This document shows positions 1 through 64,000 of a DNA stretch of 64,000 nucleotides, in pieces. The position numbers were made by a program, and so were the translations under genes. The stretch lies in assembly GCA_963816185.1 (NCBI GenBank), contig CAWFJJ010000008.1, positions 288,001 to 352,000 on the forward strand, given 5' to 3'. Every line of letters starts with the position of its first letter. Position 1 is the first letter of the stretch. The notes beneath the pieces were generated by a model. The model was not told the DNA's origin, ran no database searches, and saw only the letters and a program-made list of their open reading frames with translations. The stretch comes from Thermoanaerobaculia bacterium. Lineage in GTDB: Bacteria; Acidobacteriota; Thermoanaerobaculia; UBA5066.

Positions 1-425
1 GCGAGGCGGCGCGAGATCTCGAACTGCCTGAGCAAGAGGCCCTGCAGGAGGCGCCGGGTCATCTCGGGGTGCGCGTCGATCGTCGCGAAGAAATCCCGCT
101 CGGGCACGCGCAAGATCGTCGACGGCTCGAGCGCGACGGCGGACGCGGGGAAGCGCTTGCCTTCGAAGAGCGCGACGGCGCCGATCGGCTCGCCCGCGCC
201 GAAGAGGCCGAGGATCACGTCGCGATCCGGGCCCGCCTTGACGATCTTCACGCGGCCGATCGCGACGAAGCACAGGTCCGCGGCTTCGTCCCCTTCCCGG
301 AAGACCTCTTCGCCCTTCTCGTAAACGACGGCCCGGCACACGGGGCCGAGGATCTTCCGCTCGTCCTCGTTGAGGCACCGGAAGAGCGGAACGGCGTCGA
401 AGTGGGGAAGCGCGGACCCGGGCAC
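1..425 (-). CDS. Crp/Fnr family transcriptional regulator (C-terminus runs off the window)
   Basis: Manual translation from GTG 425: PLFRCLNEDE...YEKGEEVFREGDEAADLCFVAIGRVKIVK...GEPIGAVALFEGKRFPASAVALEP, a cNMP-binding domain pattern; missing from the ORF track because it is open-ended. Confidence 0.85.
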   Translation of the reverse strand, partial: MPGSALPHFDAVPLFRCLNEDERKILGPVCRAVVYEKGEEVFREGDEAADLCFVAIGRVKIVKAGPDRDVILGLFGAGEPIGAVALFEGKRFPASAVALEPSTILRVPERDFFATIDAHPEMTRRLLQGLLLRQFEISRRL

Positions 426-454
426 GGGCGAAGCATAGAACGGCCGGCGGCCTC

Positions 455-496
455 GAAAAGGAGACGGGCGGCACCTGGCAGCGCCGCCCGCTTTTC
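455..496. terminator. Hairpin downstream of hsp20, probable intrinsic terminator
   Basis: GC stem CGGGCGGC...GCCGCCCG (465-490) flanked by GAAAAG and CTTTTC. Confidence 0.5.
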
Positions 497-536
497 ATCG
501 CTCCGGCCTGGGCGCCGGAGCGCGGACCGGGAACCC

Positions 537-1025
537 TCAGGCTATTTTGCGGCTGGGCCCGAGGGCCTTCGGCGAGCCGGTTCCGATGGGAATCGACTTC
601 GGCTTCGCCTCTTCCCGCTTCGGGAGGTCGACGTTGAGGACGCCGTCGGCGAGAGTCGCCGAGACCTTCGACACGTCGACGTTCGCCGGGAGCGCGAACG
701 AGCGGTAGAACCGCCCGTAGGCACGCTCGACGCGATGGTAGTTCTTGTCCTTCTGTTCCTCCTCGAATTTCCTCTCGCCTTGGAGCGTGAGGGCGCCGTT
801 CTCGACGTTGAGGGTCAGCTCCTCCTGCTTGAAGCCTGGCACTTCGAACTTGAACCCGAGGACGTCCTTCGTCTCGGTGACGTCCACTGGCGGAACCCAC
901 GTGGCGGCAGGCATCTCCTCACCGAGTCCCCGTCCACCGAAGGGACTGATCTCCCCGAACAGCTTGTTGATCTGGTTTTGAAGCGTCTTCGTCTCCTTGA
1001 AGGGATCGTTCCAGCGCATCAGCAT
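537..1025 (-). CDS. Hsp20/alpha-crystallin small heat shock protein
   Basis: WVPPVDVTET, LTLQGERK, YHRVERAYGRFYRSFALP and ATLADGVLNVDLPK motifs. Confidence 0.95.
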   Translation of the reverse strand: MLMRWNDPFKETKTLQNQINKLFGEISPFGGRGLGEEMPAATWVPPVDVTETKDVLGFKFEVPGFKQEELTLNVENGALTLQGERKFEEEQKDKNYHRVERAYGRFYRSFALPANVDVSKVSATLADGVLNVDLPKREEAKPKSIPIGTGSPKALGPSRKIA

Positions 1026-1157
1026 CTCGAACCTCCTTTGGGTTACGTGCCTTGCGCGAACGGAACCTTGTCCTCGAGGCCTTTGTCGTCCGTCCCGTTT
1101 TCACCTATGGGACGGCCCGGAAGGAACGTCAAGATGCATCCGCATCAGGCCGTCTGC

Positions 1158-1808
1158 TCAGATTCCGAGCGCCATCACGACGACGCCCGTCGCGGCGATG
1201 AGGCAGCCCGCAACCGCGTCTCCCCAGTGGTCGAGCCACGGGAACCTGAGCCGCGAAATGCCGGCGCGCGCCGGCAGGACGAGCGCGATCATGGCGGTGA
1301 TCGTCGCCGCCTCGTAGAGGAGGACGATGCCCGCCGTGGGCGCCATCCCGAGCGGCGCCGCCGCGAAGAGGAGCGGAATGACCGCAACGCACGGGTCGGC
1401 CGAGAAAAGCACGAACAGCGACCACGACGTCGTTTTCGAGGCGTCGTGTACGTGATCGTAATGCGCGTGGGGATGGCCGTGGACCCTCCGGCCGGCCGCG
1501 CGACGCAGGCCCCACACTCCGTACGCGAGGCCGAACCCGATGAGCAGGATTCCGGCGACGGCTTCCATTCTCTTGCCCGCTGCCTCGAATACCTTGCGTC
1601 CGAACGCGAGCCCGAGGAGTCCGAGAAGAGCCGAGACCGTCACGTGCCCGAAGCCGCAGAGGAACGTGACACGGGCCGTCCTGCCGGCCGACCAGCCCTG
1701 CGCACGCGCGATTGCCGCGAAAGGCAGCCAGTGATCCGGCGCGAGCGTATGGAGCGCGCCGACAGAAATGGCCGCTGCACCCAAGGCGAGGAAGAGTCCG
1801 TGCCCCAT
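1158..1808 (-). CDS. Putative nickel/cobalt permease (NiCoT/UreH-like)
   Basis: About 6 hydrophobic segments, HTLAPDH motif in TM1, GHV motif and a His-rich loop (HGHPHAHYDHVH); last gene of the hyp operon. Confidence 0.7.
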   Translation of the reverse strand: MGHGLFLALGAAAISVGALHTLAPDHWLPFAAIARAQGWSAGRTARVTFLCGFGHVTVSALLGLLGLAFGRKVFEAAGKRMEAVAGILLIGFGLAYGVWGLRRAAGRRVHGHPHAHYDHVHDASKTTSWSLFVLFSADPCVAVIPLLFAAAPLGMAPTAGIVLLYEAATITAMIALVLPARAGISRLRFPWLDHWGDAVAGCLIAATGVVVMALGI

Positions 1809-1814
1809 GTCAGG

Positions 1815-2506
1815 TCATTTCGAGGCGACGCTCGCGGGCGTCCGCGCGCGCTTGGCGGCGAGCTCTTCTTCGAGGAAGAGAGCCAGGCGCCCATTCCCTC
1901 GCCGGTGAAGGCGGAAACCTCGAGGAGTCGGCCCGCGGGATTGAGCGTGCGGACCTGCTCCCGCACGGCCGTGAGATCGAAGGGCACGTACGGGAGGAGA
2001 TCGGTCTTCGTGACGATCGTGACGGCGGCCCTCGAGAAGATCGCCGGGTACTTGAACGGCTTGTCTTCGCCTTCGGTCACGGAAAGGAGGACGACCTTGA
2101 AGTCCTCGCCGAGGTCGTAGGACGTCGGGCAGATCAGGTTGCCGACGTTCTCGATGAAGAGGATGTCGAGGGCGGCGAGGGCGCGGCCTTCCGCCTCCAG
2201 CGCGCGGTCGACCTGGCGGGCGTCGAGATGGCAGGAGCCGCCCGTGAGGATCTGCCGCGCCGGAATGCCCATGCGGCGCAGGCGCTCGGCGTCGCGCTCG
2301 GTCGCGATGTCGCCCTCGAGCGCACCGAGGTGCAGCGAAGCCTTCAGCGCTGCGGCGGTCTTCTCGAGGAACGTCGTCTTGCCCGAGCCCGGCGAGGAGA
2401 TGAGGTTCACGACGAGCGTGCCCGACGCCTCGAACCTCGCGCGAAGAGCCGCCGCGGCGGCGGCATTCGCGGCGAGCACCCCTTGTTTGACGTCCACCTC
2501 GATCAT
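1815..2506 (-). CDS. hypB: Hydrogenase nickel insertion GTPase HypB (frameshift near 1880)
   Basis: SSPGSGKTT, GGSCHLDA, ENVGNLICP and EGEDKPFKYP; C-terminus FLEEELAAK lies in the adjacent frame. Confidence 0.92.
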
Positions 2507-2568
2507 GGCTGGCCCGCAGACCGCTGTGCGGTCTGACCGGAGATGGGCGGGCCAGCGCTGCTCGCGAT

Positions 2569-2602
2569 GGGGGAAACACGGCCGTGTTTCCCCCCGACCC
2601 CC
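2569..2602 (-). repeat. G-run/G-run/hairpin/C-run element, copy 1
   Basis: Minus strand GGGGG-TC-GGGGGG-AAACACGGCCGTGTTT-CCCCC. Confidence 0.7.
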
Positions 2603-2638
2603 TTCACCGCTCGAGAAACGTCAGTTAGTTCGCGCAAA

Positions 2639-3023
2639 TTACTCAGACAGCCTCCTTGCTCCTTCCGCAGGAACCGTTTCCTCGAAGACGACCCTCAGGA
2701 CGTCGAGGTCGTCGCCGCCCGAGACCGTGAGCGCGTCGCCGCAGCGCGGGCAGAGGCGGAGCCACGAGCCCGGCGCGCGGGCCGCGATCTCGCCGCACGA
2801 GCGGGCAGGTCTGGCGGGCGGGCCGGAAGTCCACCTCGAGCCTGGACGCCGCGTCCTCGGTGCCGGCCACGGCGGCCTCCCACGCGAATCCGAGAAGGTC
2901 GGGCTCCACGGCGGCGAGCTCGCCGACGGCGACGTGCACGATCTCGATCCGACCCGGCCCGCGGCCCGCGACGGCCTCGCGCGCGATGCGGCGGATCTCG
3001 ATGGCCAGGCCCATCTCGTGCAT
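2639..3023 (-). CDS. hypA: Hydrogenase nickel metallochaperone HypA (frameshift near 2800)
   Basis: MHE start and VAVGELAAVEPDLL; two CxxC motifs once the frame is restored (TCPxCG, LCPRCG). Confidence 0.9.
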
Positions 3024-4105
3024 CAGCAAATCCTCGGAAGCTGCTCTCCCGTGAGCAGGTCGACGATGCGCTGGCCGCCGATGCGGCTCTTGAGGAGGAC
3101 GGTGCCCCGCGGCTCCGCGAGGACCTCGCCGATGACCGCGGCGCTCCGGCCGAGCGGGTGCGCCTCGAGCAGGGCGAGCGCTTCGTCCGCGGCCTCGCGC
3201 GCCACGATCACGAGGCACTTGCCCTCGTTCGCAACGTAGAGCGGGTCGAGCCCGAGGATCTCGCAGGCTCCGCGCACCTCCTCGCCGATCGGAAGGCGCG
3301 CCTCTTCGAGGCGCATGCCGACGCCGGCCTGCGTGGCGATCTCGTGGAGCGTCGACGCGACGCCGCCGCGCGTCGGATCGCGCAGGACGTGGACCTTCTC
3401 GCCCAGCGCGCCGAGGAGGTCCGCGACGAGGCCATTGAGGGCGGCCGTGTCGCTCGCGAGCGTCGTCTCGAAGCGGAGGCCCTCGCGCAGCGACATGATC
3501 GCGATTCCGTGCACGGCGATCTCGCCGCTCACGAGGATGACGTCGCCGGGGCGTGCGCGCTTCGGCGAGATCACGATGCCAGGCGCCACGAGACCGACCC
3601 CGCTGACGTTGATGAAGACGCCGTCGCCCTTGCCGCGGTCCACGACCTTCGTGTCGCCCGTGACGATCGGGACGCCCGCGCCGGCGGCGGCCGCCTGCAT
3701 CGAGGCGACGATGCGGGAGAGATCGCTGAGCGGGAGCCCTTCCTCGAGGATGAGACCCGCCGAGAGAGCGACCGGCTGCGCGCCGCACATCGCGAGGTCG
3801 TTCACCGTGCCGTGCACGGCGAGCGAGCCGATGTCGCCGCCCGGGAAGAAAAGAGGGCTGATGACGAACGAATCCGTCGAGAACGCGAGGCGTGCGCCGC
3901 CCGCCTCGAAGACCGCGCCGTCATGCAGCTCGCGAAGCGCCGTGTTGTCGAAGCTCTTGAGGAAGACGTCCTCGATCAGGCGCTGCGTCATCCGGCCGCC
4001 GCCGCCGTGCGCGAGAAGAACGGTCTCCCCTTCGCCGGCGGAAACCGGGCAGCTCGCCGCGAGCAGCGCCGCGCCGGGATCACCGGCCGTGTCCTTCGCG
4101 CTCAC
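3023..4105 (-). CDS. hypE: Carbamoyl dehydratase HypE
   Basis: [31 protein letters not shown] and C-terminal PRIC; GTG start inferred. Confidence 0.95.
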
Positions 4106-4112
4106 GTCGAGC

Positions 4113-5202
4113 TCACACGGCTCTCGCGTAGAGGTAATAGGCGGCGCACGCGCCCTCGGACGACACCATGGGCGCGCCGAGCGGGATGCTCCGGCGTGCA
4201 GCGCGTCCCGAACGCCGAGCAGCCGCTCGGCTTCTTCCGGCCCTGCAGGATCTCTCCCGCGATGCATTCCTTCGGCTCGTCGGCGGTGATGTCCGCGACG
4301 TCGAACCGCGCCGTGGCATCGAACGCCGCGTACGCCGGCCGCAACCGGTAGCCGCTCTTCGGGATCACGCCGATGCCGCGCCAGGCGCGGTCGCAGGGCT
4401 CGAAGACCTCGGCGAGAACGGCTCGAGCGGCGCGATTCCCTTCGGCCGTCACCGTACGCGTGTACTGGTTCTCGACGCCGACGCGCCCCTCCTCGAGCGC
4501 CGAGACCGCCATGTGGACGCCCTGGAGGAGGTCGAGAGGCTCGAAGCCCGTGACGATCATCGGGAGGCGGTACCGCGCCGCGAGCGGCCCGTACTCGGAC
4601 GTGCCCATGACGGCGCAGACGTGTCCCGCGAGGAGGAACGCCTGCACGCGATTCGCGGGAGACGAGAGAATCGCCTCGACCGCGGGCGGCACGAGGACGT
4701 GCGACGTGAGGATCGAGAAGTTCGGGAGGCCGAGCTGCTTCGCCCTCTTCACCGCCATGGCGTTCGCGGGAGCCGTGGTCTCGAAGCCCACGGCGAAGAA
4801 CACGACCTCGCGACCCGGGTTCTGCTCGGCGAGGCGCACCGCGTCGAGCGGCGAATAGACCATCCGCACGTCGCCGCCCTGCGCCTTGACGGCGAGGAGG
4901 CTCGTCGTCGAGCCGGGCACGCGCAGCATGTCGCCGAAAGACGTGAAGATCACGCCGGGGCGCCGCGCGATCGCGAGGGCGCGGTCGATCTGGGTGAGGG
5001 GCGTGACGCATACGGGGCAGCCCGGCCCGTGCACGAGCGTGATCTCGGGCGGGAGCATGCGGTCGATGCCCGACCTGAGGAGCGTGTGCGTCTGCCCGCC
5101 GCAGATCTCCATGAGCGTCCACGGACGCGTCACGCGCGCGCGGATCGCGCGGACGAAAGCCTGCGCGTCCTCCTCGCGACGGTACTCGTCCACGAAGCGC
5201 AT
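4113..5202 (-). CDS. hypD: Hydrogenase maturation protein HypD (frameshift near 4185)
   Basis: [16 protein letters not shown] and GFETT; C-terminal [17 protein letters not shown] lies in the next frame. Confidence 0.93.
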
Positions 5203-5468
5203 CAGGACTCCGATGCAGGCTGCGGGACGTCGAGCTCGGAGAGCTCGCCCAGCTCCTTCAACGTCCGGAAGACCTCGAGGGCATGGTCCTCGTCGAGCCT
5301 GCTGATGGCGAATCCCACGTGCACGAGCACCCAGTCGCCCGGGACGACTTCGGGCGTGTAGGCGAGGCACACCTCTTTCGTGATGCCGCCGAAGCTCACG
5401 ACGCCCATCGTCATGTCGAGCGCGCTCTTCTCGATTTTCACGACTTGTCCCGGAACGCCCAGACACAT
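5202..5468 (-). CDS. hypC: Hydrogenase assembly chaperone HypC
   Basis: MCLGVPG N-terminus and [12 protein letters not shown]. Confidence 0.95.
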
Positions 5469-5505
5469 GGAGCACCCCACGATCGCAACATACACAGCAA
5501 GGCCG

Positions 5506-7801
5506 TCAGGCGATCCGATGCAGATGCTTTAAGTGTCGCGCCCCGGCGAGAACCTGCCCCAGGGAGATCCCCCCGTCGTTGGGGGGCGCCTCGCGGTGGA
5601 GGAGCACCGCGAAACCGAGGGCCGAGAGACGTTCCGCCGCCCGCTCGAGAAGCAGCCGGTTTTGGAAGCATCCGCCCGTGAGGGCGACGTGCGCCTCGCC
5701 GGCGGCCTCGGCGGTTCGCGCGATGGCGTCCACGAGGGAATTGTGGAAGCGCGCCGCGAGGCGGCCGGCATTAACGCGGTTCCCGAGATCCTCGAGGAGA
5801 GCGCGAAGGAGAGGCTCCCAATCCAGGAGGGCGGGTGCGCCCTCGCGCGGCACGAGCGGGAGCGGCCAGGCCCCATCCTCGTGCGGGTCGGCCGCCGCCT
5901 CGAGGGCCATCGCGGCCTGGCCCTCGTAGCGGGTCCGCTGCGAAAGGCCGAGGAGCGCGGCCACGGCGTCGAAGAGGCGCCCCGCGCTCGTCGTCACGGG
6001 CGCGTTCAAGCCGTTCTCGAGCATCTGCGCAAGAAGCGTCCGCTCTTTCGGAGAAAAGGCACGCACGGGCGCGAGGTCCTCTCGTGAGAGCGCGCCGCTT
6101 CCGAAGATTTCGAACAGAACGGCGAGGGCCGCGCGACGCGGCTCGCGGACCGCGGCCTCGCCGCCCGGCAGGCGGAACGGTCGGAGGTGTGCGAAGCGCG
6201 TGAAGCCGCCGGCGTCGCCTCTGAGGAACTCTCCGCCCCAGACGCGTTCCGTCCGTCCCGTAGCCCGTGCCGTCCCACGTGACTCCGAGCGCGGGTCCCG
6301 GCGTCTCATTTTCGGCGAGGCACGACACGAGATGCGCGTGGTGGTGCTGGACGGCGAAGGAGGGGATGCCCTGTGCGACCGCCCATTCCTTTGCCCAGCG
6401 CGTGGAGGGATAGCCGGGGTGGAGGTCGTGCGCGACGAGGGCGGGGCGCGCCTCGTACAGCCTCAGGAAGTCCGCGATGACGCGCCGGAAGGCGTTCATG
6501 GCTTCGGGAGTCTCGAGGTCTCCGATGTGCTGGGAAAGGAAGACGTGGCGGCCGAGCCCGAGCGCCACCGCCGTCTTCATGTGCGCGCCCACGGCGAGGA
6601 TGACCGGCAGCTCCTCGGCCACGAGCACGGGCAGCGGGGCATATCCCCGGGCGCGCCGAAGGACGCGGGGCGCGCCGGCCGCAATGCGCACGACGCTGTC
6701 GTCGGCGTGCCGCTCGATCGGCCGGTCGTGCACGAGGAAGACGTCGGCCATTCCCGAGAGCCGCGAGAGCGCCTCGTGCTCGTCGATGCAGATCGGCTCC
6801 TCGCTCAAGTTCCCGCTCGTGGCGACGAGAGGGGCGTCGACGGCACGCAGCAGAAGGTGGTGGAGCGGCGTCGAGGGGAGCATCAGCCCGAGCTCCGGCT
6901 TGCCCGGCGCGACGGCCCGGGAAACGGTCTCTTGGCCGAGGCGGGGCAAGAGGACGATGGGCGCCTCGGCGGACTCGAGGAGCGCCGCGGCGGCGGGAGA
7001 GATCTCCGCGAGCGACCGCGCGGCGGCGAGATCCCTCACCATGAGGGCGAAAGGCTTGTCTTCGCGTGCTTTGCGGGCGCGGAGCCGTGAGACGGCGTCC
7101 CCGTTCCGCGCGTCGCACATCAGATGGAAACCGCCGAGGCCCTTGCACGCCAGGACGTCGCCTCGAAGGAGCACGTCCGCAGCGGCCGCAAGCGCCTCGT
7201 CTCCTCGCGCGAGCCCTTCACCGGACCTGGTCCAGGCCGCGAGCTGCGGCCCGCAGGCGGGACAGGCCGTCGGCTGAGCGTGAAAGCGGCGATCGAGAGG
7301 ATCCTCGTACTCGGCTCGGCAGGCCGCGCAGAGAGGAAAGCCCGACATCGTCGTGTTCTTCCGGTCGTAGGGGAGATCGCGGACGATCGTGAAGCGCGGA
7401 CCGCAGTTCGTGCAGTTCGTGAAGGGATAGCGGAAGCGGCGGTTCGAAGGGTCGAGGATCTCCGCGAGGCAGTCGGAGCACGTCCCGATGTCGGGCAGGA
7501 CGAGGACCGATTTGATTCCTCCCGCGCCGCTCGTTTCGATGCGAAACGTCTCTTCTCCGGCGGGTGGGAGCCACGACTCGAGAATCTCGTGAATCCGTGC
7601 CCGCGGAGGCGCCGCTTCGCGCAGCCGCGCCCGGAACGCGGCGATCCCGTCCGCCTCTCCCTCCACCTCCAAGAAGAGTCCGCGAGCGTCGTTGCGCACC
7701 CAGCCGCCGAGGCCGAGGCTCGTCGCGACGCGGTACACGTGCGGCCGGAATCCCACGCCCTGTACGGCCCCGCGCACCTCGAGTCTCAACCTTTGACGCA
7801 T
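5506..7801 (-). CDS. hypF: Carbamoyltransferase HypF (frameshift near 6245)
   Basis: VQGVGFRP acylphosphatase domain, two Zn fingers, QHHHAH, DGTGYG/WGGEF and PPNDGGISLGQ. Confidence 0.93.
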
Positions 7802-7932
7802 GACGTCACGGAATTTAACCTCGAACGATCACGCAAGATGATTCATCTGAATGATTGCGTCGTTTCGCTCGCGAACCTAATTGTGACTCTCAAGTACTTA
7901 GGTTGAGGGCCAAGTACGCGTTGGAGGGTCAA
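7802..7932. promoter_or_regulatory. Divergent hyp/hyb control region
   Basis: Locally AT-richer; palindrome AGATGA-T-TCATCT (7836-7848), inverted repeat AACCTAA/TTAGGTT (7874-7904), IHF-like TCAAGTACTTA (7890-7900), SD GGAGG before ATG 7933. Confidence 0.55.
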
Positions 7933-9066
7933 ATGACTTCTGTCGGTGCAAGTGTGCGCGATCCACTCCTCGCCTCAAACGATGGATCCAACCGGCGCGA
8001 CTTCATGAAAGTCGCCCTGATGGCGGGCGCCGCCGTCGGATTGCCCGCGGCGCTCTCGGAGCAAATGGCCGAAGCCGCCGTGAAGGGCGTCAAGCCGTCG
8101 GTCATCTGGCTGCACTTCCAGGAGTGCACCGGCTGCACTGAGTCGCTGCTCAGGACCGCGCACCCTGACCTTTCGGAACTGCTCCTCGACCTCATCTCCC
8201 TCGACTACCACGAGACGCTCTTCGCCGCGGCCGGGCACCAGGCGGAGGCCGCGCTCCAGAAGGCGATGAAGGAGAACGCCGGAAAGTACGTGTGCATCGT
8301 GGAGGGCGCGATCCCCACGAAGGACGACGGCGTCTACTGCAAGATCGGCGGAAGAACGGCGGTCGACATCCTGAACGATGTCGCGGGGAAGGCAGGCGCG
8401 ATCATCGCGATCGGCTCGTGCGCGTCGTGGGGCGGCCTCCCGTCGGCCGACCCGAACCCGACCGGCGCCACGGGCGCACCCATGATTCTCAAGGGCAAGA
8501 CCGTCGTGTCGATCCCCGGCTGCCCCGCGAACCCCTACAACCTGCTCGGCACCGTGTTGCAGTTCGCGGTGTTCGGCACGCTTCCGGCGCTCGACGAGAA
8601 GGGGCGTCCCAAATTCGCGTACGGCCGCACGATTCACGAGGACTGCCCGCGCCGCGCGCATTTCGACGCCGGCCGCTTCGCCGAGAAGTTCGGCGACGAG
8701 AACCACCGCCTGGGCTACTGCCTGTACAAGACGGGCTGCAAGGGTCCGGCGACGCACGCAAACTGCTCCACGCAGAACTTCGGCGAAGTGGTCGGCGCCT
8801 GGCCGGTCGGAATCGGGCATCCGTGCTTCGGCTGCACGGAGCAGAAGCTCGCGTTCCGGGTCGCGCTCCACGACACCGTGGACATCGACCGCCCCGTGCC
8901 GCCCGACACGTATCCGCCCCTTCACGCTCGGCAGGGGAGGGTCGGGGCCGTCGCGGCGGGCCTCGCGGGTCTCGCGGGAGGCGCGCTGATCGGCGCCGGC
9001 CTCGTCGCGGCGAAGAAGCTCGGAGAGAGCCCCGGCAGCGGCAAGGACGCGGGAAAGGAAGGGTGA
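7933..9066 (+). CDS. hybO: [NiFe]-hydrogenase small subunit, Hyb type
   Basis: Tat motif NRRDFMK; ECTGCTES, GSCASWGG, GCP, HEDCPRR, CLYKTGCKGP, GHPCFGC; C-terminal TM anchor. Confidence 0.93.
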   Translation: MTSVGASVRDPLLASNDGSNRRDFMKVALMAGAAVGLPAALSEQMAEAAVKGVKPSVIWLHFQECTGCTESLLRTAHPDLSELLLDLISLDYHETLFAAAGHQAEAALQKAMKENAGKYVCIVEGAIPTKDDGVYCKIGGRTAVDILNDVAGKAGAIIAIGSCASWGGLPSADPNPTGATGAPMILKGKTVVSIPGCPANPYNLLGTVLQFAVFGTLPALDEKGRPKFAYGRTIHEDCPRRAHFDAGRFAEKFGDENHRLGYCLYKTGCKGPATHANCSTQNFGEVVGAWPVGIGHPCFGCTEQKLAFRVALHDTVDIDRPVPPDTYPPLHARQGRVGAVAAGLAGLAGGALIGAGLVAAKKLGESPGSGKDAGKEG

Positions 9067-9067
9067 C

Positions 9068-10051
9068 ATGTCGCTCGACCGGCGTTCCCTTCTGAAGGGT
9101 GTCGCCGCCGCGGGCGCGGCAGGTGCCGCTTCCGCCGTGGCTCCGATGGCCGAGGCTCGCGTAAGGCCGACGGTGCCTCCGGACGCGATGGGCATGCTCT
9201 ACGACACGACGCTCTGCATCGGCTGCAAGTCGTGCGTCGTCGCGTGCCGCGAGGCCAACGACAAGAAGCCCGACACCTCCCAGGCGCCCGGAGCGCTCTG
9301 GGACATGCCGATGGACCTGAACGGGCAGACGAAGAACGTCATCAAGCTGTACCGCAGCTCCGACAGCCCGGAGCGCTCCTATTTCAAGGCGCAGTGCATG
9401 CAATGCGTCGACCCGGCGTGCGTGAACGGCTGCATGATCGGCGCCCTCGCCAAGCGCGAGCACGGCGTCGTGACCTATAAACCCGAGCTCTGCTCCGGTT
9501 GCCGCTACTGCCAGATCGCGTGCCCGTTCAACATTCCGAAATTCGAGTGGGCGTCGCGCGCGCCGCTGATGGTCAAGTGCGAGCTCTGCAGCCATCGCGT
9601 CACGAGCCCTGCGGCGAAGGGGGCCGATGGCTTCACACGCTATCCGCTCGGCCAGGGCCCGGCCTGCTGCGAGGTGTGCCCGCGCCACGCCGTCATTTAC
9701 GGGCAGCGCGACGAGCTGCTGGCCGAAGCGAAGAGCCGGATCCAGAAGCATCCCGACCGCTACCGCGGATACCGCGACGGCGATCCGCCCCGCGTCTTCG
9801 GTGAGATCGACGCCGGCGGCACGCAGGTCTTCTACCTTTCTCACGTGGCGTTCGAGAAGCTCGGCCTTCCGGACCTCGGACCAGAGCCCGTGCCCGACGT
9901 CCAGCAGACGATTCAGCATGGCATTTACAGGGGCTTCGCCGCGCCGATCGCTCTCTATGCGGTTCTCGGTTTCACCGTCTTCCGGAACCGCGGCAAGGCG
10001 AAGGATTCGAAGGGACCGGGGACGAGCCCGACGGGCGGAGGTGCCTCGTGA
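9068..10051 (+). CDS. hybA: Hydrogenase-2 4Fe-4S ferredoxin subunit
   Basis: Tat motif DRRSLLK; four Cys clusters (CIGCKSC, CMQCVDPAC, CSGCRYC, CELC...CCEVCP). Confidence 0.92.
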   Translation: MSLDRRSLLKGVAAAGAAGAASAVAPMAEARVRPTVPPDAMGMLYDTTLCIGCKSCVVACREANDKKPDTSQAPGALWDMPMDLNGQTKNVIKLYRSSDSPERSYFKAQCMQCVDPACVNGCMIGALAKREHGVVTYKPELCSGCRYCQIACPFNIPKFEWASRAPLMVKCELCSHRVTSPAAKGADGFTRYPLGQGPACCEVCPRHAVIYGQRDELLAEAKSRIQKHPDRYRGYRDGDPPRVFGEIDAGGTQVFYLSHVAFEKLGLPDLGPEPVPDVQQTIQHGIYRGFAAPIALYAVLGFTVFRNRGKAKDSKGPGTSPTGGGAS

Positions 10052-11247
10052 ACGGCGCCGCTCTCCACGAGGCCCGGCCCGTCGGCGGGCCCGTCTTCAC
10101 GCCCGCCGTCCGCGCGCTCGCAGCCCTTGCGGCGCTTGCCGGGGTCGCAATCCTCTACCGGTTCGCCGTGGGTCTCGGCGGGGCGACCGCGCTGAACGAC
10201 GGATACCCGTGGGGACTCTGGATCGTCTTCGACGTCGTCACGGGCACGGCGCTCGCGTGCGGCGGCTACGCCGTCGCCCTCCTCGTCTACATCCTGAACA
10301 AGGGCGCCTATCACCCGATGGTGCGGCCCGCGCTGTTGACGAGCGCCCTCGGCTACTCGTTGGCCGCGGTCTCGATCTCCATCGACGTCGGCCGGCCCTG
10401 GCTGCTGTATCGCGTTCCCCTCTGGGTGAACCACTGGAACCTGCACTCGGTCCTCTTCGAGGTCGCGCTCTGCGTCATGGCGTACGTGATCGTCCTCTGG
10501 ATCGAAGTGTCTCCCGCATTCCTCGAGAAGTTCCAGGCGGGACCGGACGGCTTCCTGAAGAGAACCTCCGAGAAGGTCCTCCCGGTCCTGAACAAGGCCC
10601 TGCCGTTCCTCATCGCGCTCGGGCTGCTGCTACCCACGATGCACCAGTCCTCGCTCGGCGCGCTCATGCTCCTCGCCGGCCAGAAGCTGAACGGGCTCTG
10701 GTCCACTCCGTTCCTCCCGCTCCTCTTCCTGCTGTCGTGCATCGCGATGGGGTTCGCGGCCGTCGTCTTCGAATCCACGCTCGCGAGCCTGAACTTCAAG
10801 AGGGCTCGGGACACCCGGATGCTCGCGGGCCTCTCCGGCGCGATACGCCCGATCCTCGTGGTGCTCGCGGTGATCCGGATCGTCGACCTCGCCGTCCGGG
10901 GCCGGATCGGCCTCATGTTCACGCCGGACCGGCACGCCTTCCTCTTCTGGCTCGAGATGATCCTCTTCCTGGCGCCGGTCTTCATGCTGGGCTCGGAGAA
11001 AAGACGGCTCGACGCGGGAAACGTGTTTCGCGCGGCCATGCTGATGATGTTCGCGGGCGCGCTTTACCGGTTCGACACGTATCTCCTCGCCTACCACCCC
11101 GGTTCCTGGTACTCGTATTTCCCGAGCGTCGCGGAGATCGTGATCACGCTCGGAATCGTCGCATTCGAGATTGTCGCGTACGTCTTCCTCGTCAAGACGT
11201 TCCCGATCCTGGGCGGGGCCCCTTCACCCGCCGCCCTTGAAAGGTAG
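10048..11247 (+). CDS. hybB: Hydrogenase-2 integral membrane subunit (NrfD family)
   Basis: LNDGYPWGLWIVFDV, ALACGGY, DVGRPW and LPTMHQSSLG; about 10 TM segments. Confidence 0.92.
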   Translation: MNGAALHEARPVGGPVFTPAVRALAALAALAGVAILYRFAVGLGGATALNDGYPWGLWIVFDVVTGTALACGGYAVALLVYILNKGAYHPMVRPALLTSALGYSLAAVSISIDVGRPWLLYRVPLWVNHWNLHSVLFEVALCVMAYVIVLWIEVSPAFLEKFQAGPDGFLKRTSEKVLPVLNKALPFLIALGLLLPTMHQSSLGALMLLAGQKLNGLWSTPFLPLLFLLSCIAMGFAAVVFESTLASLNFKRARDTRMLAGLSGAIRPILVVLAVIRIVDLAVRGRIGLMFTPDRHAFLFWLEMILFLAPVFMLGSEKRRLDAGNVFRAAMLMMFAGALYRFDTYLLAYHPGSWYSYFPSVAEIVITLGIVAFEIVAYVFLVKTFPILGGAPSPAALER

Positions 11248-11252
11248 GAGAC

Positions 11253-12953
11253 ATGTCCCAGCACATCGTCGTTGATCCCGTCACCCGCATCGAAGGCCAC
11301 CTCCGAATCGACGTCGAGGTGGACGGCGGAAAGGTGAAGAACGCGTGGTCGTCGGGGCAGATGTTCCGCGGCATCGAGACGATCCTCAAAGGGCGTGACC
11401 CGCGCGACGCCTGGCTCTTCACGCAGCGCTTCTGCGGCGTGTGCACGACCGTGCACGCGATCGCATCCGTGCGAACGGTCGAGAACGCCCTGGGCCTGGA
11501 GATCCCGATCAACGCGCAGTACATCCGCAATCTGATTCTCACCGCGCACGCGATGCACGATCACATCGTGCACTTCTACCATCTCTCCGCCCTCGACTGG
11601 GTGGACGTCGTGTCGTCGCTCAAGGCCGACCCGGCGAAGGCCTCGGCCCTCGCCGAAAGCCTCTCGCCCTGGCCCGGCAACGGCCGTCTCCATCTCAAGG
11701 CCGTGCAGGACAAGCTCAAGGCGTACGTCGAGGCCGGCCAGCTCGGCATTTTCACGAACGGCTACTGGGGCCACCCGGCGATGAAGCTCTCGCCGGAGGT
11801 GAACCTGCTCGCCGTCTCGCATTACCTCGAGGCGCTCGACTACCAGCGCAAGGTGAATCAGGTCGTCACGATTCTCGGAGGCAAGACGCCGAACATCCAG
11901 AACCTCGCCGTGGGCGGCGTGGCGAACGCCATCAACCTCGACAACCAGTCCACGTTGAACATGGACAAGCTCTTCATGATCAAGGATCTGCTCGACGGGA
12001 TGAAGGCGTTCATCGAGCAGGTCTATTTCGTCGACGTGTGCGCGATCGGATCCATGTACCCCGACTGGCTCGGTTACGGCGCGGGCGTGAAGAACTACCT
12101 CGCCGTGCCGGATCTGCCGCTGGACACGAAGGGCACCCATTTCGACCTGCCGGGCGGCACGATCTTCGACGGCGATCTCTCGACCGTGAAGGAGATCAAG
12201 AGCTTCGCCGATCCCTACTTCAAGGACAACGTCACGGAGTCCATCGCGCACGCCTGGTACGACGGCGACTGGACGAAGCACCCGTACGACGAGGACACGG
12301 TCCCGAAGCCCGGCGCGTACGACGCGTCGAAGAAGTACTCATGGGTGAAGGCGCCGCGGTTTCAGGGCAGGGTCATGCAGGTCGGCCCGCTCGCGCAGGT
12401 TCTCGTCGGCTTCGCAATCGGGCACGAGCCCACGAAGCGCTGGGCCACGAAGGCGCTCACGACCGCCTCGGCGCTCGCGAAGACCACGCTCACTCCGGCC
12501 GTTCTGCACTCGACGCTCGGGCGGCACGTCGCGCGCATGGTGCGCACGTGCGTTCTCTCCGAGCTCGCGCTGAAGCACTGGAAGCTCCTCGTCGACAACA
12601 TCGGGAAGGGCGACACGGCGATTTTCAACGCGCCGGTCTTTCCCGCGGGCGAGCAGCGCGGGTTCGGCTTCCACGAAGCCCCGCGTGGCACGCTGTCGCA
12701 CTGGATCGTCATCAAGGACGGAAAGATCGCGAACTATCAGGCGGTCGTGCCCTCCACCTGGAACGCCGGGCCTCGGGACGCGAAAGACCAGATGGGTCCC
12801 TACGAGGCCTCTCTCGTCGGGAATCCCATGGCGGACGCGGAGCGCCCGCTCGAGGTCCTGCGCACGATTCACTCGTTCGACCCGTGCCTCGCGTGCGCCA
12901 TCCACACGCTCGACCCCGAAGGGCGCGAGATCGCCCGCGTGAAGGCGCTGTAA
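11253..12953 (+). CDS. hybC: [NiFe]-hydrogenase large subunit, Hyb type
   Basis: DPVTRIEGH, L1 RFCGVC, L2 DPCLACAIH plus a cleavable tail. Confidence 0.95.
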   Translation: MSQHIVVDPVTRIEGHLRIDVEVDGGKVKNAWSSGQMFRGIETILKGRDPRDAWLFTQRFCGVCTTVHAIASVRTVENALGLEIPINAQYIRNLILTAHAMHDHIVHFYHLSALDWVDVVSSLKADPAKASALAESLSPWPGNGRLHLKAVQDKLKAYVEAGQLGIFTNGYWGHPAMKLSPEVNLLAVSHYLEALDYQRKVNQVVTILGGKTPNIQNLAVGGVANAINLDNQSTLNMDKLFMIKDLLDGMKAFIEQVYFVDVCAIGSMYPDWLGYGAGVKNYLAVPDLPLDTKGTHFDLPGGTIFDGDLSTVKEIKSFADPYFKDNVTESIAHAWYDGDWTKHPYDEDTVPKPGAYDASKKYSWVKAPRFQGRVMQVGPLAQVLVGFAIGHEPTKRWATKALTTASALAKTTLTPAVLHSTLGRHVARMVRTCVLSELALKHWKLLVDNIGKGDTAIFNAPVFPAGEQRGFGFHEAPRGTLSHWIVIKDGKIANYQAVVPSTWNAGPRDAKDQMGPYEASLVGNPMADAERPLEVLRTIHSFDPCLACAIHTLDPEGREIARVKAL

Positions 12954-12960
12954 GACCCTC

Positions 12961-13536
12961 GTGGAGCGCTCCGTTCGCGTCCTCGGCCTCGGGAACGTCC
13001 TCATGGGCGACGACGCCCTCGGGCCGTGGGTGATTCACGCGCTCGAGGCCGAGTACGAATTTCCGGAAGGCGTGGAGCTCGTGGAGATCGGAACCCCGGG
13101 ACTGGACCTCGTCCCCTACGTCGCGGGTCCCGGCGGAGTCCTCCTCGTCGACACGGTCAAGTCCGCCGGAATTCCCGGCGAGCTGCGCTTCTACGACCAG
13201 CAGCAGCTCCTGAAGCTGCCGCCGCAGCCGCGGCTCTCGCCCCACGACCCGGGACTCACCGAGGCTCTTCTTGCCGTCACGCTCGCGGATGCGCCGCCGT
13301 CCTTCGTGAAGCTCGTGGGTGTGATCCCGGACAACGTCGCGATGGGGGTCGCCCTGAGTCCCGCTCTTCGGGCTGCGCTGCCGCGGGTCGTCCGCGCCGT
13401 CGTGCAGGAGCTGGCACGCCTCGGCTTCGCCGGAGTCCCTCGGCGCCAGAGAGACCTCTCTCTTCCGTGGTGGGAGAGAGGGGCGCCCCTGCCGAAGCCG
13501 GCGGGAGTCCTTGCGATCGAGCCACAGGCGGGATGA
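12961..13536 (+). CDS. hybD: Hydrogenase maturation endopeptidase (HybD/HyaD family)
   Basis: VLGLGNVLMGDDALG, EIGTPG and SPH. Confidence 0.9.
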   Translation: MERSVRVLGLGNVLMGDDALGPWVIHALEAEYEFPEGVELVEIGTPGLDLVPYVAGPGGVLLVDTVKSAGIPGELRFYDQQQLLKLPPQPRLSPHDPGLTEALLAVTLADAPPSFVKLVGVIPDNVAMGVALSPALRAALPRVVRAVVQELARLGFAGVPRRQRDLSLPWWERGAPLPKPAGVLAIEPQAG

Positions 13537-13552
13537 GCCTCCGGCGCGCCGT

Positions 13553-13945
13553 GTGAATGCGTCCGAAGGAAAGCAGGTTCCCTGGAGCGCCCTTGAACGA
13601 GCGCTCGTCGTCGCGGTCGCGCTCCACAGCTTCGCCGTGGGCTTCTTCCTCCTTTTCTTCACACGGTGGGGGATCCGCCTGGGAGGATGGGGCGAGGCGA
13701 ACCCGCTGTTCTTCGCGAGACAGGCCGGGATCTTTCACTTCGTCGTGGCGAGCGGCTATCTGATCGAGTATTTCAGGGACCGCGGCGTCCGGCTTCTCCT
13801 GCTTGCCAAGGCCACGGCGACCGTGTTTCTCGTTGCGATGCTGCTCGAAGACGGCGGCCCGTGGGTCCTGCCGGTCTCCGCGCTCGGCGATGCGCTCATG
13901 GGGCTTGCCGTGTGGCTCGTTCACCGGAAGGCGTCGGCGGCCTGA
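13553..13945 (+). CDS. Small 4-TM membrane protein of unknown function
   Basis: Four hydrophobic segments with FFARQAGIFHF; start codon uncertain. Confidence 0.65.
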   Translation: MNASEGKQVPWSALERALVVAVALHSFAVGFFLLFFTRWGIRLGGWGEANPLFFARQAGIFHFVVASGYLIEYFRDRGVRLLLLAKATATVFLVAMLLEDGGPWVLPVSALGDALMGLAVWLVHRKASAA

Positions 13946-15464
13946 TCCGCGCCTCCCGCTTCTTCCTCTCCTCGCGCTCCTCGAAGACTTCCTGGACCTC
14001 GTCGCACCCGCAGCGCAGCGCCATCGTGATGAGATCGAGCATGAGCTGGCGCATGTCCGCCGACTCGGGGTCTCGACGGAGCACGCGGAAGCAGACGAGA
14101 TTCAACCCCTCGAGCGCGTCGCAAAGCTCGGGCCCTTCGATCCTCTGATCGAAGCGGCGCATGGCGAGATCGCGGCAATAGGCCACGAGGAGCCCGTTCT
14201 CTTTCGTCCTCACGGCGTTCATGAGGTGGCGCAGGACGACGCGATGGTTCCAGGATTGGTCTTCCGGGCTGATCGTGCGATAGCTCGGAAAACGCGCGGA
14301 ACCCTTCGGGTCGAGCAGGAGCTCGCTGTAGGACCGGAGGATCTCGTCCTGATGCCGTTCGAGAAGAGCGTACAGCCTGAGGTTGGAGGGCAGCTCGACG
14401 CGCGTCATCGCCGCCCGATTCAGGTGGTGCCATTCCACGGGATCCGTTTTCAGGTGCTCGAGGAGAAACGGGAGGCGGCGGAGGATCTCGAGGCGGGGCC
14501 GGGGCGCCCAGCCGGTGCGCTCGCGCGTCCTCGAGGCATCGACGGCCATCACGAGGTCGATGTAGCGCGCCATCCAGGGCTGCTCGAAAGGTCGCGCTCC
14601 CGTGAGCCGGCCGAGAAGGTCGCGCGCGGCCATGCCCGGCCCGCAGAGTGCCTTCGGCACGTGAAAAGGCTCTTTTCGCGTGCCGAAGTAGCTGAGCGTC
14701 GCGGCCTCGAAGAGCTCTTCGTGCGACGTGGCGACGTCGGGGCTCGCGATGAGAACCTCTCCCGGAGCGAGCATGGGCGCCAGGTCGAGAACGCGTCGGA
14801 GGAGCGACACGACGTCCTTCACGTGCAGGTACGGGATGGCCGAACGCCCGTGGCCTCCGAGGATCCCGCGGTTCCACGCTCGGGAGAGCCACGTCTCGAG
14901 GAACATGAAAAGGGGCGGGTACTCGCACCAATCCGAAAACAACGCGGCGAACCGGACGATCGTGGACGGAAACGAGTCCCGATATTCCGCCAGCATCTCC
15001 TCGCCGATGCGTTTCGTTCGCGCATAGATGTGGTCGCCGTCGGCGCGGCTGTCCTCGTTGAGCGCCCAGCCGGGAGCCGGGAAGCGACTCGCGGCCACGG
15101 AGCTGGAGAAGACGACGTGGCGGACACGATTCTCCCTCGAAAGGTCCAGGACGTTGCGGAGGCCCTCCACGTTCGTCCGCATGTATTCGGGGTGTTCCTC
15201 GCCCGTGAAGTCGTAATGCGCGGCGAGGTGGATGACGGTATCGGCGCCCCCGTCGGCAGCTATCTGGTCGAAGACGGTCTTCAGGCCGGCCCGATCCCCG
15301 ATGTCGACCTGGAACCACGAGATGTTCGCGTGCCGCGGGGCGCCGCTTCGGGCCTGGCTTCGCCGGGCGATCCCGTAGATGCGGAAGTCTTCTTGAAGCG
15401 CAGCCAGCAGGTTTCGACCGACGAATCCGGACGCGCCGGTGACGATGAGGCGGGGAAGGGCCAC
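13896..15464 (-). CDS. NAD-dependent epimerase/dehydratase (extended SDR) with an extra C-terminal helical domain
   Basis: TGASGFVG, HLAAHYDF, SSS and YARTK; about 170 extra C-terminal residues; GTG start inferred. Confidence 0.85.
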   Translation of the reverse strand: MALPRLIVTGASGFVGRNLLAALQEDFRIYGIARRSQARSGAPRHANISWFQVDIGDRAGLKTVFDQIAADGGADTVIHLAAHYDFTGEEHPEYMRTNVEGLRNVLDLSRENRVRHVVFSSSVAASRFPAPGWALNEDSRADGDHIYARTKRIGEEMLAEYRDSFPSTIVRFAALFSDWCEYPPLFMFLETWLSRAWNRGILGGHGRSAIPYLHVKDVVSLLRRVLDLAPMLAPGEVLIASPDVATSHEELFEAATLSYFGTRKEPFHVPKALCGPGMAARDLLGRLTGARPFEQPWMARYIDLVMAVDASRTRERTGWAPRPRLEILRRLPFLLEHLKTDPVEWHHLNRAAMTRVELPSNLRLYALLERHQDEILRSYSELLLDPKGSARFPSYRTISPEDQSWNHRVVLRHLMNAVRTKENGLLVAYCRDLAMRRFDQRIEGPELCDALEGLNLVCFRVLRRDPESADMRQLMLDLITMALRCGCDEVQEVFEEREERKKREARIRPPTPSGERATRQAP

Positions 15465-15497
15465 CCGAGAAGGAATATACCGAGGGTGTGCGTCCGT

Positions 15498-15541
15498 CGA
15501 TAGTGCGGGTTGATCGGGTCCTGGAGCGCTCCTTCGATGTA
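15498..15541. repeat. 44-bp imperfect direct repeat, copy A
   Basis: CGATAGTGCGGGTTGAtCGGGTCctGGAGCGcTccttcGATGTA; 35/44 ungapped identity with 20187-20230. Confidence 0.8.
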
Positions 15542-15550
15542 CGCTGCGCG

Positions 15551-15943
15551 TCAGTGCGTCTCCGAGAGAAGGAAGGCGACGAGATCCCAGGTCTCCACGT
15601 CGCTGAAGGACTTCCAGCCGGGCATCGGCGTGCCGTGAACGCCTTCGCGAATCGTGAAGAAAACGTGGCGGGGCGTCGTCGCGGTCCTCCAGGAGGGATT
15701 GGTGAAGTCGCGCGGGGCGACCGACAAACCCTCGCGCCGTACTCCCCGGCCGTCCGCCTTCTCGCCGTGGCAGAGGGCACACGAGGCCAGGAAGAGCTTC
15801 CGCCCGTTCTCCTTCGCCTCGGCTGACTCGAAAAGACCCGGAGGGACCTTCAAGGCCCGGTAGGGCTCAGGAAGGTCCCGGTCCCTGCTACAGGCCGAAA
15901 GCCCGAGCGAGATCAGGAGAGCGATCGGAATTTGAGACCGCAT
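15551..15943 (-). CDS. Monoheme c-type cytochrome lipoprotein
   Basis: Lipobox LSAC, heme motif CALCH and a distal Met in TPMPGW. Confidence 0.88.
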   Translation of the reverse strand: MRSQIPIALLISLGLSACSRDRDLPEPYRALKVPPGLFESAEAKENGRKLFLASCALCHGEKADGRGVRREGLSVAPRDFTNPSWRTATTPRHVFFTIREGVHGTPMPGWKSFSDVETWDLVAFLLSETH

Positions 15944-16457
15944 CGTGGCTCCGCGGGTGCAGCTCGAACCCAAGCCGGCTCACCTCTTGAACGACGCGGT
16001 CCATGAGCCCGGGAAGACCCGCCTCCACGGATGGCGAGCGGGTCACGCCCACCTCCAGCGTGTCGGGCACGAGGCCGAGGAGGACGAGCTCGCCCGGAAG
16101 CCTTCCTCTCCATCGCGCCGCGTCGAGGAGGTCGGCCACGCCCACCTGGTGGACGGAGAGGCGGCCCGCCACGGCGGGGCCCACCTCGTCGCTTTCCAGG
16201 CGGACGAAGGATCCGGGCGGCTCATCGGCGCGGATGGCGTCGACGAGGATCATCCTCTCGGCGTCCTCCACGTAAGGGAGGAGCGAAAGGCCGAGCGTCC
16301 CTCCGTCGAGGACGCTCATTCCCTCGGGGATCTCGTAACGCGCTTGGATTCGCGCGATCGCGACGGCTCCCAGCCCGTCGTCGCCGCACAAGACGTTTCC
16401 GAGGCCCAGGACCAGGAGCCGGACGGGCCGGCGAGACCCGCTAGGGCTGCTGGTCAT
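15888..16457 (-). CDS. hyaD: Hydrogenase maturation endopeptidase
   Basis: VLGLGNVLCGDDGLG, DGGTLG and SVHQ. Confidence 0.9.
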   Translation of the reverse strand: MTSSPSGSRRPVRLLVLGLGNVLCGDDGLGAVAIARIQARYEIPEGMSVLDGGTLGLSLLPYVEDAERMILVDAIRADEPPGSFVRLESDEVGPAVAGRLSVHQVGVADLLDAARWRGRLPGELVLLGLVPDTLEVGVTRSPSVEAGLPGLMDRVVQEVSRLGFELHPRSHDAVSNSDRSPDLARAFGL

Positions 16458-17232
16458 GAATGTCCTTGGGGTCGAAGTACCGGTAGCCCGAATAGATGAC
16501 GTCGTCCTTGTGGACGAACTTGTAGCCCGAGAAGATCGACTCGGTCGTCGCGTTCGCTTCGATCTGGGACATCAGAACGGCGCTGTAGACGTGATGGATG
16601 GCGAACCCGATCAGGAGCCACAGGCCGGCGTGGTGGATCAGGCGCACAGTCTGGAGCCCGCCGAAAAGCGGAACGAGATGGCCGAAGACACGCATGTGCG
16701 AGTCCACGTTGGCGCTGGCTCCGTAGAGAGTGAAGCCGGTGACGATCATGACCAGGTAGATCGCGAAGACGAGCGTGTACGTCGCCCCTGCCAGCGGGTT
16801 GTGGCCGATATAGCCAGGCGGCTTTCGGAGCTGGAAGAGATAGAAACGGAGCGCCTGGACGAGGCCGCGGCGCCGGCGCTTCTTGATCGGGATGAACTTG
16901 TCCCAGCGGGCGAAGTGGTTCCCGCGGAACATCCAGATCAGGCGCGACAGGACCGAAAGCGTGAACAGGATGGCCGCGTAGGAGTGGACGATCTTGAACG
17001 TTCCGGTCAGGAAGTGGTCCCCTGCGGGCCCGGTGACCGTGATGGACGGATTGCCGATGTAGATGCCCGTCACCGCGAGGACCGCGATGGAGAGCACGAC
17101 GCCCCAGTGGGCGAGCCTGACGGGCCATTCCCAGACATAGACCCGCACGAGATCGCTCTGCTCGGGGGGAGCGGGCCCGATCGGGTAGTGCCGGCCGCTC
17201 TCCGACACGACGAACGGAGCGGTCGTGCTCAT
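16441..17232 (-). CDS. hyaC: Ni/Fe-hydrogenase b-type cytochrome subunit
   Basis: YVWEWPVRLAHW, GHNPLA, RLIHH and HHVY heme-b His motifs; 4 TM segments. Confidence 0.93.
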   Translation of the reverse strand: MSTTAPFVVSESGRHYPIGPAPPEQSDLVRVYVWEWPVRLAHWGVVLSIAVLAVTGIYIGNPSITVTGPAGDHFLTGTFKIVHSYAAILFTLSVLSRLIWMFRGNHFARWDKFIPIKKRRRRGLVQALRFYLFQLRKPPGYIGHNPLAGATYTLVFAIYLVMIVTGFTLYGASANVDSHMRVFGHLVPLFGGLQTVRLIHHAGLWLLIGFAIHHVYSAVLMSQIEANATTESIFSGYKFVHKDDVIYSGYRYFDPKDIHDQQP

Positions 17233-18935
17233 ACGACCCTCACCTTCGCGAGCAGTTTCCTCCTCGCGTCGACGACGTGGACGCCGCACGCGATACAGGG
17301 GTCGAAGGAGTGGATGGTTCGCAGAATCTCGATCGGTTTGGCGGCATCGGCCACGGGGGTGTTCAGGAGCGCTTCCTCGTACGGCCCGCGCTTACCCTGG
17401 GCGTCCCGTGGCCCCGCGTTCCACGTGCTGGGCACGATGCACTGATAGTTGGCGATCGCCCCGTCCAGGATGTGAACCCAATGGCCCAGCGCTCCGCGCG
17501 GGGCCTCGTGGAAGCCGGCTCCTGTCGACTCTCTGGGCCAGGTGTTCGGCTCCCATTTGGAGTTGTCGTGAATCTTGAGCTGCCGCCGGTGCATGTTGAC
17601 CGCGAGCTGGTCGATCCACCCGTCGATCTTCTCCGTGAGAAGCAGCGTCTCGATGCCCCGCGCCGCGACGCGACCGAGCGTCGAGAACAACGCCTCGGGA
17701 CCCACTCCCAGTTTTTTGAGCACGTCGCCCACGATCTCCCTGACGCGGGCGTGGCCGGAGGCGTAGGCGACGAGCATCCGCGAGAGCGGCCCCACCTCCA
17801 TCGGCAGCCCGTCGTACCGCGGAGCCTTCAGCCAGCTGTACTTTGCCGCGCCGTCGAGCTTCTCGTAGGGAGGCGTGGGACCCGTGTAGTTGGGCTTCGT
17901 CTCGCCCTGGCTCGGGTGGATGCCCTTGTCGTCTCCGCCGGCGTAGTCGTACCAGGAGTGCTTGACATGCTCGGTGATCTTGGCCGCGTCGAACTTCTCG
18001 ACCTTGCTCAGGTCCTTGTTGCGGAGAACGCCGCTCGGGAGGAAGAGCGGCGGGTTGGGGCCGTCGTCCTCGGGGTACTCGCCGTAAACGAGGTAGTTCC
18101 CGACGCCGCCGCCGATACCCGCCCACGTCTTGTAGAACGAAGCCACGGCCAGGAGATCGGGGATGTAGACCTTCGAGACGAAGTCCTTCGCCTTGGCCAC
18201 GAGCTGCTTGAGCTCGGCGATCGACCCGACGTTCAGGGAAGCCTGGCGATCGGGGTCGATGGGCGTCGCCATGCCGCCCACGAGGAAGCTCTGCAGGTGC
18301 GGGTTCTTGCCTCCCAGGATGGCGTGCGCGCGGATGACGTCGCGCTGCCAGTCGAGCGCCTCGAGATAGTGCGCCACGGCCATGAGATTGGCCTCGGGTG
18401 GAAGGACGTAGGCCGGATGGCCCCAGTAGGCGTTCGCGAAGGGGCCGAGCTGGCCGCGCTCGACGAACGTCTTCAGGCGGCCCTTGACGCCCGCGAAGTA
18501 CTTCGTGCTCGAGAGCGGCCAGTCCGAGATCGACTCGGCCAGGGTCGAAGTCTTGGCCGGATCGGCCGAGAGGGCCGAGACGACGTCCACCCAGTCGAGG
18601 GCGTGCAGGTGGTAGAAGTGGATGACGTGGTCCTGCACGCACTGATACGCCATGATGAGGTTGCGCAGCAGCCGGGCGTTCTGCGGGGGCTGCGCGCCGA
18701 TCGCGTTCTCGACGGCGCGGATGGAGGCGATGGCATGCACCGTCGTGCAAACGCCGCAGATGCGCTGCGTGAAGGCCCACGCGTCGCGCGGGTCGCGCCC
18801 CTTCAGGATCAGCTCCACGCCGCGGAACATGGTCGCCGACGACCAGGCGTCCTTGACGCGGCCCCCGTCCACCTCGGCCTCGATTCGCAGGTGCCCCTCG
18901 ATGCGCGTGACGGGATCGACGACGATGTGCGTCAT
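17229..18935 (-). CDS. hyaB: [NiFe]-hydrogenase large subunit (group 1, cytochrome b-linked)
   Basis: DPVTRIEGH, L1 RICGVC, L2 DPCIACGVH. Confidence 0.93.
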   Translation of the reverse strand: MTHIVVDPVTRIEGHLRIEAEVDGGRVKDAWSSATMFRGVELILKGRDPRDAWAFTQRICGVCTTVHAIASIRAVENAIGAQPPQNARLLRNLIMAYQCVQDHVIHFYHLHALDWVDVVSALSADPAKTSTLAESISDWPLSSTKYFAGVKGRLKTFVERGQLGPFANAYWGHPAYVLPPEANLMAVAHYLEALDWQRDVIRAHAILGGKNPHLQSFLVGGMATPIDPDRQASLNVGSIAELKQLVAKAKDFVSKVYIPDLLAVASFYKTWAGIGGGVGNYLVYGEYPEDDGPNPPLFLPSGVLRNKDLSKVEKFDAAKITEHVKHSWYDYAGGDDKGIHPSQGETKPNYTGPTPPYEKLDGAAKYSWLKAPRYDGLPMEVGPLSRMLVAYASGHARVREIVGDVLKKLGVGPEALFSTLGRVAARGIETLLLTEKIDGWIDQLAVNMHRRQLKIHDNSKWEPNTWPRESTGAGFHEAPRGALGHWVHILDGAIANYQCIVPSTWNAGPRDAQGKRGPYEEALLNTPVADAAKPIEILRTIHSFDPCIACGVHVVDARRKLLAKVRVV

Positions 18936-20089
18936 GACGAGGCTCCTTTCCCGGGCGAAGGAGGCTTCTCGGTCTCGTCTTCAGGCGGAGGCGGCGGGAC
19001 GTGCTCCTCCTTGACTTGTCCCGTGCGGGCGCGCTGGACGAGGGAGATGAGGCCGTGCGTGGCGAAGGCCGCCGCCACGCCGGCCGAGGCCCAGAGTCCG
19101 ACCTTGTCGATCGGAGTTCCGAGCTTGAAGCCCGGAATCGTGGGCAGGTGGCGGTAGAAGGGCGTCATCTTGTCCCAGAAGTCGGGCTCGGCGCAGCCGA
19201 TGCATGGGTGGCCGCAGCCGATCGGCCAATTCGTGCCGTCGTTCCACCTCACGACCGGGCAGTTCTGGAACGTGACCGGCCCTTTGCACCCCATCTTGTA
19301 GAGGCAGTAGCCGGTGCGGTGCCCGTCGTCTCCCCACGCCTCCACGTACTGACCGGCGTCGAAGTGAGCTCGCCTCTCGCAGTTGTCGTGGATCGACTTT
19401 CCATACGCGAAGAGAGGGCGCCGGTAACCGTCGAGGGCGGGCAGGTCCTTGAAGGTGATGTAGTTGACGACGAGGGCCGTGAGGTTCTCAGGGTTCATGG
19501 GGCAGGCCGAGAGGTTCACGAGGTTCTTCAGCCCTGGGACGGCGTCGGCCACGCCGAGGGCGCCGGTCGGGTTCGGGGCGGCGGCCGGAAGACCGCCGAA
19601 CGTCGCGCACGTCCCGACGGCGATCGTGGCCGCAGCGCCGCCGCAGACTTCGCGGGCGATCTGGAGGGCGGATCGCCCTCCGATCGTGCAGTACGCGCCG
19701 TTGGCTCCCGTGGGGATCGAGCCCTCGACGACGGCGAGGTACGCGCCCTTGTTGTCCTTGACCGTCTTGGCGAGGAGGTCTTCGGCCTGATGGCCTGCGG
19801 CCGCCATGATGGTCTCGTGGTAATCCACCGAGAGGACGTCGAGGACGATGTCCGCCACCGTCGGCTTGGTGGCCCTCAGAAACGACTCGGTGTTTCCCGC
19901 ACAGTCCTGGAACTCGAGCCAGACGACGATCGGCTTCTCGGCCTTCAGGACGGCTTCGGCGATCCTCGACCCGAAGACCTTGGGAAGGGCGAGCGCCGTG
20001 GCCATCACGCCGCAGAACTCGACGAATTGGCGGCGCGAGACACCCCGCTGCTCAAGCTCCATCTCGACCCAGGACCCTGGTCTTCTCAT
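18932..20089 (-). CDS. hyaA: [NiFe]-hydrogenase small subunit with CxxN proximal motif
   Basis: Tat motif SRRQF; DCAGN, TCATFGG, HDNCERR, GHPCIGC; C-terminal TM; SD GGAGGG before ATG 20089. Confidence 0.92.
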   Translation of the reverse strand: MRRPGSWVEMELEQRGVSRRQFVEFCGVMATALALPKVFGSRIAEAVLKAEKPIVVWLEFQDCAGNTESFLRATKPTVADIVLDVLSVDYHETIMAAAGHQAEDLLAKTVKDNKGAYLAVVEGSIPTGANGAYCTIGGRSALQIAREVCGGAAATIAVGTCATFGGLPAAAPNPTGALGVADAVPGLKNLVNLSACPMNPENLTALVVNYITFKDLPALDGYRRPLFAYGKSIHDNCERRAHFDAGQYVEAWGDDGHRTGYCLYKMGCKGPVTFQNCPVVRWNDGTNWPIGCGHPCIGCAEPDFWDKMTPFYRHLPTIPGFKLGTPIDKVGLWASAGVAAAFATHGLISLVQRARTGQVKEEHVPPPPPEDETEKPPSPGKGASS

Positions 20090-20186
20090 AGACACCCTCC
20101 TGTCATGGGCAAGCCACTTCCCTTCAAAATGGTTCGACTCTGCTCATCGGCCATGATTCAGACGCATCATTCCACCCCCAAACCCG

Positions 20187-20230
20187 CGATAGTGCGGGTT
20201 GACCGGGTCGCGGAGCGTTTGCGAGATGTA
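20187..20230. repeat. 44-bp imperfect direct repeat, copy B
   Basis: CGATAGTGCGGGTTGAcCGGGTCgcGGAGCGtTtgcgaGATGTA. Confidence 0.8.
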
Positions 20231-20294
20231 TCTTCTGGAGTGTGCGGAGCCTTGTGGGTGGAGTCCACGCGCGAGGGTCTCGCGAGGTGACGAG

Positions 20295-20714
20295 ATGACC
20301 CGTGAGCAGATCGCCCTCGTCCGAAAGAGCTTCGATCGCCTGAGGCCGCTTCCGCGAGGGGCGGGCAAGGACTTCTACGACACGCTGTTCGCGCTCGACC
20401 CGTCTCTGAGGCCCCTTTTCTCCAAGGACGTCGAGAATCAGGGCGCGATGTTCGTGGTGGCGCTGGGGCTCGCGCTGAAGGGCCTCGACGACGAGGACGG
20501 TGCCGTGGACGAGTCGCTCCGCGAGCTCGGGCGCCGCCACGTGCTGTACGGCGCGAAGGACGTCCATTTCGACACGTTCCGCGAGGCGCTCCTGTGCATG
20601 TTCGCGCAGCGCCTCGGCCCCGACTTCACGCCCGAGACGGCCGAGGCCTGGCGGGCCGCCTTTGACCGCATCAGCTCCGTCATGAAGGCGGCGGCGGCTG
20701 AAGCGCGGAGGTAA
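20295..20714 (+). CDS. Single-domain globin (flavohemoglobin-like 3/3 fold)
   Basis: FY(B10)DTLFALDPSLRPLF(CD1), Q(E7), LGRRH(F8) and FTPETAEAW. Confidence 0.9.
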   Translation: MTREQIALVRKSFDRLRPLPRGAGKDFYDTLFALDPSLRPLFSKDVENQGAMFVVALGLALKGLDDEDGAVDESLRELGRRHVLYGAKDVHFDTFREALLCMFAQRLGPDFTPETAEAWRAAFDRISSVMKAAAAEARR

Positions 20715-20770
20715 TTTTGCTAAGAAACCCAAGACGAGGAGAACAGGCGGCCCCGTGAAGTTCGGCCGCC

Positions 20771-20804
20771 GGGGGGAGATTCCTAATCTCCCCCCGCACC
20801 CCCC
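20771..20804 (-). repeat. G-run/G-run/hairpin/C-run element, copy 2
   Basis: Minus strand GGGGGG-TGC-GGGGGG-AGATTAGGAATCT-CCCCCC; supplies the last codons and the stop of the sigma54 activator. Confidence 0.7.
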
Positions 20805-22873
20805 TCAAGCCCGTACTTCTCGATGCGCGAGTAGAGCTGGGCGCGCGTGAGGCCGAGGAGCTTCGCGGCCCGGCTCTTGTTGAAGCGCGCTTTCTTCAGC
20901 GCCTCTTTCACGTAGTCGCGCTCCAGCGACTCGAGGTCGAGGCCTTCGGGCGGCAAGAACGCGCCGGCAGGGCCCGGAGCGGCAGCGCGGGAAGCCGAAT
21001 CCTGGCGCGTGACGGAGATCGGGAGATGCGCCGCCGTGATCAGGCCGCCCTCCACGAGAATCGCGGCGCGCTCGAGCGCGTTTCGAAGCTCGCGCACGTT
21101 TCCGGGCCAGGGGTAGGAGAGAAGGAGCTCCTTTGCTTCGCGTGAGATGCCGGGCACGGGGCGGCCGACGGCCGGGCCGAGCTCGGCGAGGAACATCTCC
21201 GTGAGAGGCAGGATGTCTTCCGGGCGCTCGCGCAGGGGCGGCAGGTGGATCCCGAAGACCGAAAGCCTGTAAAAGAGGTCCTCGCGGAATTCGCCTTTCT
21301 CGATCGCCCGCGCGAGGTCGCGGTTCGTGGCCGCGATGAGACGCGCGTCGGTCTTCAGCACCTTCGTTCCGCCGAGCCGCTGGAACTCGTGCTCCTCGAG
21401 GACGCGCAGGAGCTTCGCCTGCACGGCCGGGCTCATCTCGCCCGCCTCGTCGAGGAAGAGAGTGCCGCCCGCGGCCTGCTCGAGCCGGCCCGGTTTTCCG
21501 CCCGTCGCGCCCGTGAACGCGCCCTTCTCGTACCCGAACAGCTCGGACTCGAGGAGCTGGTCCGGCAGGGCGGCGCCGTTCAGGGCGATGAACGGACCGG
21601 CCGCGCGCGCCGAGCTCCGGTGGATCGCCCGCGCGACGACCTCCTTGCCCGTGCCGGACTCGCCGGTCAGAAGGACGGTCGTCTCCATGGGCGCGACCTT
21701 GGCGGCCTGGACGAGGACTTCATGCCAGCTCTTCGACGTTCCCACGATGCGGCCGAACCCGCCGCGCGAGGCGAGCTCCTCGGAGAGGACGGCCACCCGC
21801 TTCTCGAGCGTCTCGGCCTGCGCCCGGGCGTCGGCCGCTCGGCGCGCCTCCTCGGCGAGGCGCTGATGGGAAAGGGCGAGCGCGACCTGGTCGGCGACAT
21901 GCTGGGCGAAGGGAATGTCGTCCTCGCTGTACGTGTTGGGCGTGCGCGAGATGAAGAGCAGGCCGCCCGCGAACTGCCAGCGGCCCTCGAAGAAGATGGG
22001 CACGCGCAGAATCGAGCGCGCCCCGTCCGCCGTGAGGTGCCGGCATTTGTCGGATGCGGGGTCGAGCTCGACGAGGACGTCCCGGACGATTTCGGTCGAC
22101 CAGTGCTCGCGCGCCCGGTCGGCGGGCGTCAGGCGGATCGGCTCGCGGATCTCCGGGAAGCCGGCGCCCGAGACCGCGTACACGCGGACGGCCGACCGGT
22201 CCTCCGTGAGAAGGCCGAGCGCCATGCGGTCGTGCGGAATGACCGGCCGGACGATCTCCGAGATGCGCTCGAAGACGTCGCGCACGTCGAGTGCCGTCGC
22301 GAGCGCCGGCACGAGAGCCTGCAGTCCTTCGTACTTCCGCCGCCTGTTCCTCTCGTCCGCGGCGAGGCGCTCGTGCTCGAACGCCATCGCGATGACATCG
22401 GCGATCGGCCGCACGAGCTCTTCGTCGTCCTCGCTATAGGCCCCCGGCTTCAGGCTCAGAAGGGTCAAATAGCCGCTGCGCGACGTGCCGGTGAGCGGCA
22501 CGCGAAGCATCGACCGGACCTTCGCGTCCTTGAAGCTCTGGTCGCGAGGGTAGGAGGTATCGAGGGTGGAGAGGAGATCGTCCGTTCGCCCCACGCGCAT
22601 CAGCAGGGCCCAGAGCGCGGGCGAATAGTCTTTTCGCGGGACGAGGCGTGCGTACGTGCGGCGGTCCTCGTCGTTCAGCGTCGGGCCCGCGATCGTGTAG
22701 AGGGAGAACCCTTCGCCCTCGTGGTTGTAGGTCACGGTCATCGCGTCGAAGGCGAGGACGCGCGCCGCCGCCGCCGAGATGCGCTGGAAGACGACGTCGA
22801 GCTCGAGCGTCTCTGACGCGACGCGGGCGATCTCCGAAAGCACCGGGACAAGGGCGGTCCTTCCCGACTCCAT
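20783..22873 (-). CDS. Sigma54-dependent activator, GAF-GAF-AAA+-Fis HTH
   Basis: [27 protein letters not shown]-terminal HTH; two N-terminal GAF-like repeats. Confidence 0.93.
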
Positions 22874-22915
22874 GGGGCGGTCATTCTAGGCCCCGCGGTC
22901 GACTACACTTCGGAG

Positions 22916-24397
22916 ATGCCGGTCTCGGGGGCAGCCCAGGATCTCGCCGAAGGCGTCCTTGCGGGGCGCGTGCCCGCCGTCGCGCGCGCGATCACGTGGG
23001 CCGAATCGGGCGATCCGCGCTTTCACGCGCTGCTCGCGCTCGTTTTTCCGCGAACGGGCGGCGCCCGCGTGACAGGCCTGACGGGCTCGCCGGGAGCGGG
23101 CAAATCCACGCTGACCGCCGCGCTCGCGCGCCGGGCGCGCGCCCTCGGGCGAAAGGTCGGCATCGTCGCGGTGGACCCGTCGTCTCCTTTCTCGGGCGGG
23201 GCGATTCTCGGCGACCGGATCCGCATGCAGGACCTCTATACGGATCCCGGGGTCCTCATCCGGTCGATGGCGACGCGCGGCCATCTCGGCGGCCTCGCGC
23301 GTGCGTCGGCCGACGCCGTGGACGTGCTCGACGCCGCAGGCTACGACGAGATCCTCGTCGAGACGGTGGGCGTGGGCCAGGACGAGGTCGAGGTCTTCCG
23401 GCTCGCCCAGACCTGCGTCGTCGTCCTGACGCCCGGCATGGGGGACGACATCCAGGCCATCAAGGCAGGCCTCATGGAGGTCGCGGATCTGTTCGTCGTG
23501 AACAAGGCCGACCGCGACGGCGCGGACCGCGTCGTGCAGGAGATCCTCCAGATGCTCGAGCTCGGGGAGCACGGCGCGTGGCTGCCGCCGGTCGTGAAGA
23601 CGGTCGCCACGACGGGCGCCGGCCTCGACGAGCTGGCCGCGAGGATCGCGGAGCACCGCGCGTTCCTCGACGGGCCGCAGGGCGCCGCGCGCAGACGCGA
23701 GCGGACGAAGATGCGAATTGAATCGCTGGTCAAAGAAGATTTTCTTAGAAGGGTAGAGAGGCTCCGGGGAGGCACGGGGGCCCTCGAGGAAGCCGCGGCG
23801 CGCGTGGAAGCGCGGATGGAAGATCCCGTGAGCGCCGCTCACACCCTGAGCGGCACGCTGGAGAAGGACGGCCGATCGCCGTCGCCCTCTTCACCTTCTA
23901 AGAAATCCCCGGTCTCCTCTCCCGCTCTCCTCCTCCTCATTCAACTTCTAAGAAATCCCCCGTTCCGAAATCCCCGTTCCCCTCTTTCGTCTCCCGAATT
24001 TCCCACCTCGGCATCGCCGTTCCGTCGCTCGAGAAAGGCGGAGTCTTCTGGGATCTCCTCGGCCTCGTCGAGGAGCACCGCGAGGAGGTCGCCTCGCAAG
24101 AAGTCGTCACGTCGTTCCGTGCGGTCGGGGAGTCGCACCTCGAGCTCCTCGAGTCGACGTCGCCCGACGGGCCGATCGCGAAAGCGCTCGAGAAGCGCGG
24201 CCCGGGCATCCACCATCTCTGCCTCGAGGTCGCGGACATCGGCGCCGTGCTCGCGAGGCTCAAGGAGGCCGGCGTGAAGCTCGTGAACGAAGACTCCGGT
24301 CGCCGGTGCTGGCGACTGCCTCGTCGCGTTCGTTCATCCTTCCGCGACGGGCGGGATTCTCCTGGAGCTGTCGGAGAAGAAGACGAAAACGGGCTGA
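22916..24397 (+). CDS. meaB: MeaB/ArgK GTPase probably fused to methylmalonyl-CoA epimerase (frameshifts near 23930 and 24290)
   Basis: GSPGAGKST, DPSSPFSGGAILGDRIRM, ETVGVG, NKAD; then a Ser/Pro linker and ISHLGIAV...LELLE...GPGIHHLC...AFVHP...LLEL without its own start codon. Confidence 0.8.
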
Positions 24398-24430
24398 CCA
24401 GGTAGTTATGGCGGTGTTATTATGTCGGCC

Positions 24431-24688
24431 ATGAGTGGAGACGCGTCCATGAGGCGCACGACCGTCATGCTTCCCGCCGACCTCCGCCGACGCGCCTTTC
24501 GCCGCGCGAAAGAGCAGGGTGTTTCGTTCGGGGTGATCGTCCGCGCTTCGTTGGACGCCGCGCTCCCCGACCAGCAAGGAACAGGCGGCGACGACCCGCT
24601 GTTCGCGGACGGCGCCGTCTGGCGCGGCCGGGCTCCGCGCGCCCTCGCCCGCGACCACGATCGTTTCCTGTACGACTCCGAGTCGTGA
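24431..24688 (+). CDS. Ribbon-helix-helix antitoxin (VapB-like)
   Basis: MRRTTVMLP strand plus helices; overlaps the PIN toxin start; start at 24431 or 24449. Confidence 0.75.
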   Translation: MSGDASMRRTTVMLPADLRRRAFRRAKEQGVSFGVIVRASLDAALPDQQGTGGDDPLFADGAVWRGRAPRALARDHDRFLYDSES

Positions 24689-25116
24689 TCTTCGTCGACA
24701 CGGGCGCGTTCCTGGCGCGGTACAGCGAAGGCGACCAGTTTCATCGGGTCGCCGCCCGCGCGTGGAAACGTCTCGGGCGCTCGACCGGGGCTCTCTTCAC
24801 GTCCAGTTTCGTGGTGGACGAAACGCTCACGCTTCTCGGGCGGCGGACGACGTACGCGTTCGCGGCGGCGCGGGCTGAGGCGATTTACGCGTCGCGCGTG
24901 CTGACGATCCTCCGGCCGGACGCGGCCGACGAGTCTTCCGCCGTCGACCTGTTTCGGAAGTTCGCGGACCAGAAGGTGAGCTTCACCGATTGCGTCTCGT
25001 TCGCCCTCATGCGCCGCCACAGAGTGAAAAGGGTCTTCACGTTCGACCGCCATTTCGCGCGCGCGGGATTCGAGGTCTGGCCGGCCCTGGGGCGCGACGC
25101 CGGGTCAGGGCGGTGA
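24685..25116 (+). CDS. vapC: PIN-domain toxin
   Basis: IFVDTGAF, VVDET, SFTDC and TFDRHF acidic PIN residues. Confidence 0.9.
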   Translation: MIFVDTGAFLARYSEGDQFHRVAARAWKRLGRSTGALFTSSFVVDETLTLLGRRTTYAFAAARAEAIYASRVLTILRPDAADESSAVDLFRKFADQKVSFTDCVSFALMRRHRVKRVFTFDRHFARAGFEVWPALGRDAGSGR

Positions 25117-25152
25117 GACGTCGACCTGAGGAAGGAGGGCGACCTGCTGTCC

Positions 25153-25494
25153 TCAGTTCGGGCGGGACGTGGGCGTTGCGGCCGCCACCGTCTGCGGGCC
25201 GAGGAAACCCCGCACGTCCGAGCCCACGATGTCGAAGAACCTCTCGGCGTAGCTCGCGACGCTTCCCACGCGCGCGTCCTCGAACACCTTCTCGATCCGG
25301 TGGAGGGGGACGAAGAGCGTCGCGACCCCCAGCTCCGCGTCGGCGCCCGGCCTCTGCTGGCGCGCCCAGTCGTCGAACAGCTCGAGCTCGAGGCCGCGCA
25401 GCGTCATGCCGGCTGGCCCGAGCGCCAGGAGGACGCCCCAATACTTCTCCTTGGGCTGGACGAGGTGCACGAGAACGAGCGTGCCGGCGTCCAT
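25153..25494 (-). CDS. Hypothetical protein, possibly Sm/SH3-like beta fold
   Basis: Typical codon usage; VLVHL...KYWGVL...TLFVPLHRIEKV. Confidence 0.7.
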   Translation of the reverse strand: MDAGTLVLVHLVQPKEKYWGVLLALGPAGMTLRGLELELFDDWARQQRPGADAELGVATLFVPLHRIEKVFEDARVGSVASYAERFFDIVGSDVRGFLGPQTVAAATPTSRPN

Positions 25495-25501
25495 CGGCGC
25501 G

Positions 25502-26287
25502 TCAGAAGATCACGCGCGACACGAAGTACTTCGACGGCGAGATGCGCCCGTTGAGGAGCGCGTCCGCATCGTCCGGCGAAACCTCGAAGTGCCCCGCCGC
25601 TTCGCCGCTGGCCGTCGCGAGGATCACCTCCACCTTCTCGAGCGGCTTGCCCGCGGCGCGGGCCTCCTTGAGCCCGCGAGCGGACGCCATGAGCGCGAGA
25701 AACACCTGCTGCTCGTTGTCCGTCACGGCCTGGACGCGCAGGGCGGAGGGAAGATTTCCGAGCTTCACGCCCTTCACGTTGCTCCCGTCGAGCGCGCGCA
25801 TGAAAGCGTCGCTGATGACGGGGTCGAGGACGACCGGCGGAGGCTCGGCAGCCTTACCGGCGGCCGCACGGGGGGCGCGCGTCTCCCGTTCGGTCACGAT
25901 GCCGGTCCGCGGCTCCGGGCGGTCGGCATCCAGCTTCCGGCCGTTTTTCTTGATGTAGTCCGAAAGCGATGGCTTTTTCGCTTCCGGCGCAGCCAACGAG
26001 GAGGTGCGGCCGCCGGGATCGTCGAGGACATAAGCGCCTCCGAGGCCTTCCCGGTTCGCCTTCTCGCTGCGCTCCTGGTCCCACTCGTCGATCGCGATCG
26101 TCTGGGACGTCCCGAGGGGAGTGAGGTAGACGAGGCGCCGACCCTGGACGACGGGCCTGTCCCGCGCTTCGATCCGGCTGCCGTCTTTCGTGTAGATCAC
26201 GTACGTGGCGTCGGCGGGTAGGGCCGAGAGCGCTGCAACGACGAGAGCAACCGCCGGGAGGAGGGAGGTGCGCGCGCGTGGGGACAT
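25502..26287 (-). CDS. Secreted hypothetical protein
   Basis: Signal peptide ending ADA, then YVIYTKDGSRIEA; typical codon usage. Confidence 0.75.
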   Translation of the reverse strand: MSPRARTSLLPAVALVVAALSALPADATYVIYTKDGSRIEARDRPVVQGRRLVYLTPLGTSQTIAIDEWDQERSEKANREGLGGAYVLDDPGGRTSSLAAPEAKKPSLSDYIKKNGRKLDADRPEPRTGIVTERETRAPRAAAGKAAEPPPVVLDPVISDAFMRALDGSNVKGVKLGNLPSALRVQAVTDNEQQVFLALMASARGLKEARAAGKPLEKVEVILATASGEAAGHFEVSPDDADALLNGRISPSKYFVSRVIF

Positions 26288-26364
26288 CGGTGCCTCCGGG
26301 AGCCGCCACGAGGGAGCAGGCGGCAGGATGAAGTATAAACGTCGCCGGAGAGAGGGGCGGACGC

Positions 26365-27378
26365 GTGCTGATCGTCATGGACCGGAGCGCCACGGGCGAA
26401 GACGTCGGCCGTGTCGTCGCCGCCGCGGAGCGCCTCGGGTTGAAGGCCCACCCGATTCCGGGCGCGCAGCGCACGGCGGTCGGTATCACGGGCAACAAGG
26501 GCACGGTGGGGCCGGCGGCGTTCGAAAGCCTGCCGGGCGTTCTCGAGGTCATCCGGGTCTCGCATCCGTACAAGCTCGTCTCGCGCGAGTTCCACCCCGA
26601 GGACACCATCGTCTCCGTGGGCGGCGTCCCCATCGGCGGCACGCGCATCGTCGTGATCGCGGGGCCTTGCGCCGTCGAGACCCGGGAGCAGACGCTCACG
26701 ATCGCGCGCCAGGTCAAGTCGCGAGGCGCCGATCTCCTGCGCGGCGGCGCCTACAAGCCGCGGACTTCGCCATACGCGTTCCAGGGCCTCGCCGAGGAAG
26801 GCCTGAAGATCCTCGCCGAGGCCCGTGAGGAGACGGGCCTGCCCGTCGTCACCGAGGTGCTCGACACCGAGACGGTCGACCTCGTGGCCTCGTACGCCGA
26901 TTGCCTGCAGGTGGGCGCGCGCAACATGCAGAACTTCGAGCTCCTGAAGAAGGCGGGCCGTACCGGGAAGCCCGTTCTTCTGAAGCGCGGCATGTCGGCC
27001 ACGCTCGAGGAATTCCTGCTGGCGGCCGAGTACGTCCTCTCGGAGGGGAATCCGAACGTCGTCCTCTGCGAGCGGGGCATCCGCACGTTCTCGGATTTCA
27101 CGCGCAACACGCTCGACCTGTCGGTCGTGCCGGCGGTCGAGCGTCTGTCGCACCTGCCGATCGTCGTCGACCCGTCGCACGGAACCGGGCGCCGCGACAA
27201 GGTCGTGCCCATGTCGCGCGCGTCGATCGCGGCCGGCGCCGACGGCATCGCGGTCGAGGTCCACCACAAGCCGGCCGAGGCTCTGTCGGACGGCCCTCAG
27301 GCGCTCACGCCCGACATGTTCAGCGAGCTGATGGACCAGATCCGCCCGATCGCGGCGGCGGTCGGGAGGACGGCATGA
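26365..27378 (+). CDS. aroF: 3-deoxy-7-phosphoheptulonate (DAHP) synthase, class I-beta with N-terminal regulatory domain
   Basis: [33 protein letters not shown] and DPSH. Confidence 0.95.
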
Positions 27379-28485
27379 GCGGCGCGCTCCTCGTCCTCGA
27401 GGACGGCCGGTCGTTTGCGGGCCGCGCCGTCGGGGCGCCGGGAACGACGTTCGGCGAAGTCGTCTTCAACACGGGTATGTCGGGTTATCAGGAGACGCTG
27501 ACCGACCCGTCCTATCGCGGGCAGATCGTCGTCATGACGGCCTCGCACATCGGCAATTACGGCCTCAACGACGAGGACGTCGAATCTTCGCGGATCCAGG
27601 TCGCCGGCTTTCGCCGCACGGCATTTCCCGGACCGCTTCTCGAGCGCCCGGGGCAAGGAGCCGATCGGCCAGGGGCTCGCGGAGGGCGGCGTCGTGGGAA
27701 TCGACGAGCTCGATGCGCGCGCCCTCGTTCGGCATCTCAGGAGCCGGGGCGTCATGCGCGGCGCGATCTCCACCGAGACGGCATCCGAGGCCGACGCCGC
27801 GGCGCTCGTCGAAACAGTGAAGGAGCAGCCGACGATGGCGGGCGCCGCTCTCGCTCTGACGGTCGGAACCACGGCGCGCTACGGTTTCGCGCTTCCCCGG
27901 GGCGTGGCGCGAAAGGGGCGCGTGGCCGCCATCGACTACGGCATCAAGAGGAACATCTTGAGGATGCTCGCCGCGCGCGGCCTCGAGCCGACCGTGTTCC
28001 CGGCGGCGGCGACCGCCGGGGAGATGCTCGCGGAGGGATTCGACGGCTACTTCCTTTCGAACGGCCCGGGCGATCCCGACGCGCTGCCGTCATGCGTCGC
28101 GGAGGTGAAGCGCCTCGTCGAGTCCGGCAAGCCCGTGTTCGGCATCTGCCTCGGGCAGCAGCTCCTGGGCCTCGCTCTCGGCGGCACGACGTACAAGCTC
28201 AAGTTCGGTCACCGCGGCGCGAACCATCCGGTGAAGAACCTTCAGACGGGCCGCGTCGCCATCACGTCGCAGAATCACGGCTTCTCCGTCGCGTCCGAGT
28301 CGTTGCCGTCGAACGTCGAGCTCACGCACGTCAACCTCAACGACGGCACGTGCGAGGGCTTCCGGGCGACGGACCGTCCCGTCTTCGCGGTGCAGTACCA
28401 CCCGGAATCCGCCCCGGGCCCGCACGACTCGGGCGCGCTGTTCGACGAGTTCGTGAGTCTCGTGGAGCGGGCCGACGCGCGCTGA
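27375..28485 (+). CDS. carA: Carbamoyl-phosphate synthase small subunit (frameshift near 27610)
   Basis: [33 protein letters not shown] and QYHPE. Confidence 0.93.
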
Positions 28486-28542
28486 CGCGCTTATGATGGC
28501 TCGCCATCGCGCATCGAGAACTTCTCGGGCCAGGAGGGCCAA

Positions 28543-29406
28543 ATGGATTCACGAGCTCGTCATCTCTTCACCGGGTTCGCTCTCGCGGCGTCCGTCGCGA
28601 TCCTGACGCCGCGCGGCCTCGCCGCCGAAGGAACGGCCAAAGGCACGCTCACGGTCAACGGCAAGACGACGGACGTGAAGTACGCGTATGCCTCCGCCGG
28701 GCCGGGCTTCTTCGACAAGACGAAGGAAGACGTCACGGTGATCGTCAGCGACGTGCCGCTCGACGCGAAGGCGCTCGAGGATCAGTTCGAGCGGATGAAG
28801 ATGGCCGACGCGGGAAAGCTTCACGCGTTCGAGATCACGTTCGATGCCGATGCGAATCCCATCTCCACGTCCTTCCGGCACAACGGATTCACGAAGGCGA
28901 GCCCCAGCGGCATGTCCAGCGAAGACGTCTTCGAGAAGAAGACGTTCGACGGGAAGACGATCGAAGGGCGTTATAAGAGCGCGAAAACGCACGAGTTCTT
29001 CGGGAGCACGTACTCGTTCGACGTCGCGTTCAAGGCCGACATCACGCGCAAGGCGAAGCCCGTCCCGCCGACGGCGGCGGAAACGGCGGCCGCCCGGAAG
29101 AGCCCGCAGGCGAAGGTGTATGCGGATTTCCTCAGGGCTGTCCAGAAAGAGGACCTCGGTGCGATGCGCAAGCTCATGACGAAGGAGCAGGCGAAGAACC
29201 TCGACGGTCCGGACGCGAAGCAGATGGTGAAGATGGTCAAGATGATGTCCGCGACGGACATCAAGGTCCTGAAGGTCGACGAGAAGGGCGACACCGCCGA
29301 GCTGACGGTCAGCGGCAAGCAGGACGGCAACGAGCAGAACGGCGTCGTCCACATGGTGAAGGAAGGCGGCGCATGGAAGGTGCAGCGGGAGGAGTGGAAG
29401 AACTGA
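28543..29406 (+). CDS. Secreted two-domain hypothetical protein
   Basis: SD GGAGG and signal peptide; C-terminal NTF2/DUF4878-like pattern (GDTAELTV...MVKEGGAWKV). Confidence 0.8.
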   Translation: MDSRARHLFTGFALAASVAILTPRGLAAEGTAKGTLTVNGKTTDVKYAYASAGPGFFDKTKEDVTVIVSDVPLDAKALEDQFERMKMADAGKLHAFEITFDADANPISTSFRHNGFTKASPSGMSSEDVFEKKTFDGKTIEGRYKSAKTHEFFGSTYSFDVAFKADITRKAKPVPPTAAETAAARKSPQAKVYADFLRAVQKEDLGAMRKLMTKEQAKNLDGPDAKQMVKMVKMMSATDIKVLKVDEKGDTAELTVSGKQDGNEQNGVVHMVKEGGAWKVQREEWKN

Positions 29407-29482
29407 GGATGAACCGAAGAGCCGATGCATCGCTGAGGCTCGGAGATACCTGCCGCGCCCGAGGCGACAGGCGAGGGCGCGG

Positions 29483-30715
29483 CTGAACGTACCCGCCTTC
29501 CTCGCGAAGCGGTTCCTTTTCGGCAGCCGGCGCGGGCTGCCGAAGACCGTTTCGCTCCTCGCCCTCTTCGGCGTCGCGCTGGGAGCCGCGTCGCTCGTCG
29601 TCGCGATGGGGCTCATGTCGGGCTACCGGCACGATCTCGCCGAGAAGCTCGCCGGGACGAGCGCGGAAATCGTCGCGATGCCGGAGCCGGGGGCGAACGT
29701 CGAGGAACAGCGCATGCAGCTTCGCGCCCTGCCGAACGTGACGGCGGTCGCCCGCACGGCATTCGCGCCGGCCCTTCTCCTGTCCTCGCGGGCGCCCGAG
29801 GGCGTCGACGCGCTCGTGAAGGCTCTCGAGCTACCCGACGGCCTCGCGACGACGCGGCTCCTCGGCGCGGTTCCCGGCCTCGCGAAGTCCTTCGCGGATC
29901 TCGAAGCGAAGGGAAAGATCCCCGTTCTCCTCGGAGCGGGGCTCGCGAAGAGGCTCGGCGCACGCGCGGGCGGAGCGATCGTCCTCGAGACCGCGTCGGC
30001 CGCGCTCGCGGCCGGCCTCGCGGTCCCGGCGCGAACTCCGCTCGCGGTCGCCGCGATCGTCGAGACCGGGTTCTCGGAGGTGGACGACGGCTGGGCGGTG
30101 ATCCCGCTCTCGGTCTTCGAACGGCTCGCGCCCCCGGGCGCCCGCCAGGGCGTTTGGGAGATGAAGCTCGTTCACCCCTCAGCTTCGGGCGAGACGGTGA
30201 CCGCGGCACGAAAGCTGCTCGGAGAGAACGCGACCGTGCTCGACTGGAAGATCCTGAACCGCGACCTCTTCGAAGCGCTCGCGGTCCAGCAGACGTTGCT
30301 GTTCGTCGTCCTCACGCTCATCGTGGCCGTAGCGGCCGGAACCGTCGTCTCGTCGCTCGTCGTTCTTCTCGCGGAGAAGACGCGGGAAGTCGGGGTCCTG
30401 GCTGCGCTCGGCGCGCCGCCCGCGCTCGTGGCCCGCGCATTTCGCCTCTCGGGGATGCTCCTCGGCGGGGCGGGCCTCGCCCTGGGGGTTCTCTTCGGGC
30501 TTCTCGTCTGCTTCCTGCTCACGGTCTTCCGTGTCGTGCGCTTCCCGCCCGAAATCGCGAAGGTTTACTACCTCTCGTGGATGCCGTTCAAGCCCGAACC
30601 CCTCCATATTCTCGGGATCCTCGCGATCGGCTTCGTGCTGGTCCTCGGCGCCTCGGCGCTTCCCGCGCGCCGCGCCGCTCGGATGAATCCGGCCGACGCC
30701 CTGCGGTACGAGTGA
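29483..30715 (+). CDS. LolC/E-FtsX family ABC permease
   Basis: GVALGAASLVVAMGLMSG, EKTREVGVLAALG and PARRAARMNPADALRYE; start inferred at CTG 29483. Confidence 0.88.
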   Translation: MNVPAFLAKRFLFGSRRGLPKTVSLLALFGVALGAASLVVAMGLMSGYRHDLAEKLAGTSAEIVAMPEPGANVEEQRMQLRALPNVTAVARTAFAPALLLSSRAPEGVDALVKALELPDGLATTRLLGAVPGLAKSFADLEAKGKIPVLLGAGLAKRLGARAGGAIVLETASAALAAGLAVPARTPLAVAAIVETGFSEVDDGWAVIPLSVFERLAPPGARQGVWEMKLVHPSASGETVTAARKLLGENATVLDWKILNRDLFEALAVQQTLLFVVLTLIVAVAAGTVVSSLVVLLAEKTREVGVLAALGAPPALVARAFRLSGMLLGGAGLALGVLFGLLVCFLLTVFRVVRFPPEIAKVYYLSWMPFKPEPLHILGILAIGFVLVLGASALPARRAARMNPADALRYE

Positions 30716-30737
30716 CCGGCGTGCGCCGCCCCAGATC

Positions 30738-30771
30738 TTGACAAGGATTTCGTCCTTGCTAGAGTAAGGAT
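30738..30771 (+). promoter_or_regulatory. Sigma70-type promoter and operator of the toxin-antitoxin operon
   Basis: TTGACA (30738)-16 bp-TAGAGT (30760) with TG extension; inverted repeat CAAGGA-N5-TCCTTG between the boxes; ATG 6 nt after the -10. Confidence 0.75.
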
Positions 30772-31062
30772 ATGTCGAAGGTCACGAGCAAGCTCCAGGT
30801 CACCGTTCCGAAAGTCATCGCGGAGCAGTATCGAATCCGGCCTGGCGACGAAATCAGCTGGAAGCCTGCCGGTGATGCCGTCCGCGTCGAAGTCGCCGGA
30901 CGGGAAGCGCGTCCGAAGCTCAGCATCGAACAACGACTCGTGCTGTTCGACGCCTCGACGGCCCGACAACAGAAGAGGAATCTGGTCTGGAAAGGTCGCC
31001 GGCCGCCTAAAGACCGCGGATGGAAACGCGAGGACCTCTATACCCGTGGCCTTCCTCGTTGA
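30772..31062 (+). CDS. AbrB/MazE/SpoVT family antitoxin
   Basis: SKVTSKLQVTVPK...IRPGDEI swapped-hairpin signature. Confidence 0.88.
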   Translation: MSKVTSKLQVTVPKVIAEQYRIRPGDEISWKPAGDAVRVEVAGREARPKLSIEQRLVLFDASTARQQKRNLVWKGRRPPKDRGWKREDLYTRGLPR

Positions 31063-31477
31063 CACGAACGTCCTTGTCTATCGGTTCGACTCGCGCGAAC
31101 CCGGCAAGCGCGAAATCGCTACGAAGATTCTGCGAAAAGGGGTTGCCGAAGACCAGGTGCGTCTGTCGCATCAGGCTATCGTGGAGTTTGTCTCGGCGGT
31201 TACGCGTCCGATCCGATCCGGGGCCGCTCTCCTCTCACACGACGACGCGCGCCGTGAGGCGGAAGACCTTCTGAGCCAGTTCGTCGTCCTCTATCCGAAC
31301 GAGGGCCTCATCCGCACGGCCCTTCGTGGCATGGCTGCCTACCGGCTCTCGTGGTACGACGCCCACATGTGGGCCTATGCCGAGACGAACGGCCTCGAGC
31401 AGATCCTTTCGGAGGACTTTCAGCATGGGCGGCTCTACGGATCCGTCCTGGCCGTGAACCCGTTTCTCCGGGCGTAA
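31046..31477 (+). CDS. vapC: PIN-domain toxin
   Basis: LVDTNVLVY, IVEF, SWYDA and SEDF; GTG start overlaps the antitoxin. Confidence 0.88.
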   Translation: MAFLVDTNVLVYRFDSREPGKREIATKILRKGVAEDQVRLSHQAIVEFVSAVTRPIRSGAALLSHDDARREAEDLLSQFVVLYPNEGLIRTALRGMAAYRLSWYDAHMWAYAETNGLEQILSEDFQHGRLYGSVLAVNPFLRA

Positions 31478-31489
31478 GCTTCCGCCTCC

Positions 31490-31999
31490 ATGAAACCCAT
31501 CGCCGGACGGGTGGTCGTGGCCGCCGACCACGGCGGCTACGCCCTGAAAGAAGCGATCAAGCGGCACCTCGTGTCGCGAGGCGTGGACGTTCTCGACGTC
31601 GGGACGAGCTCGACCGAAGCAGTCGATTATCCCGTCTTCGCGCGCGCGGCCGCCGAGGCCGTCGCCTCGGGACAGGTCGGACGTGGCATCGTCGTCGACG
31701 GTGCCGGCATCGGCTCGGCCATGGTCGCGAACAAGGTCGCCGGCGTCCGCGCCGGCATGGCCTTCGACCTCGCCACCGCGAAGAACGCCCGGGAGCACAA
31801 CGACGCGAACGTCCTGACGCTCGGCGCCGGGTATCTCGCCGAAGACCTCGCGCTCCAGATCGTGGACGTCTTCCTGTCGACCGAGTGCACCGCGGAGCGC
31901 CACCGGCGGCGAGTCGCTATGATCGACGCGATCGACGCCAGCCGCCGAAACGCGCCGGAGGGTTCGCTCCATCCGGCGACTTCGAGGAGCTCTCCGCCC
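31490..31999 (+). CDS. rpiB: RpiB/LacAB family sugar-phosphate isomerase (in frame with deoC, no stop between)
   Basis: [35 protein letters not shown] and RHRRRV. Confidence 0.9.
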
Positions 32000-32933
32000 A
32001 TGACCTCACCCGACTTCGATTCGCTCGTCGGCCGGATCACGCAGATCCTGGCGGCGAATCCCTCGCTCCTGGTCCCGCCCACCTGTGCGGGGTGCGCGGG
32101 TTGCGCGGCCGCCGGAGCCACGGAGTGTCCGGCGGGCGGGCATTGCGTGACCCGCTGTCCCGACACGGTCCGCTCGATGATCGCTTGCGTCGGGCCAGGG
32201 TGCCGAGTATCGGCTGCTCCCGGCGTCGGCGAGGTGCCCAAGGACCTCGCGAAGTTCATCGACCACACTCTTCTCCGCGCCGACGCCACATACACGGATA
32301 TCGACAAGCTCTGCGACGAGGCCGCCCAGTTCGGCTTCGCGTCGGTGTGCGTCAACCCCGTCTTCGTCAGGCGCTGCGCCGCCAGGCTGGCCGGCAGCTC
32401 CTCGGTCGTGTGCACCGTGGTCGGCTTTCCGCTCGGGGCCATCCCGAGGGAGATGAAGGCGCTCGAGGCGCGGCGCGCCGTCCGCGAGGGCGCGAGCGAG
32501 ATCGACATGGTCATCGCGATCGGGGCGCTCAAGTCGGGAGACCTAGTCGCACGTCGAAGAGGACATTCGCGCCGTGGCGGAAGCCGCCCACGACGGAGGC
32601 GCGATCCTCAAGGTGATCCTGGAGACATCGCTCCTGACGGACGAGGAGAAGGTAGCGGGCTGCGTCGCCGCCCGAAAGGCGCGCGCGGAGTTCGTGAAGA
32701 CCTCGACGGGGTTCTCCACCGGCGGCGCCACGGCGCGCGACGTCGAGCTCATGGCGCAGGCCGTCGACCGGAAGCTCGGCGTGAAGGCGTCGGGAGGAAT
32801 CCGTTCCGCCGAGGACGCGCAGAAGCTCATCGCCGCGGGAGCGACACGGATCGGAGCCTCGGTCGGCGTGAAGATCGTCAAGGAGGCGCGAGGCCTCGCC
32901 ACCGCCTCCGAAGAGACAAAAGGCGCTTACTGA
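32000..32933 (+). CDS. deoC: Deoxyribose-phosphate aldolase with N-terminal encapsulation-peptide-like helix and Cys-rich domain (frameshift near 32545)
   Basis: [47 protein letters not shown] and RIGAS. Confidence 0.9.
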
Positions 32934-33570
32934 TGGCGGACCTCCGGAGCTTCGTGACGCTCGACGCGATGCAGCCGCAGGTCGCGGCGTACATCGGAAC
33001 GATCGCCCGCGGCTTCCTTCCGGTCGCCTTCGAGGCCTCCCTCATCGTGGAGATCTCCCCGGGCATCGAGATCAACCGCGTCACCGACGTCGCCGTCAAG
33101 GCGACCGACGTGCGCCCCGGAATGCAGGTCGTCGAGCGGCTCTACGGGATGCTCGAGGTCCACAGCCCCTCGCAGGCCGAGGTCCGGCAGGCCGGCGCCG
33201 CCATCCTCGCCGCGCTCTCGCTGAACGAAGCCGACCGGATCAAGCCGCGCGTCCTCTCCTCGCAGGTCATCCGCCGCGTCGACGACTCTTCAGGCGCAGC
33301 TCATCAACCGTGACCGGCAGGGGATGATGCTCGTGGCCGGGCGAGTCGCTCTACATCCTGGAGGTCGAGCCCGCGGGCTACGCGGGGTTCGCGGCGAACG
33401 AGGCCGAGAAGGCCGCGGAGATCAACGTCGTGGACGTCCGGATGACCGGAGCCTTCGGGCGCGTCTACCTCGGAGGCGAGCAGCGCGACATCGACGTGGC
33501 CTCGGTCGCGGCCATCCGGGCGATCGAGTCCCTCACCGGGCGCGAGGCGCAGAAGAGCCGGAGGGACTGA
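32933..33570 (+). CDS. BMC shell protein, stacking tandem-domain trimer (BMC-Tdp, CcmP-like); frameshifts near 33288 and 33340
   Basis: [45 protein letters not shown] and AFGRVYL. Confidence 0.88.
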
Positions 33571-33575
33571 GGGCG

Positions 33576-34199
33576 GTGATCGACCTCCGAAGCTACGTCT
33601 TCCTCGACTCGCTCCAGGAGCAGCACGCGGCTTTCCTCGGGACGGTCGCGAAGGGATTCCTGCCCGTGGGCGGACAGGCGTCGCTCTTCATCGAGGTTTC
33701 GCCCGGGATCGCGATCAACCGGCTCACCGACATCGCGGTCAAGGCGACCTCCGTCACGCCCGGAATGCAGATCGTCGAGCGGCTCTACGGCCTGCTCGAG
33801 ATCCATCACGACGATCAGGCCGAGGTGCGCCGCGCGGGCGAAGCGATTCTCGGGGAGATCGGAAAGGCCGAAGGCGACCGGATCAAGCCCGAGATCCTCT
33901 CCTCGACCGTGATCCGGGGCCTCGACGACCGGCAGACGCAGCTCATCAACCGGACGCGCCACGGCCACATGATCGTGGCGCGGCAGTCGCTCTACATCCT
34001 GGAGTGCCAGCCGGCGGCGAACGCCGCGCTGGCGGCGAACGAGGCGGAGAAGGCCGCGCACATCAAGGTGCTGGAGATCGTCTCGTTCGGCTCGTTCGGC
34101 CGGGTCTACCTGGCGGGAGCCGACCGCGACATCGACGTGGCTCTGCCGGCGGCCGAGCGGGCGATCCAGGGCCTATCCGGACGCGCGGCAAAGTCGTAG
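33576..34199 (+). CDS. BMC shell protein, second BMC-Tdp
   Basis: [43 protein letters not shown] and SFGRVYL. Confidence 0.9.
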
Positions 34200-34258
34200 A
34201 ACACGTCATGGCGAGGAACTGACAACCCGAAGGCGGGGAGAGAACAGGAGGATCGGAG

Positions 34259-34578
34259 ATGGCCGAAGCACTGGGAATGATCGAGTGCCGCTCGTTCGCG
34301 GCGATGGTGGAGGCGGCCGACGCGATGGTGAAGGCCGCGAAGGTGGAGCTCGTCGAGCTACGAGAAGACGGGCGGAGGCTACGTCACCGCCATCATCCGC
34401 GGCGACGTGGCGGCCGTGAAGGCGGCCGTGGATGCGGGGCAGAACGGCGGCGTCTCGCGTCGGCGAGATCGTGACGACCCACATCATCGCCCGCCCGCAC
34501 GTGAACGTCGACCTCGTCCTTCCGCTCGGCCGCACGGCCGAGGCCGGGAAGGAGACCGGCGCGCACGTCAAGAAGTAG
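34259..34578 (+). CDS. BMC hexamer shell protein (BMC-H, EutM/PduA-like); frameshifts near 34355 and 34455
   Basis: [39 protein letters not shown] and HIIARPH. Confidence 0.9.
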
Positions 34579-34610
34579 GCGGATCACAGGCGTGGGGAGG
34601 CGGTGAGGCG

Positions 34611-34967
34611 ATGCTCCTGGCAAAAGTCGTCGGAACCGTGGTGGCGTCGCGGAAGGACCCCAAGATCGAGGGGCTCAAGTTCCTCCTGCTCCGGCAGGTG
34701 AACCCCGAGAACCTCAAGGAGGGTGGCTTCGTGGTCGCCAACGACGCCGTCGGCTGCGGCCTCGGGGAGTATGTCCTCTACGCGTCCGGCTCCTCCGCCC
34801 GCCAGACCGAGGTCACGAAGGACCGCCCCTGCGACGCGGTCATCATGGCGATCGTGGACACGTGGGAGATCGGCGGCCAGACGCTCTTCGAGAAGAACTC
34901 GTCCGAGCACGGGTACGGCGATGAGCGCCATCTAGCCCCGACGAGATCCGGCGCCTCGCCGAGCTGA
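34611..34967 (+). CDS. BMC pentamer vertex protein (BMC-P, EutN/CcmL family) 1
   Basis: [29 protein letters not shown] and DAVIMAIVD; true end may be near 34924. Confidence 0.9.
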
Positions 34968-36380
34968 TCGCCCGGGAGCTCGTGGCGGAAGGGAACGCGA
35001 GGCCCCTGCGCGCCGTTCGGCCCCGATCTCCCCGGCGACGGCGTCGGCCTCGGAGGCGGCGTTTTCTCGAAGCTCGACGACGCGGTCGCTGCGGCGTCGC
35101 GCCGCGTTCCGGGGCCTCGACGCGCTCGGCCTCGAGAAACGGCACGCGATCATCGAGTCGATGCGCGAGGCGATGCGCCAGAACGCGCGTTCCCTCGCGG
35201 CTCTTGCCGTCGAGGAGACGGGCCTCGGCCGCGTGGAGGACAAGGTCCAGAAGAACCTCCTCGTCACGAACAAGACTCCCGGCCCCGAGGAGCTCGCGCC
35301 GCAGGCCACCTCGGGGGATCACGGCCTCGCCCTCATCGAGCCCGCGCCATTCGGCGTCATCGGGGCGATCACTCCGGTCACGAATCCCTCGTCCACGATC
35401 ATCTGCAACTCCATCGGCATGGTGGCTGCGGGAAACACGGTCGTGTTCAACCCGCACCCTTCGGCCAAGAGAGTCTCCCAGGAGACGGTCCGTCTTCTCA
35501 ACGCGGCGATCGTCGGGGCCGGAGGGCCGCCGAACACGGTCTCCTGCACGGCCGAGCCGACGATTCAAATCCGCGGGCGAGCTGATGAAGCACCCGAGGA
35601 TCCGCCTCCTCGTCGTGACGGGGGGCGGCGCCGTCGTGGCCGCCGCGATGAACTCCGGCAAGAGGGCCATCTGCGCCGGACCCGGCAATCCGCCGGCCAT
35701 CGTCGACGGGACGGCCGACATCGAGAAGGCGGGACGCGACATCGTCTTCGGGCACTCGTTCGACAACAACGTCATCTGCACGGACGAGAAGGAAGTCATC
35801 GCCGTCGACTCCATCGCCGACGCGCTGAAGGGCGTGATGAAGAAGGCCGGGGCCTTCGAGCTTCCCGTCCGCGACCTCCCGCGCCTCGAGAACGTGATCT
35901 TCGAGAAAGGGGCGGGGCCGCGCGGCCACGCCGTGGTCAACAAGAAGTACATCGGCAAGGACGCGTCGGTGATTCTCAAGGAGCTCGGGATCACCGCCGG
36001 ACCCGAGGTGCGGACGCGTTCTCGTGGAAGTGCCGAACGAACACCCCCTCGTCTGGACCGAGCAGATGATGCCGGTCCTGCCGCTCACGCGCGTCAGGAA
36101 CGTGAACGACGCGATCGACCTCGCCGTCGCGGCCGAAGGGGCGTGCTTCCACACCGCCACGATGCACTCGCACGACATCGCGGCGCTTTCGGCGATGGCG
36201 CGCCGGTGCAACTGCTCGATCTTCGTGAAGAACGGCTCTAACCTGGCCGGTCTCGGGTACGGGGGCGAGGGCTACACCTCGTTCACGATCGCGTCGCCGA
36301 CGGGCGAAGGGATGACGAGCCCGCGCTCGTTCTCCCGCTGGCGCCGCTGCACGCTCGTCGATCATTTCCGGATCGTGTGA
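34921..36380 (+). CDS. CoA-acylating aldehyde dehydrogenase (EutE/PduP family) with N-terminal encapsulation peptide; about five frameshifts
   Basis: [15 protein letters not shown] helix; [40 protein letters not shown], catalytic FDNNVIC and [11 protein letters not shown]. Confidence 0.88.
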
Positions 36381-36381
36381 C

Positions 36382-36987
36382 GTGAAAAGCGAGAATCCCG
36401 GCCCCGCGCTCGCGATGCTCCTTGTCGACGAGGTTCCGCCGGGCCTCGCCGTTCTGGACGCGCTCGCGAAGGAAGCGGATGTGGACGTGCTCCAGACGGG
36501 CACGATCCACGGCGGCCGCTACCTGATTCTTTTCGGCGGCGAGGTCGGGCCCGTGGAGCGCTCGTGGCGCCGGGCTCTCGAGACCGCAGGCTCTCACGTC
36601 GTCGACGAGATGCTCCTCCCGCACGCCGAGTCTCGCCTCGCGCCCGCGATCGGGACGGGAGCGATCCGCTGGCCGGCGCCCGGCGACACCCTCGGCGTCC
36701 TTCAGGCCGCGACGCCTCCGGCCCTCGTCCGCGCCGTCGACGCGGCGCTCAAGGGGGCGCTCGTCGACCTCGTGGAGCTGCGCGTCGGGGACGGCCTCGG
36801 CGGGAAGGCCATCGCGAGCCTCTGGGGCGAGACGCACGACGTGGAGGCAGCAATCGCTCTCGCGCGGATCTCGTTCGAAAAAGCGGACGCTCAGGGCACT
36901 TCGACCGCGGTCATCCCACGAGCCGACACGGCCGTCCAGGAAACCCTCGGCTCGCCGAGCCGCTTCTTCAAGGAATTCCGCGGATGA
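36382..36987 (+). CDS. BMC shell protein, single-layer tandem-domain trimer (BMC-T, PduT-like)
   Basis: Two BMC repeats: PALAML...DALAKEA...GGRYLILFGG and TLGVL...DAALKGA...GLGGKA. Confidence 0.85.
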   Translation: MKSENPGPALAMLLVDEVPPGLAVLDALAKEADVDVLQTGTIHGGRYLILFGGEVGPVERSWRRALETAGSHVVDEMLLPHAESRLAPAIGTGAIRWPAPGDTLGVLQAATPPALVRAVDAALKGALVDLVELRVGDGLGGKAIASLWGETHDVEAAIALARISFEKADAQGTSTAVIPRADTAVQETLGSPSRFFKEFRG

Positions 36988-37271
36988 AACTCGGGAGGGT
37001 CATCGGCACGCTCGTCGCAACCGTGAAGCCGGACGCGATGAAAGGACTGAAGCTCCTCATCGTCCGGCCGCTCACGGCGGACCTCGCGGATGACGGCGAT
37101 CCGTTCGTCGCCACCGACGCCTCGGCGCAGGCCTCGTCCGGCGACCTCGTCACGTGGGAGGCGGCCCGCGAGGCAGCCCTCCTCCACGACCCGTGGTTCA
37201 TTCCGGTCGACCACGCCGTCGTCGGGATCGTGGACCAGCACGCCCTGGATAATCGGGAGCCGACGCGATGA
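36984..37271 (+). CDS. BMC pentamer vertex protein (BMC-P) 2
   Basis: MKLGRVIGTLVATVK, VATD, AREA and PVDHAVVGIVD. Confidence 0.9.
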   Translation: MKLGRVIGTLVATVKPDAMKGLKLLIVRPLTADLADDGDPFVATDASAQASSGDLVTWEAAREAALLHDPWFIPVDHAVVGIVDQHALDNREPTR

Positions 37272-37564
37272 TCCTCGGGCGCGTCCTCGGGACGGTTGTC
37301 AGCACCGTCCAGCATCCGTACTTCAACGGTCGAAAGCAGCTCCTCGTGGGCGCGGTCCTCCCGGACGGAACGCTCGACGGCACCCGGTACATCCTCGCGC
37401 TCGACATGGTCGGCGCCGGCGTGGGGGAGACCGTTCTCGTGGAGGACGAGGGGAACTCCGCGCGCCAGGTCCTCGGGGACCCGAAAGCGCCGGTGAGATC
37501 GCTCATCGTGGCGATCGTGGACGAGGTCGACGTGCCCGCTCCTGGCCGTGACCCAGGCCCGTAA
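37268..37564 (+). CDS. BMC pentamer vertex protein (BMC-P) 3
   Basis: MILGRVLGTVVST, ALDMVGAGVGE, EGNSARQ and IVAIVD. Confidence 0.9.
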   Translation: MILGRVLGTVVSTVQHPYFNGRKQLLVGAVLPDGTLDGTRYILALDMVGAGVGETVLVEDEGNSARQVLGDPKAPVRSLIVAIVDEVDVPAPGRDPGP

Positions 37565-37629
37565 AGACCCGTCACGTCGGAGACCCAAAGCGCGAGATAT
37601 GCGCAAACCCGCCCGAAGAGGAGGTTCAC

Positions 37630-38766
37630 ATGCCGCTCGCCATTTCCCGCCGCACGTTCGCCGGAACCCTCGGCGCCGCCGCCGGAGCTGCTTTGCTGGA
37701 CTCTCCGCTGGTTCGCCGTACGGCCGAGGCGGCGACCAAACGCCGTGAGCGGCCGGCCGACGCCATCCTCCTCAACGCGAACGAAAACCCGTACGGACCT
37801 TCCGCGAAAGCGCTCGAGGCCGCGGCGAAGGCGGCCCCGAACCGGTATCCCGACGGGCCCGAGGAGGAGGTCCGCGCGGCGATCGCGAGGCATCACGGCG
37901 CCCGACCGGAGCAGATTGTCCTCGGCTGCGGCTCCTCCGAGGTCCTGCGCATGGCGGACATGGCCTTCGGCGGCCCCGGCCGACGGGTCGTCGCCGCCGA
38001 GCCGACGTTCGAAGCGGTCCTCGTGTTCGCGAAGGTGCTCCACGCCGATGGCGTGAAGGTCCCCCTCACCCCCGACTTTCGCCACGACCTCCCGAGGATG
38101 GCACAGGCCTGCGACGCGTCGACAGGCCTGGTCTACGTATGCAACCCGAACAATCCGACCGGCACGATCGTCTCCGGCGACGAAATGGCGGCCTTCGCGG
38201 CGCGCGTCCCGGCGTCGGCGACGATCCTCGTCGACGAGGCCTATCACCACTTCGTGGAGGATCCGCGCTACCGCACCTCGTGCGGACTGATCACGGCACA
38301 CCCGAACGTGGTCGTGGCCCGCACGTTCTCGAAGATCTACGGGATGGCCGGCCTCCGGCTCGGGTACGCGATCGGCGCCGAGCCGAAGATCAAGGCGATG
38401 ACTCCCTTCGCGTCCTGGAGCAACACGAACTCGGCGGTGCTCGCCGCGGCTCTCGAATGTCTCGCCGATCCGGATCTCGTCCCGCGCCAGAAGAAGACCT
38501 TGAACGACACGCGGCGCTGGCTCGTCGCCGAGCTCGCGAAACAGGGCCGGCGCACGATGCCTTCCGAGACGAACTTCGTCATGATCGACGTGGGCAAGGA
38601 CGTCACTCCCGTCATCGAGGCGTTCCGAAGCCGGAAGATCCTCGTCGGGCGAAAGTTCCCGTCGCTCCCGAACTGGCTGCGGGTGAGCGTCGGAACACGG
38701 CCGCAGACGGAGGCGTTCGTCTCGGCGCTCGGTGAGATCGTCCCGGTGAGGGCAGCAGCGGCCTGA
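37630..38766 (+). CDS. PLP-dependent class I/II aminotransferase (HisC-like) with Tat signal
   Basis: SRRTF leader; NANENPYGP, NPNNPTG, DEAY and RTFSKIYGMAGLRLG. Confidence 0.9.
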   Translation: MPLAISRRTFAGTLGAAAGAALLDSPLVRRTAEAATKRRERPADAILLNANENPYGPSAKALEAAAKAAPNRYPDGPEEEVRAAIARHHGARPEQIVLGCGSSEVLRMADMAFGGPGRRVVAAEPTFEAVLVFAKVLHADGVKVPLTPDFRHDLPRMAQACDASTGLVYVCNPNNPTGTIVSGDEMAAFAARVPASATILVDEAYHHFVEDPRYRTSCGLITAHPNVVVARTFSKIYGMAGLRLGYAIGAEPKIKAMTPFASWSNTNSAVLAAALECLADPDLVPRQKKTLNDTRRWLVAELAKQGRRTMPSETNFVMIDVGKDVTPVIEAFRSRKILVGRKFPSLPNWLRVSVGTRPQTEAFVSALGEIVPVRAAAA

Positions 38767-38783
38767 CTCTGCGGGGGGACGAG

Positions 38784-41297
38784 CTACTTCAATCCTTCTA
38801 CCAGGAAGAGGTCCGACAGAATGCGGTGATAGCTGTAAGCGTATGACGAGACGTCGGGCGTGAGTACGACCGAGACGATCTCCACGACGCCCGCGGCGTC
38901 GGGCGGCATCAGCTCCTGCGAAGGGTGCTTCTCGCCCGTTCCGAGGTCGAGGCGGATCACGTGGGCGGGAAGCTCACCGCGCCGGTACGCGAAGAGAACC
39001 TTGCCGTCGGGGGAGAACCGGATCGGGCGGTCCTCGGCGACGAGGCCCGGAACGTACTCGGGATCTCCGCCTTCGATCGGGAATCCGTAGAAGAGCCCGT
39101 CCGGACCCTGCGCCGCCACGAGGCGCGCGTCGGGAGAGACGGGGAAAAAGCCCATCCCGATTCCCTCCGGCGTGATCGGTCGTGGCGGCTCGCCCGCGAC
39201 GCCCTGCACGAAGAGGCGAAGCCCCTCGCCGGGCACGTTCGCCGCCGCGAGAATCCGCTTGCCGTCCGGGAGCCACCACGCGCGGTGGACGCGCAGCTCG
39301 TTCTTGGGAAGCTCCCGGGGCTCGCCGGCCTTCGTCGGCAGGAGCGTGATCCGGCGCCCGTCGGGCGCCATGCTTTGTGACGCGACCCATCGGCCGTCCG
39401 GCGAGAAATTCCCGGCCCAGCCGTCGCCGAGGTGCACGGCGGGCGTGCCTTCCGTGCGGCGCACATAGACCGCGTGGCGAGCCCCGCCGCCTTCTCCGCT
39501 TTCGTCGAAGAGGATCAGCTTCCCGTCCGTCGAGATGTCGCGGACGAGCGACCAGTCGAGGAGAGAGAGGTCCCGGTCGCGGTCCGCGCCGGGCGGCCGC
39601 CCGATGATTCCGACCTTCCCGTTGTCGCTCGTCATGAGGATGCGGCCGTCGGCGGCTGCGTCCTGGATCGTCAGCTCGCCCGGCGTGCGGACCAGAAGAC
39701 GCTCTTTCCCCTCGAGAGTCACCGACCAGATCGAGCGCGCGACGCCGACGCGCGTCGCCGTGAACCAGATCTCCTTCCCGTCACCCGACCACACGAGTCC
39801 GTACGCGGTGATCCAGTCCTTCGCGAGCACGGTGCTCTTCCCGGAGCGGTCCACCACGACGACGGAGCCCTCGTCGTCGCCGAGCGTCGGGTGGTCGAGG
39901 AACGCGACGAGGTCTCCTTTCGGCGAGACGCGCGGATGGCTCAACCAGCCCCCGGTCTCGTAGAGAACCTTGCCGATCGGATATTCGAGCCGGGTCTTGC
40001 CCGCGACGGAACGCACGACGGCGAGGTGCGCTCCGTCGGGTCCCCAGTCGGCCCAGTGTACGTTTTCGAGAAGCTCGCGCGGCGCCCCGCCCGCCAGCGG
40101 CACCTGCGCGAGCGTGCCGCTCCAGATGAACCGGCCCGCCCAGCGGCGCTCGAGCGAGATCGCGAGCTGACCCGTCCGCGAAATGGCAAGGATCTCGGCG
40201 TCCGGCAGCATGAGCGGGCTCGACTCGGGGCTCTCGGGGCGCGTCGAGAAGAGCCGGCAAGGCTCGCCTTCCCAGGCCGCGCCGTAGATCACCGTACGCC
40301 CATCCGGGGCGAATCGCGCGGAGAGGATCGTGCCGCGCCGGAAGCTGAGGCGCTGGAACGTCGGGAGGTCCTCCTCCTTCGTCACGCCCCGGTCGGCCGC
40401 GGCGATCTCGCCGGACACGGCCTCCGACAGGTGGTCGCGGAGCGTGGCGAGGTCCCGCGCCAGATCGCGCGTCGAGGCATACCGTCCGTCCGCGTCCTTC
40501 GCGAGGCAGCGTTCCACGATCCAGCGCAGCGGCGCCGGCAAACGCGGGTTCAATTTCGCGATCGGCTCGGGCTCTTCGCGGATGACCGCCACGAGCGTCT
40601 CGGCCGCGCTGTCGCGCTGAAAGGCGCGTCGCCCCGTCGCCAGCTCGTAGAGGATCGTGCCCAGAGAGAACTGGTCCGAACGTAAGTCCGCCGGCTTGCC
40701 GCTCGCTTGCTCCGGCGACATATATCCGACCGTGCCCATGATCATGCCCGGAACCGTTCCGGACGCGGTCGCGGCAGCGGAGAGGTCGTGCGAGGGTTTC
40801 TCGGCCGCCTTCGCGAGGCCGAAGTCGAGGATCTTCACCCAGCCCTCGCGGGACACCATGACGTTCTCGGGCTTCAGGTCGCGGTGGACGATTCCGGCCG
40901 CATGCGCTTTCGCGAGACCCTCGGCAATCTGTACCCCGATCTCGAGGAGCTTCTTCACCGGCAGCGGCTCCGCCGGAAACGCGTGGCGTAGCGTTTCGCC
41001 CTCGACCAGCTCCATGACGAGGAGGTGGCGGCCGGAAACGCCGGCGGAACCGGGGATTTCTTCGAATGAATAGATGGCCGCGACGTTGGGATGATTCAGA
41101 GCCGCGAGCAGCTTCGCTTCTCGCTCGAAGCGCGCGACCCTCTCTTTGTTTTCGAAGAACTCTTCCGAAAGGACCTTGATTGCGACGTCTCTCGAGAGCC
41201 TCGTGTCTTTCGCCCGATAGACCTCTCCCATTCCCCCCGCGCCGAGCGGCGTGAGGATCTCGTACGGACCGAGCTTCGTGCCGGGGGCGAGCGTCAT
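38784..41297 (-). CDS. Hanks-type Ser/Thr kinase with C-terminal PD40/TolB-like beta-propeller and no evident TM
   Basis: GAGGMG, VAIK, HRDLKPEN, DFG and YMSPE; repeated SPDG/APDG blades. Confidence 0.92.
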   Translation of the reverse strand: MTLAPGTKLGPYEILTPLGAGGMGEVYRAKDTRLSRDVAIKVLSEEFFENKERVARFEREAKLLAALNHPNVAAIYSFEEIPGSAGVSGRHLLVMELVEGETLRHAFPAEPLPVKKLLEIGVQIAEGLAKAHAAGIVHRDLKPENVMVSREGWVKILDFGLAKAAEKPSHDLSAAATASGTVPGMIMGTVGYMSPEQASGKPADLRSDQFSLGTILYELATGRRAFQRDSAAETLVAVIREEPEPIAKLNPRLPAPLRWIVERCLAKDADGRYASTRDLARDLATLRDHLSEAVSGEIAAADRGVTKEEDLPTFQRLSFRRGTILSARFAPDGRTVIYGAAWEGEPCRLFSTRPESPESSPLMLPDAEILAISRTGQLAISLERRWAGRFIWSGTLAQVPLAGGAPRELLENVHWADWGPDGAHLAVVRSVAGKTRLEYPIGKVLYETGGWLSHPRVSPKGDLVAFLDHPTLGDDEGSVVVVDRSGKSTVLAKDWITAYGLVWSGDGKEIWFTATRVGVARSIWSVTLEGKERLLVRTPGELTIQDAAADGRILMTSDNGKVGIIGRPPGADRDRDLSLLDWSLVRDISTDGKLILFDESGEGGGARHAVYVRRTEGTPAVHLGDGWAGNFSPDGRWVASQSMAPDGRRITLLPTKAGEPRELPKNELRVHRAWWLPDGKRILAAANVPGEGLRLFVQGVAGEPPRPITPEGIGMGFFPVSPDARLVAAQGPDGLFYGFPIEGGDPEYVPGLVAEDRPIRFSPDGKVLFAYRRGELPAHVIRLDLGTGEKHPSQELMPPDAAGVVEIVSVVLTPDVSSYAYSYHRILSDLFLVEGLK

Positions 41298-43939
41298 TTC
41301 GATTCCGGTGTCCAGCCGACGACGACCGTGATCGGTACCCCAGCGTCTGAGGTCCTCCGCGAGTTCACGATGAAGCGCTTCCCGTCGGGCGTCACGTCGT
41401 AATGGTTGCGAGCCTCGATCAGGGGCAGGATGCGCGTCTGAAAGAGCGCGCGGGGGGGGTCCGACTCGAGCCGCGGATGAGTCCGGATGTCCACGGCCAT
41501 GATCTTGCGATCCGGGGCGACGTAGTAGAGCTCCCTCCCATCCGACCGCCAGCGGGCCTGGGTGCCTCCCCGGGTGGAGATCTGCCGGCGCTCGGCAGCG
41601 TCCGGGAAGCTCCGGATGAAAATCTCGCGCGCGCCCGACTCGTCCGACTCGTGGGCCAGCCACCGGCCGTCGGGAGAGAGGCGTGCCCCCAGCTGGCTGA
41701 ACGTGTCTTGCAGGACGGGCCTGTTCGTCCCGGTCTGCAGGTCGCGCACCCATACGTCCATGTGGAAGGTCGGCCAGTCGACGACTTCGTAGAAGAGCAG
41801 CCGGCCATCCCGGGACCAGTCGTCGAGCGGAGCGAAGGTCGGCGTCTTGAAGAGGATCTTCTCGCTCTCCACTCCCTGGACGTCGCGTACGTAGACCTCG
41901 CCCGTCGGGAAGGCGCTGTAGGCGACCCTCTGTCCGTCCGGGCTCCACAGAGGCGTCGATGCGACCACTGCCTGGGATGAGACCCGGGTGAGGCTTCCGC
42001 GTTCGAGATCCATCTTCCAGATACTCGACGCCATGGCCTCCGTATCCATGCGAGGCACTGCAAGGGATTGCCCGTCCGGAGACAGGGTCGGCTCCCAGTA
42101 GGAGCCGTCCGGGCCGATCGATCCCAGCTCGCGGCCCGATCGGTCGTACCAGAGCAGGCGGCTCGCGACCGGGCCGCCGGTCTGACAGACGAGGATGCCC
42201 GTGTTCGAGGCGGACACCGCCGTCGCCATGGTCGAATAGCCCTCCCACCGGATGTTCTCGACGACGGGGACGGGCTCACCGGCGAGCAGACGCCGTTTCG
42301 CGTCGAACCGCTGCGCGACCAGTCGGTCGCCGCGCCGGTACAGGAGATAGCCCGGCGCGGCATAGATCGCGCCGCCGTCGGCCGCGGCGATACGCGTCGT
42401 CTCTTTGGACTCGAGCGACGTGACGTGGAGGCCCTGGACGTCGGCACCTCCCGCGAACACGAAATAGAGAAAATGAATACCGTCCGGGAGGAAGAACGGC
42501 CAGCGATAGGAGGCACCCGGCCGTAGCTGCGGGAGCGAAGCCGCCTGGCCGCCACCCTCGGCCACGCGCTCCACTGCGCCGCCGGCATTGATTGCGGCGA
42601 GGATGACGCCGTGGGAGCCCCACGATCCGCCGCGCGGCTCCGGCGCGTCGCAAAGCGTGACCGGGGTGCCCGTGGTCACGTCGATCCGCTTCAGTTTCGA
42701 CTGAGCGAAGAAACCGATCGACCGGCTGTCGGGGGACCAGAACGGAAGCGCCGCGCCTTCGGTCCCGGGGAGCACGCGCGATTCGAGCGAATCGAGAGGC
42801 CGAAGATAGAGAAGGTCGTTGCCGTCGGCGCCGGTCGCGACGAAGGTGAGCATCCGTCCGTCGGGAGAAACGGCGGGCATCGCCTGAAAACCCGCGCCCG
42901 AGGGTGGAGGGATCGTGAGGCGGAGTCTGGGCGAAGGCGCATGGAGCGAGCTCCCCCGAGGGATGAGGAGCGAGCCGAGGAGAAGCGCGAGGAACACACC
43001 TGCCGCGATCCAACCCACACGACTCCAGCGCCGTGAAAGCGCGATCGGCGTTTTCCGGTCGGAGATGGAGGAGGCTTCCGCGAGCTCGAGCGCGACGTCG
43101 CGGGCGTTTTGCACGCGGCGCTCGGGGTCCTTGGTCAGGCAGCGGCGCACGAGGCGATCGAGCGCCGGCGGGGTCGTCGGCCGGAGGGAGGAGACAGGAG
43201 GCGGATCGCTTTGCATGATGGCGGAGATCAGCGATGCCTGACTCGCGGCCGAGAACGCCTTCTTTCCCGTCGCCATTTCGTAGAGCACGCACCCGAGCGC
43301 AAAGATGTCCGTCCGGGCGTCGGCGGCCTTGCCTTCCAGCTGCTCGGGAGCCATGTACTGTGGCGTGCCCAGGATCGTCCCGAGTCCCGTGACCGCGTCT
43401 TTCGTCGGGAGCGCCGTCATCACGGCCGGCGAGGAGCCCAGGGAGCCGAGAGGCTTGGCGAGGCCGAAGTCGAGCAGCTTCACGCCGGACTTCGTCAGCA
43501 TCACGTTGCCGGGCTTCAGATCTCGATGGACGATTCCCTGCCGGTGTGCGCAGTCCAGGGCGTCGGCGATTTCCGCCCCGAAGCGCAGCGTCTGCTCGAG
43601 CAGCAGAGGTCCTTTCGCGAGCCGGTCCGCCAATGTCTCTCCCTCCAGGTACTCCATGACGAGCAAATGCCGCCCGGAGGAACCGGGGGAACCGGGGATT
43701 TCTTCGAACGAGTAGAGATGCGCGATGCCCGAATGGTTGAGGCTCGCGAGGATGCGGGCCTCGCGCTCGAATCGCGCGATGCTCTCCCCGTTCTCGAATA
43801 ATTCCTCCGGCAGGACCTTCAGGGCGACGACCCGCTCGAGGCGTGCATCCTTCGCCTTGTACACCTCGCCCATCCCGCCCGCGCCAAGGGCAGAAAGCAC
43901 CTCATAGGGCCCTAGTCGCGATCCCGCTGCGATGACCAG
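41294..43939 (-). CDS. Hanks-type Ser/Thr kinase with TM and PD40/TolB-like beta-propeller
   Basis: GAGGMG, HRDLKPGN, DFG and YMAPE; TM WIAAGVFLALLLGSLLI; SPDG blades; start uncertain (CTG 43939 or GTG 43900). Confidence 0.92.
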   Translation of the reverse strand: MVIAAGSRLGPYEVLSALGAGGMGEVYKAKDARLERVVALKVLPEELFENGESIARFEREARILASLNHSGIAHLYSFEEIPGSPGSSGRHLLVMEYLEGETLADRLAKGPLLLEQTLRFGAEIADALDCAHRQGIVHRDLKPGNVMLTKSGVKLLDFGLAKPLGSLGSSPAVMTALPTKDAVTGLGTILGTPQYMAPEQLEGKAADARTDIFALGCVLYEMATGKKAFSAASQASLISAIMQSDPPPVSSLRPTTPPALDRLVRRCLTKDPERRVQNARDVALELAEASSISDRKTPIALSRRWSRVGWIAAGVFLALLLGSLLIPRGSSLHAPSPRLRLTIPPPSGAGFQAMPAVSPDGRMLTFVATGADGNDLLYLRPLDSLESRVLPGTEGAALPFWSPDSRSIGFFAQSKLKRIDVTTGTPVTLCDAPEPRGGSWGSHGVILAAINAGGAVERVAEGGGQAASLPQLRPGASYRWPFFLPDGIHFLYFVFAGGADVQGLHVTSLESKETTRIAAADGGAIYAAPGYLLYRRGDRLVAQRFDAKRRLLAGEPVPVVENIRWEGYSTMATAVSASNTGILVCQTGGPVASRLLWYDRSGRELGSIGPDGSYWEPTLSPDGQSLAVPRMDTEAMASSIWKMDLERGSLTRVSSQAVVASTPLWSPDGQRVAYSAFPTGEVYVRDVQGVESEKILFKTPTFAPLDDWSRDGRLLFYEVVDWPTFHMDVWVRDLQTGTNRPVLQDTFSQLGARLSPDGRWLAHESDESGAREIFIRSFPDAAERRQISTRGGTQARWRSDGRELYYVAPDRKIMAVDIRTHPRLESDPPRALFQTRILPLIEARNHYDVTPDGKRFIVNSRRTSDAGVPITVVVGWTPESK

Positions 43940-44025
43940 AGCGCGAAGTCTAGCGCCCGAGACGGGTGCGGCGTGAACGGCAGGCTTAGAATCTTCGCTT
44001 GAGGTTTCGGTCGGGAGGAGCCGGC

Positions 44026-45510
44026 ATGACGGAAGGCCAGGAGCCCGAGGACTCCTCGAGTGCCGGCATTCCGCTCTGTGTCGATCTCGACGGGACGCTG
44101 ATCAGGACGGATCTCCTTTACGAGGCGCTCGCGCGGCTTTCGAAGGGAGGGCTCGTCCCCTTGATCCAGGCCCCTTTCTGGCTCTCGAAGGGGAGGGCGG
44201 GCTTCAAGAGAGAGGTTGCGAGCCGCGTGGAGCTCGAGCCTTCCTCGCTTCCTTACGACGAGCGCCTGATCGAGTTCCTGCGTGGCGAGAAAGGCCGCGG
44301 CCGCCGCCTCATCCTCGTGACGGCATCCGACCTCCGCTGGGCCGAGCAGGTGGCGGCGCACCTCGAGCTCTTCGACGAGGTGATGGGAAGCGACGGTTCG
44401 ACGAACCTCGAGGGCGAGACGAAAGCGCACGCGCTCGTGGAGCGCTTCGGCGACCAGGGATTCGACTACGCGGGAAACGGGCCCGCGGACCTTCCCGTAT
44501 GGAAGAGGGCGCGCCGCGCCATCGCGGTGAACACGCCGCCGGCGATCGAGAACGGCCTCAGGCAGGATGGAAATCTGGCGGAGTCGTTCCCGTCCGTCCC
44601 CCTGACTCCGAAGACCCTCGTCGGGGCGATCCGGATTCGCCAGTGGGTGAAGAATCTTCTCGTCTTCGTCCCGATCATCACCGCCCACAAGCTTCAGGAC
44701 CCAGGCGTCCTCGCGGCGGGCGCCGTCGCCTTCGCGGCCATCTCGATCTGCGCGTCGGGCATCTACCTGATCAACGATCTCCTGGACCTGGATTCCGACC
44801 GGAAGCACCCGAAGAAGAGGGACCGGGCGATCGCGAGCGGCAGCCTTCCGATCCCGTACGCCGTCCTCCTGTCGCTGGTCCTGATCGCGGCGGGTCTCGC
44901 GATCTCGCTGCGGCTGCCTGCCGACGCGGTGAAGCTCATCGTCGTCTACCTCTTCGCGACGACCGCTTACTCGCTGTCTCTGAAGCGGCGGGTGCTCCTC
45001 GACGTTTTTACGTTGTCGTTCCTCTACACCCTCCGCGTCCTGCTCGGGGGCGCCGCCACGGGTCTTCTTCTCTCTCCGTGGTTTCTCGCGTTCGCGGTCT
45101 TCACGTTCCTGAGCCTCGCGTTCTGCAAGAGGGCCGCCGAGATCGTACGGCTGAAGAGGTCCGAGGCGAACGAGGCTCACGGGCGCGCGTACTTCACGTG
45201 GGATCACCTCGTCGTGCAGACGAGCGGGATCACGAGCGCCTACCTGGCCGCGATCGTCCTCGCGCTCTACCTGCAGAGCGACACCGTGAGGCGCTTCTAC
45301 GCGAGCCCGGCATGGCTCTGGCTCCTCGTCCCCGCGTTCCTCTACTGGATCAGCAGGATCTGGGTGCTCGTCAACCGGGGCGAGATGGACGAGGATCCGG
45401 TGCTCTTCGCGACCCGCGACCGCGTCACGTATCTGACCGCCCTTCTCAGCGCGGCCGTGCTCATCCTCGCCACGTACGGGCCCTTCAACCTTCCAGGGGT
45501 CCAGCCTTGA
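44026..45510 (+). CDS. UbiA-family prenyltransferase with N-terminal HAD-like domain
   Basis: VDLDGTL; QWVKNLL, NDLLDLDSDRKHPKK and DEDPVLFA; about 9 TM segments. Confidence 0.9.
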   Translation: MTEGQEPEDSSSAGIPLCVDLDGTLIRTDLLYEALARLSKGGLVPLIQAPFWLSKGRAGFKREVASRVELEPSSLPYDERLIEFLRGEKGRGRRLILVTASDLRWAEQVAAHLELFDEVMGSDGSTNLEGETKAHALVERFGDQGFDYAGNGPADLPVWKRARRAIAVNTPPAIENGLRQDGNLAESFPSVPLTPKTLVGAIRIRQWVKNLLVFVPIITAHKLQDPGVLAAGAVAFAAISICASGIYLINDLLDLDSDRKHPKKRDRAIASGSLPIPYAVLLSLVLIAAGLAISLRLPADAVKLIVVYLFATTAYSLSLKRRVLLDVFTLSFLYTLRVLLGGAATGLLLSPWFLAFAVFTFLSLAFCKRAAEIVRLKRSEANEAHGRAYFTWDHLVVQTSGITSAYLAAIVLALYLQSDTVRRFYASPAWLWLLVPAFLYWISRIWVLVNRGEMDEDPVLFATRDRVTYLTALLSAAVLILATYGPFNLPGVQP

Positions 45511-45521
45511 AGCCGCTCGCC

Positions 45522-45553
45522 GGGGGGCGCTATTCGCCGCCCCCCTTTCCCCC
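45522..45553 (-). repeat. G-run/G-run/hairpin/C-run element, copy 3
   Basis: Minus strand GGGGG-AAA-GGGGGG-CGGCGAATAGCG-CCCCCC. Confidence 0.6.
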
Positions 45554-45590
45554 TGTCGAATCACGCTTGTAGACCCCCCAGAGGCGTGAG

Positions 45591-46277
45591 GTGCAAGTGA
45601 AGCCCCTCTTCTTCTTTGATCTCGACGACACGCTCGTCGACCATCACGCCGCGGAGGAGGACGCTCACCGCGAGACGCATGCGTCCCACACGTCGCTCTT
45701 TTCGGGCGTCGCGTTCGACGACTGGCTCGCCGCGTATCGCCGAAACAACCTGCGGCTCTGGCACGAGTACGGGAAGGGCGAGATCGACCGGCCGACTCTC
45801 GCCGCGCGGCGCTTCGCGCTGCCGCTCGCCGATCTCGGCCTCGACGTCGCGGGAGGCGCCGCCGTGAGCGCCTTCTACATCGGCGCATACAGCCGCAACT
45901 GGCGGCTGATCGAGGGCGCCGAAGACGTGCTCTCGCACGCCGCGGAGCTGGGCGTCGTGGGCATCCTCTCGAACGGCTTCCGCCAGACGCAGCGGGCGAA
46001 GATCGCGCGCTTCGGTCTCGACCGCTGGGCGCGACATGTGATCCTGTCGGAGGACGTCGGAGCCATGAAGCCGTCGCGGGCGATCTTCGACGCCGCCTGG
46101 CAGGCCGCGGGTGGCGAGACGCGGCGCCGGGTGTACGTGGGGGATTCCTTCGCGACGGACGTCGTGGGAGCGAAGGAGGCGGGCTGGTTCCCGATCTTCT
46201 TCGACCGCCACGGCAAAGGGGCGCCCGAGCCCGTGGTCTTCGTCACGCGGCTCGCCGACCTCAAGCCGCTTTTCTAG
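45591..46277 (+). CDS. HAD-superfamily hydrolase (YjjG-like nucleotidase)
   Basis: FDLDDTL, LSNG, MKPS and YVGDSFATDVVGA. Confidence 0.9.
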   Translation: MQVKPLFFFDLDDTLVDHHAAEEDAHRETHASHTSLFSGVAFDDWLAAYRRNNLRLWHEYGKGEIDRPTLAARRFALPLADLGLDVAGGAAVSAFYIGAYSRNWRLIEGAEDVLSHAAELGVVGILSNGFRQTQRAKIARFGLDRWARHVILSEDVGAMKPSRAIFDAAWQAAGGETRRRVYVGDSFATDVVGAKEAGWFPIFFDRHGKGAPEPVVFVTRLADLKPLF

Positions 46278-46289
46278 AACGCGCCCGCT

Positions 46290-47798
46290 CTAGCGGCTGC
46301 TCTTGCCAGGGCCCGAGGGCGGCGTCATCGCGGAAGGAAGCGTCTTCTTCATCGCGGCGAGCACGGGCTCGTTGCCCGCGGGCGGCTGGAAGCCGTGGTG
46401 CGTGAGGATGTGCCAGAGCCGCCCGACGACGGCCTCGGACTGCAGCGGCTTGGCCATGACGTCGGTCGCACCCGTCTGGATCGCGAACGCAAAGTGGCTG
46501 CGGTCGAGGCGCGACGAGGTCAGGACGACGGGCAGCGCGATCGTAGCGGGCTGGGCCTTGATGACGCGCGTGACGTCGAATCCGTCCATCCCGGGAAGGG
46601 AGATGTCCATGAGGACGAGGTCGACGGTGTCCTTGAGCAGCCGCCCGAGCGCTTCGGGGCCGTCCTTGGCCTCGAGCGTGCGGCAGCCGTGACGACCGAG
46701 CACGTCGGCGAGGCGCTTGCGCTCTTTCGCGTCGCCTTCGACGAGAAGGATGACGGGGGGGCGGTTCTTCGCCTCGACGGGCGTCGCGCCCGATGTGGCG
46801 CGGAGCGCGGACGTCGGCATGACGGGCGTCGGAATCGAAACGAGCTCGGGATGCGTTCCCCGGCTCGCGGGCGTCTCGATCGGCATCCCCGGAGCGCTGG
46901 GAAAGGAAACGGCCGGAATGGACGGGTGCGGCGCCGACACCATCGAGGCGGTACCGGATAGCGGACGAAGCATCGCGAGCTCGGCTTCGAGATCGGCCGC
47001 GGAAGCGAACCGGGCGGACGGCTCCTTCGCGAGCGCCTTGTAGGTGATCTCGATGAGCTCGGGCGCGATGTCCGTCGCCTTGCGCAGGTCGTCCGGCGGC
47101 GGCTCCGAGACGTGCTTCATCGCGATCACGAGTGGCGACTCGCCGTCGTAAGGGACCTTTCCCGTCAGGATCTCGTAGGCCATGACGCCGATGGAGTAGA
47201 CGTCGCTGCGCGCGTCCGTCGGACGCCCGAGAGCCTGCTCGGGAGACATGTAGTGGGGCGTCCCCACCATCACGCTGTCGAGCGTGAGCTGCTCGGTCGT
47301 CTTCCCCCGCGCGAGGCCGAAGTCGAGAATGGCGACCGCGCCGCTGTCCTCGACCATGACGTTCTGCGACTTGAGATCCCGATGGATGATGCCGAGCTTG
47401 TGCGCGGCTTCGGTCCCGAGGGCGATCTGCCGGAGGATCGAGATCGCGCGCGCCTGCGGCAGCCTTCCCTCGAGCTGGATGATCGTCCGGAGATCCTTGC
47501 CCGGGACGTACTCCATCGTGATGTAAGGGAAATCGCCGCTCATTCCGAAATCGTGGATGCGCGCCACGTTCGGGTGTTTGATCTTCCGGTTGAGGTTGAT
47601 CTCGCGCTTGAAGCGCTGGAGGAGCTGCTGGTCGTCGCTCTCCCAGTCCGGAGACAGGACCTTGATGGCGACGACGTCGTCCAGATCCAGATCCTGCGCT
47701 TTGAAGACGATCCCCATGCCGCCGCGCCCGACGGTTTCCTGCCATCGGTAGCGCGTCAGTCCCTCGAAGAAGCGTTGGCGGAGTCGTTCCAGGTTCAT
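46290..47798 (-). CDS. Ser/Thr kinase with C-terminal response-regulator receiver domain
   Basis: GRGGMG, HRDLKSQN, DFG and YMSPE; Pro-rich linker; DLVLMDISLPGMDG...AKP. Confidence 0.9.
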   Translation of the reverse strand: MNLERLRQRFFEGLTRYRWQETVGRGGMGIVFKAQDLDLDDVVAIKVLSPDWESDDQQLLQRFKREINLNRKIKHPNVARIHDFGMSGDFPYITMEYVPGKDLRTIIQLEGRLPQARAISILRQIALGTEAAHKLGIIHRDLKSQNVMVEDSGAVAILDFGLARGKTTEQLTLDSVMVGTPHYMSPEQALGRPTDARSDVYSIGVMAYEILTGKVPYDGESPLVIAMKHVSEPPPDDLRKATDIAPELIEITYKALAKEPSARFASAADLEAELAMLRPLSGTASMVSAPHPSIPAVSFPSAPGMPIETPASRGTHPELVSIPTPVMPTSALRATSGATPVEAKNRPPVILLVEGDAKERKRLADVLGRHGCRTLEAKDGPEALGRLLKDTVDLVLMDISLPGMDGFDVTRVIKAQPATIALPVVLTSSRLDRSHFAFAIQTGATDVMAKPLQSEAVVGRLWHILTHHGFQPPAGNEPVLAAMKKTLPSAMTPPSGPGKSSR

Positions 47799-47920
47799 GC
47801 GTTCGCGCCCGAAAGGCGGTCTGGTGCGTAGGGTACAACGTCGAGCGCCGCTTCGCGTGACCCCCGGTAATCCTTCATCTCGGCGACTGCGTCTGATTCT
47901 CAGCCCTGGAGGCCCCGACG

Positions 47921-49906
47921 ATGAACGCCGTCCGACTCCTTCTTCTCGCCGCAGCCGCTTTCTCGGTGTTCCCGCCGTCCGGCTCGCCGGCGACGGCGGC
48001 CGAAGAGGGCGAGTCCACGTCTAACGCACAGAGCCCGAGCGACTTGGCGGCCCCCGATGCTCTCTTGCCGGCTGTGGCCGATTGCGCCTTCGCACCCTCC
48101 CACGTCGATCCCGACGGGCGCGCGCGCCGAGCCGCCGTATCGCGCGTCACACGAGCGTTCGCGGCTTCTCATCCCGCGGCCGCCCCCGCGCCGGCGGGCG
48201 CCCTGACCGGACTGACTCGTCACATCCGCCGCGCGAACTACGTCGACGACGAGATCTTCGGCGCCCTCGACGCGGCGAAGATCGTCCCGGCGCCCCTTTC
48301 GTCGGACGCAGAATTCCTCCGCCGCGTCACGCTCGATCTTGTGGGCCGCATTCCCGACGCGGCGACCGTCTCGGCTTTTCTCGCCGACCCTTCGGCGGAC
48401 AAACGCAGCCGGATGATCGACACGCTCCTCGCCTCGGACGCCTTCGTCGACCGGTGGGCGTTCTATTACGACGAGCTGTTCCAGAACACGGCGTTTGCGT
48501 CCAGCGGCCGTCTCTATCCCGCCGGCCGCAACGCGTGGCACGCGTATTTCCAGGATGCCGTCCGCTCGCACAAGCCGTGGGACGTGATGGCGAAAGAGCT
48601 GATCGCGGCGACGGGCGACACGACGGGCGAAGGTCCCGCGAACTTCCTGGCGCGCGGCATCCAGACGAACGGCCCCGGCCAGGACACGCTCGACAACCTC
48701 GCGGCGTCGACGGGCACGATCTTCCTCGGTGAGAACGCGATCTTCTGCACGTCGTGCCACAACGGAGCCGGCCACCTCGACTCGATCAACCTCTGGGGTT
48801 CGACCGTTCGCCGGCAGGACTTCTGGGGGATCTCGGCCTTCTACTCGAGGGTCTCGATCGCGCGCCAGACGACGTCGCAGAAGAACGTCTATCACTACAT
48901 CGTCGGCGACCGCTCGTCGGGGAATTACGCGCTCGACACGACGACGGGAAACAAGACCGACCGCACGAGCGCGTACTACACGACGATCCCCGCCGGCCTC
49001 ACGGTCATCACGCCCGGCTACCTGAAGACGCCGACGAATCCGCAGGGCGGCGCCCCGGCGAACGGCGAGGGGTCCCGCGCGGCCCTCGCGCGCCTCGTCA
49101 CCGCGGATCCCCAGTTCGCGCGGGCCGCGGTGAACTACCTTTGGAAGGAGCTCTTCAAGGTGGGGATCGTGGAGCCGGCGGACTCCTTCGACCTCCTGCG
49201 GCAGGATCCTCAGAACCCGCCCCCCGGCGGGTGGACGATTCAGCCGACGCACCCGAACCTCCTCACGAAGCTCGCGCAGGATTACGCCGGGCACGGCTAC
49301 GACCTGCGCTACATCCTCGGCGTCATGGCGAAGTCGAGCGCGTACCAGCTCTCGTCCTTCTACGACGGACCGTGGAGCGAGGCGTACACGCCGTATTTCG
49401 CGCGGCACTTCGCGCGGCGCATGACGGCCGAGGAGACGTTCGACGCGATCACGAGGGCGACGAACGTCCCGGCGAGCCTTCCGGTCACGGGGGCCCCGAA
49501 CGTCGCGTGGGCGATGCAGCTTCCCGACGTGCAGGAGCCCGGCGCGCGGACCGTCGCCGGCAATTTCCTGAACGCGTTTCTGAGAGGCGATCGCGACGGC
49601 GACGCGCGCTCGAACGAGTTCTCGATCTCGCAGGCGCTTCTCCTCCTGAACGACGCAACGGTGACGTCGCGCATCAAGAGCGGCGCCCCCGGCTCGGTCG
49701 TGAACGCGCTCGTCGCCTCGGGCGCGTCGCCGGTTGAGATCGTCTCGTCGCTCTACGTCTCGACCCTCTCCCGCTATCCATCCCCGTCGGAGCTCGCCCA
49801 AGGCGTGGCGCTCTTCTCGACGACTCCGGGCGAGTCGAAGGCGCAGGTCGCCGAGGACCTCCAGTACGCGCTCCTCAACAAGCTCGACTTCTTCTACAAC
49901 TACTGA
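47921..49906 (+). CDS. DUF1549/DUF1553-like secreted protein
   Basis: Signal peptide; NYVDDEI, DAEFLRRVTLDLVGRIP, CTSCH, FARAAVN, PTHPNLL, SSAYQLSS, RRMTAEE, QALLLLN. Confidence 0.85.
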   Translation: MNAVRLLLLAAAAFSVFPPSGSPATAAEEGESTSNAQSPSDLAAPDALLPAVADCAFAPSHVDPDGRARRAAVSRVTRAFAASHPAAAPAPAGALTGLTRHIRRANYVDDEIFGALDAAKIVPAPLSSDAEFLRRVTLDLVGRIPDAATVSAFLADPSADKRSRMIDTLLASDAFVDRWAFYYDELFQNTAFASSGRLYPAGRNAWHAYFQDAVRSHKPWDVMAKELIAATGDTTGEGPANFLARGIQTNGPGQDTLDNLAASTGTIFLGENAIFCTSCHNGAGHLDSINLWGSTVRRQDFWGISAFYSRVSIARQTTSQKNVYHYIVGDRSSGNYALDTTTGNKTDRTSAYYTTIPAGLTVITPGYLKTPTNPQGGAPANGEGSRAALARLVTADPQFARAAVNYLWKELFKVGIVEPADSFDLLRQDPQNPPPGGWTIQPTHPNLLTKLAQDYAGHGYDLRYILGVMAKSSAYQLSSFYDGPWSEAYTPYFARHFARRMTAEETFDAITRATNVPASLPVTGAPNVAWAMQLPDVQEPGARTVAGNFLNAFLRGDRDGDARSNEFSISQALLLLNDATVTSRIKSGAPGSVVNALVASGASPVEIVSSLYVSTLSRYPSPSELAQGVALFSTTPGESKAQVAEDLQYALLNKLDFFYNY

Positions 49907-49914
49907 GGCCCTCC

Positions 49915-51318
49915 ATGAAATCGCTGCTCCCAAGCCTGCCCGCTCCCGGCGTGACGCCGTACACCGGCCCCGAGCTCTCCCGCCGCGGCTTCCTCGAGGT
50001 CGGCGCCGCGGGCCTCGTCGCGTCGTGGTTCCTGAAGTCCCCTGCGGCGGCCTGGGCGGCGACCTCGGCGCAGGTCACGACGCGGAACACCGCGAAGAAC
50101 GTGATTTTCATCTTCCTTCCCGGTGCGCCGAGCCAGATCGACACCTGGGACCTCAAGGAAGGGGCGTGGACGCCCGCCGACTTCGCGCCGGCGAGCTTCG
50201 GCGGGGGCCTGCGCTTCCCGGCCGGCCTCTTGCCGAACCTGGCGAATCACCTCGGCGACGTCGCGATCGTGCGCTCGATGATGTCGCACGCGCTCGTCCA
50301 CGGCCTGGGCCAGACGTGGCTCCAGATCTCGCGCAACCCGACGGGCGCGACGGGCTCCGAGGCGCCGAACATGGGATCGATCGCGGCGCTCGAGCTGGAC
50401 CCGCAGCGCGGAGCCCAGGATGTCCTGCCGTCGTTTCTCTCGCTCAACACGCAGCCGAATCTCTCGGGAGCGGGCTACTTCCCGTCCACGTACTCGCCGT
50501 TCGTCGTGCAGCCCACGGCGACCGGGCTTGCCAGTCTGACCCATCCCGACGGCACGGTCCGATTCGCGACGCGCTGGAACGACCTCGAGCAGCTCGACGC
50601 CGCGCTCCGTTCCGGTCAGCCGCTCGGCAAGGACGCATCGGACGCCGTGAACTTCTACGACCAGGCCAAGATCCTCGTCGACACGCCCTCCGTGAACGGC
50701 CTCTTCGGCTACTCGACGGCGGACGCGCAGCGCTACGGGAGCTCCTCCTTCGGGAACGGGTGCCTCGTCGCCAAGCAGGTCCTTGCCGGGGGCCGCGGCG
50801 TGCGTTTCATCATGGTCTCGGTCGGCGGCTGGGACATGCACAGCAACATTTACGACAAGGCCGCCGGCACGAACCTCTACACGCAGACGGCGCAGCTCGA
50901 CCCCGCGCTCGCAAGCCTTATCGGCGACCTGAAGGCCGCTCCCGGGACGACGCCCGGCAAGACGCTCTTCGACGAGACGCTCGTCGTCGTCGCGGGCGAG
51001 TTCGGCCGCACGGTCGGCAACCTCAACGGCCAGCAGGGCCGGGACCACTTCGCGATCAACAGCGCGCTCTTCGCGGGCGGCGGCGTGAAAGGCGGCCAGG
51101 TCCTCGGCGCGACCGACGCGACCGGCGGGACGATCACGGACTCCGGCGTGACGGGCCGGACGGAATTGCGGGCCGAGGATCTCGCGTGCACGGTCTACTC
51201 GGCGCTCGGGATCGACTGGACCACGATGCGGCACGACGACCCCCTCGGCCGCGGCTTCGAGTACGTGCCGAACGCGGCCGCCGGCGTCTACGCTCCGATC
51301 GACCGGCTCTTCGGCTAG
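49915..51318 (+). CDS. DUF1501 family protein (Tat signal, sulfatase-like fold)
   Basis: SRRGFL; GAPSQIDTWD, GWDMH, GEFGRT, GRDH and AGGGVKGG. Confidence 0.88.
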   Translation: MKSLLPSLPAPGVTPYTGPELSRRGFLEVGAAGLVASWFLKSPAAAWAATSAQVTTRNTAKNVIFIFLPGAPSQIDTWDLKEGAWTPADFAPASFGGGLRFPAGLLPNLANHLGDVAIVRSMMSHALVHGLGQTWLQISRNPTGATGSEAPNMGSIAALELDPQRGAQDVLPSFLSLNTQPNLSGAGYFPSTYSPFVVQPTATGLASLTHPDGTVRFATRWNDLEQLDAALRSGQPLGKDASDAVNFYDQAKILVDTPSVNGLFGYSTADAQRYGSSSFGNGCLVAKQVLAGGRGVRFIMVSVGGWDMHSNIYDKAAGTNLYTQTAQLDPALASLIGDLKAAPGTTPGKTLFDETLVVVAGEFGRTVGNLNGQQGRDHFAINSALFAGGGVKGGQVLGATDATGGTITDSGVTGRTELRAEDLACTVYSALGIDWTTMRHDDPLGRGFEYVPNAAAGVYAPIDRLFG

Positions 51319-51323
51319 CCCAT

Positions 51324-51356
51324 GGGGGGTGCGGGGGGAGCGGGGAAGCTCCCCCC
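51324..51356 (+). repeat. G-run/G-run/hairpin/C-run element, copy 4
   Basis: GGGGGG-TGC-GGGGGG-AGCGGGGAAGCT-CCCCCC, 5 nt after the DUF1501 stop. Confidence 0.7.
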
Positions 51357-51443
51357 GACCGAAGGATTAAGATTCCTTCGAGTGAATGAGTCTAGGACTC
51401 CGGCTGGCGCCGAGCGGCGCCGCCGACGCGCCTCCGGCGGGAC

Positions 51444-52385
51444 GTGAGGCCGCTCTCCCCGCCCGCTCCGATGCTCGCCACGCGCGTGGACGCGCCGTTC
51501 ACGCGTCCGGGCTGGATCTTCGAGCCGAAGTACGACGGGTGGCGCGTCCTCGCGCGCCGGCGCGGGAACCGCGTGGCGCTCTTTTCACGCAACGGCCTCG
51601 ACCTCACCGGGGGCGAGCCTGCGGTCGTCGCGGCCCTCGCGTCGCTTCCGGACGGGGATTTCGTCGTGGACGGCGAGCTCGTCGTGTTCGGCAAGGACGG
51701 CGTTCCGCGGTTCTCGCTCCTCCAGAAGAGAGGCGAACCGGGCGCGCTGCCCCCGAGCCTCATCCTGTTCGACTGTCTCGAGAAGGACGGGTCGGCGCTC
51801 GTGTCGCGCCCGCTCGCCGAGAGGCGCGCGGCTCTCGAATCGCTCGTCGGCCGTCGTCCGAAAAAGCCGCTCGTCCTCTCCGAGCGCCTCGGGGCGGACG
51901 GCGCCAAGGCATTCGAGCGCGCCCTCGCGGAAGGCTGGGAAGGCATCATCGGGAAGGACCTCGCCTCGCGCTACGAGGCGGGCCGGCGGTCATTGCGCTG
52001 GCTGAAGGTCAAGGCGCGGAAGGAATCCGAGTTCGTGATCGGCGGGTTCACGCTGCCACGCGGCACGCGCCTGCACTTCGGGGCGCTCCTCGTCGGGCTC
52101 TACGAAGGGAAGGCGCTGCGGTTCTGCGGCGCGGTCGGGACGGGCTTCTCGGACGAGGTCCTCCTCGGCCTCCTCGAGAAGCTCCAGCCGCTGCAGCGCG
52201 ACGTCTGCCCGTTCGCGTCCGTCCCTCGCGAGGTGAAGGACGCGGCGTGGGTCGCTCCGAAGCTCGTCGCGCAGGTCGTTTACGCCGAGTGGACGGCCGA
52301 CGAGAAGCTCCGCCAGCCGGCCTTCCTCGGCCTCAGGAACGACAAGAAGCCGAAGGAATGCCGCTGGGAAGAGAGAGAGAAATAG
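51444..52385 (+). CDS. ATP-dependent DNA ligase (stand-alone LigD-type ligase domain)
   Basis: EPKYDGWR, DGEL, LFD, EGIIGK and WLKVK; OB fold ending LRQPAFLGLRNDK. Confidence 0.9.
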   Translation: MRPLSPPAPMLATRVDAPFTRPGWIFEPKYDGWRVLARRRGNRVALFSRNGLDLTGGEPAVVAALASLPDGDFVVDGELVVFGKDGVPRFSLLQKRGEPGALPPSLILFDCLEKDGSALVSRPLAERRAALESLVGRRPKKPLVLSERLGADGAKAFERALAEGWEGIIGKDLASRYEAGRRSLRWLKVKARKESEFVIGGFTLPRGTRLHFGALLVGLYEGKALRFCGAVGTGFSDEVLLGLLEKLQPLQRDVCPFASVPREVKDAAWVAPKLVAQVVYAEWTADEKLRQPAFLGLRNDKKPKECRWEEREK

Positions 52386-53801
52386 CTACGGCACGATCGT
52401 GATCGTGCCGGTCATGCCGTTGTGCTGTGCCAGCGTCGGAGCACACTCCGTGTGCGTGCAGGCGTAGGTGTACGGAGACGCCGCGACCATGTTCGCGGTC
52501 GGCGTGAAGCTGACCGTGCAGGGGAGATTGGCCGTGATGACGTCGCATTGCGTGATCCCGAGGAGCGCGAGGCCGCCGACGCCGTGCGTCTTGCCCTCGC
52601 TCTGCGGCGTCGTCCACGTGATCGTGTAGGGCTGGCCGACCTTGAGATTCACGTTGTTGTTCGTAGTGCCGCTGCACGGACCCGTCTGGCAAACGTACGT
52701 CCAGTGCGTGTTGTTCGTCGTCGTCGCCAGGATGGTGACGGTGATCGGGGCCGCCGTCCCCACGACGACGTCTTTCGTCGCGGAGCCCGTGCCGTTCGCG
52801 TTGTCGACGAAAAGCGCCGTGTGGTACGTCCCCGGCGCCGCGTACGTGTGCGTCGACGTGCCGGTCGTCGTCGAGTCGACCGCTCCGTCGCCGAACGCCC
52901 AGAAGCGGTTCACGGGTGAGTTCGTGGACGTGTCGGTGAACGTGGCGGCTTGCCCGGTAACCGGGCTGGCCGGGGTCACCGTGTAGGAGGCGACGGGAGC
53001 GGACGACGAGACGTTCGGCTCGGCCGTCATGACGATGGCGAAGGGATCGCCGGATGCGTTGTTGATGACGGACGCGAAGACGAGGACGGGCTGGTCGCTC
53101 GTGAACTCCACCCAGAGATTCGTGTCGGTGGTGCCCGCGACGCCCGGAAACGTGCCGCCGTCGTCGAGCGCCTTCTGCACGAGCCCGTTCGCGCCGACGG
53201 AGATCGTGCCGCTCGAGAGCTGGCTCCCGTCGCCCTTCCGGATCTTCACCGTCACGTTCGCGGCGGTCGCACCGGGGTTCATGAAATCGAGGTTGCTGCG
53301 GTAGCCGGTCGTCGCGTTCGCGCTCGCGGCGAGCTGGACCAGCGTGCCGGCTTTGAGGGCCGTGGTCGTGTCGATTCCCGGCAGCCATTGCCCGGAGACG
53401 GAGCCGTTGCCGCAGGCGTTCACGTTGTTCACGCCCGAGGAGACGATCAGCTCACCCGCCGTCTCGAGCCGAATGGGGCCGAACACGCCGATCGACTGCC
53501 CGAAGAGGCCCTGGAGGGCGTTGTCGTACGCGAGCTGCTCGCGCGGTCCGATCGTCACGACCGGCATCTGCACGGTGTTGACGACGTTTCCGGCCGCGTC
53601 CGAGCGGTAGAAAATCGGCGTGAAGTTGATCGGAGAGCTCGTCGGGTTGAACACGCGGACGTCGGAGTGAAACTCGGCGTTGTTCTTCCCCGACGAGAAC
53701 GCGGACGACGGAATCACGACGTCGCCCAACGCCGCGGCGGCGGTGAGCGCGAGCGCGAGAACGAGCGGCAGAACGAAACGTACTTGAGCCGGTGTCTTCA
53801 T
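52386..53801 (-). CDS. Secreted protein with PKD domain and C-terminal cupredoxin-like domain
   Basis: Signal peptide; FTDTST...WAFGDG...[12 protein letters not shown]; C-terminal H...YACTHTEC...[10 protein letters not shown]. Confidence 0.8.
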
Positions 53802-53932
53802 CGAAATCCTTTCGTAGCGCGTCAAGAAACGGGCCGCAGCGCGAGTCCTCCGGGAGTGGCGGCAGCACGGAATGTCTCACACGGTTGGACGCAGAGGGAG
53901 TGTCTGAGATCACGAGCGGGTACACTTTCCGC

Positions 53933-54877
53933 GTGGATTTCTGGAAAAATCGCCGCGTTCTCGTCACCGGAGCGGGCGGCTTTCTCGGGCGCTCGCTCGT
54001 TCGCGCGCTCGAGGCGCGCGGTCCTGCTGTGCTCCTCATTCCGCGATCGACTCAGCTCGACTTGCGCGAGCGCGACGCCGTGCGCGCGTATCTGGCGCAC
54101 GAGAAGCCGGACCTCATCGTCCATCTCGCCGCGGTCGTCGGCGGCATCGGCGCGAACCGCAGGCATCCGGGCCTTTTCTTTTTCGAGAACGCGATCATGG
54201 GCGTCCAGCTCATCGAGGAAGCGCGCCGCGCAGGGATCGGGAAATTCGTCTGCCTCGGAACAATCTGCGCGTACCCCAAGCACACGCCCGTGCCGTTCCG
54301 GGAAGAGGACCTGTGGAACGGCTATCCGGAGGAGACGAACGCGCCGTACGGCCTCGCGAAGAAAATGCTCCTCGTCCAGCTCCAGGCGTACCGCGAGGAG
54401 TACGGCTTTCCGGGCATCTACCTTCTTCCGGTGAACCTCTACGGCCCTGAAGACCACTTCGACCTCGAGAGCTCGCACGTGATCCCCGCGATGATCCGCA
54501 AGTTCCTCGAGGCGCACGAGAGCGGCGCGCGCGAGGTCGTCCTCTGGGGCGACGGCTCGCCGACGCGCGAGTTCCTCTACGTGGAGGACGCCGCCGAGGG
54601 AATTCTCGCGGCCGCGGAGCGATACGACGGCGCCGATCCGGTCAACCTCGGCTCGGGCGACGAGATCTCCATCAAGGACCTTGCGGCGCTCGTCGCCAAA
54701 GAGACCGGATTCGGCGGCGGCATCCGGTGGGACGTCTCGCAGCCGAACGGCCAGCCGCGGCGGAAGCTGGACGTGACGCGGGCGCAGCAGCTCTTCGGCT
54801 GGAGGTCGCGAGTCTCGTTGACCGAGGGCCTCCGCCGGACGATCGACTGGTACAGAGGGGCCGCCAGGACCGTCTGA
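53933..54877 (+). CDS. fcl: GDP-L-fucose synthase family epimerase/reductase
   Basis: [47 protein letters not shown] and PNGQPR. Confidence 0.93.
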
Positions 54878-55062
54878 CAGCTGGATTCCGCCCACGACTA
54901 ATCGTCGGCTCCCTGTTCTCCGAAGCGACACAATTTGGTTGCAAACGTCTAAGCCAAGGCCGGTTACTCACCCTGAAACTGGCTCATCAGCCGATGTTTA
55001 AACCTTTCTTATACAGATGCTTGACAGGCGAATTGACACCCATTCTCATGTACTCCATATGT

Positions 55063-55078
55063 AGGCACCTATGTTGCT
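55063..55078 (+). promoter_or_regulatory. Sigma54 (-24/-12) promoter of the pilus operon
   Basis: AGGCAC-CTATG-TTGCT with GG 55064-65 and GC 55076-77 at the canonical spacing, in an AT-rich intergenic region. Confidence 0.75.
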
Positions 55079-55198
55079 AACAAATGTGTCAGTGAAACAG
55101 AGATGACACACTACCGTGGAGCAGAAGAGGCCGCCTCGGGTGTCAAACAGAAAAAGAAAAACAACAGGAAAGAGAAAAGAGAGAAGAAGGAGAATCCC

Positions 55199-55681
55199 AT
55201 GAAAAAGACGCTCATCCCCATCGCGCTGGCCTTTGCGCTCATCGCACTAGCACCGGCGGCCTTCGCGGCCTCTACGCCCGGCACCCTCACCGTGACCGCG
55301 AGCGTGGCGGCTAACTGCACGATCTCGAACGCGACCTTGGCCTTCGGCGCGTACGATCCGGTCTCGGCGAACGCCTCAACAGGGATCGACCTCGACGCGC
55401 AGACCACGATGTCCGTGCTCTGCACGAAGGGGGTCACGCCCACAATCTCGACCGCCACCGCGGGCGGGGCGATGGCCAGCACCCCGGCCGGCTTCTCGCT
55501 GAATTACCTGCTCTTCTCGAACTCCGGCCGCACGACGTCCTTCGTCACGCCGTTCTCGCTGGGTGCGTCCGCCTCCAACAAGACCGCGCAGACCGTGACG
55601 ATCTACGGCCGGGTCGCGAAGGACCAGGACGTGGGCGTCGCGGCCTACAGCGGAACGACCACGGTCACCGTCAACTTCTAA
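55199..55681 (+). CDS. Spore coat U/Csu-type major pilin
   Basis: SD AAGGAG and signal peptide; LTVTASVAANC, LAFGAYD, VLCTKG, TIYGRV and terminal VTVNF. Confidence 0.9.
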   Translation: MKKTLIPIALAFALIALAPAAFAASTPGTLTVTASVAANCTISNATLAFGAYDPVSANASTGIDLDAQTTMSVLCTKGVTPTISTATAGGAMASTPAGFSLNYLLFSNSGRTTSFVTPFSLGASASNKTAQTVTIYGRVAKDQDVGVAAYSGTTTVTVNF

Positions 55682-55698
55682 AGCTCTACTTCTGACCT

Positions 55699-55736
55699 GA
55701 CGCCGCCCCGGGTCTGCCGATCCGTCGGGCGGCGTC
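55699..55736 (+). terminator. Stem-loop after the major pilin (partial terminator or mRNA stabiliser)
   Basis: 10-bp stem GACGCCGCCC...GGGCGGCGTC; no U-tract. Confidence 0.45.
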
Positions 55737-55797
55737 GCCTCTGAAGGGTGTACCGAAAACGCATCCAGCCAGCCGTAACTGAAGAGGAGTCCCACCC

Positions 55798-56319
55798 GTG
55801 AAACGACCGCTCGCCATCGCCTTCGCCGCCGCCCTCCTCGGGGCCGGCCCGCTTGCCGGAGCAAGCGCCACGGCGAGCCTGAGCGTGTCGGTCACGGTCT
55901 CCAGCAACTGCCGGATCTCCGCTTCCCCTATCGGGTTCGGCGCGTACGACCCCGTCGTGGCGAACCTCGCGACGCCGGTGACGGGAACCGGAGGCGTCAC
56001 GATCACGTGCACGCGGGGGACGTCGGCGTCCCTCACGCTCGGCCCCGGCGCGAACCCGTCCGGCTCCACGCGGCGGATGCGGGGCGGAACCGGATTCATC
56101 TCCTACGAGCTCTACATGCCGGCTTCCGAGAGCCCGGGCGCGCCGTGCAGCTTCGCGTCCCCGAGGGTGTGGGGAACGGCTGGCGACGCCGTCTTCACGC
56201 CCTCTTCCGCCCCCAGCCGGGATCCCAGGTCGTACAATGTCTGCGGTCGCATTCCAGAAGCTCAGGACGTCCTCGCCGCCACCTACTTCGATGCGGTCGT
56301 GGCAACGGCCAACTTCTGA
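55798..56319 (+). CDS. Spore coat U/Csu-type pilin 2
   Basis: VSVTVSSNC, FGAYD, ITCTRG, ISYELY and terminal ATANF. Confidence 0.88.
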   Translation: MKRPLAIAFAAALLGAGPLAGASATASLSVSVTVSSNCRISASPIGFGAYDPVVANLATPVTGTGGVTITCTRGTSASLTLGPGANPSGSTRRMRGGTGFISYELYMPASESPGAPCSFASPRVWGTAGDAVFTPSSAPSRDPRSYNVCGRIPEAQDVLAATYFDAVVATANF

Positions 56320-56336
56320 GAATAGGGGGCTCGGTC

Positions 56337-57124
56337 GTGGACGCAGGTCTTTCCGTTCTGCAGTTGAAGCTCCGCGCGGCGGGGCTGGCCCTTTTTCTTC
56401 TTATCGCGGCGCTTCCGGCTCCCGCGGCCACGTTCAAGGTCTCGCCGATCCAGATCTACCTATCCACCCACAGGACCACCGAGCTTCTCTCGGTCGAGAA
56501 CCAGAGCACCGAGACCGTGCGGCTTCAGGTGACCGCATTCGGCTGGAACCAGAGCCCCAAGGGCGAGATCGAGCTCTTGCCGACGGAGGACGTCGTGTTC
56601 TTCCCGTCGCTTCTGACGCTGGAGCCGGGAAAGGAACGGAAGATCCGCATCGGCGTCTCGAAGCCACCGGGAGCGGTCGAGAGAACGTATCGCGTGTTCG
56701 TCGAGGAGCTTCCCCCCTCGAAAAGCCCTCCGAAGTCGGAAACCGTTCCGAGGTGAAGGTCCTGACGCGCTTCGGAATTCCGATCTTCGTCCAGCCGGCG
56801 AAACTTACGAAGACGGGCGCGATCGAGGGCGCGAAGCTGGAGTCCGGCACGGTGAAGTTCCAGGTGAAGAACACCGGGAACGCGGCGTTTTCGGTCCTTT
56901 CGGTACGTGCGACCGGAGCGGCCGCCGGCGGCGCCCAGACCTTCGAGAACCAGGCGGCAGGCTGGTACGTCCTCGCCGGAGGCGAACGCGCGTTCGAGAT
57001 CGCAATTCCGCCGGCCGACTGCCGGCGCACGAAGACGATTTCCGTCGAGGCGAAAACCGAGCGCGACGCCTGGAAGGCCTCGCTCGCCGTGGCGCCGGAG
57101 GCGTGCGAGCCGGCGTCGCGCTGA
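56337..57124 (+). CDS. Fimbrial periplasmic chaperone (PapD/CsuC-like); frameshift near 56745
   Basis: FKVSPIQI, FFPSLLTLEPG and YRVFVEELP, then RFGIPIFV, KNTGN and WYVLAG in the next frame. Confidence 0.88.
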
Positions 57125-57153
57125 GAGGGGCGTCGCATGCGCTCTGCCTGCTT

Positions 57154-59484
57154 GTGAGAGCGCGATGGCTCCTTCTCGTTCTCGCACTCGCGTTCACGGC
57201 GCCGGGATGGGCGAGTGAGACGCCGGCGCCCCCGCAGACGCGGGCCGCGAAGGCCGTCGTTCCACTCTCCGTCAACACGGTGCCGAAGGGCGACGTGCTC
57301 GTGGTCCTCGTGGGCGAGGACGTCCTGCTTCGAGTACGCGATCTCACGGCGGCTGGCGTGACCGGCTTCGCGGGGCGGCGCGAGACACGCGACGGCGAGG
57401 AGTGGGTCTCGCTCGCCTCCCTCGCTCCGGGCGCCTCCTACCGCTTCGATCCGGAGACGGTGACTCTGTCGGTGACCGTCCCTCCAGCGTGGCTCGCGGG
57501 GCAGGTCCTCAACCTCGCCATGCCGCGGCCCGCCGGCCTCGTTTACCTCTCGAGCCCGAGCCTGTTCGCGAACTACGCCGTCAACGTCACGGACGCCAAG
57601 ACCTGGAACGCGTTCGGCGAGGCGGGACTGAGCCTCGGTGGAAACCTCTTCTACAGCGCGGTGATGCGGGCGGACGACGGAAGCGTCGTCCGGGGCCTCA
57701 CGAACGTCACGCACGACGACCGCACGCGGCTCGTGAGATGGGTCGCCGGCGACTCCTTCACCGCGGCGGGAGGCGTCGGGGGCTCGCTTTTCCTCGCCGG
57801 TCTCAGCGTCTCGCGCAGCTTCGACCTCGACCCCTACTTCGTGCGCTACCCCTCGTTCGCGCTCACGGGCGCGGCCACGACGCCGTCCACGGTCGACGTG
57901 TACGTCAACGGCAACATCGTGAAACGGGAGGCGATCGGGCCGGGCCCGTTCCAGCTTTCGAACATCCTCCTGCCGGCCGGCAACGGGACGACGCGCGTCG
58001 TCGTGCGGGACGTGTTCGGACAGGAGCGGGAGATCACGAGCGGCTTCTACGCGTCGACCGCCGTCCTCGCGAAGGGGCTGTCGGAGTTCACGTACAACCT
58101 CGGATTCCGGAGGGACAACCTCGCGACGGAGAGCTTCGATTACGGCTCGCTCTCGTTCCTCGGCCGCCACCGGTACGGATTCTCGGACTCGCTGACCGCC
58201 GAGCTGCGCCTCGAAGCCGACGATCAGCTCGTGAGCGGGGGTCCCGGATTCGCGTGGCGGCTTCCGGTCGGCGAGATCGAGGGATACCTCGCGGCCAGCC
58301 GCGAAGGAGGGCGGACCGGCGGCGCGGCGTCGCTTTCCTATCGCTATGTCGGCCAGCCCGTGAATTACGGCGTCTTCGCAACCGCGCTCAGCCCCCATTA
58401 CGCCGCGCTCGGCCTTTCCATCGACCAGGACCGGCCGCGCTGGGACGGAAATGCCTTCGTCGGAGTCCAGATCGGCCGGCTCGCGAGCCTCACGCTCCAG
58501 TACACCGGAACCGTTCCCCGCGACACGCCGTCCTCGCAGCGCGCAGCGCTGTCGAGCTCTTCGAGTCTCACCCGCGACCTAAGCCTCTTCCTCTCGTTCG
58601 CGCGCGTCTTCCAGGGATCCACGCAGGGAAGCGAGGCTTTCATCGGGCTCAGCTACTTCCTCGGCCGGAACACGACCGCGCTCGCCTCGTACGGTCACCA
58701 GGATGGATTGAATACGGGGTCGATCGACGTCCAGAAATCGCTGCCCGTCGGTACGGGCTACGGGTATCACTTCAACGGGACCGCCGGGGACGGGCCAGGC
58801 AGCGCGAGCGGCGACGTCCAATACAACGCGTCCTTCGGCCGGTACGAGGCCTCGGTCCTGCGCCTCGGCGGCGAGACGTCGTCGACGCTCAGCGCGTCCG
58901 GAGGAATCGTCGTGCTCGGCGGAGCGGTGCTTCCGACGCGGCCCGTCGTGGACAGCTTCGCGCTCATCCGCGTGCCCGGCGTACCGGGCGTGCACGGAAC
59001 CGCAAGCAATCAGGACGTGGGAACGACGAACGGAAGCGGCGATCTCCTGGTTCCGAGCCTCATCCCGTATTACGGCAACCGGATCGGGATCTCGGACCGG
59101 GACGTGCCCATCGATTATGAAATCGGCTCGGTGGAACGCACCGTGGCGACGCCGTATCGCGGCGGCGCGGTCGTCGAGTTCCCCGTGAAGCGCGTCACGA
59201 CCGTGACGGGACGCGTGCTGATCGCCGAGGCGGGAACCGAGAAAGTTCCGGCGTACGGGGAGCTGACCGTAACGGGCCCGGACGGGGTGCCGCAAGCCTC
59301 ACCCGTGGGCGGCGACGGGGCTTTCTACCTCGAGAACCTTTCTCCCGGCCGCTACCCGGCCGCCGTCGAGCACAAGGAAGCGGTCTGCCGGTTCACGCTC
59401 GTCGTCCCGGCGTCTCCGTCGGCGTTCGTCAACCTCGGAACATTGCGCTGCGCCGCGCCCAAGGAAAGCGGGAAGAACCCATGA
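57154..59484 (+). CDS. Fimbrial outer-membrane usher (CsuD-like)
   Basis: PSTVDVYVNG, VVRDVFGQE, LAKGLSEF, HRYGFSD and DSFALIRVP; start uncertain (57103-57154). Confidence 0.92.
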   Translation: MRARWLLLVLALAFTAPGWASETPAPPQTRAAKAVVPLSVNTVPKGDVLVVLVGEDVLLRVRDLTAAGVTGFAGRRETRDGEEWVSLASLAPGASYRFDPETVTLSVTVPPAWLAGQVLNLAMPRPAGLVYLSSPSLFANYAVNVTDAKTWNAFGEAGLSLGGNLFYSAVMRADDGSVVRGLTNVTHDDRTRLVRWVAGDSFTAAGGVGGSLFLAGLSVSRSFDLDPYFVRYPSFALTGAATTPSTVDVYVNGNIVKREAIGPGPFQLSNILLPAGNGTTRVVVRDVFGQEREITSGFYASTAVLAKGLSEFTYNLGFRRDNLATESFDYGSLSFLGRHRYGFSDSLTAELRLEADDQLVSGGPGFAWRLPVGEIEGYLAASREGGRTGGAASLSYRYVGQPVNYGVFATALSPHYAALGLSIDQDRPRWDGNAFVGVQIGRLASLTLQYTGTVPRDTPSSQRAALSSSSSLTRDLSLFLSFARVFQGSTQGSEAFIGLSYFLGRNTTALASYGHQDGLNTGSIDVQKSLPVGTGYGYHFNGTAGDGPGSASGDVQYNASFGRYEASVLRLGGETSSTLSASGGIVVLGGAVLPTRPVVDSFALIRVPGVPGVHGTASNQDVGTTNGSGDLLVPSLIPYYGNRIGISDRDVPIDYEIGSVERTVATPYRGGAVVEFPVKRVTTVTGRVLIAEAGTEKVPAYGELTVTGPDGVPQASPVGGDGAFYLENLSPGRYPAAVEHKEAVCRFTLVVPASPSAFVNLGTLRCAAPKESGKNP

Positions 59485-59945
59485 AGAAAAACACCGTCCT
59501 CTCGTTTCTCGCGCTCCTGCCGCTCTTCGTCCTCGCGCCGCGCGCCGAGGCGCTGACCTGCACGTTCAGCTCGATCACCGGCGTGAATTTCGGGTCCTAC
59601 GACGTACTGAGCGCCAGTCCCAGGACAGCCACGGGGACCATCACCTATTCGTGCAGGAACGTCAACAAAGCGGCTCTCATGACGATGGATCTTTCGGCGG
59701 GCAGTTCCACGACGTACGCGAACCGCACTCTCCGCTTTGGCGCCAACATCCTGAACTACAACCTCTACTCCACCGCCACCAACACCCAGGTGTGGGGGAA
59801 CGGCACCGGCACGACGTACCACTTCAGTGTCGACCCGACCGACAGGAACGCCCACACACTGACGGTCTACGGGACGATCCCGGCCGGCCAGAACGTCGGC
59901 GTCGGGAACTACACCGACACGATCACCGTCACGATGAACTTCTAA
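59481..59945 (+). CDS. Spore coat U/Csu-type pilin 3
   Basis: Signal peptide; TCTF, VNFGSYD, LNYNLY, VWGNG and YTDTITVTMNF. Confidence 0.9.
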   Translation: MKKNTVLSFLALLPLFVLAPRAEALTCTFSSITGVNFGSYDVLSASPRTATGTITYSCRNVNKAALMTMDLSAGSSTTYANRTLRFGANILNYNLYSTATNTQVWGNGTGTTYHFSVDPTDRNAHTLTVYGTIPAGQNVGVGNYTDTITVTMNF

Positions 59946-60117
59946 GCAGATTTCGTTCGGCGCGCGCCTCCGCGCGCTGCTCCAACGATGTGTCCGGCAC
60001 GTTCCACCTGTGCCGTCCTCTGGAACGCGAGCCGGCTAACTCGTTGCACCGCAATGGTGGCGGAAGAAATTACCCAGGCATGACTCCCGCAATGGTCTCC
60101 GCCGGGAGATGCGAGTC

Positions 60118-60606
60118 ATGCGAGACGGAAAAACCAATTCGGCGATTTCGGGCCTCTCTGCCGGCGCCTTCGCTCTCGCGGCTCTCCTCGCGCCTGCGCT
60201 CTCGGCGCACGCGGGAAGCGTTACCGCGTCGCTTTCCGTCTCGGTCGTCGTGCCCCCTCGGGCCGTCCTCTCGGTCGAATCCCAGCCGGAGGGCCTCGAA
60301 ATCACCGAGGCGGACGTGGCGCGCGGCTGGGTGGAGGCGCCTGCGGCGTCGCTCGTCCGGGTCCGGTCGAACTCGCCGGCCGGCTGGCTCCTGGAGTTCC
60401 AGCCCCTGCAGGGTCCCTATCGCGCTCTCGAGGTGACGGGTCTCGGCGCGACGGCGCAGGTGAGCGCGGCCGGCGGCTGGCTCGCGCAGCCGTATGCGGG
60501 ACGGATGCTCGTGACCGCATCGCTCGGCTATCGCTTCTTCCTCTCCAGCGACGCGCGGCCGGGGCTCTACTCGTGGCCGGTGGCTCTCAGCGCGACTCCA
60601 CGCTGA
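60118..60606 (+). CDS. Secreted pilin-like hypothetical protein
   Basis: Signal peptide ending AHA, then the alternating strand TASLSVSVVV; no Cys. Confidence 0.7.
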   Translation: MRDGKTNSAISGLSAGAFALAALLAPALSAHAGSVTASLSVSVVVPPRAVLSVESQPEGLEITEADVARGWVEAPAASLVRVRSNSPAGWLLEFQPLQGPYRALEVTGLGATAQVSAAGGWLAQPYAGRMLVTASLGYRFFLSSDARPGLYSWPVALSATPR

Positions 60607-60615
60607 ATCGCAGCC

Positions 60616-61965
60616 CTATTCGGCCTTTTTCCTCAGCATCCGATAGAGCGTCGAACGGCTGATGTGGAGCTGGCGCGCCGCCTCGACGCGGTTGCCTCCT
60701 GTCTTTTCGAGAGCCTCCTTGAGGCGCTCGGGCGTCACCGTGCGCGGGCCTTCGCTCACGGCTTCGAGGTCGTCCGAGCTGATCGCGTCGGCGCGGGCCA
60801 TGAGCAGCGGGAAGTCGTCCGCCACGAGCTCGTCGCGGGTGGACAAGGCGCACGCCTGCTCGATGGAGTGCTTCAGCTCGCGCGCGTTGCCGGGGAACGG
60901 GTCGTGGAGGATGAGGTCCTTCGCTTCCGCCGAGAGCCGCCGCGGGTACTGGGAGGGCTTCGAGAACATCCGGAGGAAGTGGTCGGCGAGCGCCAGCTTG
61001 TCGTCTCCGCGCTCCCGGAGCGGGGGCACCCAGAGCGTGACGACCGCGAGGCGATAGTAGAGGTCGTCGCGGAAAATGTGCCGCGTGATGGCCGCTTCCA
61101 TGTCGAGGTTCGTGGAGGCCAGGATGCGGACGTCGACCGCGACGTTGCGGTTGTCTCCGACGCGGCGGATCTGAAACTCCTCGAGCGCGCGCAGGACTTT
61201 CGCCTGGGCGGGCATCGGCATGGAGCCGATCTCGTCGAGGAGGAGGGTCCCGCCTTCGGCCTCCTCGAACAGCCCGCGCCGCGCGTTCGTGGCCCCGGTG
61301 AACGCGCCGCGCACGTGACCGAAGAGCTCACTTTCGATCAGGTCGTCGGGAATGGCTGCGCAGTTCAGCGTGACGAACGGCTTCCCCGCGCGCGGGCCGA
61401 AGGATGCGATGTACTTCGCGACGACTTCCTTGCCCGTGCCCGTCTCGCCGCGGATGAGGACCGTGGACGAGAGCTCGGCGACGCGGCGGGCCTTCTCGAG
61501 CAGGCTCTTCCAGACGGGCGAGCTTCCGACCGCGAAGTTCTGCTCCTTCTCGCGCCGCCAGACACCGGATGCCGTGCGCGGCCCGATGTCCTGCGTGAGC
61601 CTCTTCACGACGTCGAGGAGGCTCTGGATGCGGAACGGCTTGACGATGAAGTCGGTCGCGCCGGCTTTCATCGCCTCGATGGCGTCCGAGACGGCGGCCT
61701 GGCCCGAGATGATCACGAAGGGGACGGACGGGGCCTTGCCGCGCACCTCGAAGAGGAGATCGATTCCGGACATCCCCGGGAGCATCAGATCGCAGAAAAT
61801 AACGTCGTAGTCCGTGAAGATGGCGCGGTCGAGAAAGAGCTGTGAGGTGGGGTACAAGTCGACCGTTGCGCCAACCTTCTCGAGGCTGGTACGAACCAGG
61901 TCGCGAACCCCTTCGTCGTCGTCGACGACCGCGATTCGAAGCGTGCGAAGGCCGAGAGGTGGCAC
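60616..61965 (-). CDS. Sigma54-dependent response regulator (REC-AAA+-Fis, NtrC family)
   Basis: VVDDD, CDLMLP, GETGTGKE, GAFTGA, LLDE, FPGNAREL and HTH ISRSTLYR. Confidence 0.93.
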   Translation of the reverse strand: MPPLGLRTLRIAVVDDDEGVRDLVRTSLEKVGATVDLYPTSQLFLDRAIFTDYDVIFCDLMLPGMSGIDLLFEVRGKAPSVPFVIISGQAAVSDAIEAMKAGATDFIVKPFRIQSLLDVVKRLTQDIGPRTASGVWRREKEQNFAVGSSPVWKSLLEKARRVAELSSTVLIRGETGTGKEVVAKYIASFGPRAGKPFVTLNCAAIPDDLIESELFGHVRGAFTGATNARRGLFEEAEGGTLLLDEIGSMPMPAQAKVLRALEEFQIRRVGDNRNVAVDVRILASTNLDMEAAITRHIFRDDLYYRLAVVTLWVPPLRERGDDKLALADHFLRMFSKPSQYPRRLSAEAKDLILHDPFPGNARELKHSIEQACALSTRDELVADDFPLLMARADAISSDDLEAVSEGPRTVTPERLKEALEKTGGNRVEAARQLHISRSTLYRMLRKKAE

Positions 61966-62305
61966 GGCCGGCCCATTCTAGCCGGGCGCGGGCGTGTGGC
62001 GACGTCGCATGCGGGTTTGCGCCAGCTGCGTCGCGTAAGACCGGATCGGCGTTACCGGCGGGAATCGTTCGCGCCAGGCGTCAGAAACCGGAGCGACGAT
62101 TGCACGATCCAGCCGTCGAACCGTCGCGCAAGAGACTTATTCTCAGTATCTTACGCGGAGGACCAAGAAACTCTTGCAATTGTGCGCTTCACGGCGGTAC
62201 GTTGAACCAGTACTCGCCAAGAGATCCACCTCACTTTTCCTCCGGCCTGTCGGCCGAATGTGAACGGCAAATCATCGACGTGCGGGAATCCCGCAGGAGT
62301 ACAGG

Positions 62306-64000
62306 ATGAAGCATTGGCCGAGGCGCTCTTTCCTTCTCGCGCTCCTCTTCTCGACGCCCCTCGCGGCCCAGAGCCTTCCCAAGACTCTCTTCTACCCCGT
62401 TACTCCCTGTCGAATCGCGGACACGCGTAACCCGAACGGAGCCTACGGAGGACCTGCCCTCTCGTTCGGGGCCTCACGGGCGTTCACGCTTGCGGGCACG
62501 TGCGGCATCCCGGCGACAGCGCGGTCCGTGGCCGCGAACATCGCGGTCGTCTCCCCGGGCGCGGCCGGGTCTCTCGCGATCTTTCCCGGAGGGGTGTCGA
62601 CCGGGGCGGCGACGGCGATCAGCTACAAGGCCGGAAAGACGAGGGCGAACAACTTCATCGCGCGGCTCGGGACGAACGGCGACATCGTCGTCATCTGTCA
62701 GCAGCCTTCCGGCACGACGCACTTCCTCATCGACGTGGCGGGTTATTTCGAGGATCCTCCCGCGACGCCGCCCGCGGCTCTCGCCGCGTTCGCGAACACC
62801 GCAACATTCGGGTCCAATCCCGGGCTCGTGGGGCACCTTCGTGACGTCGGAACGGCCGGGTTCCTCGCCGAGCAGTTCACCGCTCCACCCTCGCTCTATC
62901 CGGCACTCCCGCTCTTCCCGAACACGCGGCAGGGTACCTGCACCGGGACGTGCCCTCGCGACAACTACACGATGTATCCGCTCCAGAACCAGTTCTTCCT
63001 GAACGCGCTTTACGGACAGGACCAGCTCAGGCAGCGCGTCGCGTGGGCGCTCCACAAGATCATCCCGATCAACGGGCAGGACATCGGCCAGCCCAGCCGC
63101 ATCGTCCCGTACCTGAACATCCTCGTGAACAACGCGTTCGGGAACTACCGGGACATCCTCTACCAGATCACGCTAAACGCGGCGATGGGCCAGTACCTCA
63201 ACATGGACACGTCCACGCTGCTGAACCCGAACGAGAACTACGCGCGGGAGATCATGCAGCTGTTTTCGATCGGGCTCGTCGAGCTCAACCTCGACGGGAC
63301 GCCCCAGCTCGACGGGAGCTCGAACCCGATCCCCACCTACGACCAGTCCACGATCACCGAGTTCGCCCGCGTGTTCACCGGCTGGCGCCTCGCGAACCAG
63401 ATCGTCGTGGGCACCGACGATTACATCGACCCGATGGTGCTCGTGTTCGCGAACCACGACAAGGGCTCCAAAACGCTCCTGAACGGCACGGTCCTCCCGT
63501 GTTATGGCTCCGTCTCTCCATGTACCACCCTCCAGACGGGTGACAAGGATCTCAACGACGCCATCGACAACATCTTCAACCACCCGAACGTCGGGCCTTT
63601 CATCGGCGGCGCTCTGATCCGGAACCTCGTGACGTCCAACCCGTCTCCCGCGTACGTCGCGCGCGTCGCGGCGGTATTCAACGACAACGGCTCGGGCGTG
63701 CGGGGCGACCTCGCGGCGGTCGTCAGAGCGATCGTGACGGACCCCGAGGCGCTCGCTGGCGCGGCCAGCTCCACCTTCGGGAGCTTGAGAGACCCGGCGC
63801 TTTTCACGATCTCGTTCCTCAGGAGCCTCGGAGCGCGGTCGGCGAACGGCGCAGGTTTGTCGGACGGGGTTCTCGCGCCACAGGTCACGGCCCTTGGGCA
63901 GACCGTCTTTCAGCCCGACACCGTCTTCAGCTATTACCCGGCGGACTACCTGACTCCCGGCACGTCGCTCCTCGGCCCGGAGTTCGGGATCCTCTCGGCC
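62306..64000 (+). CDS. DUF1800 family secreted protein with N-terminal TPCR-type beta domain (runs off the window)
   Basis: Manual translation: signal peptide, PVTPCRIADTR...LIDVAGYF, DQLRQRVAWAL, NAAMGQYLN, PNENYAREIMQLFSIG, HPNVGPFI, VTSNPSPAYV. Confidence 0.88.
   Translation, partial: MKHWPRRSFLLALLFSTPLAAQSLPKTLFYPVTPCRIADTRNPNGAYGGPALSFGASRAFTLAGTCGIPATARSVAANIAVVSPGAAGSLAIFPGGVSTGAATAISYKAGKTRANNFIARLGTNGDIVVICQQPSGTTHFLIDVAGYFEDPPATPPAALAAFANTATFGSNPGLVGHLRDVGTAGFLAEQFTAPPSLYPALPLFPNTRQGTCTGTCPRDNYTMYPLQNQFFLNALYGQDQLRQRVAWALHKIIPINGQDIGQPSRIVPYLNILVNNAFGNYRDILYQITLNAAMGQYLNMDTSTLLNPNENYAREIMQLFSIGLVELNLDGTPQLDGSSNPIPTYDQSTITEFARVFTGWRLANQIVVGTDDYIDPMVLVFANHDKGSKTLLNGTVLPCYGSVSPCTTLQTGDKDLNDAIDNIFNHPNVGPFIGGALIRNLVTSNPSPAYVARVAAVFNDNGSGVRGDLAAVVRAIVTDPEALAGAASSTFGSLRDPALFTISFLRSLGARSANGAGLSDGVLAPQVTALGQTVFQPDTVFSYYPADYLTPGTSLLGPEFGILSA

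Follow-up and report, generated by a model that had tools for sequence, protein, structure and literature searches.

Few bacterial organelles are as widespread as SPU microcompartments, yet to our knowledge all work on them has been in vitro, with the enzymes of one SPU6 locus. These enzymes, from Chloroflexi bacterium GWB2_54_36, are described as the only SPU enzymes characterised in vitro; the SPU6 DERA accepted deoxyribose-5-phosphate as a substrate, and isomerase activity of the SPU6 RPI on R5P was slight or absent (Dwyer 2024, PMC11585597). According to the same work, the housekeeping DERA lacks the N-terminal amphipathic-helix extension seen in SPU DERA, and an Asp at the Cys66 position together with a retained His99 is stated for all SPU RPIs. 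RPI-DERA fusions are reported there in 20 SPU3 loci, and Minicystis rosea is listed as SPU3 in Supplemental Dataset S1, by locus-tag prefix without coordinates (Dwyer, Sutter and Kerfeld 2024, PMC11585597). The function of the HO locus, named for Haliangium ochraceum, has been called enigmatic (Sutter 2021); that survey gives both T(dp) kinds as common to HO and SPU3, and credits HO loci with at most a distal pfam01791 gene.

The window (the whole stretch of DNA analysed here, 64,000 nucleotides) carries a nine-gene cassette at 31490-37564 on the + strand. It is likely, in our view, that this is a functional SPU3 operon that works through the DERA of a fusion protein and an aldehyde dehydrogenase, and that the ten insertions which break its reading frames are assembly consensus errors.

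Gene content and subtype of the locus

The genes of the cassette are, in order:

31490..32933, + strand: RpiB-DERA fusion, made up of an RpiB-like domain, an encapsulation-peptide-like (EP-like) helix, an 8-Cys linker and DERA; one private 1-nt insertion near 32546-32551, which shifts the frame
32933..33570, + strand: BMC-T(dp) 1, CcmP-like; its start overlaps the fusion stop by 1 nt; private 1-nt insertions at 33285 and 33339
33576..34199, + strand: BMC-T(dp) 2, intact, 207 aa; CcmP E 2e-73, 5v76 E 2e-72, HO-5816 E 6e-70, CsoS1D E 6e-52
34259..34578, + strand: BMC-H, the sole hexamer gene; private 1-nt insertions at 34354 and 34448
34611..34967, + strand: BMC-P 1; EutN_CcmL E 6e-26; deposited stop moved by the insertion at 34930
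34921..36380, + strand: CoA-acylating aldehyde dehydrogenase; five private insertions, at 34930, about 35007, 35100, 35567 and 36017
36382..36987, + strand: BMC-T(s), a single-layer tandem-BMC trimer, intact, 201 aa; two BMC domains, E 1e-23
36984..37271, + strand: BMC-P 2, intact; EutN_CcmL E 1e-17
37268..37564, + strand: BMC-P 3, intact; EutN_CcmL E 1.4e-21; best PDB match the HO pentamer in 5v74, E 2e-14

Pfam searches across the locus gave LacAB_rpiB (E 2e-47), DeoC in two pieces, Aldedh in three pieces, BMC domains and the three EutN_CcmL matches listed above, and together with the translations they recovered every element of the parts list drawn up in the first-pass annotation. In the genome (94.9% complete), BMC and EutN domains were found at this locus only. 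The assignment to an SPU-type locus was borne out, DERA, an RpiB-type domain and an acylating aldehyde dehydrogenase of the BMC type all lying within a full shell gene set, and both EP-like helices named at that stage are present in the translations. On one point the annotation has to be corrected: rpiB and deoC are not separate genes but share a single frame, open from 31490, that spans RpiB, the helix and the Cys-rich linker and reaches into DERA as far as the insertion, so that the helix assigned to DeoC falls between the two domains. Gene order is identical to that of intact loci in Thermoanaerobaculia MAGs, at 84-93% nucleotide identity.

The fusion, the CcmP-like T(dp), the predicted N-terminal dehydrogenase EP, the BMC-P triplet and the absence of PTAC appear to fit SPU3. 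This placement is by proxy, and gene order and 61-67% identity to Polyangiaceae loci, M. rosea included, suggest it. Since the operon begins with the DERA-RPI fusion gene, we file the locus under SPU3 and not under HO. The subtype is already known, and what is new is another SPU3 member, in a soil Thermoanaerobaculia host; the lower novelty foreseen for an exact match to a known subtype therefore applies.

As in SPU BMCs, the BMC-P triplet, BMC-H and BMC-T(s) are all encoded. CcmP is the best match of both T(dp) proteins, with HO-5816 and 5v76 next closest; for T(dp)1, the intact ortholog L010:11446-12081 gave E 1e-79 against CcmP and E 1.5e-68 against HO-5816. The BMC-H ortholog L010:12775-13095 is closest to HO-5815 (E 1.7e-41), and BMC-P1 stops about 30 nt earlier in relatives, by alignment columns. 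The Haliangium-type shell proposed at first holds for H, T(dp) and P, with HO-5815, HO-5816/5v76 and 5v74 as references. For BMC-T(s) the likeness is only moderate: its matches are PduT-type and 5dih chains (E 1e-19 to 2e-17), with 5dih, HO-5812-type, at E 2e-17 and PduT equally close. The pore loop of this protein reads TIHGG in the window, and a pore-loop Cys occurs in sister clades (14 of 60 loci). The idea that BMC-T(s) is a PduT-like [4Fe-4S] protein finds no support at this locus: the residue aligned with PduT Cys38 and HO-5812 S55 is the His one place before, and the window has Gly in the loop.

The fusion protein, the dehydrogenase and the proposed pathway

In relatives L010, L013 and L019 one uninterrupted ORF of 478-483 aa encodes the fusion, and among 80 related loci 72 keep it open for 400 aa or more; at full length it is found in 13 of 28 other genomes of the same genus. 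TIGR00126, the deoC equivalog, matches the window DERA in two halves lying in different frames (113.9 and 125.9 bits). The catalytic Asp/Lys/Lys of DERA are kept in the motifs EIDMV, KVILE and VKTSTGF, which are also read in the pieces from the window, and the domain is closely related to canonical DERAs (8qps, E 5e-70). In the RpiB domain, an Asp stands at the E. coli Cys66 position (DGAG against CGTG of 1nn4) and the His99 motif EHND is kept. This Asp (D70), DHGG, EHN and R..RH..R do not vary among the 71 fusion proteins compared, which fall under at least nine phylum labels, and this indicates an active site under constraint and not a mere scaffold. Such a strictly conserved Asp-type RpiB active site suggests a second, further catalytic step.

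Between the two domains lies the EP-like helix ([12 protein letters not shown]), conserved across 72 fusions. It corresponds to residues 176-189 of the L010 ortholog, where the AlphaFold model is of moderate confidence (block mean pLDDT 63-74). The DERA has the N-terminal extension with an amphipathic helix, a putative EP, that is described for SPU DERA. The dehydrogenase has a predicted N-terminal encapsulation peptide ([17 protein letters not shown]); its ortholog L010:13449-14879 matches 5jfl best in the PDB (E 5e-135), and FDNN..C..EKE, with the catalytic Cys, is conserved.

Directly after the encapsulation helix, the linker of the window clade bears a clade-specific insert with 7-8 cysteines (8 in the window itself). 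Myxobacterial linkers share the core CxxCxxCx(2-5)C, with 4 cysteines in M. rosea, and those of L040 and L042 have the exact ferredoxin-like CxxCxxCxxxCP. The Cys-rich stretch has a pLDDT below 50 in the AlphaFold model of the fusion, so the model speaks neither for nor against a metal site. The cluster is not described in the available parts of the SPU literature, though the supplement of Dwyer 2024 (tables S1-S2, figures S3-S4) may show it. As a tentative and rather doubtful candidate, we propose that the SPU3 cargo of Polyangiaceae and Thermoanaerobaculia has both a Cys cluster that could bind Fe-S or another metal and a second catalytic step at the RpiB site. If the linker did bind Fe-S or metal, the signature enzyme would be redox- or metal-regulated, or would lie within an electron path, and this could bear on the cofactor balance of an organelle without an NAD+ recycling enzyme.

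Feeder enzymes are present in the genome, with deoB (430 bits) and a pyrimidine-nucleoside phosphorylase (499 bits) both above their cut-offs. PTAC (PF06130) was not found in the genome, at 94.9% completeness, and the genes encoded in the cassette include no PTAC, alcohol dehydrogenase or NAD+ recycling enzyme. As a possible Pta partner, PF01515 matches only a 796-aa open frame, presumably a malic-enzyme-type fusion, and therefore lends such a partner no support. The genome search found no EutB, and the EUT-module satellite that some SPU3 and HO genomes are reported to have is therefore absent here.

For the substrate, encapsulation and metabolite traffic of the organelle we infer the following route. 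Nucleoside phosphorylase and phosphopentomutase would form deoxyribose-5-phosphate in the cytosol. This would enter the shell, where the DERA domain of the fusion would cleave it into glyceraldehyde-3-phosphate and acetaldehyde. The co-encapsulated dehydrogenase would then convert acetaldehyde, CoA and NAD+ into acetyl-CoA and NADH, the toxic acetaldehyde being trapped. The inter-domain helix would target the fusion protein and the N-terminal helix the dehydrogenase. Since PTAC and an alcohol dehydrogenase are not encoded, the large gated pores of T(dp) would presumably serve for the exchange of acetyl-CoA/CoA and NADH/NAD+, in line with the proposal of Dwyer 2024 (PMC11585597). Gene content and order, domain identity, catalytic motifs and their conservation, purifying selection and the presence of feeder enzymes are observed features of this system.

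Frame-breaking insertions and alternative readings

We aligned the locus from the window and 10 relatives with MAFFT and counted private indels of a length not divisible by three. The frameshifts suspected earlier are genuine in the deposited sequence: there are ten window-private frame-breaking indels, all insertions, at the positions listed above (32551 in the fusion). One lies in the fusion, two in T(dp)1, two in BMC-H, one in the overlap of the BMC-P1 stop and the dehydrogenase start, and four more in the dehydrogenase, where that at 35007 adds 2 nt in a variable-length linker (net +1). Five genes are interrupted, and BMC-T(dp)2, BMC-T(s), BMC-P2 and BMC-P3 are intact.

The ten insertions are absent from all 10 relatives. 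In three of four soil-metagenome runs (X5, X6 and X8, with a share of sampled words of 0.18-0.19, used for indel comparison only), contigs omit exactly one base at no fewer than seven sites, namely, among the indels listed, 33285, 33339, 34354/6, 34448, 35100, 35564/8 and 36017; 32551, 34930 and 35007 do not appear among them. With the insertions removed, there are zero in-frame stops and dN/dS against L010 is 0.06-0.19, like that of intact relatives among themselves; the window-private substitutions, 36 synonymous and 17 non-synonymous, are within the N/S range of the relatives (0.20-0.97), on pairwise and terminal-branch measures that a very recent inactivation could escape. Similar breaks occur elsewhere in the genome, in clusters in an RND efflux operon and as splits of the sole carA and of the second deoC. 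Assembly-wide, a GC-phase hidden Markov model, which flagged four of the ten insertions here, placed 336 of 1,781 same-strand frame switches without a stop (221 of them +1), a rough figure because short segments were filtered and some calls may be false. L021, another large-contig MAG, has private 1-nt insertions of its own at other sites, and short-read MAGs have zero private insertions inside the cassette genes in the alignment. We also considered retention of both alleles of a synonymous SNP at each insertion, and set it aside; it is suggestive at two sites only and not clearly so at the others, with SNP-like contexts CT[A][G]TCG near 32546 and GT[C][G]AGC at 34354.

These comparisons suggest that the ten insertions are most likely assembly consensus errors. 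That they are instead true mutations, in a recently decayed pseudo-operon whose lineage no longer makes the organelle, is quite unlikely, even though five of nine genes are broken in the deposited sequence. All ten events are insertions, against the usual bias of bacterial gene decay towards deletions, and the corrected sequence has no premature stops, its private substitutions are mainly synonymous, the sole carA, the second deoC and the RND operon are broken in the same way, and L021 shows the same error type at different sites. Decay would draw on the confinement of the insertions to 4.9 kb, with neighbouring genes intact; ten fall in 31490-36380 and none in the following 7.5 kb, a clustering that random error alone does not predict. 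The cassette is also accessory in the genus, as the count of full-length fusions indicates, so that its loss is plausible. Run X1, whose contigs come closest to the window (11 of them at 99% or more), covers position 34354 at depth 4.89 and does not show the one-base deletion of X5, X6 and X8; the extra base may thus be present in the nearest population too, or a contig end may fall at this site. If the insertions are consensus errors, the apparent pseudogenisation is an artefact of the assembly, and gene calls and metabolic reconstructions made from it would wrongly miss the organelle.

Deoxyribose-5-phosphate might also not be the true substrate. The RpiB-like domain could act first on another sugar phosphate, with its Asp as base, and DERA on the isomerised product or synthetically, a scheme that agrees with the invariant RpiB-domain motifs and the covalent union of the two domains, and rarer sugar phosphates are left possible for SPU BMCs (Dwyer 2024, PMC11585597). 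Against it, the SPU6 DERA cleaves deoxyribose-5-phosphate while its RPI has next to no R5P isomerase activity, the window-type DERA is close to canonical DERAs, and according to the same source no known pathway joins an RpiB product to DERA; we regard it as rather unlikely. It is extremely improbable that the locus encodes an HO-type microcompartment of enigmatic function and not an SPU one. In its favour, the H. ochraceum shell has the same set of parts and supplies the nearest solved structures of H, T(dp) and P, and the T(dp) kinds are shared between the two types (Sutter 2021). Against it, DERA and RPI, the signature that defines SPU, lie inside the locus, where HO loci have at most the distal pfam01791 gene, and the M. 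rosea locus, which shares the gene order of the window, is an SPU3 entry in Dataset S1.

Comparison with described microcompartments

The locus of M. rosea DSM 24000 (L019), from a Polyangiaceae and not a Thermoanaerobaculia host, has the same nine-gene order, including the fusion and the dehydrogenase with an N-terminal EP, and likewise has no PTAC; its fusion protein is 67% identical to that of the window over residues 1-352. The two differ in the linker cysteines (4 against 7-8 in the window clade) and in the pore loop of T(s), QCG in M. rosea and HGG in the window. A MazE/PIN pair lies directly upstream of the cassette in the window and is inserted relative to M. rosea.

The SPU6 BMC of GWB2_54_36 also has the N-terminal extension of DERA, its Asp/Lys/Lys, and an RPI with Asp for Cys66. 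Its DERA and RPI associate physically as separate proteins from separate genes, whereas the pair in the window is, judging by the genes, covalently fused. Moreover, its dehydrogenase EP is C-terminal, in contrast to the predicted N-terminal one of the window, and its shell proteins belong to other clades. The Cys-rich linker and the Asp site of RpiB offer testable leads on SPU cofactor balance and on the role of RPI.

The model shell of H. ochraceum (5v74 and related structures) has the same parts as those known here from genes: one H, three T, of which two are double-layer, and three P. Its structures are the closest solved for the window-type H, T(dp) and P, and the T(s) is distantly similar to the 5dih chain. 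The T(dp)-H-P adjacency in the window parallels the HO tags 5816-5815-5814, the last of which we take to be that of the H. ochraceum BMC-P. The H. ochraceum shell genes are presumably scattered over several loci. The main HO loci are without DERA or RPI, whereas the operon of the window opens with the DERA-RPI fusion. A soil Thermoanaerobaculia example of SPU3 has the shell parts of the best-understood model shell, and this link between SPU3 and HO shells lends support to a role of HO-type shells in the catabolism of sugars derived from nucleic acids, as has been suggested in print.

Layout and enzymes of the microcompartment operon

The bacterial microcompartment (BMC) locus lies at 31490-37564 (+) of the window with a G+C content of about 69%, and its gene map was built from three-frame translation and anchor mapping. 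By Pfam, DeoC falls into two pieces and an aldehyde dehydrogenase into three; the search also recovered an RpiB domain (E 2e-47), BMC domains and three EutN/CcmL pentamer genes. The first-pass annotation had correctly recognized an organelle locus: every element that it listed (rpiB, deoC, BMC-T, BMC-H, BMC-P and the aldehyde dehydrogenase) was recovered by Pfam and translation, and its boundaries were exact, 31490 being the start of the fusion gene and 37564 the stop of the third BMC-P. Its separate rpiB and deoC genes did not survive translation; both are present, in a single open frame that reads RpiB, a helix [12 protein letters not shown], an eight-cysteine linker and deoxyribose-phosphate aldolase (DERA). 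In 341 stretches of the genome collection the fusion protein is hit as a single segment; nearest are Thermoanaerobaculia/Acidobacteriota MAGs (74-95% amino-acid identity), then come Polyangiaceae (61-67%), among them the complete genome of Minicystis rosea, and then diverse phyla (44-51%). All nine genes are intact and ordered as in the window in three related loci, L010, L013 and L019 (M. rosea).

Gene sizes in L010, L013 and L019, in operon order
RpiB-DERA fusion: 478-483 aa
BMC-T(dp), double-layer trimer: 211 aa
BMC-T(dp), second: 207-210 aa
BMC-H, hexamer: 105-106 aa
BMC-P, pentamer: 104-105 aa
Aldehyde dehydrogenase: 475-486 aa
BMC-T(s), single-layer trimer: 201-210 aa
BMC-P, second: 95-100 aa
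BMC-P, third: 92-109 aa

The DERA domain keeps its Asp/Lys/Lys motifs (canonical DERA match, E 5e-70), the dehydrogenase keeps its catalytic Cys, and in the RpiB domain the Cys66 position is Asp; this Asp and the other RpiB active-site motifs are invariant in 71/71 fusions. Since deoB and a pyrimidine-nucleoside phosphorylase are both encoded on contig C28, gene content indicates that deoxynucleosides can supply deoxyribose-5-phosphate. No second BMC locus, PTAC or EutB was detected in the genome, which is 94.9% complete.

~32066-32185 (+): cysteine linker of the RpiB-DERA fusion, eight Cys, C-x2-C-x2-C-x7-CP...GHC...TRC...IAC...GPGC

In the window's clade the linker, which follows the helix that resembles an encapsulation peptide (EP), contains 7-8 cysteines, and the eight-Cys pattern is conserved in the Thermoanaerobaculia clade; Polyangiaceae/'delta' sequences have 4-5 Cys with a CxxCxxCx(2-5)C core, reduced in Polyangiaceae to a 4-Cys CxxCxxC-type core, and most of the other clade 0-2, most fusions outside these groups lacking the pattern. 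The AlphaFold model leaves this stretch unresolved, and it may form a metal or Fe-S site. Iron, Fe-S and zinc do not come up in the main text of Dwyer, Sutter and Kerfeld 2024 (PMC11585597), and a literature full-text search returned nothing relevant; the linker cysteines are a detail unreported in the literature searched, that main text included.

Origin of the frame breaks

All frame changes within the locus are +1 shifts by three-frame translation and anchor mapping. When ten relatives (nucleotide identity 84-93%) were aligned to the locus with MAFFT, ten window-private indels emerged that are not a multiple of three, all of them insertions and all missing from 10/10 relatives; the one at 35007 is of 2 nt within a linker of variable length (net shift +1), and the one at 34930 falls in the overlap between the stop of BMC-P1 and the start of the dehydrogenase.

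32551, 33285, 33339, 34354, 34448, 34930, 35007, 35100, 35567, 36017 (+): private insertions
G000:C25:48921-54236 (source assembly; L001): AcrA/AcrB/OprM-type RND operon, about a dozen frame switches
~27365-28485 (+), G000:C8:315384-316467: carA, profile match in two frames
G000:C24:41529-42165 (-): second deoC, TIGR00126, 169.6 bits

The breaks might reflect either a decayed operon or errors of the consensus, and we consider the latter very likely for the ten insertions. Contigs of four soil-metagenome runs from four studies were compared with the locus; among the matches listed, which take in seven of the ten insertion sites, those of X5, X6 and X8 have exactly one base fewer at 33285, 33339, 34354/34356, 34448, 35100, 35564/35568 and 36017. 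The sole result against consensus error comes from X1, whose contigs are the most similar, cover 34354 and show no deletion there. Removal of the inserted bases leaves nine of nine genes without internal stops, and dN/dS against L010 is then 0.06-0.19, as it is when intact relatives are compared with one another. Moreover, at sites otherwise invariant the window carries 36 synonymous and 17 non-synonymous private substitutions; this N/S of 0.47 falls inside the range of the ten relatives (0.20 to 0.97), which argues that selection at the codon level continued along the branch on which the ten frameshifts would have arisen.

The defect extends beyond the BMC locus. A GC-phase HMM run on the 5.09-Mb genome found 336 frame switches without a stop among 1,781 same-strand switches, 221 of the 336 being +1, and coordinate arithmetic gave +1 for 10 of 12 successive switches in the RND efflux operon. 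Two more clusters of stop-less switches were seen at C25:248785-253696 and C28:295324-298139. The gene for the small subunit of carbamoyl-phosphate synthase, carA, has a single copy in the genome and breaks at profile position 76, with a +1 shift near 27611; the housekeeping-type second deoC is broken too, its match containing stops. Another large-contig MAG, L021 (locus ~10355-15000), has private 1-nt insertions of its own, at sites that differ from the window's, and a fragmented aminotransferase, whereas short-read MAGs have no such insertions inside the BMC operon genes. In G007, like L021 a MAG of the same genus-level group, the fusion gene lies in two frames (G007:C5:451889-452934). With consensus error preferred, the organism itself probably carries an undamaged locus, the breaks being confined to the assembly.

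Distribution and neighbouring genes

Of 28 other same-genus genomes, 13 have a full-length fusion, as do 3 of the 32 genomes searched outside the genus; the fusion is thus an accessory trait. In a quick maximum-likelihood tree, midpoint-rooted and without a completed careful search, the Thermoanaerobaculia clade of the window type (15 rows, support 100) is nested in one rich in Polyangiaceae (31 rows, support 100), and other Acidobacteriota fusions fall in the second major clade. This topology fits transfer between phyla, in either direction.

30772-31062 (+): MazE/AbrB-type antitoxin gene
ends 31477 (+): PIN-domain toxin gene
37630-38766 (+): class I/II aminotransferase, E 1e-52
38784-43900 (-): tandem pair of Ser/Thr protein kinases, with about 830 and 868 aa intact

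The MazE/PIN pair (30772-31477) separates the BMC operon from an FtsX-like permease gene. Among related loci it was found only in L006, and it is therefore a variable insertion immediately upstream. The aminotransferase directly downstream has no evident link with the BMC; it carries a twin-arginine-like N-terminal signal (SRRTFAG...) and is a conserved neighbour in loci L005, L006, L009, L010 and L021, at distances that vary by about 1.5 kb. In translation, the long C-terminal regions of both kinases look like TolB-type beta-propellers.

Comparison with SPU3 and Haliangium ochraceum shells

Seven sugar-phosphate-utilising (SPU) subtypes have been defined by Dwyer, Sutter and Kerfeld 2024 (PMC11585597). 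According to the same source, RPI-DERA fusions are known from 20 SPU3 loci, SPU1, 4 and 7 lack T(dp) and are the main subtypes with PTAC, T(dp) is CcmP-like in SPU2 and SPU3, the dehydrogenase carries its EP at the N-terminus in all subtypes but SPU6, Cys66 is replaced by Asp in all SPU RPIs, and M. rosea is SPU3 in Dataset S1. The window locus has each of the features that apply to SPU3 (fusion, CcmP-like T(dp), no PTAC found, N-terminal EP, Asp for Cys66). Judged by these features it is an SPU3 locus, a subtype already described, as the first-pass annotation had allowed for.

The description 'Haliangium-type shell' was fair. BMC-H is nearest to HO-5815 of the H. ochraceum (HO) model shell (E 1.7e-41) and BMC-P3 to the HO pentamer (E 2e-14); the first T(dp) is nearest to CcmP (E 1e-79) and then HO-5816 (E 1.5e-68), the second to CcmP (E 2e-73), 5v76 (E 2e-72) and HO-5816 (E 6e-70). 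For T(s), PduT-type proteins and HO-5812-derived chains are about equally close (E 1e-19 to 2e-17). The T(s) pore loop (residues 41-45; gene at 36382-36987 (+)) reads TIHGG in the window, as it does in the six nearest relatives, and TIHCG in sister clades, with Cys in 14/60 loci; the His of the loop falls in the alignment at the [4Fe-4S] ligand of PduT (C38) and engineered HO-5812 (S55C). Both T(dp) kinds are common to HO and SPU3, and the function of HO has been called enigmatic (Sutter et al. 2021, PMC8217296). Because DERA and RPI are encoded within the locus, it is assigned to SPU3 and not to HO.
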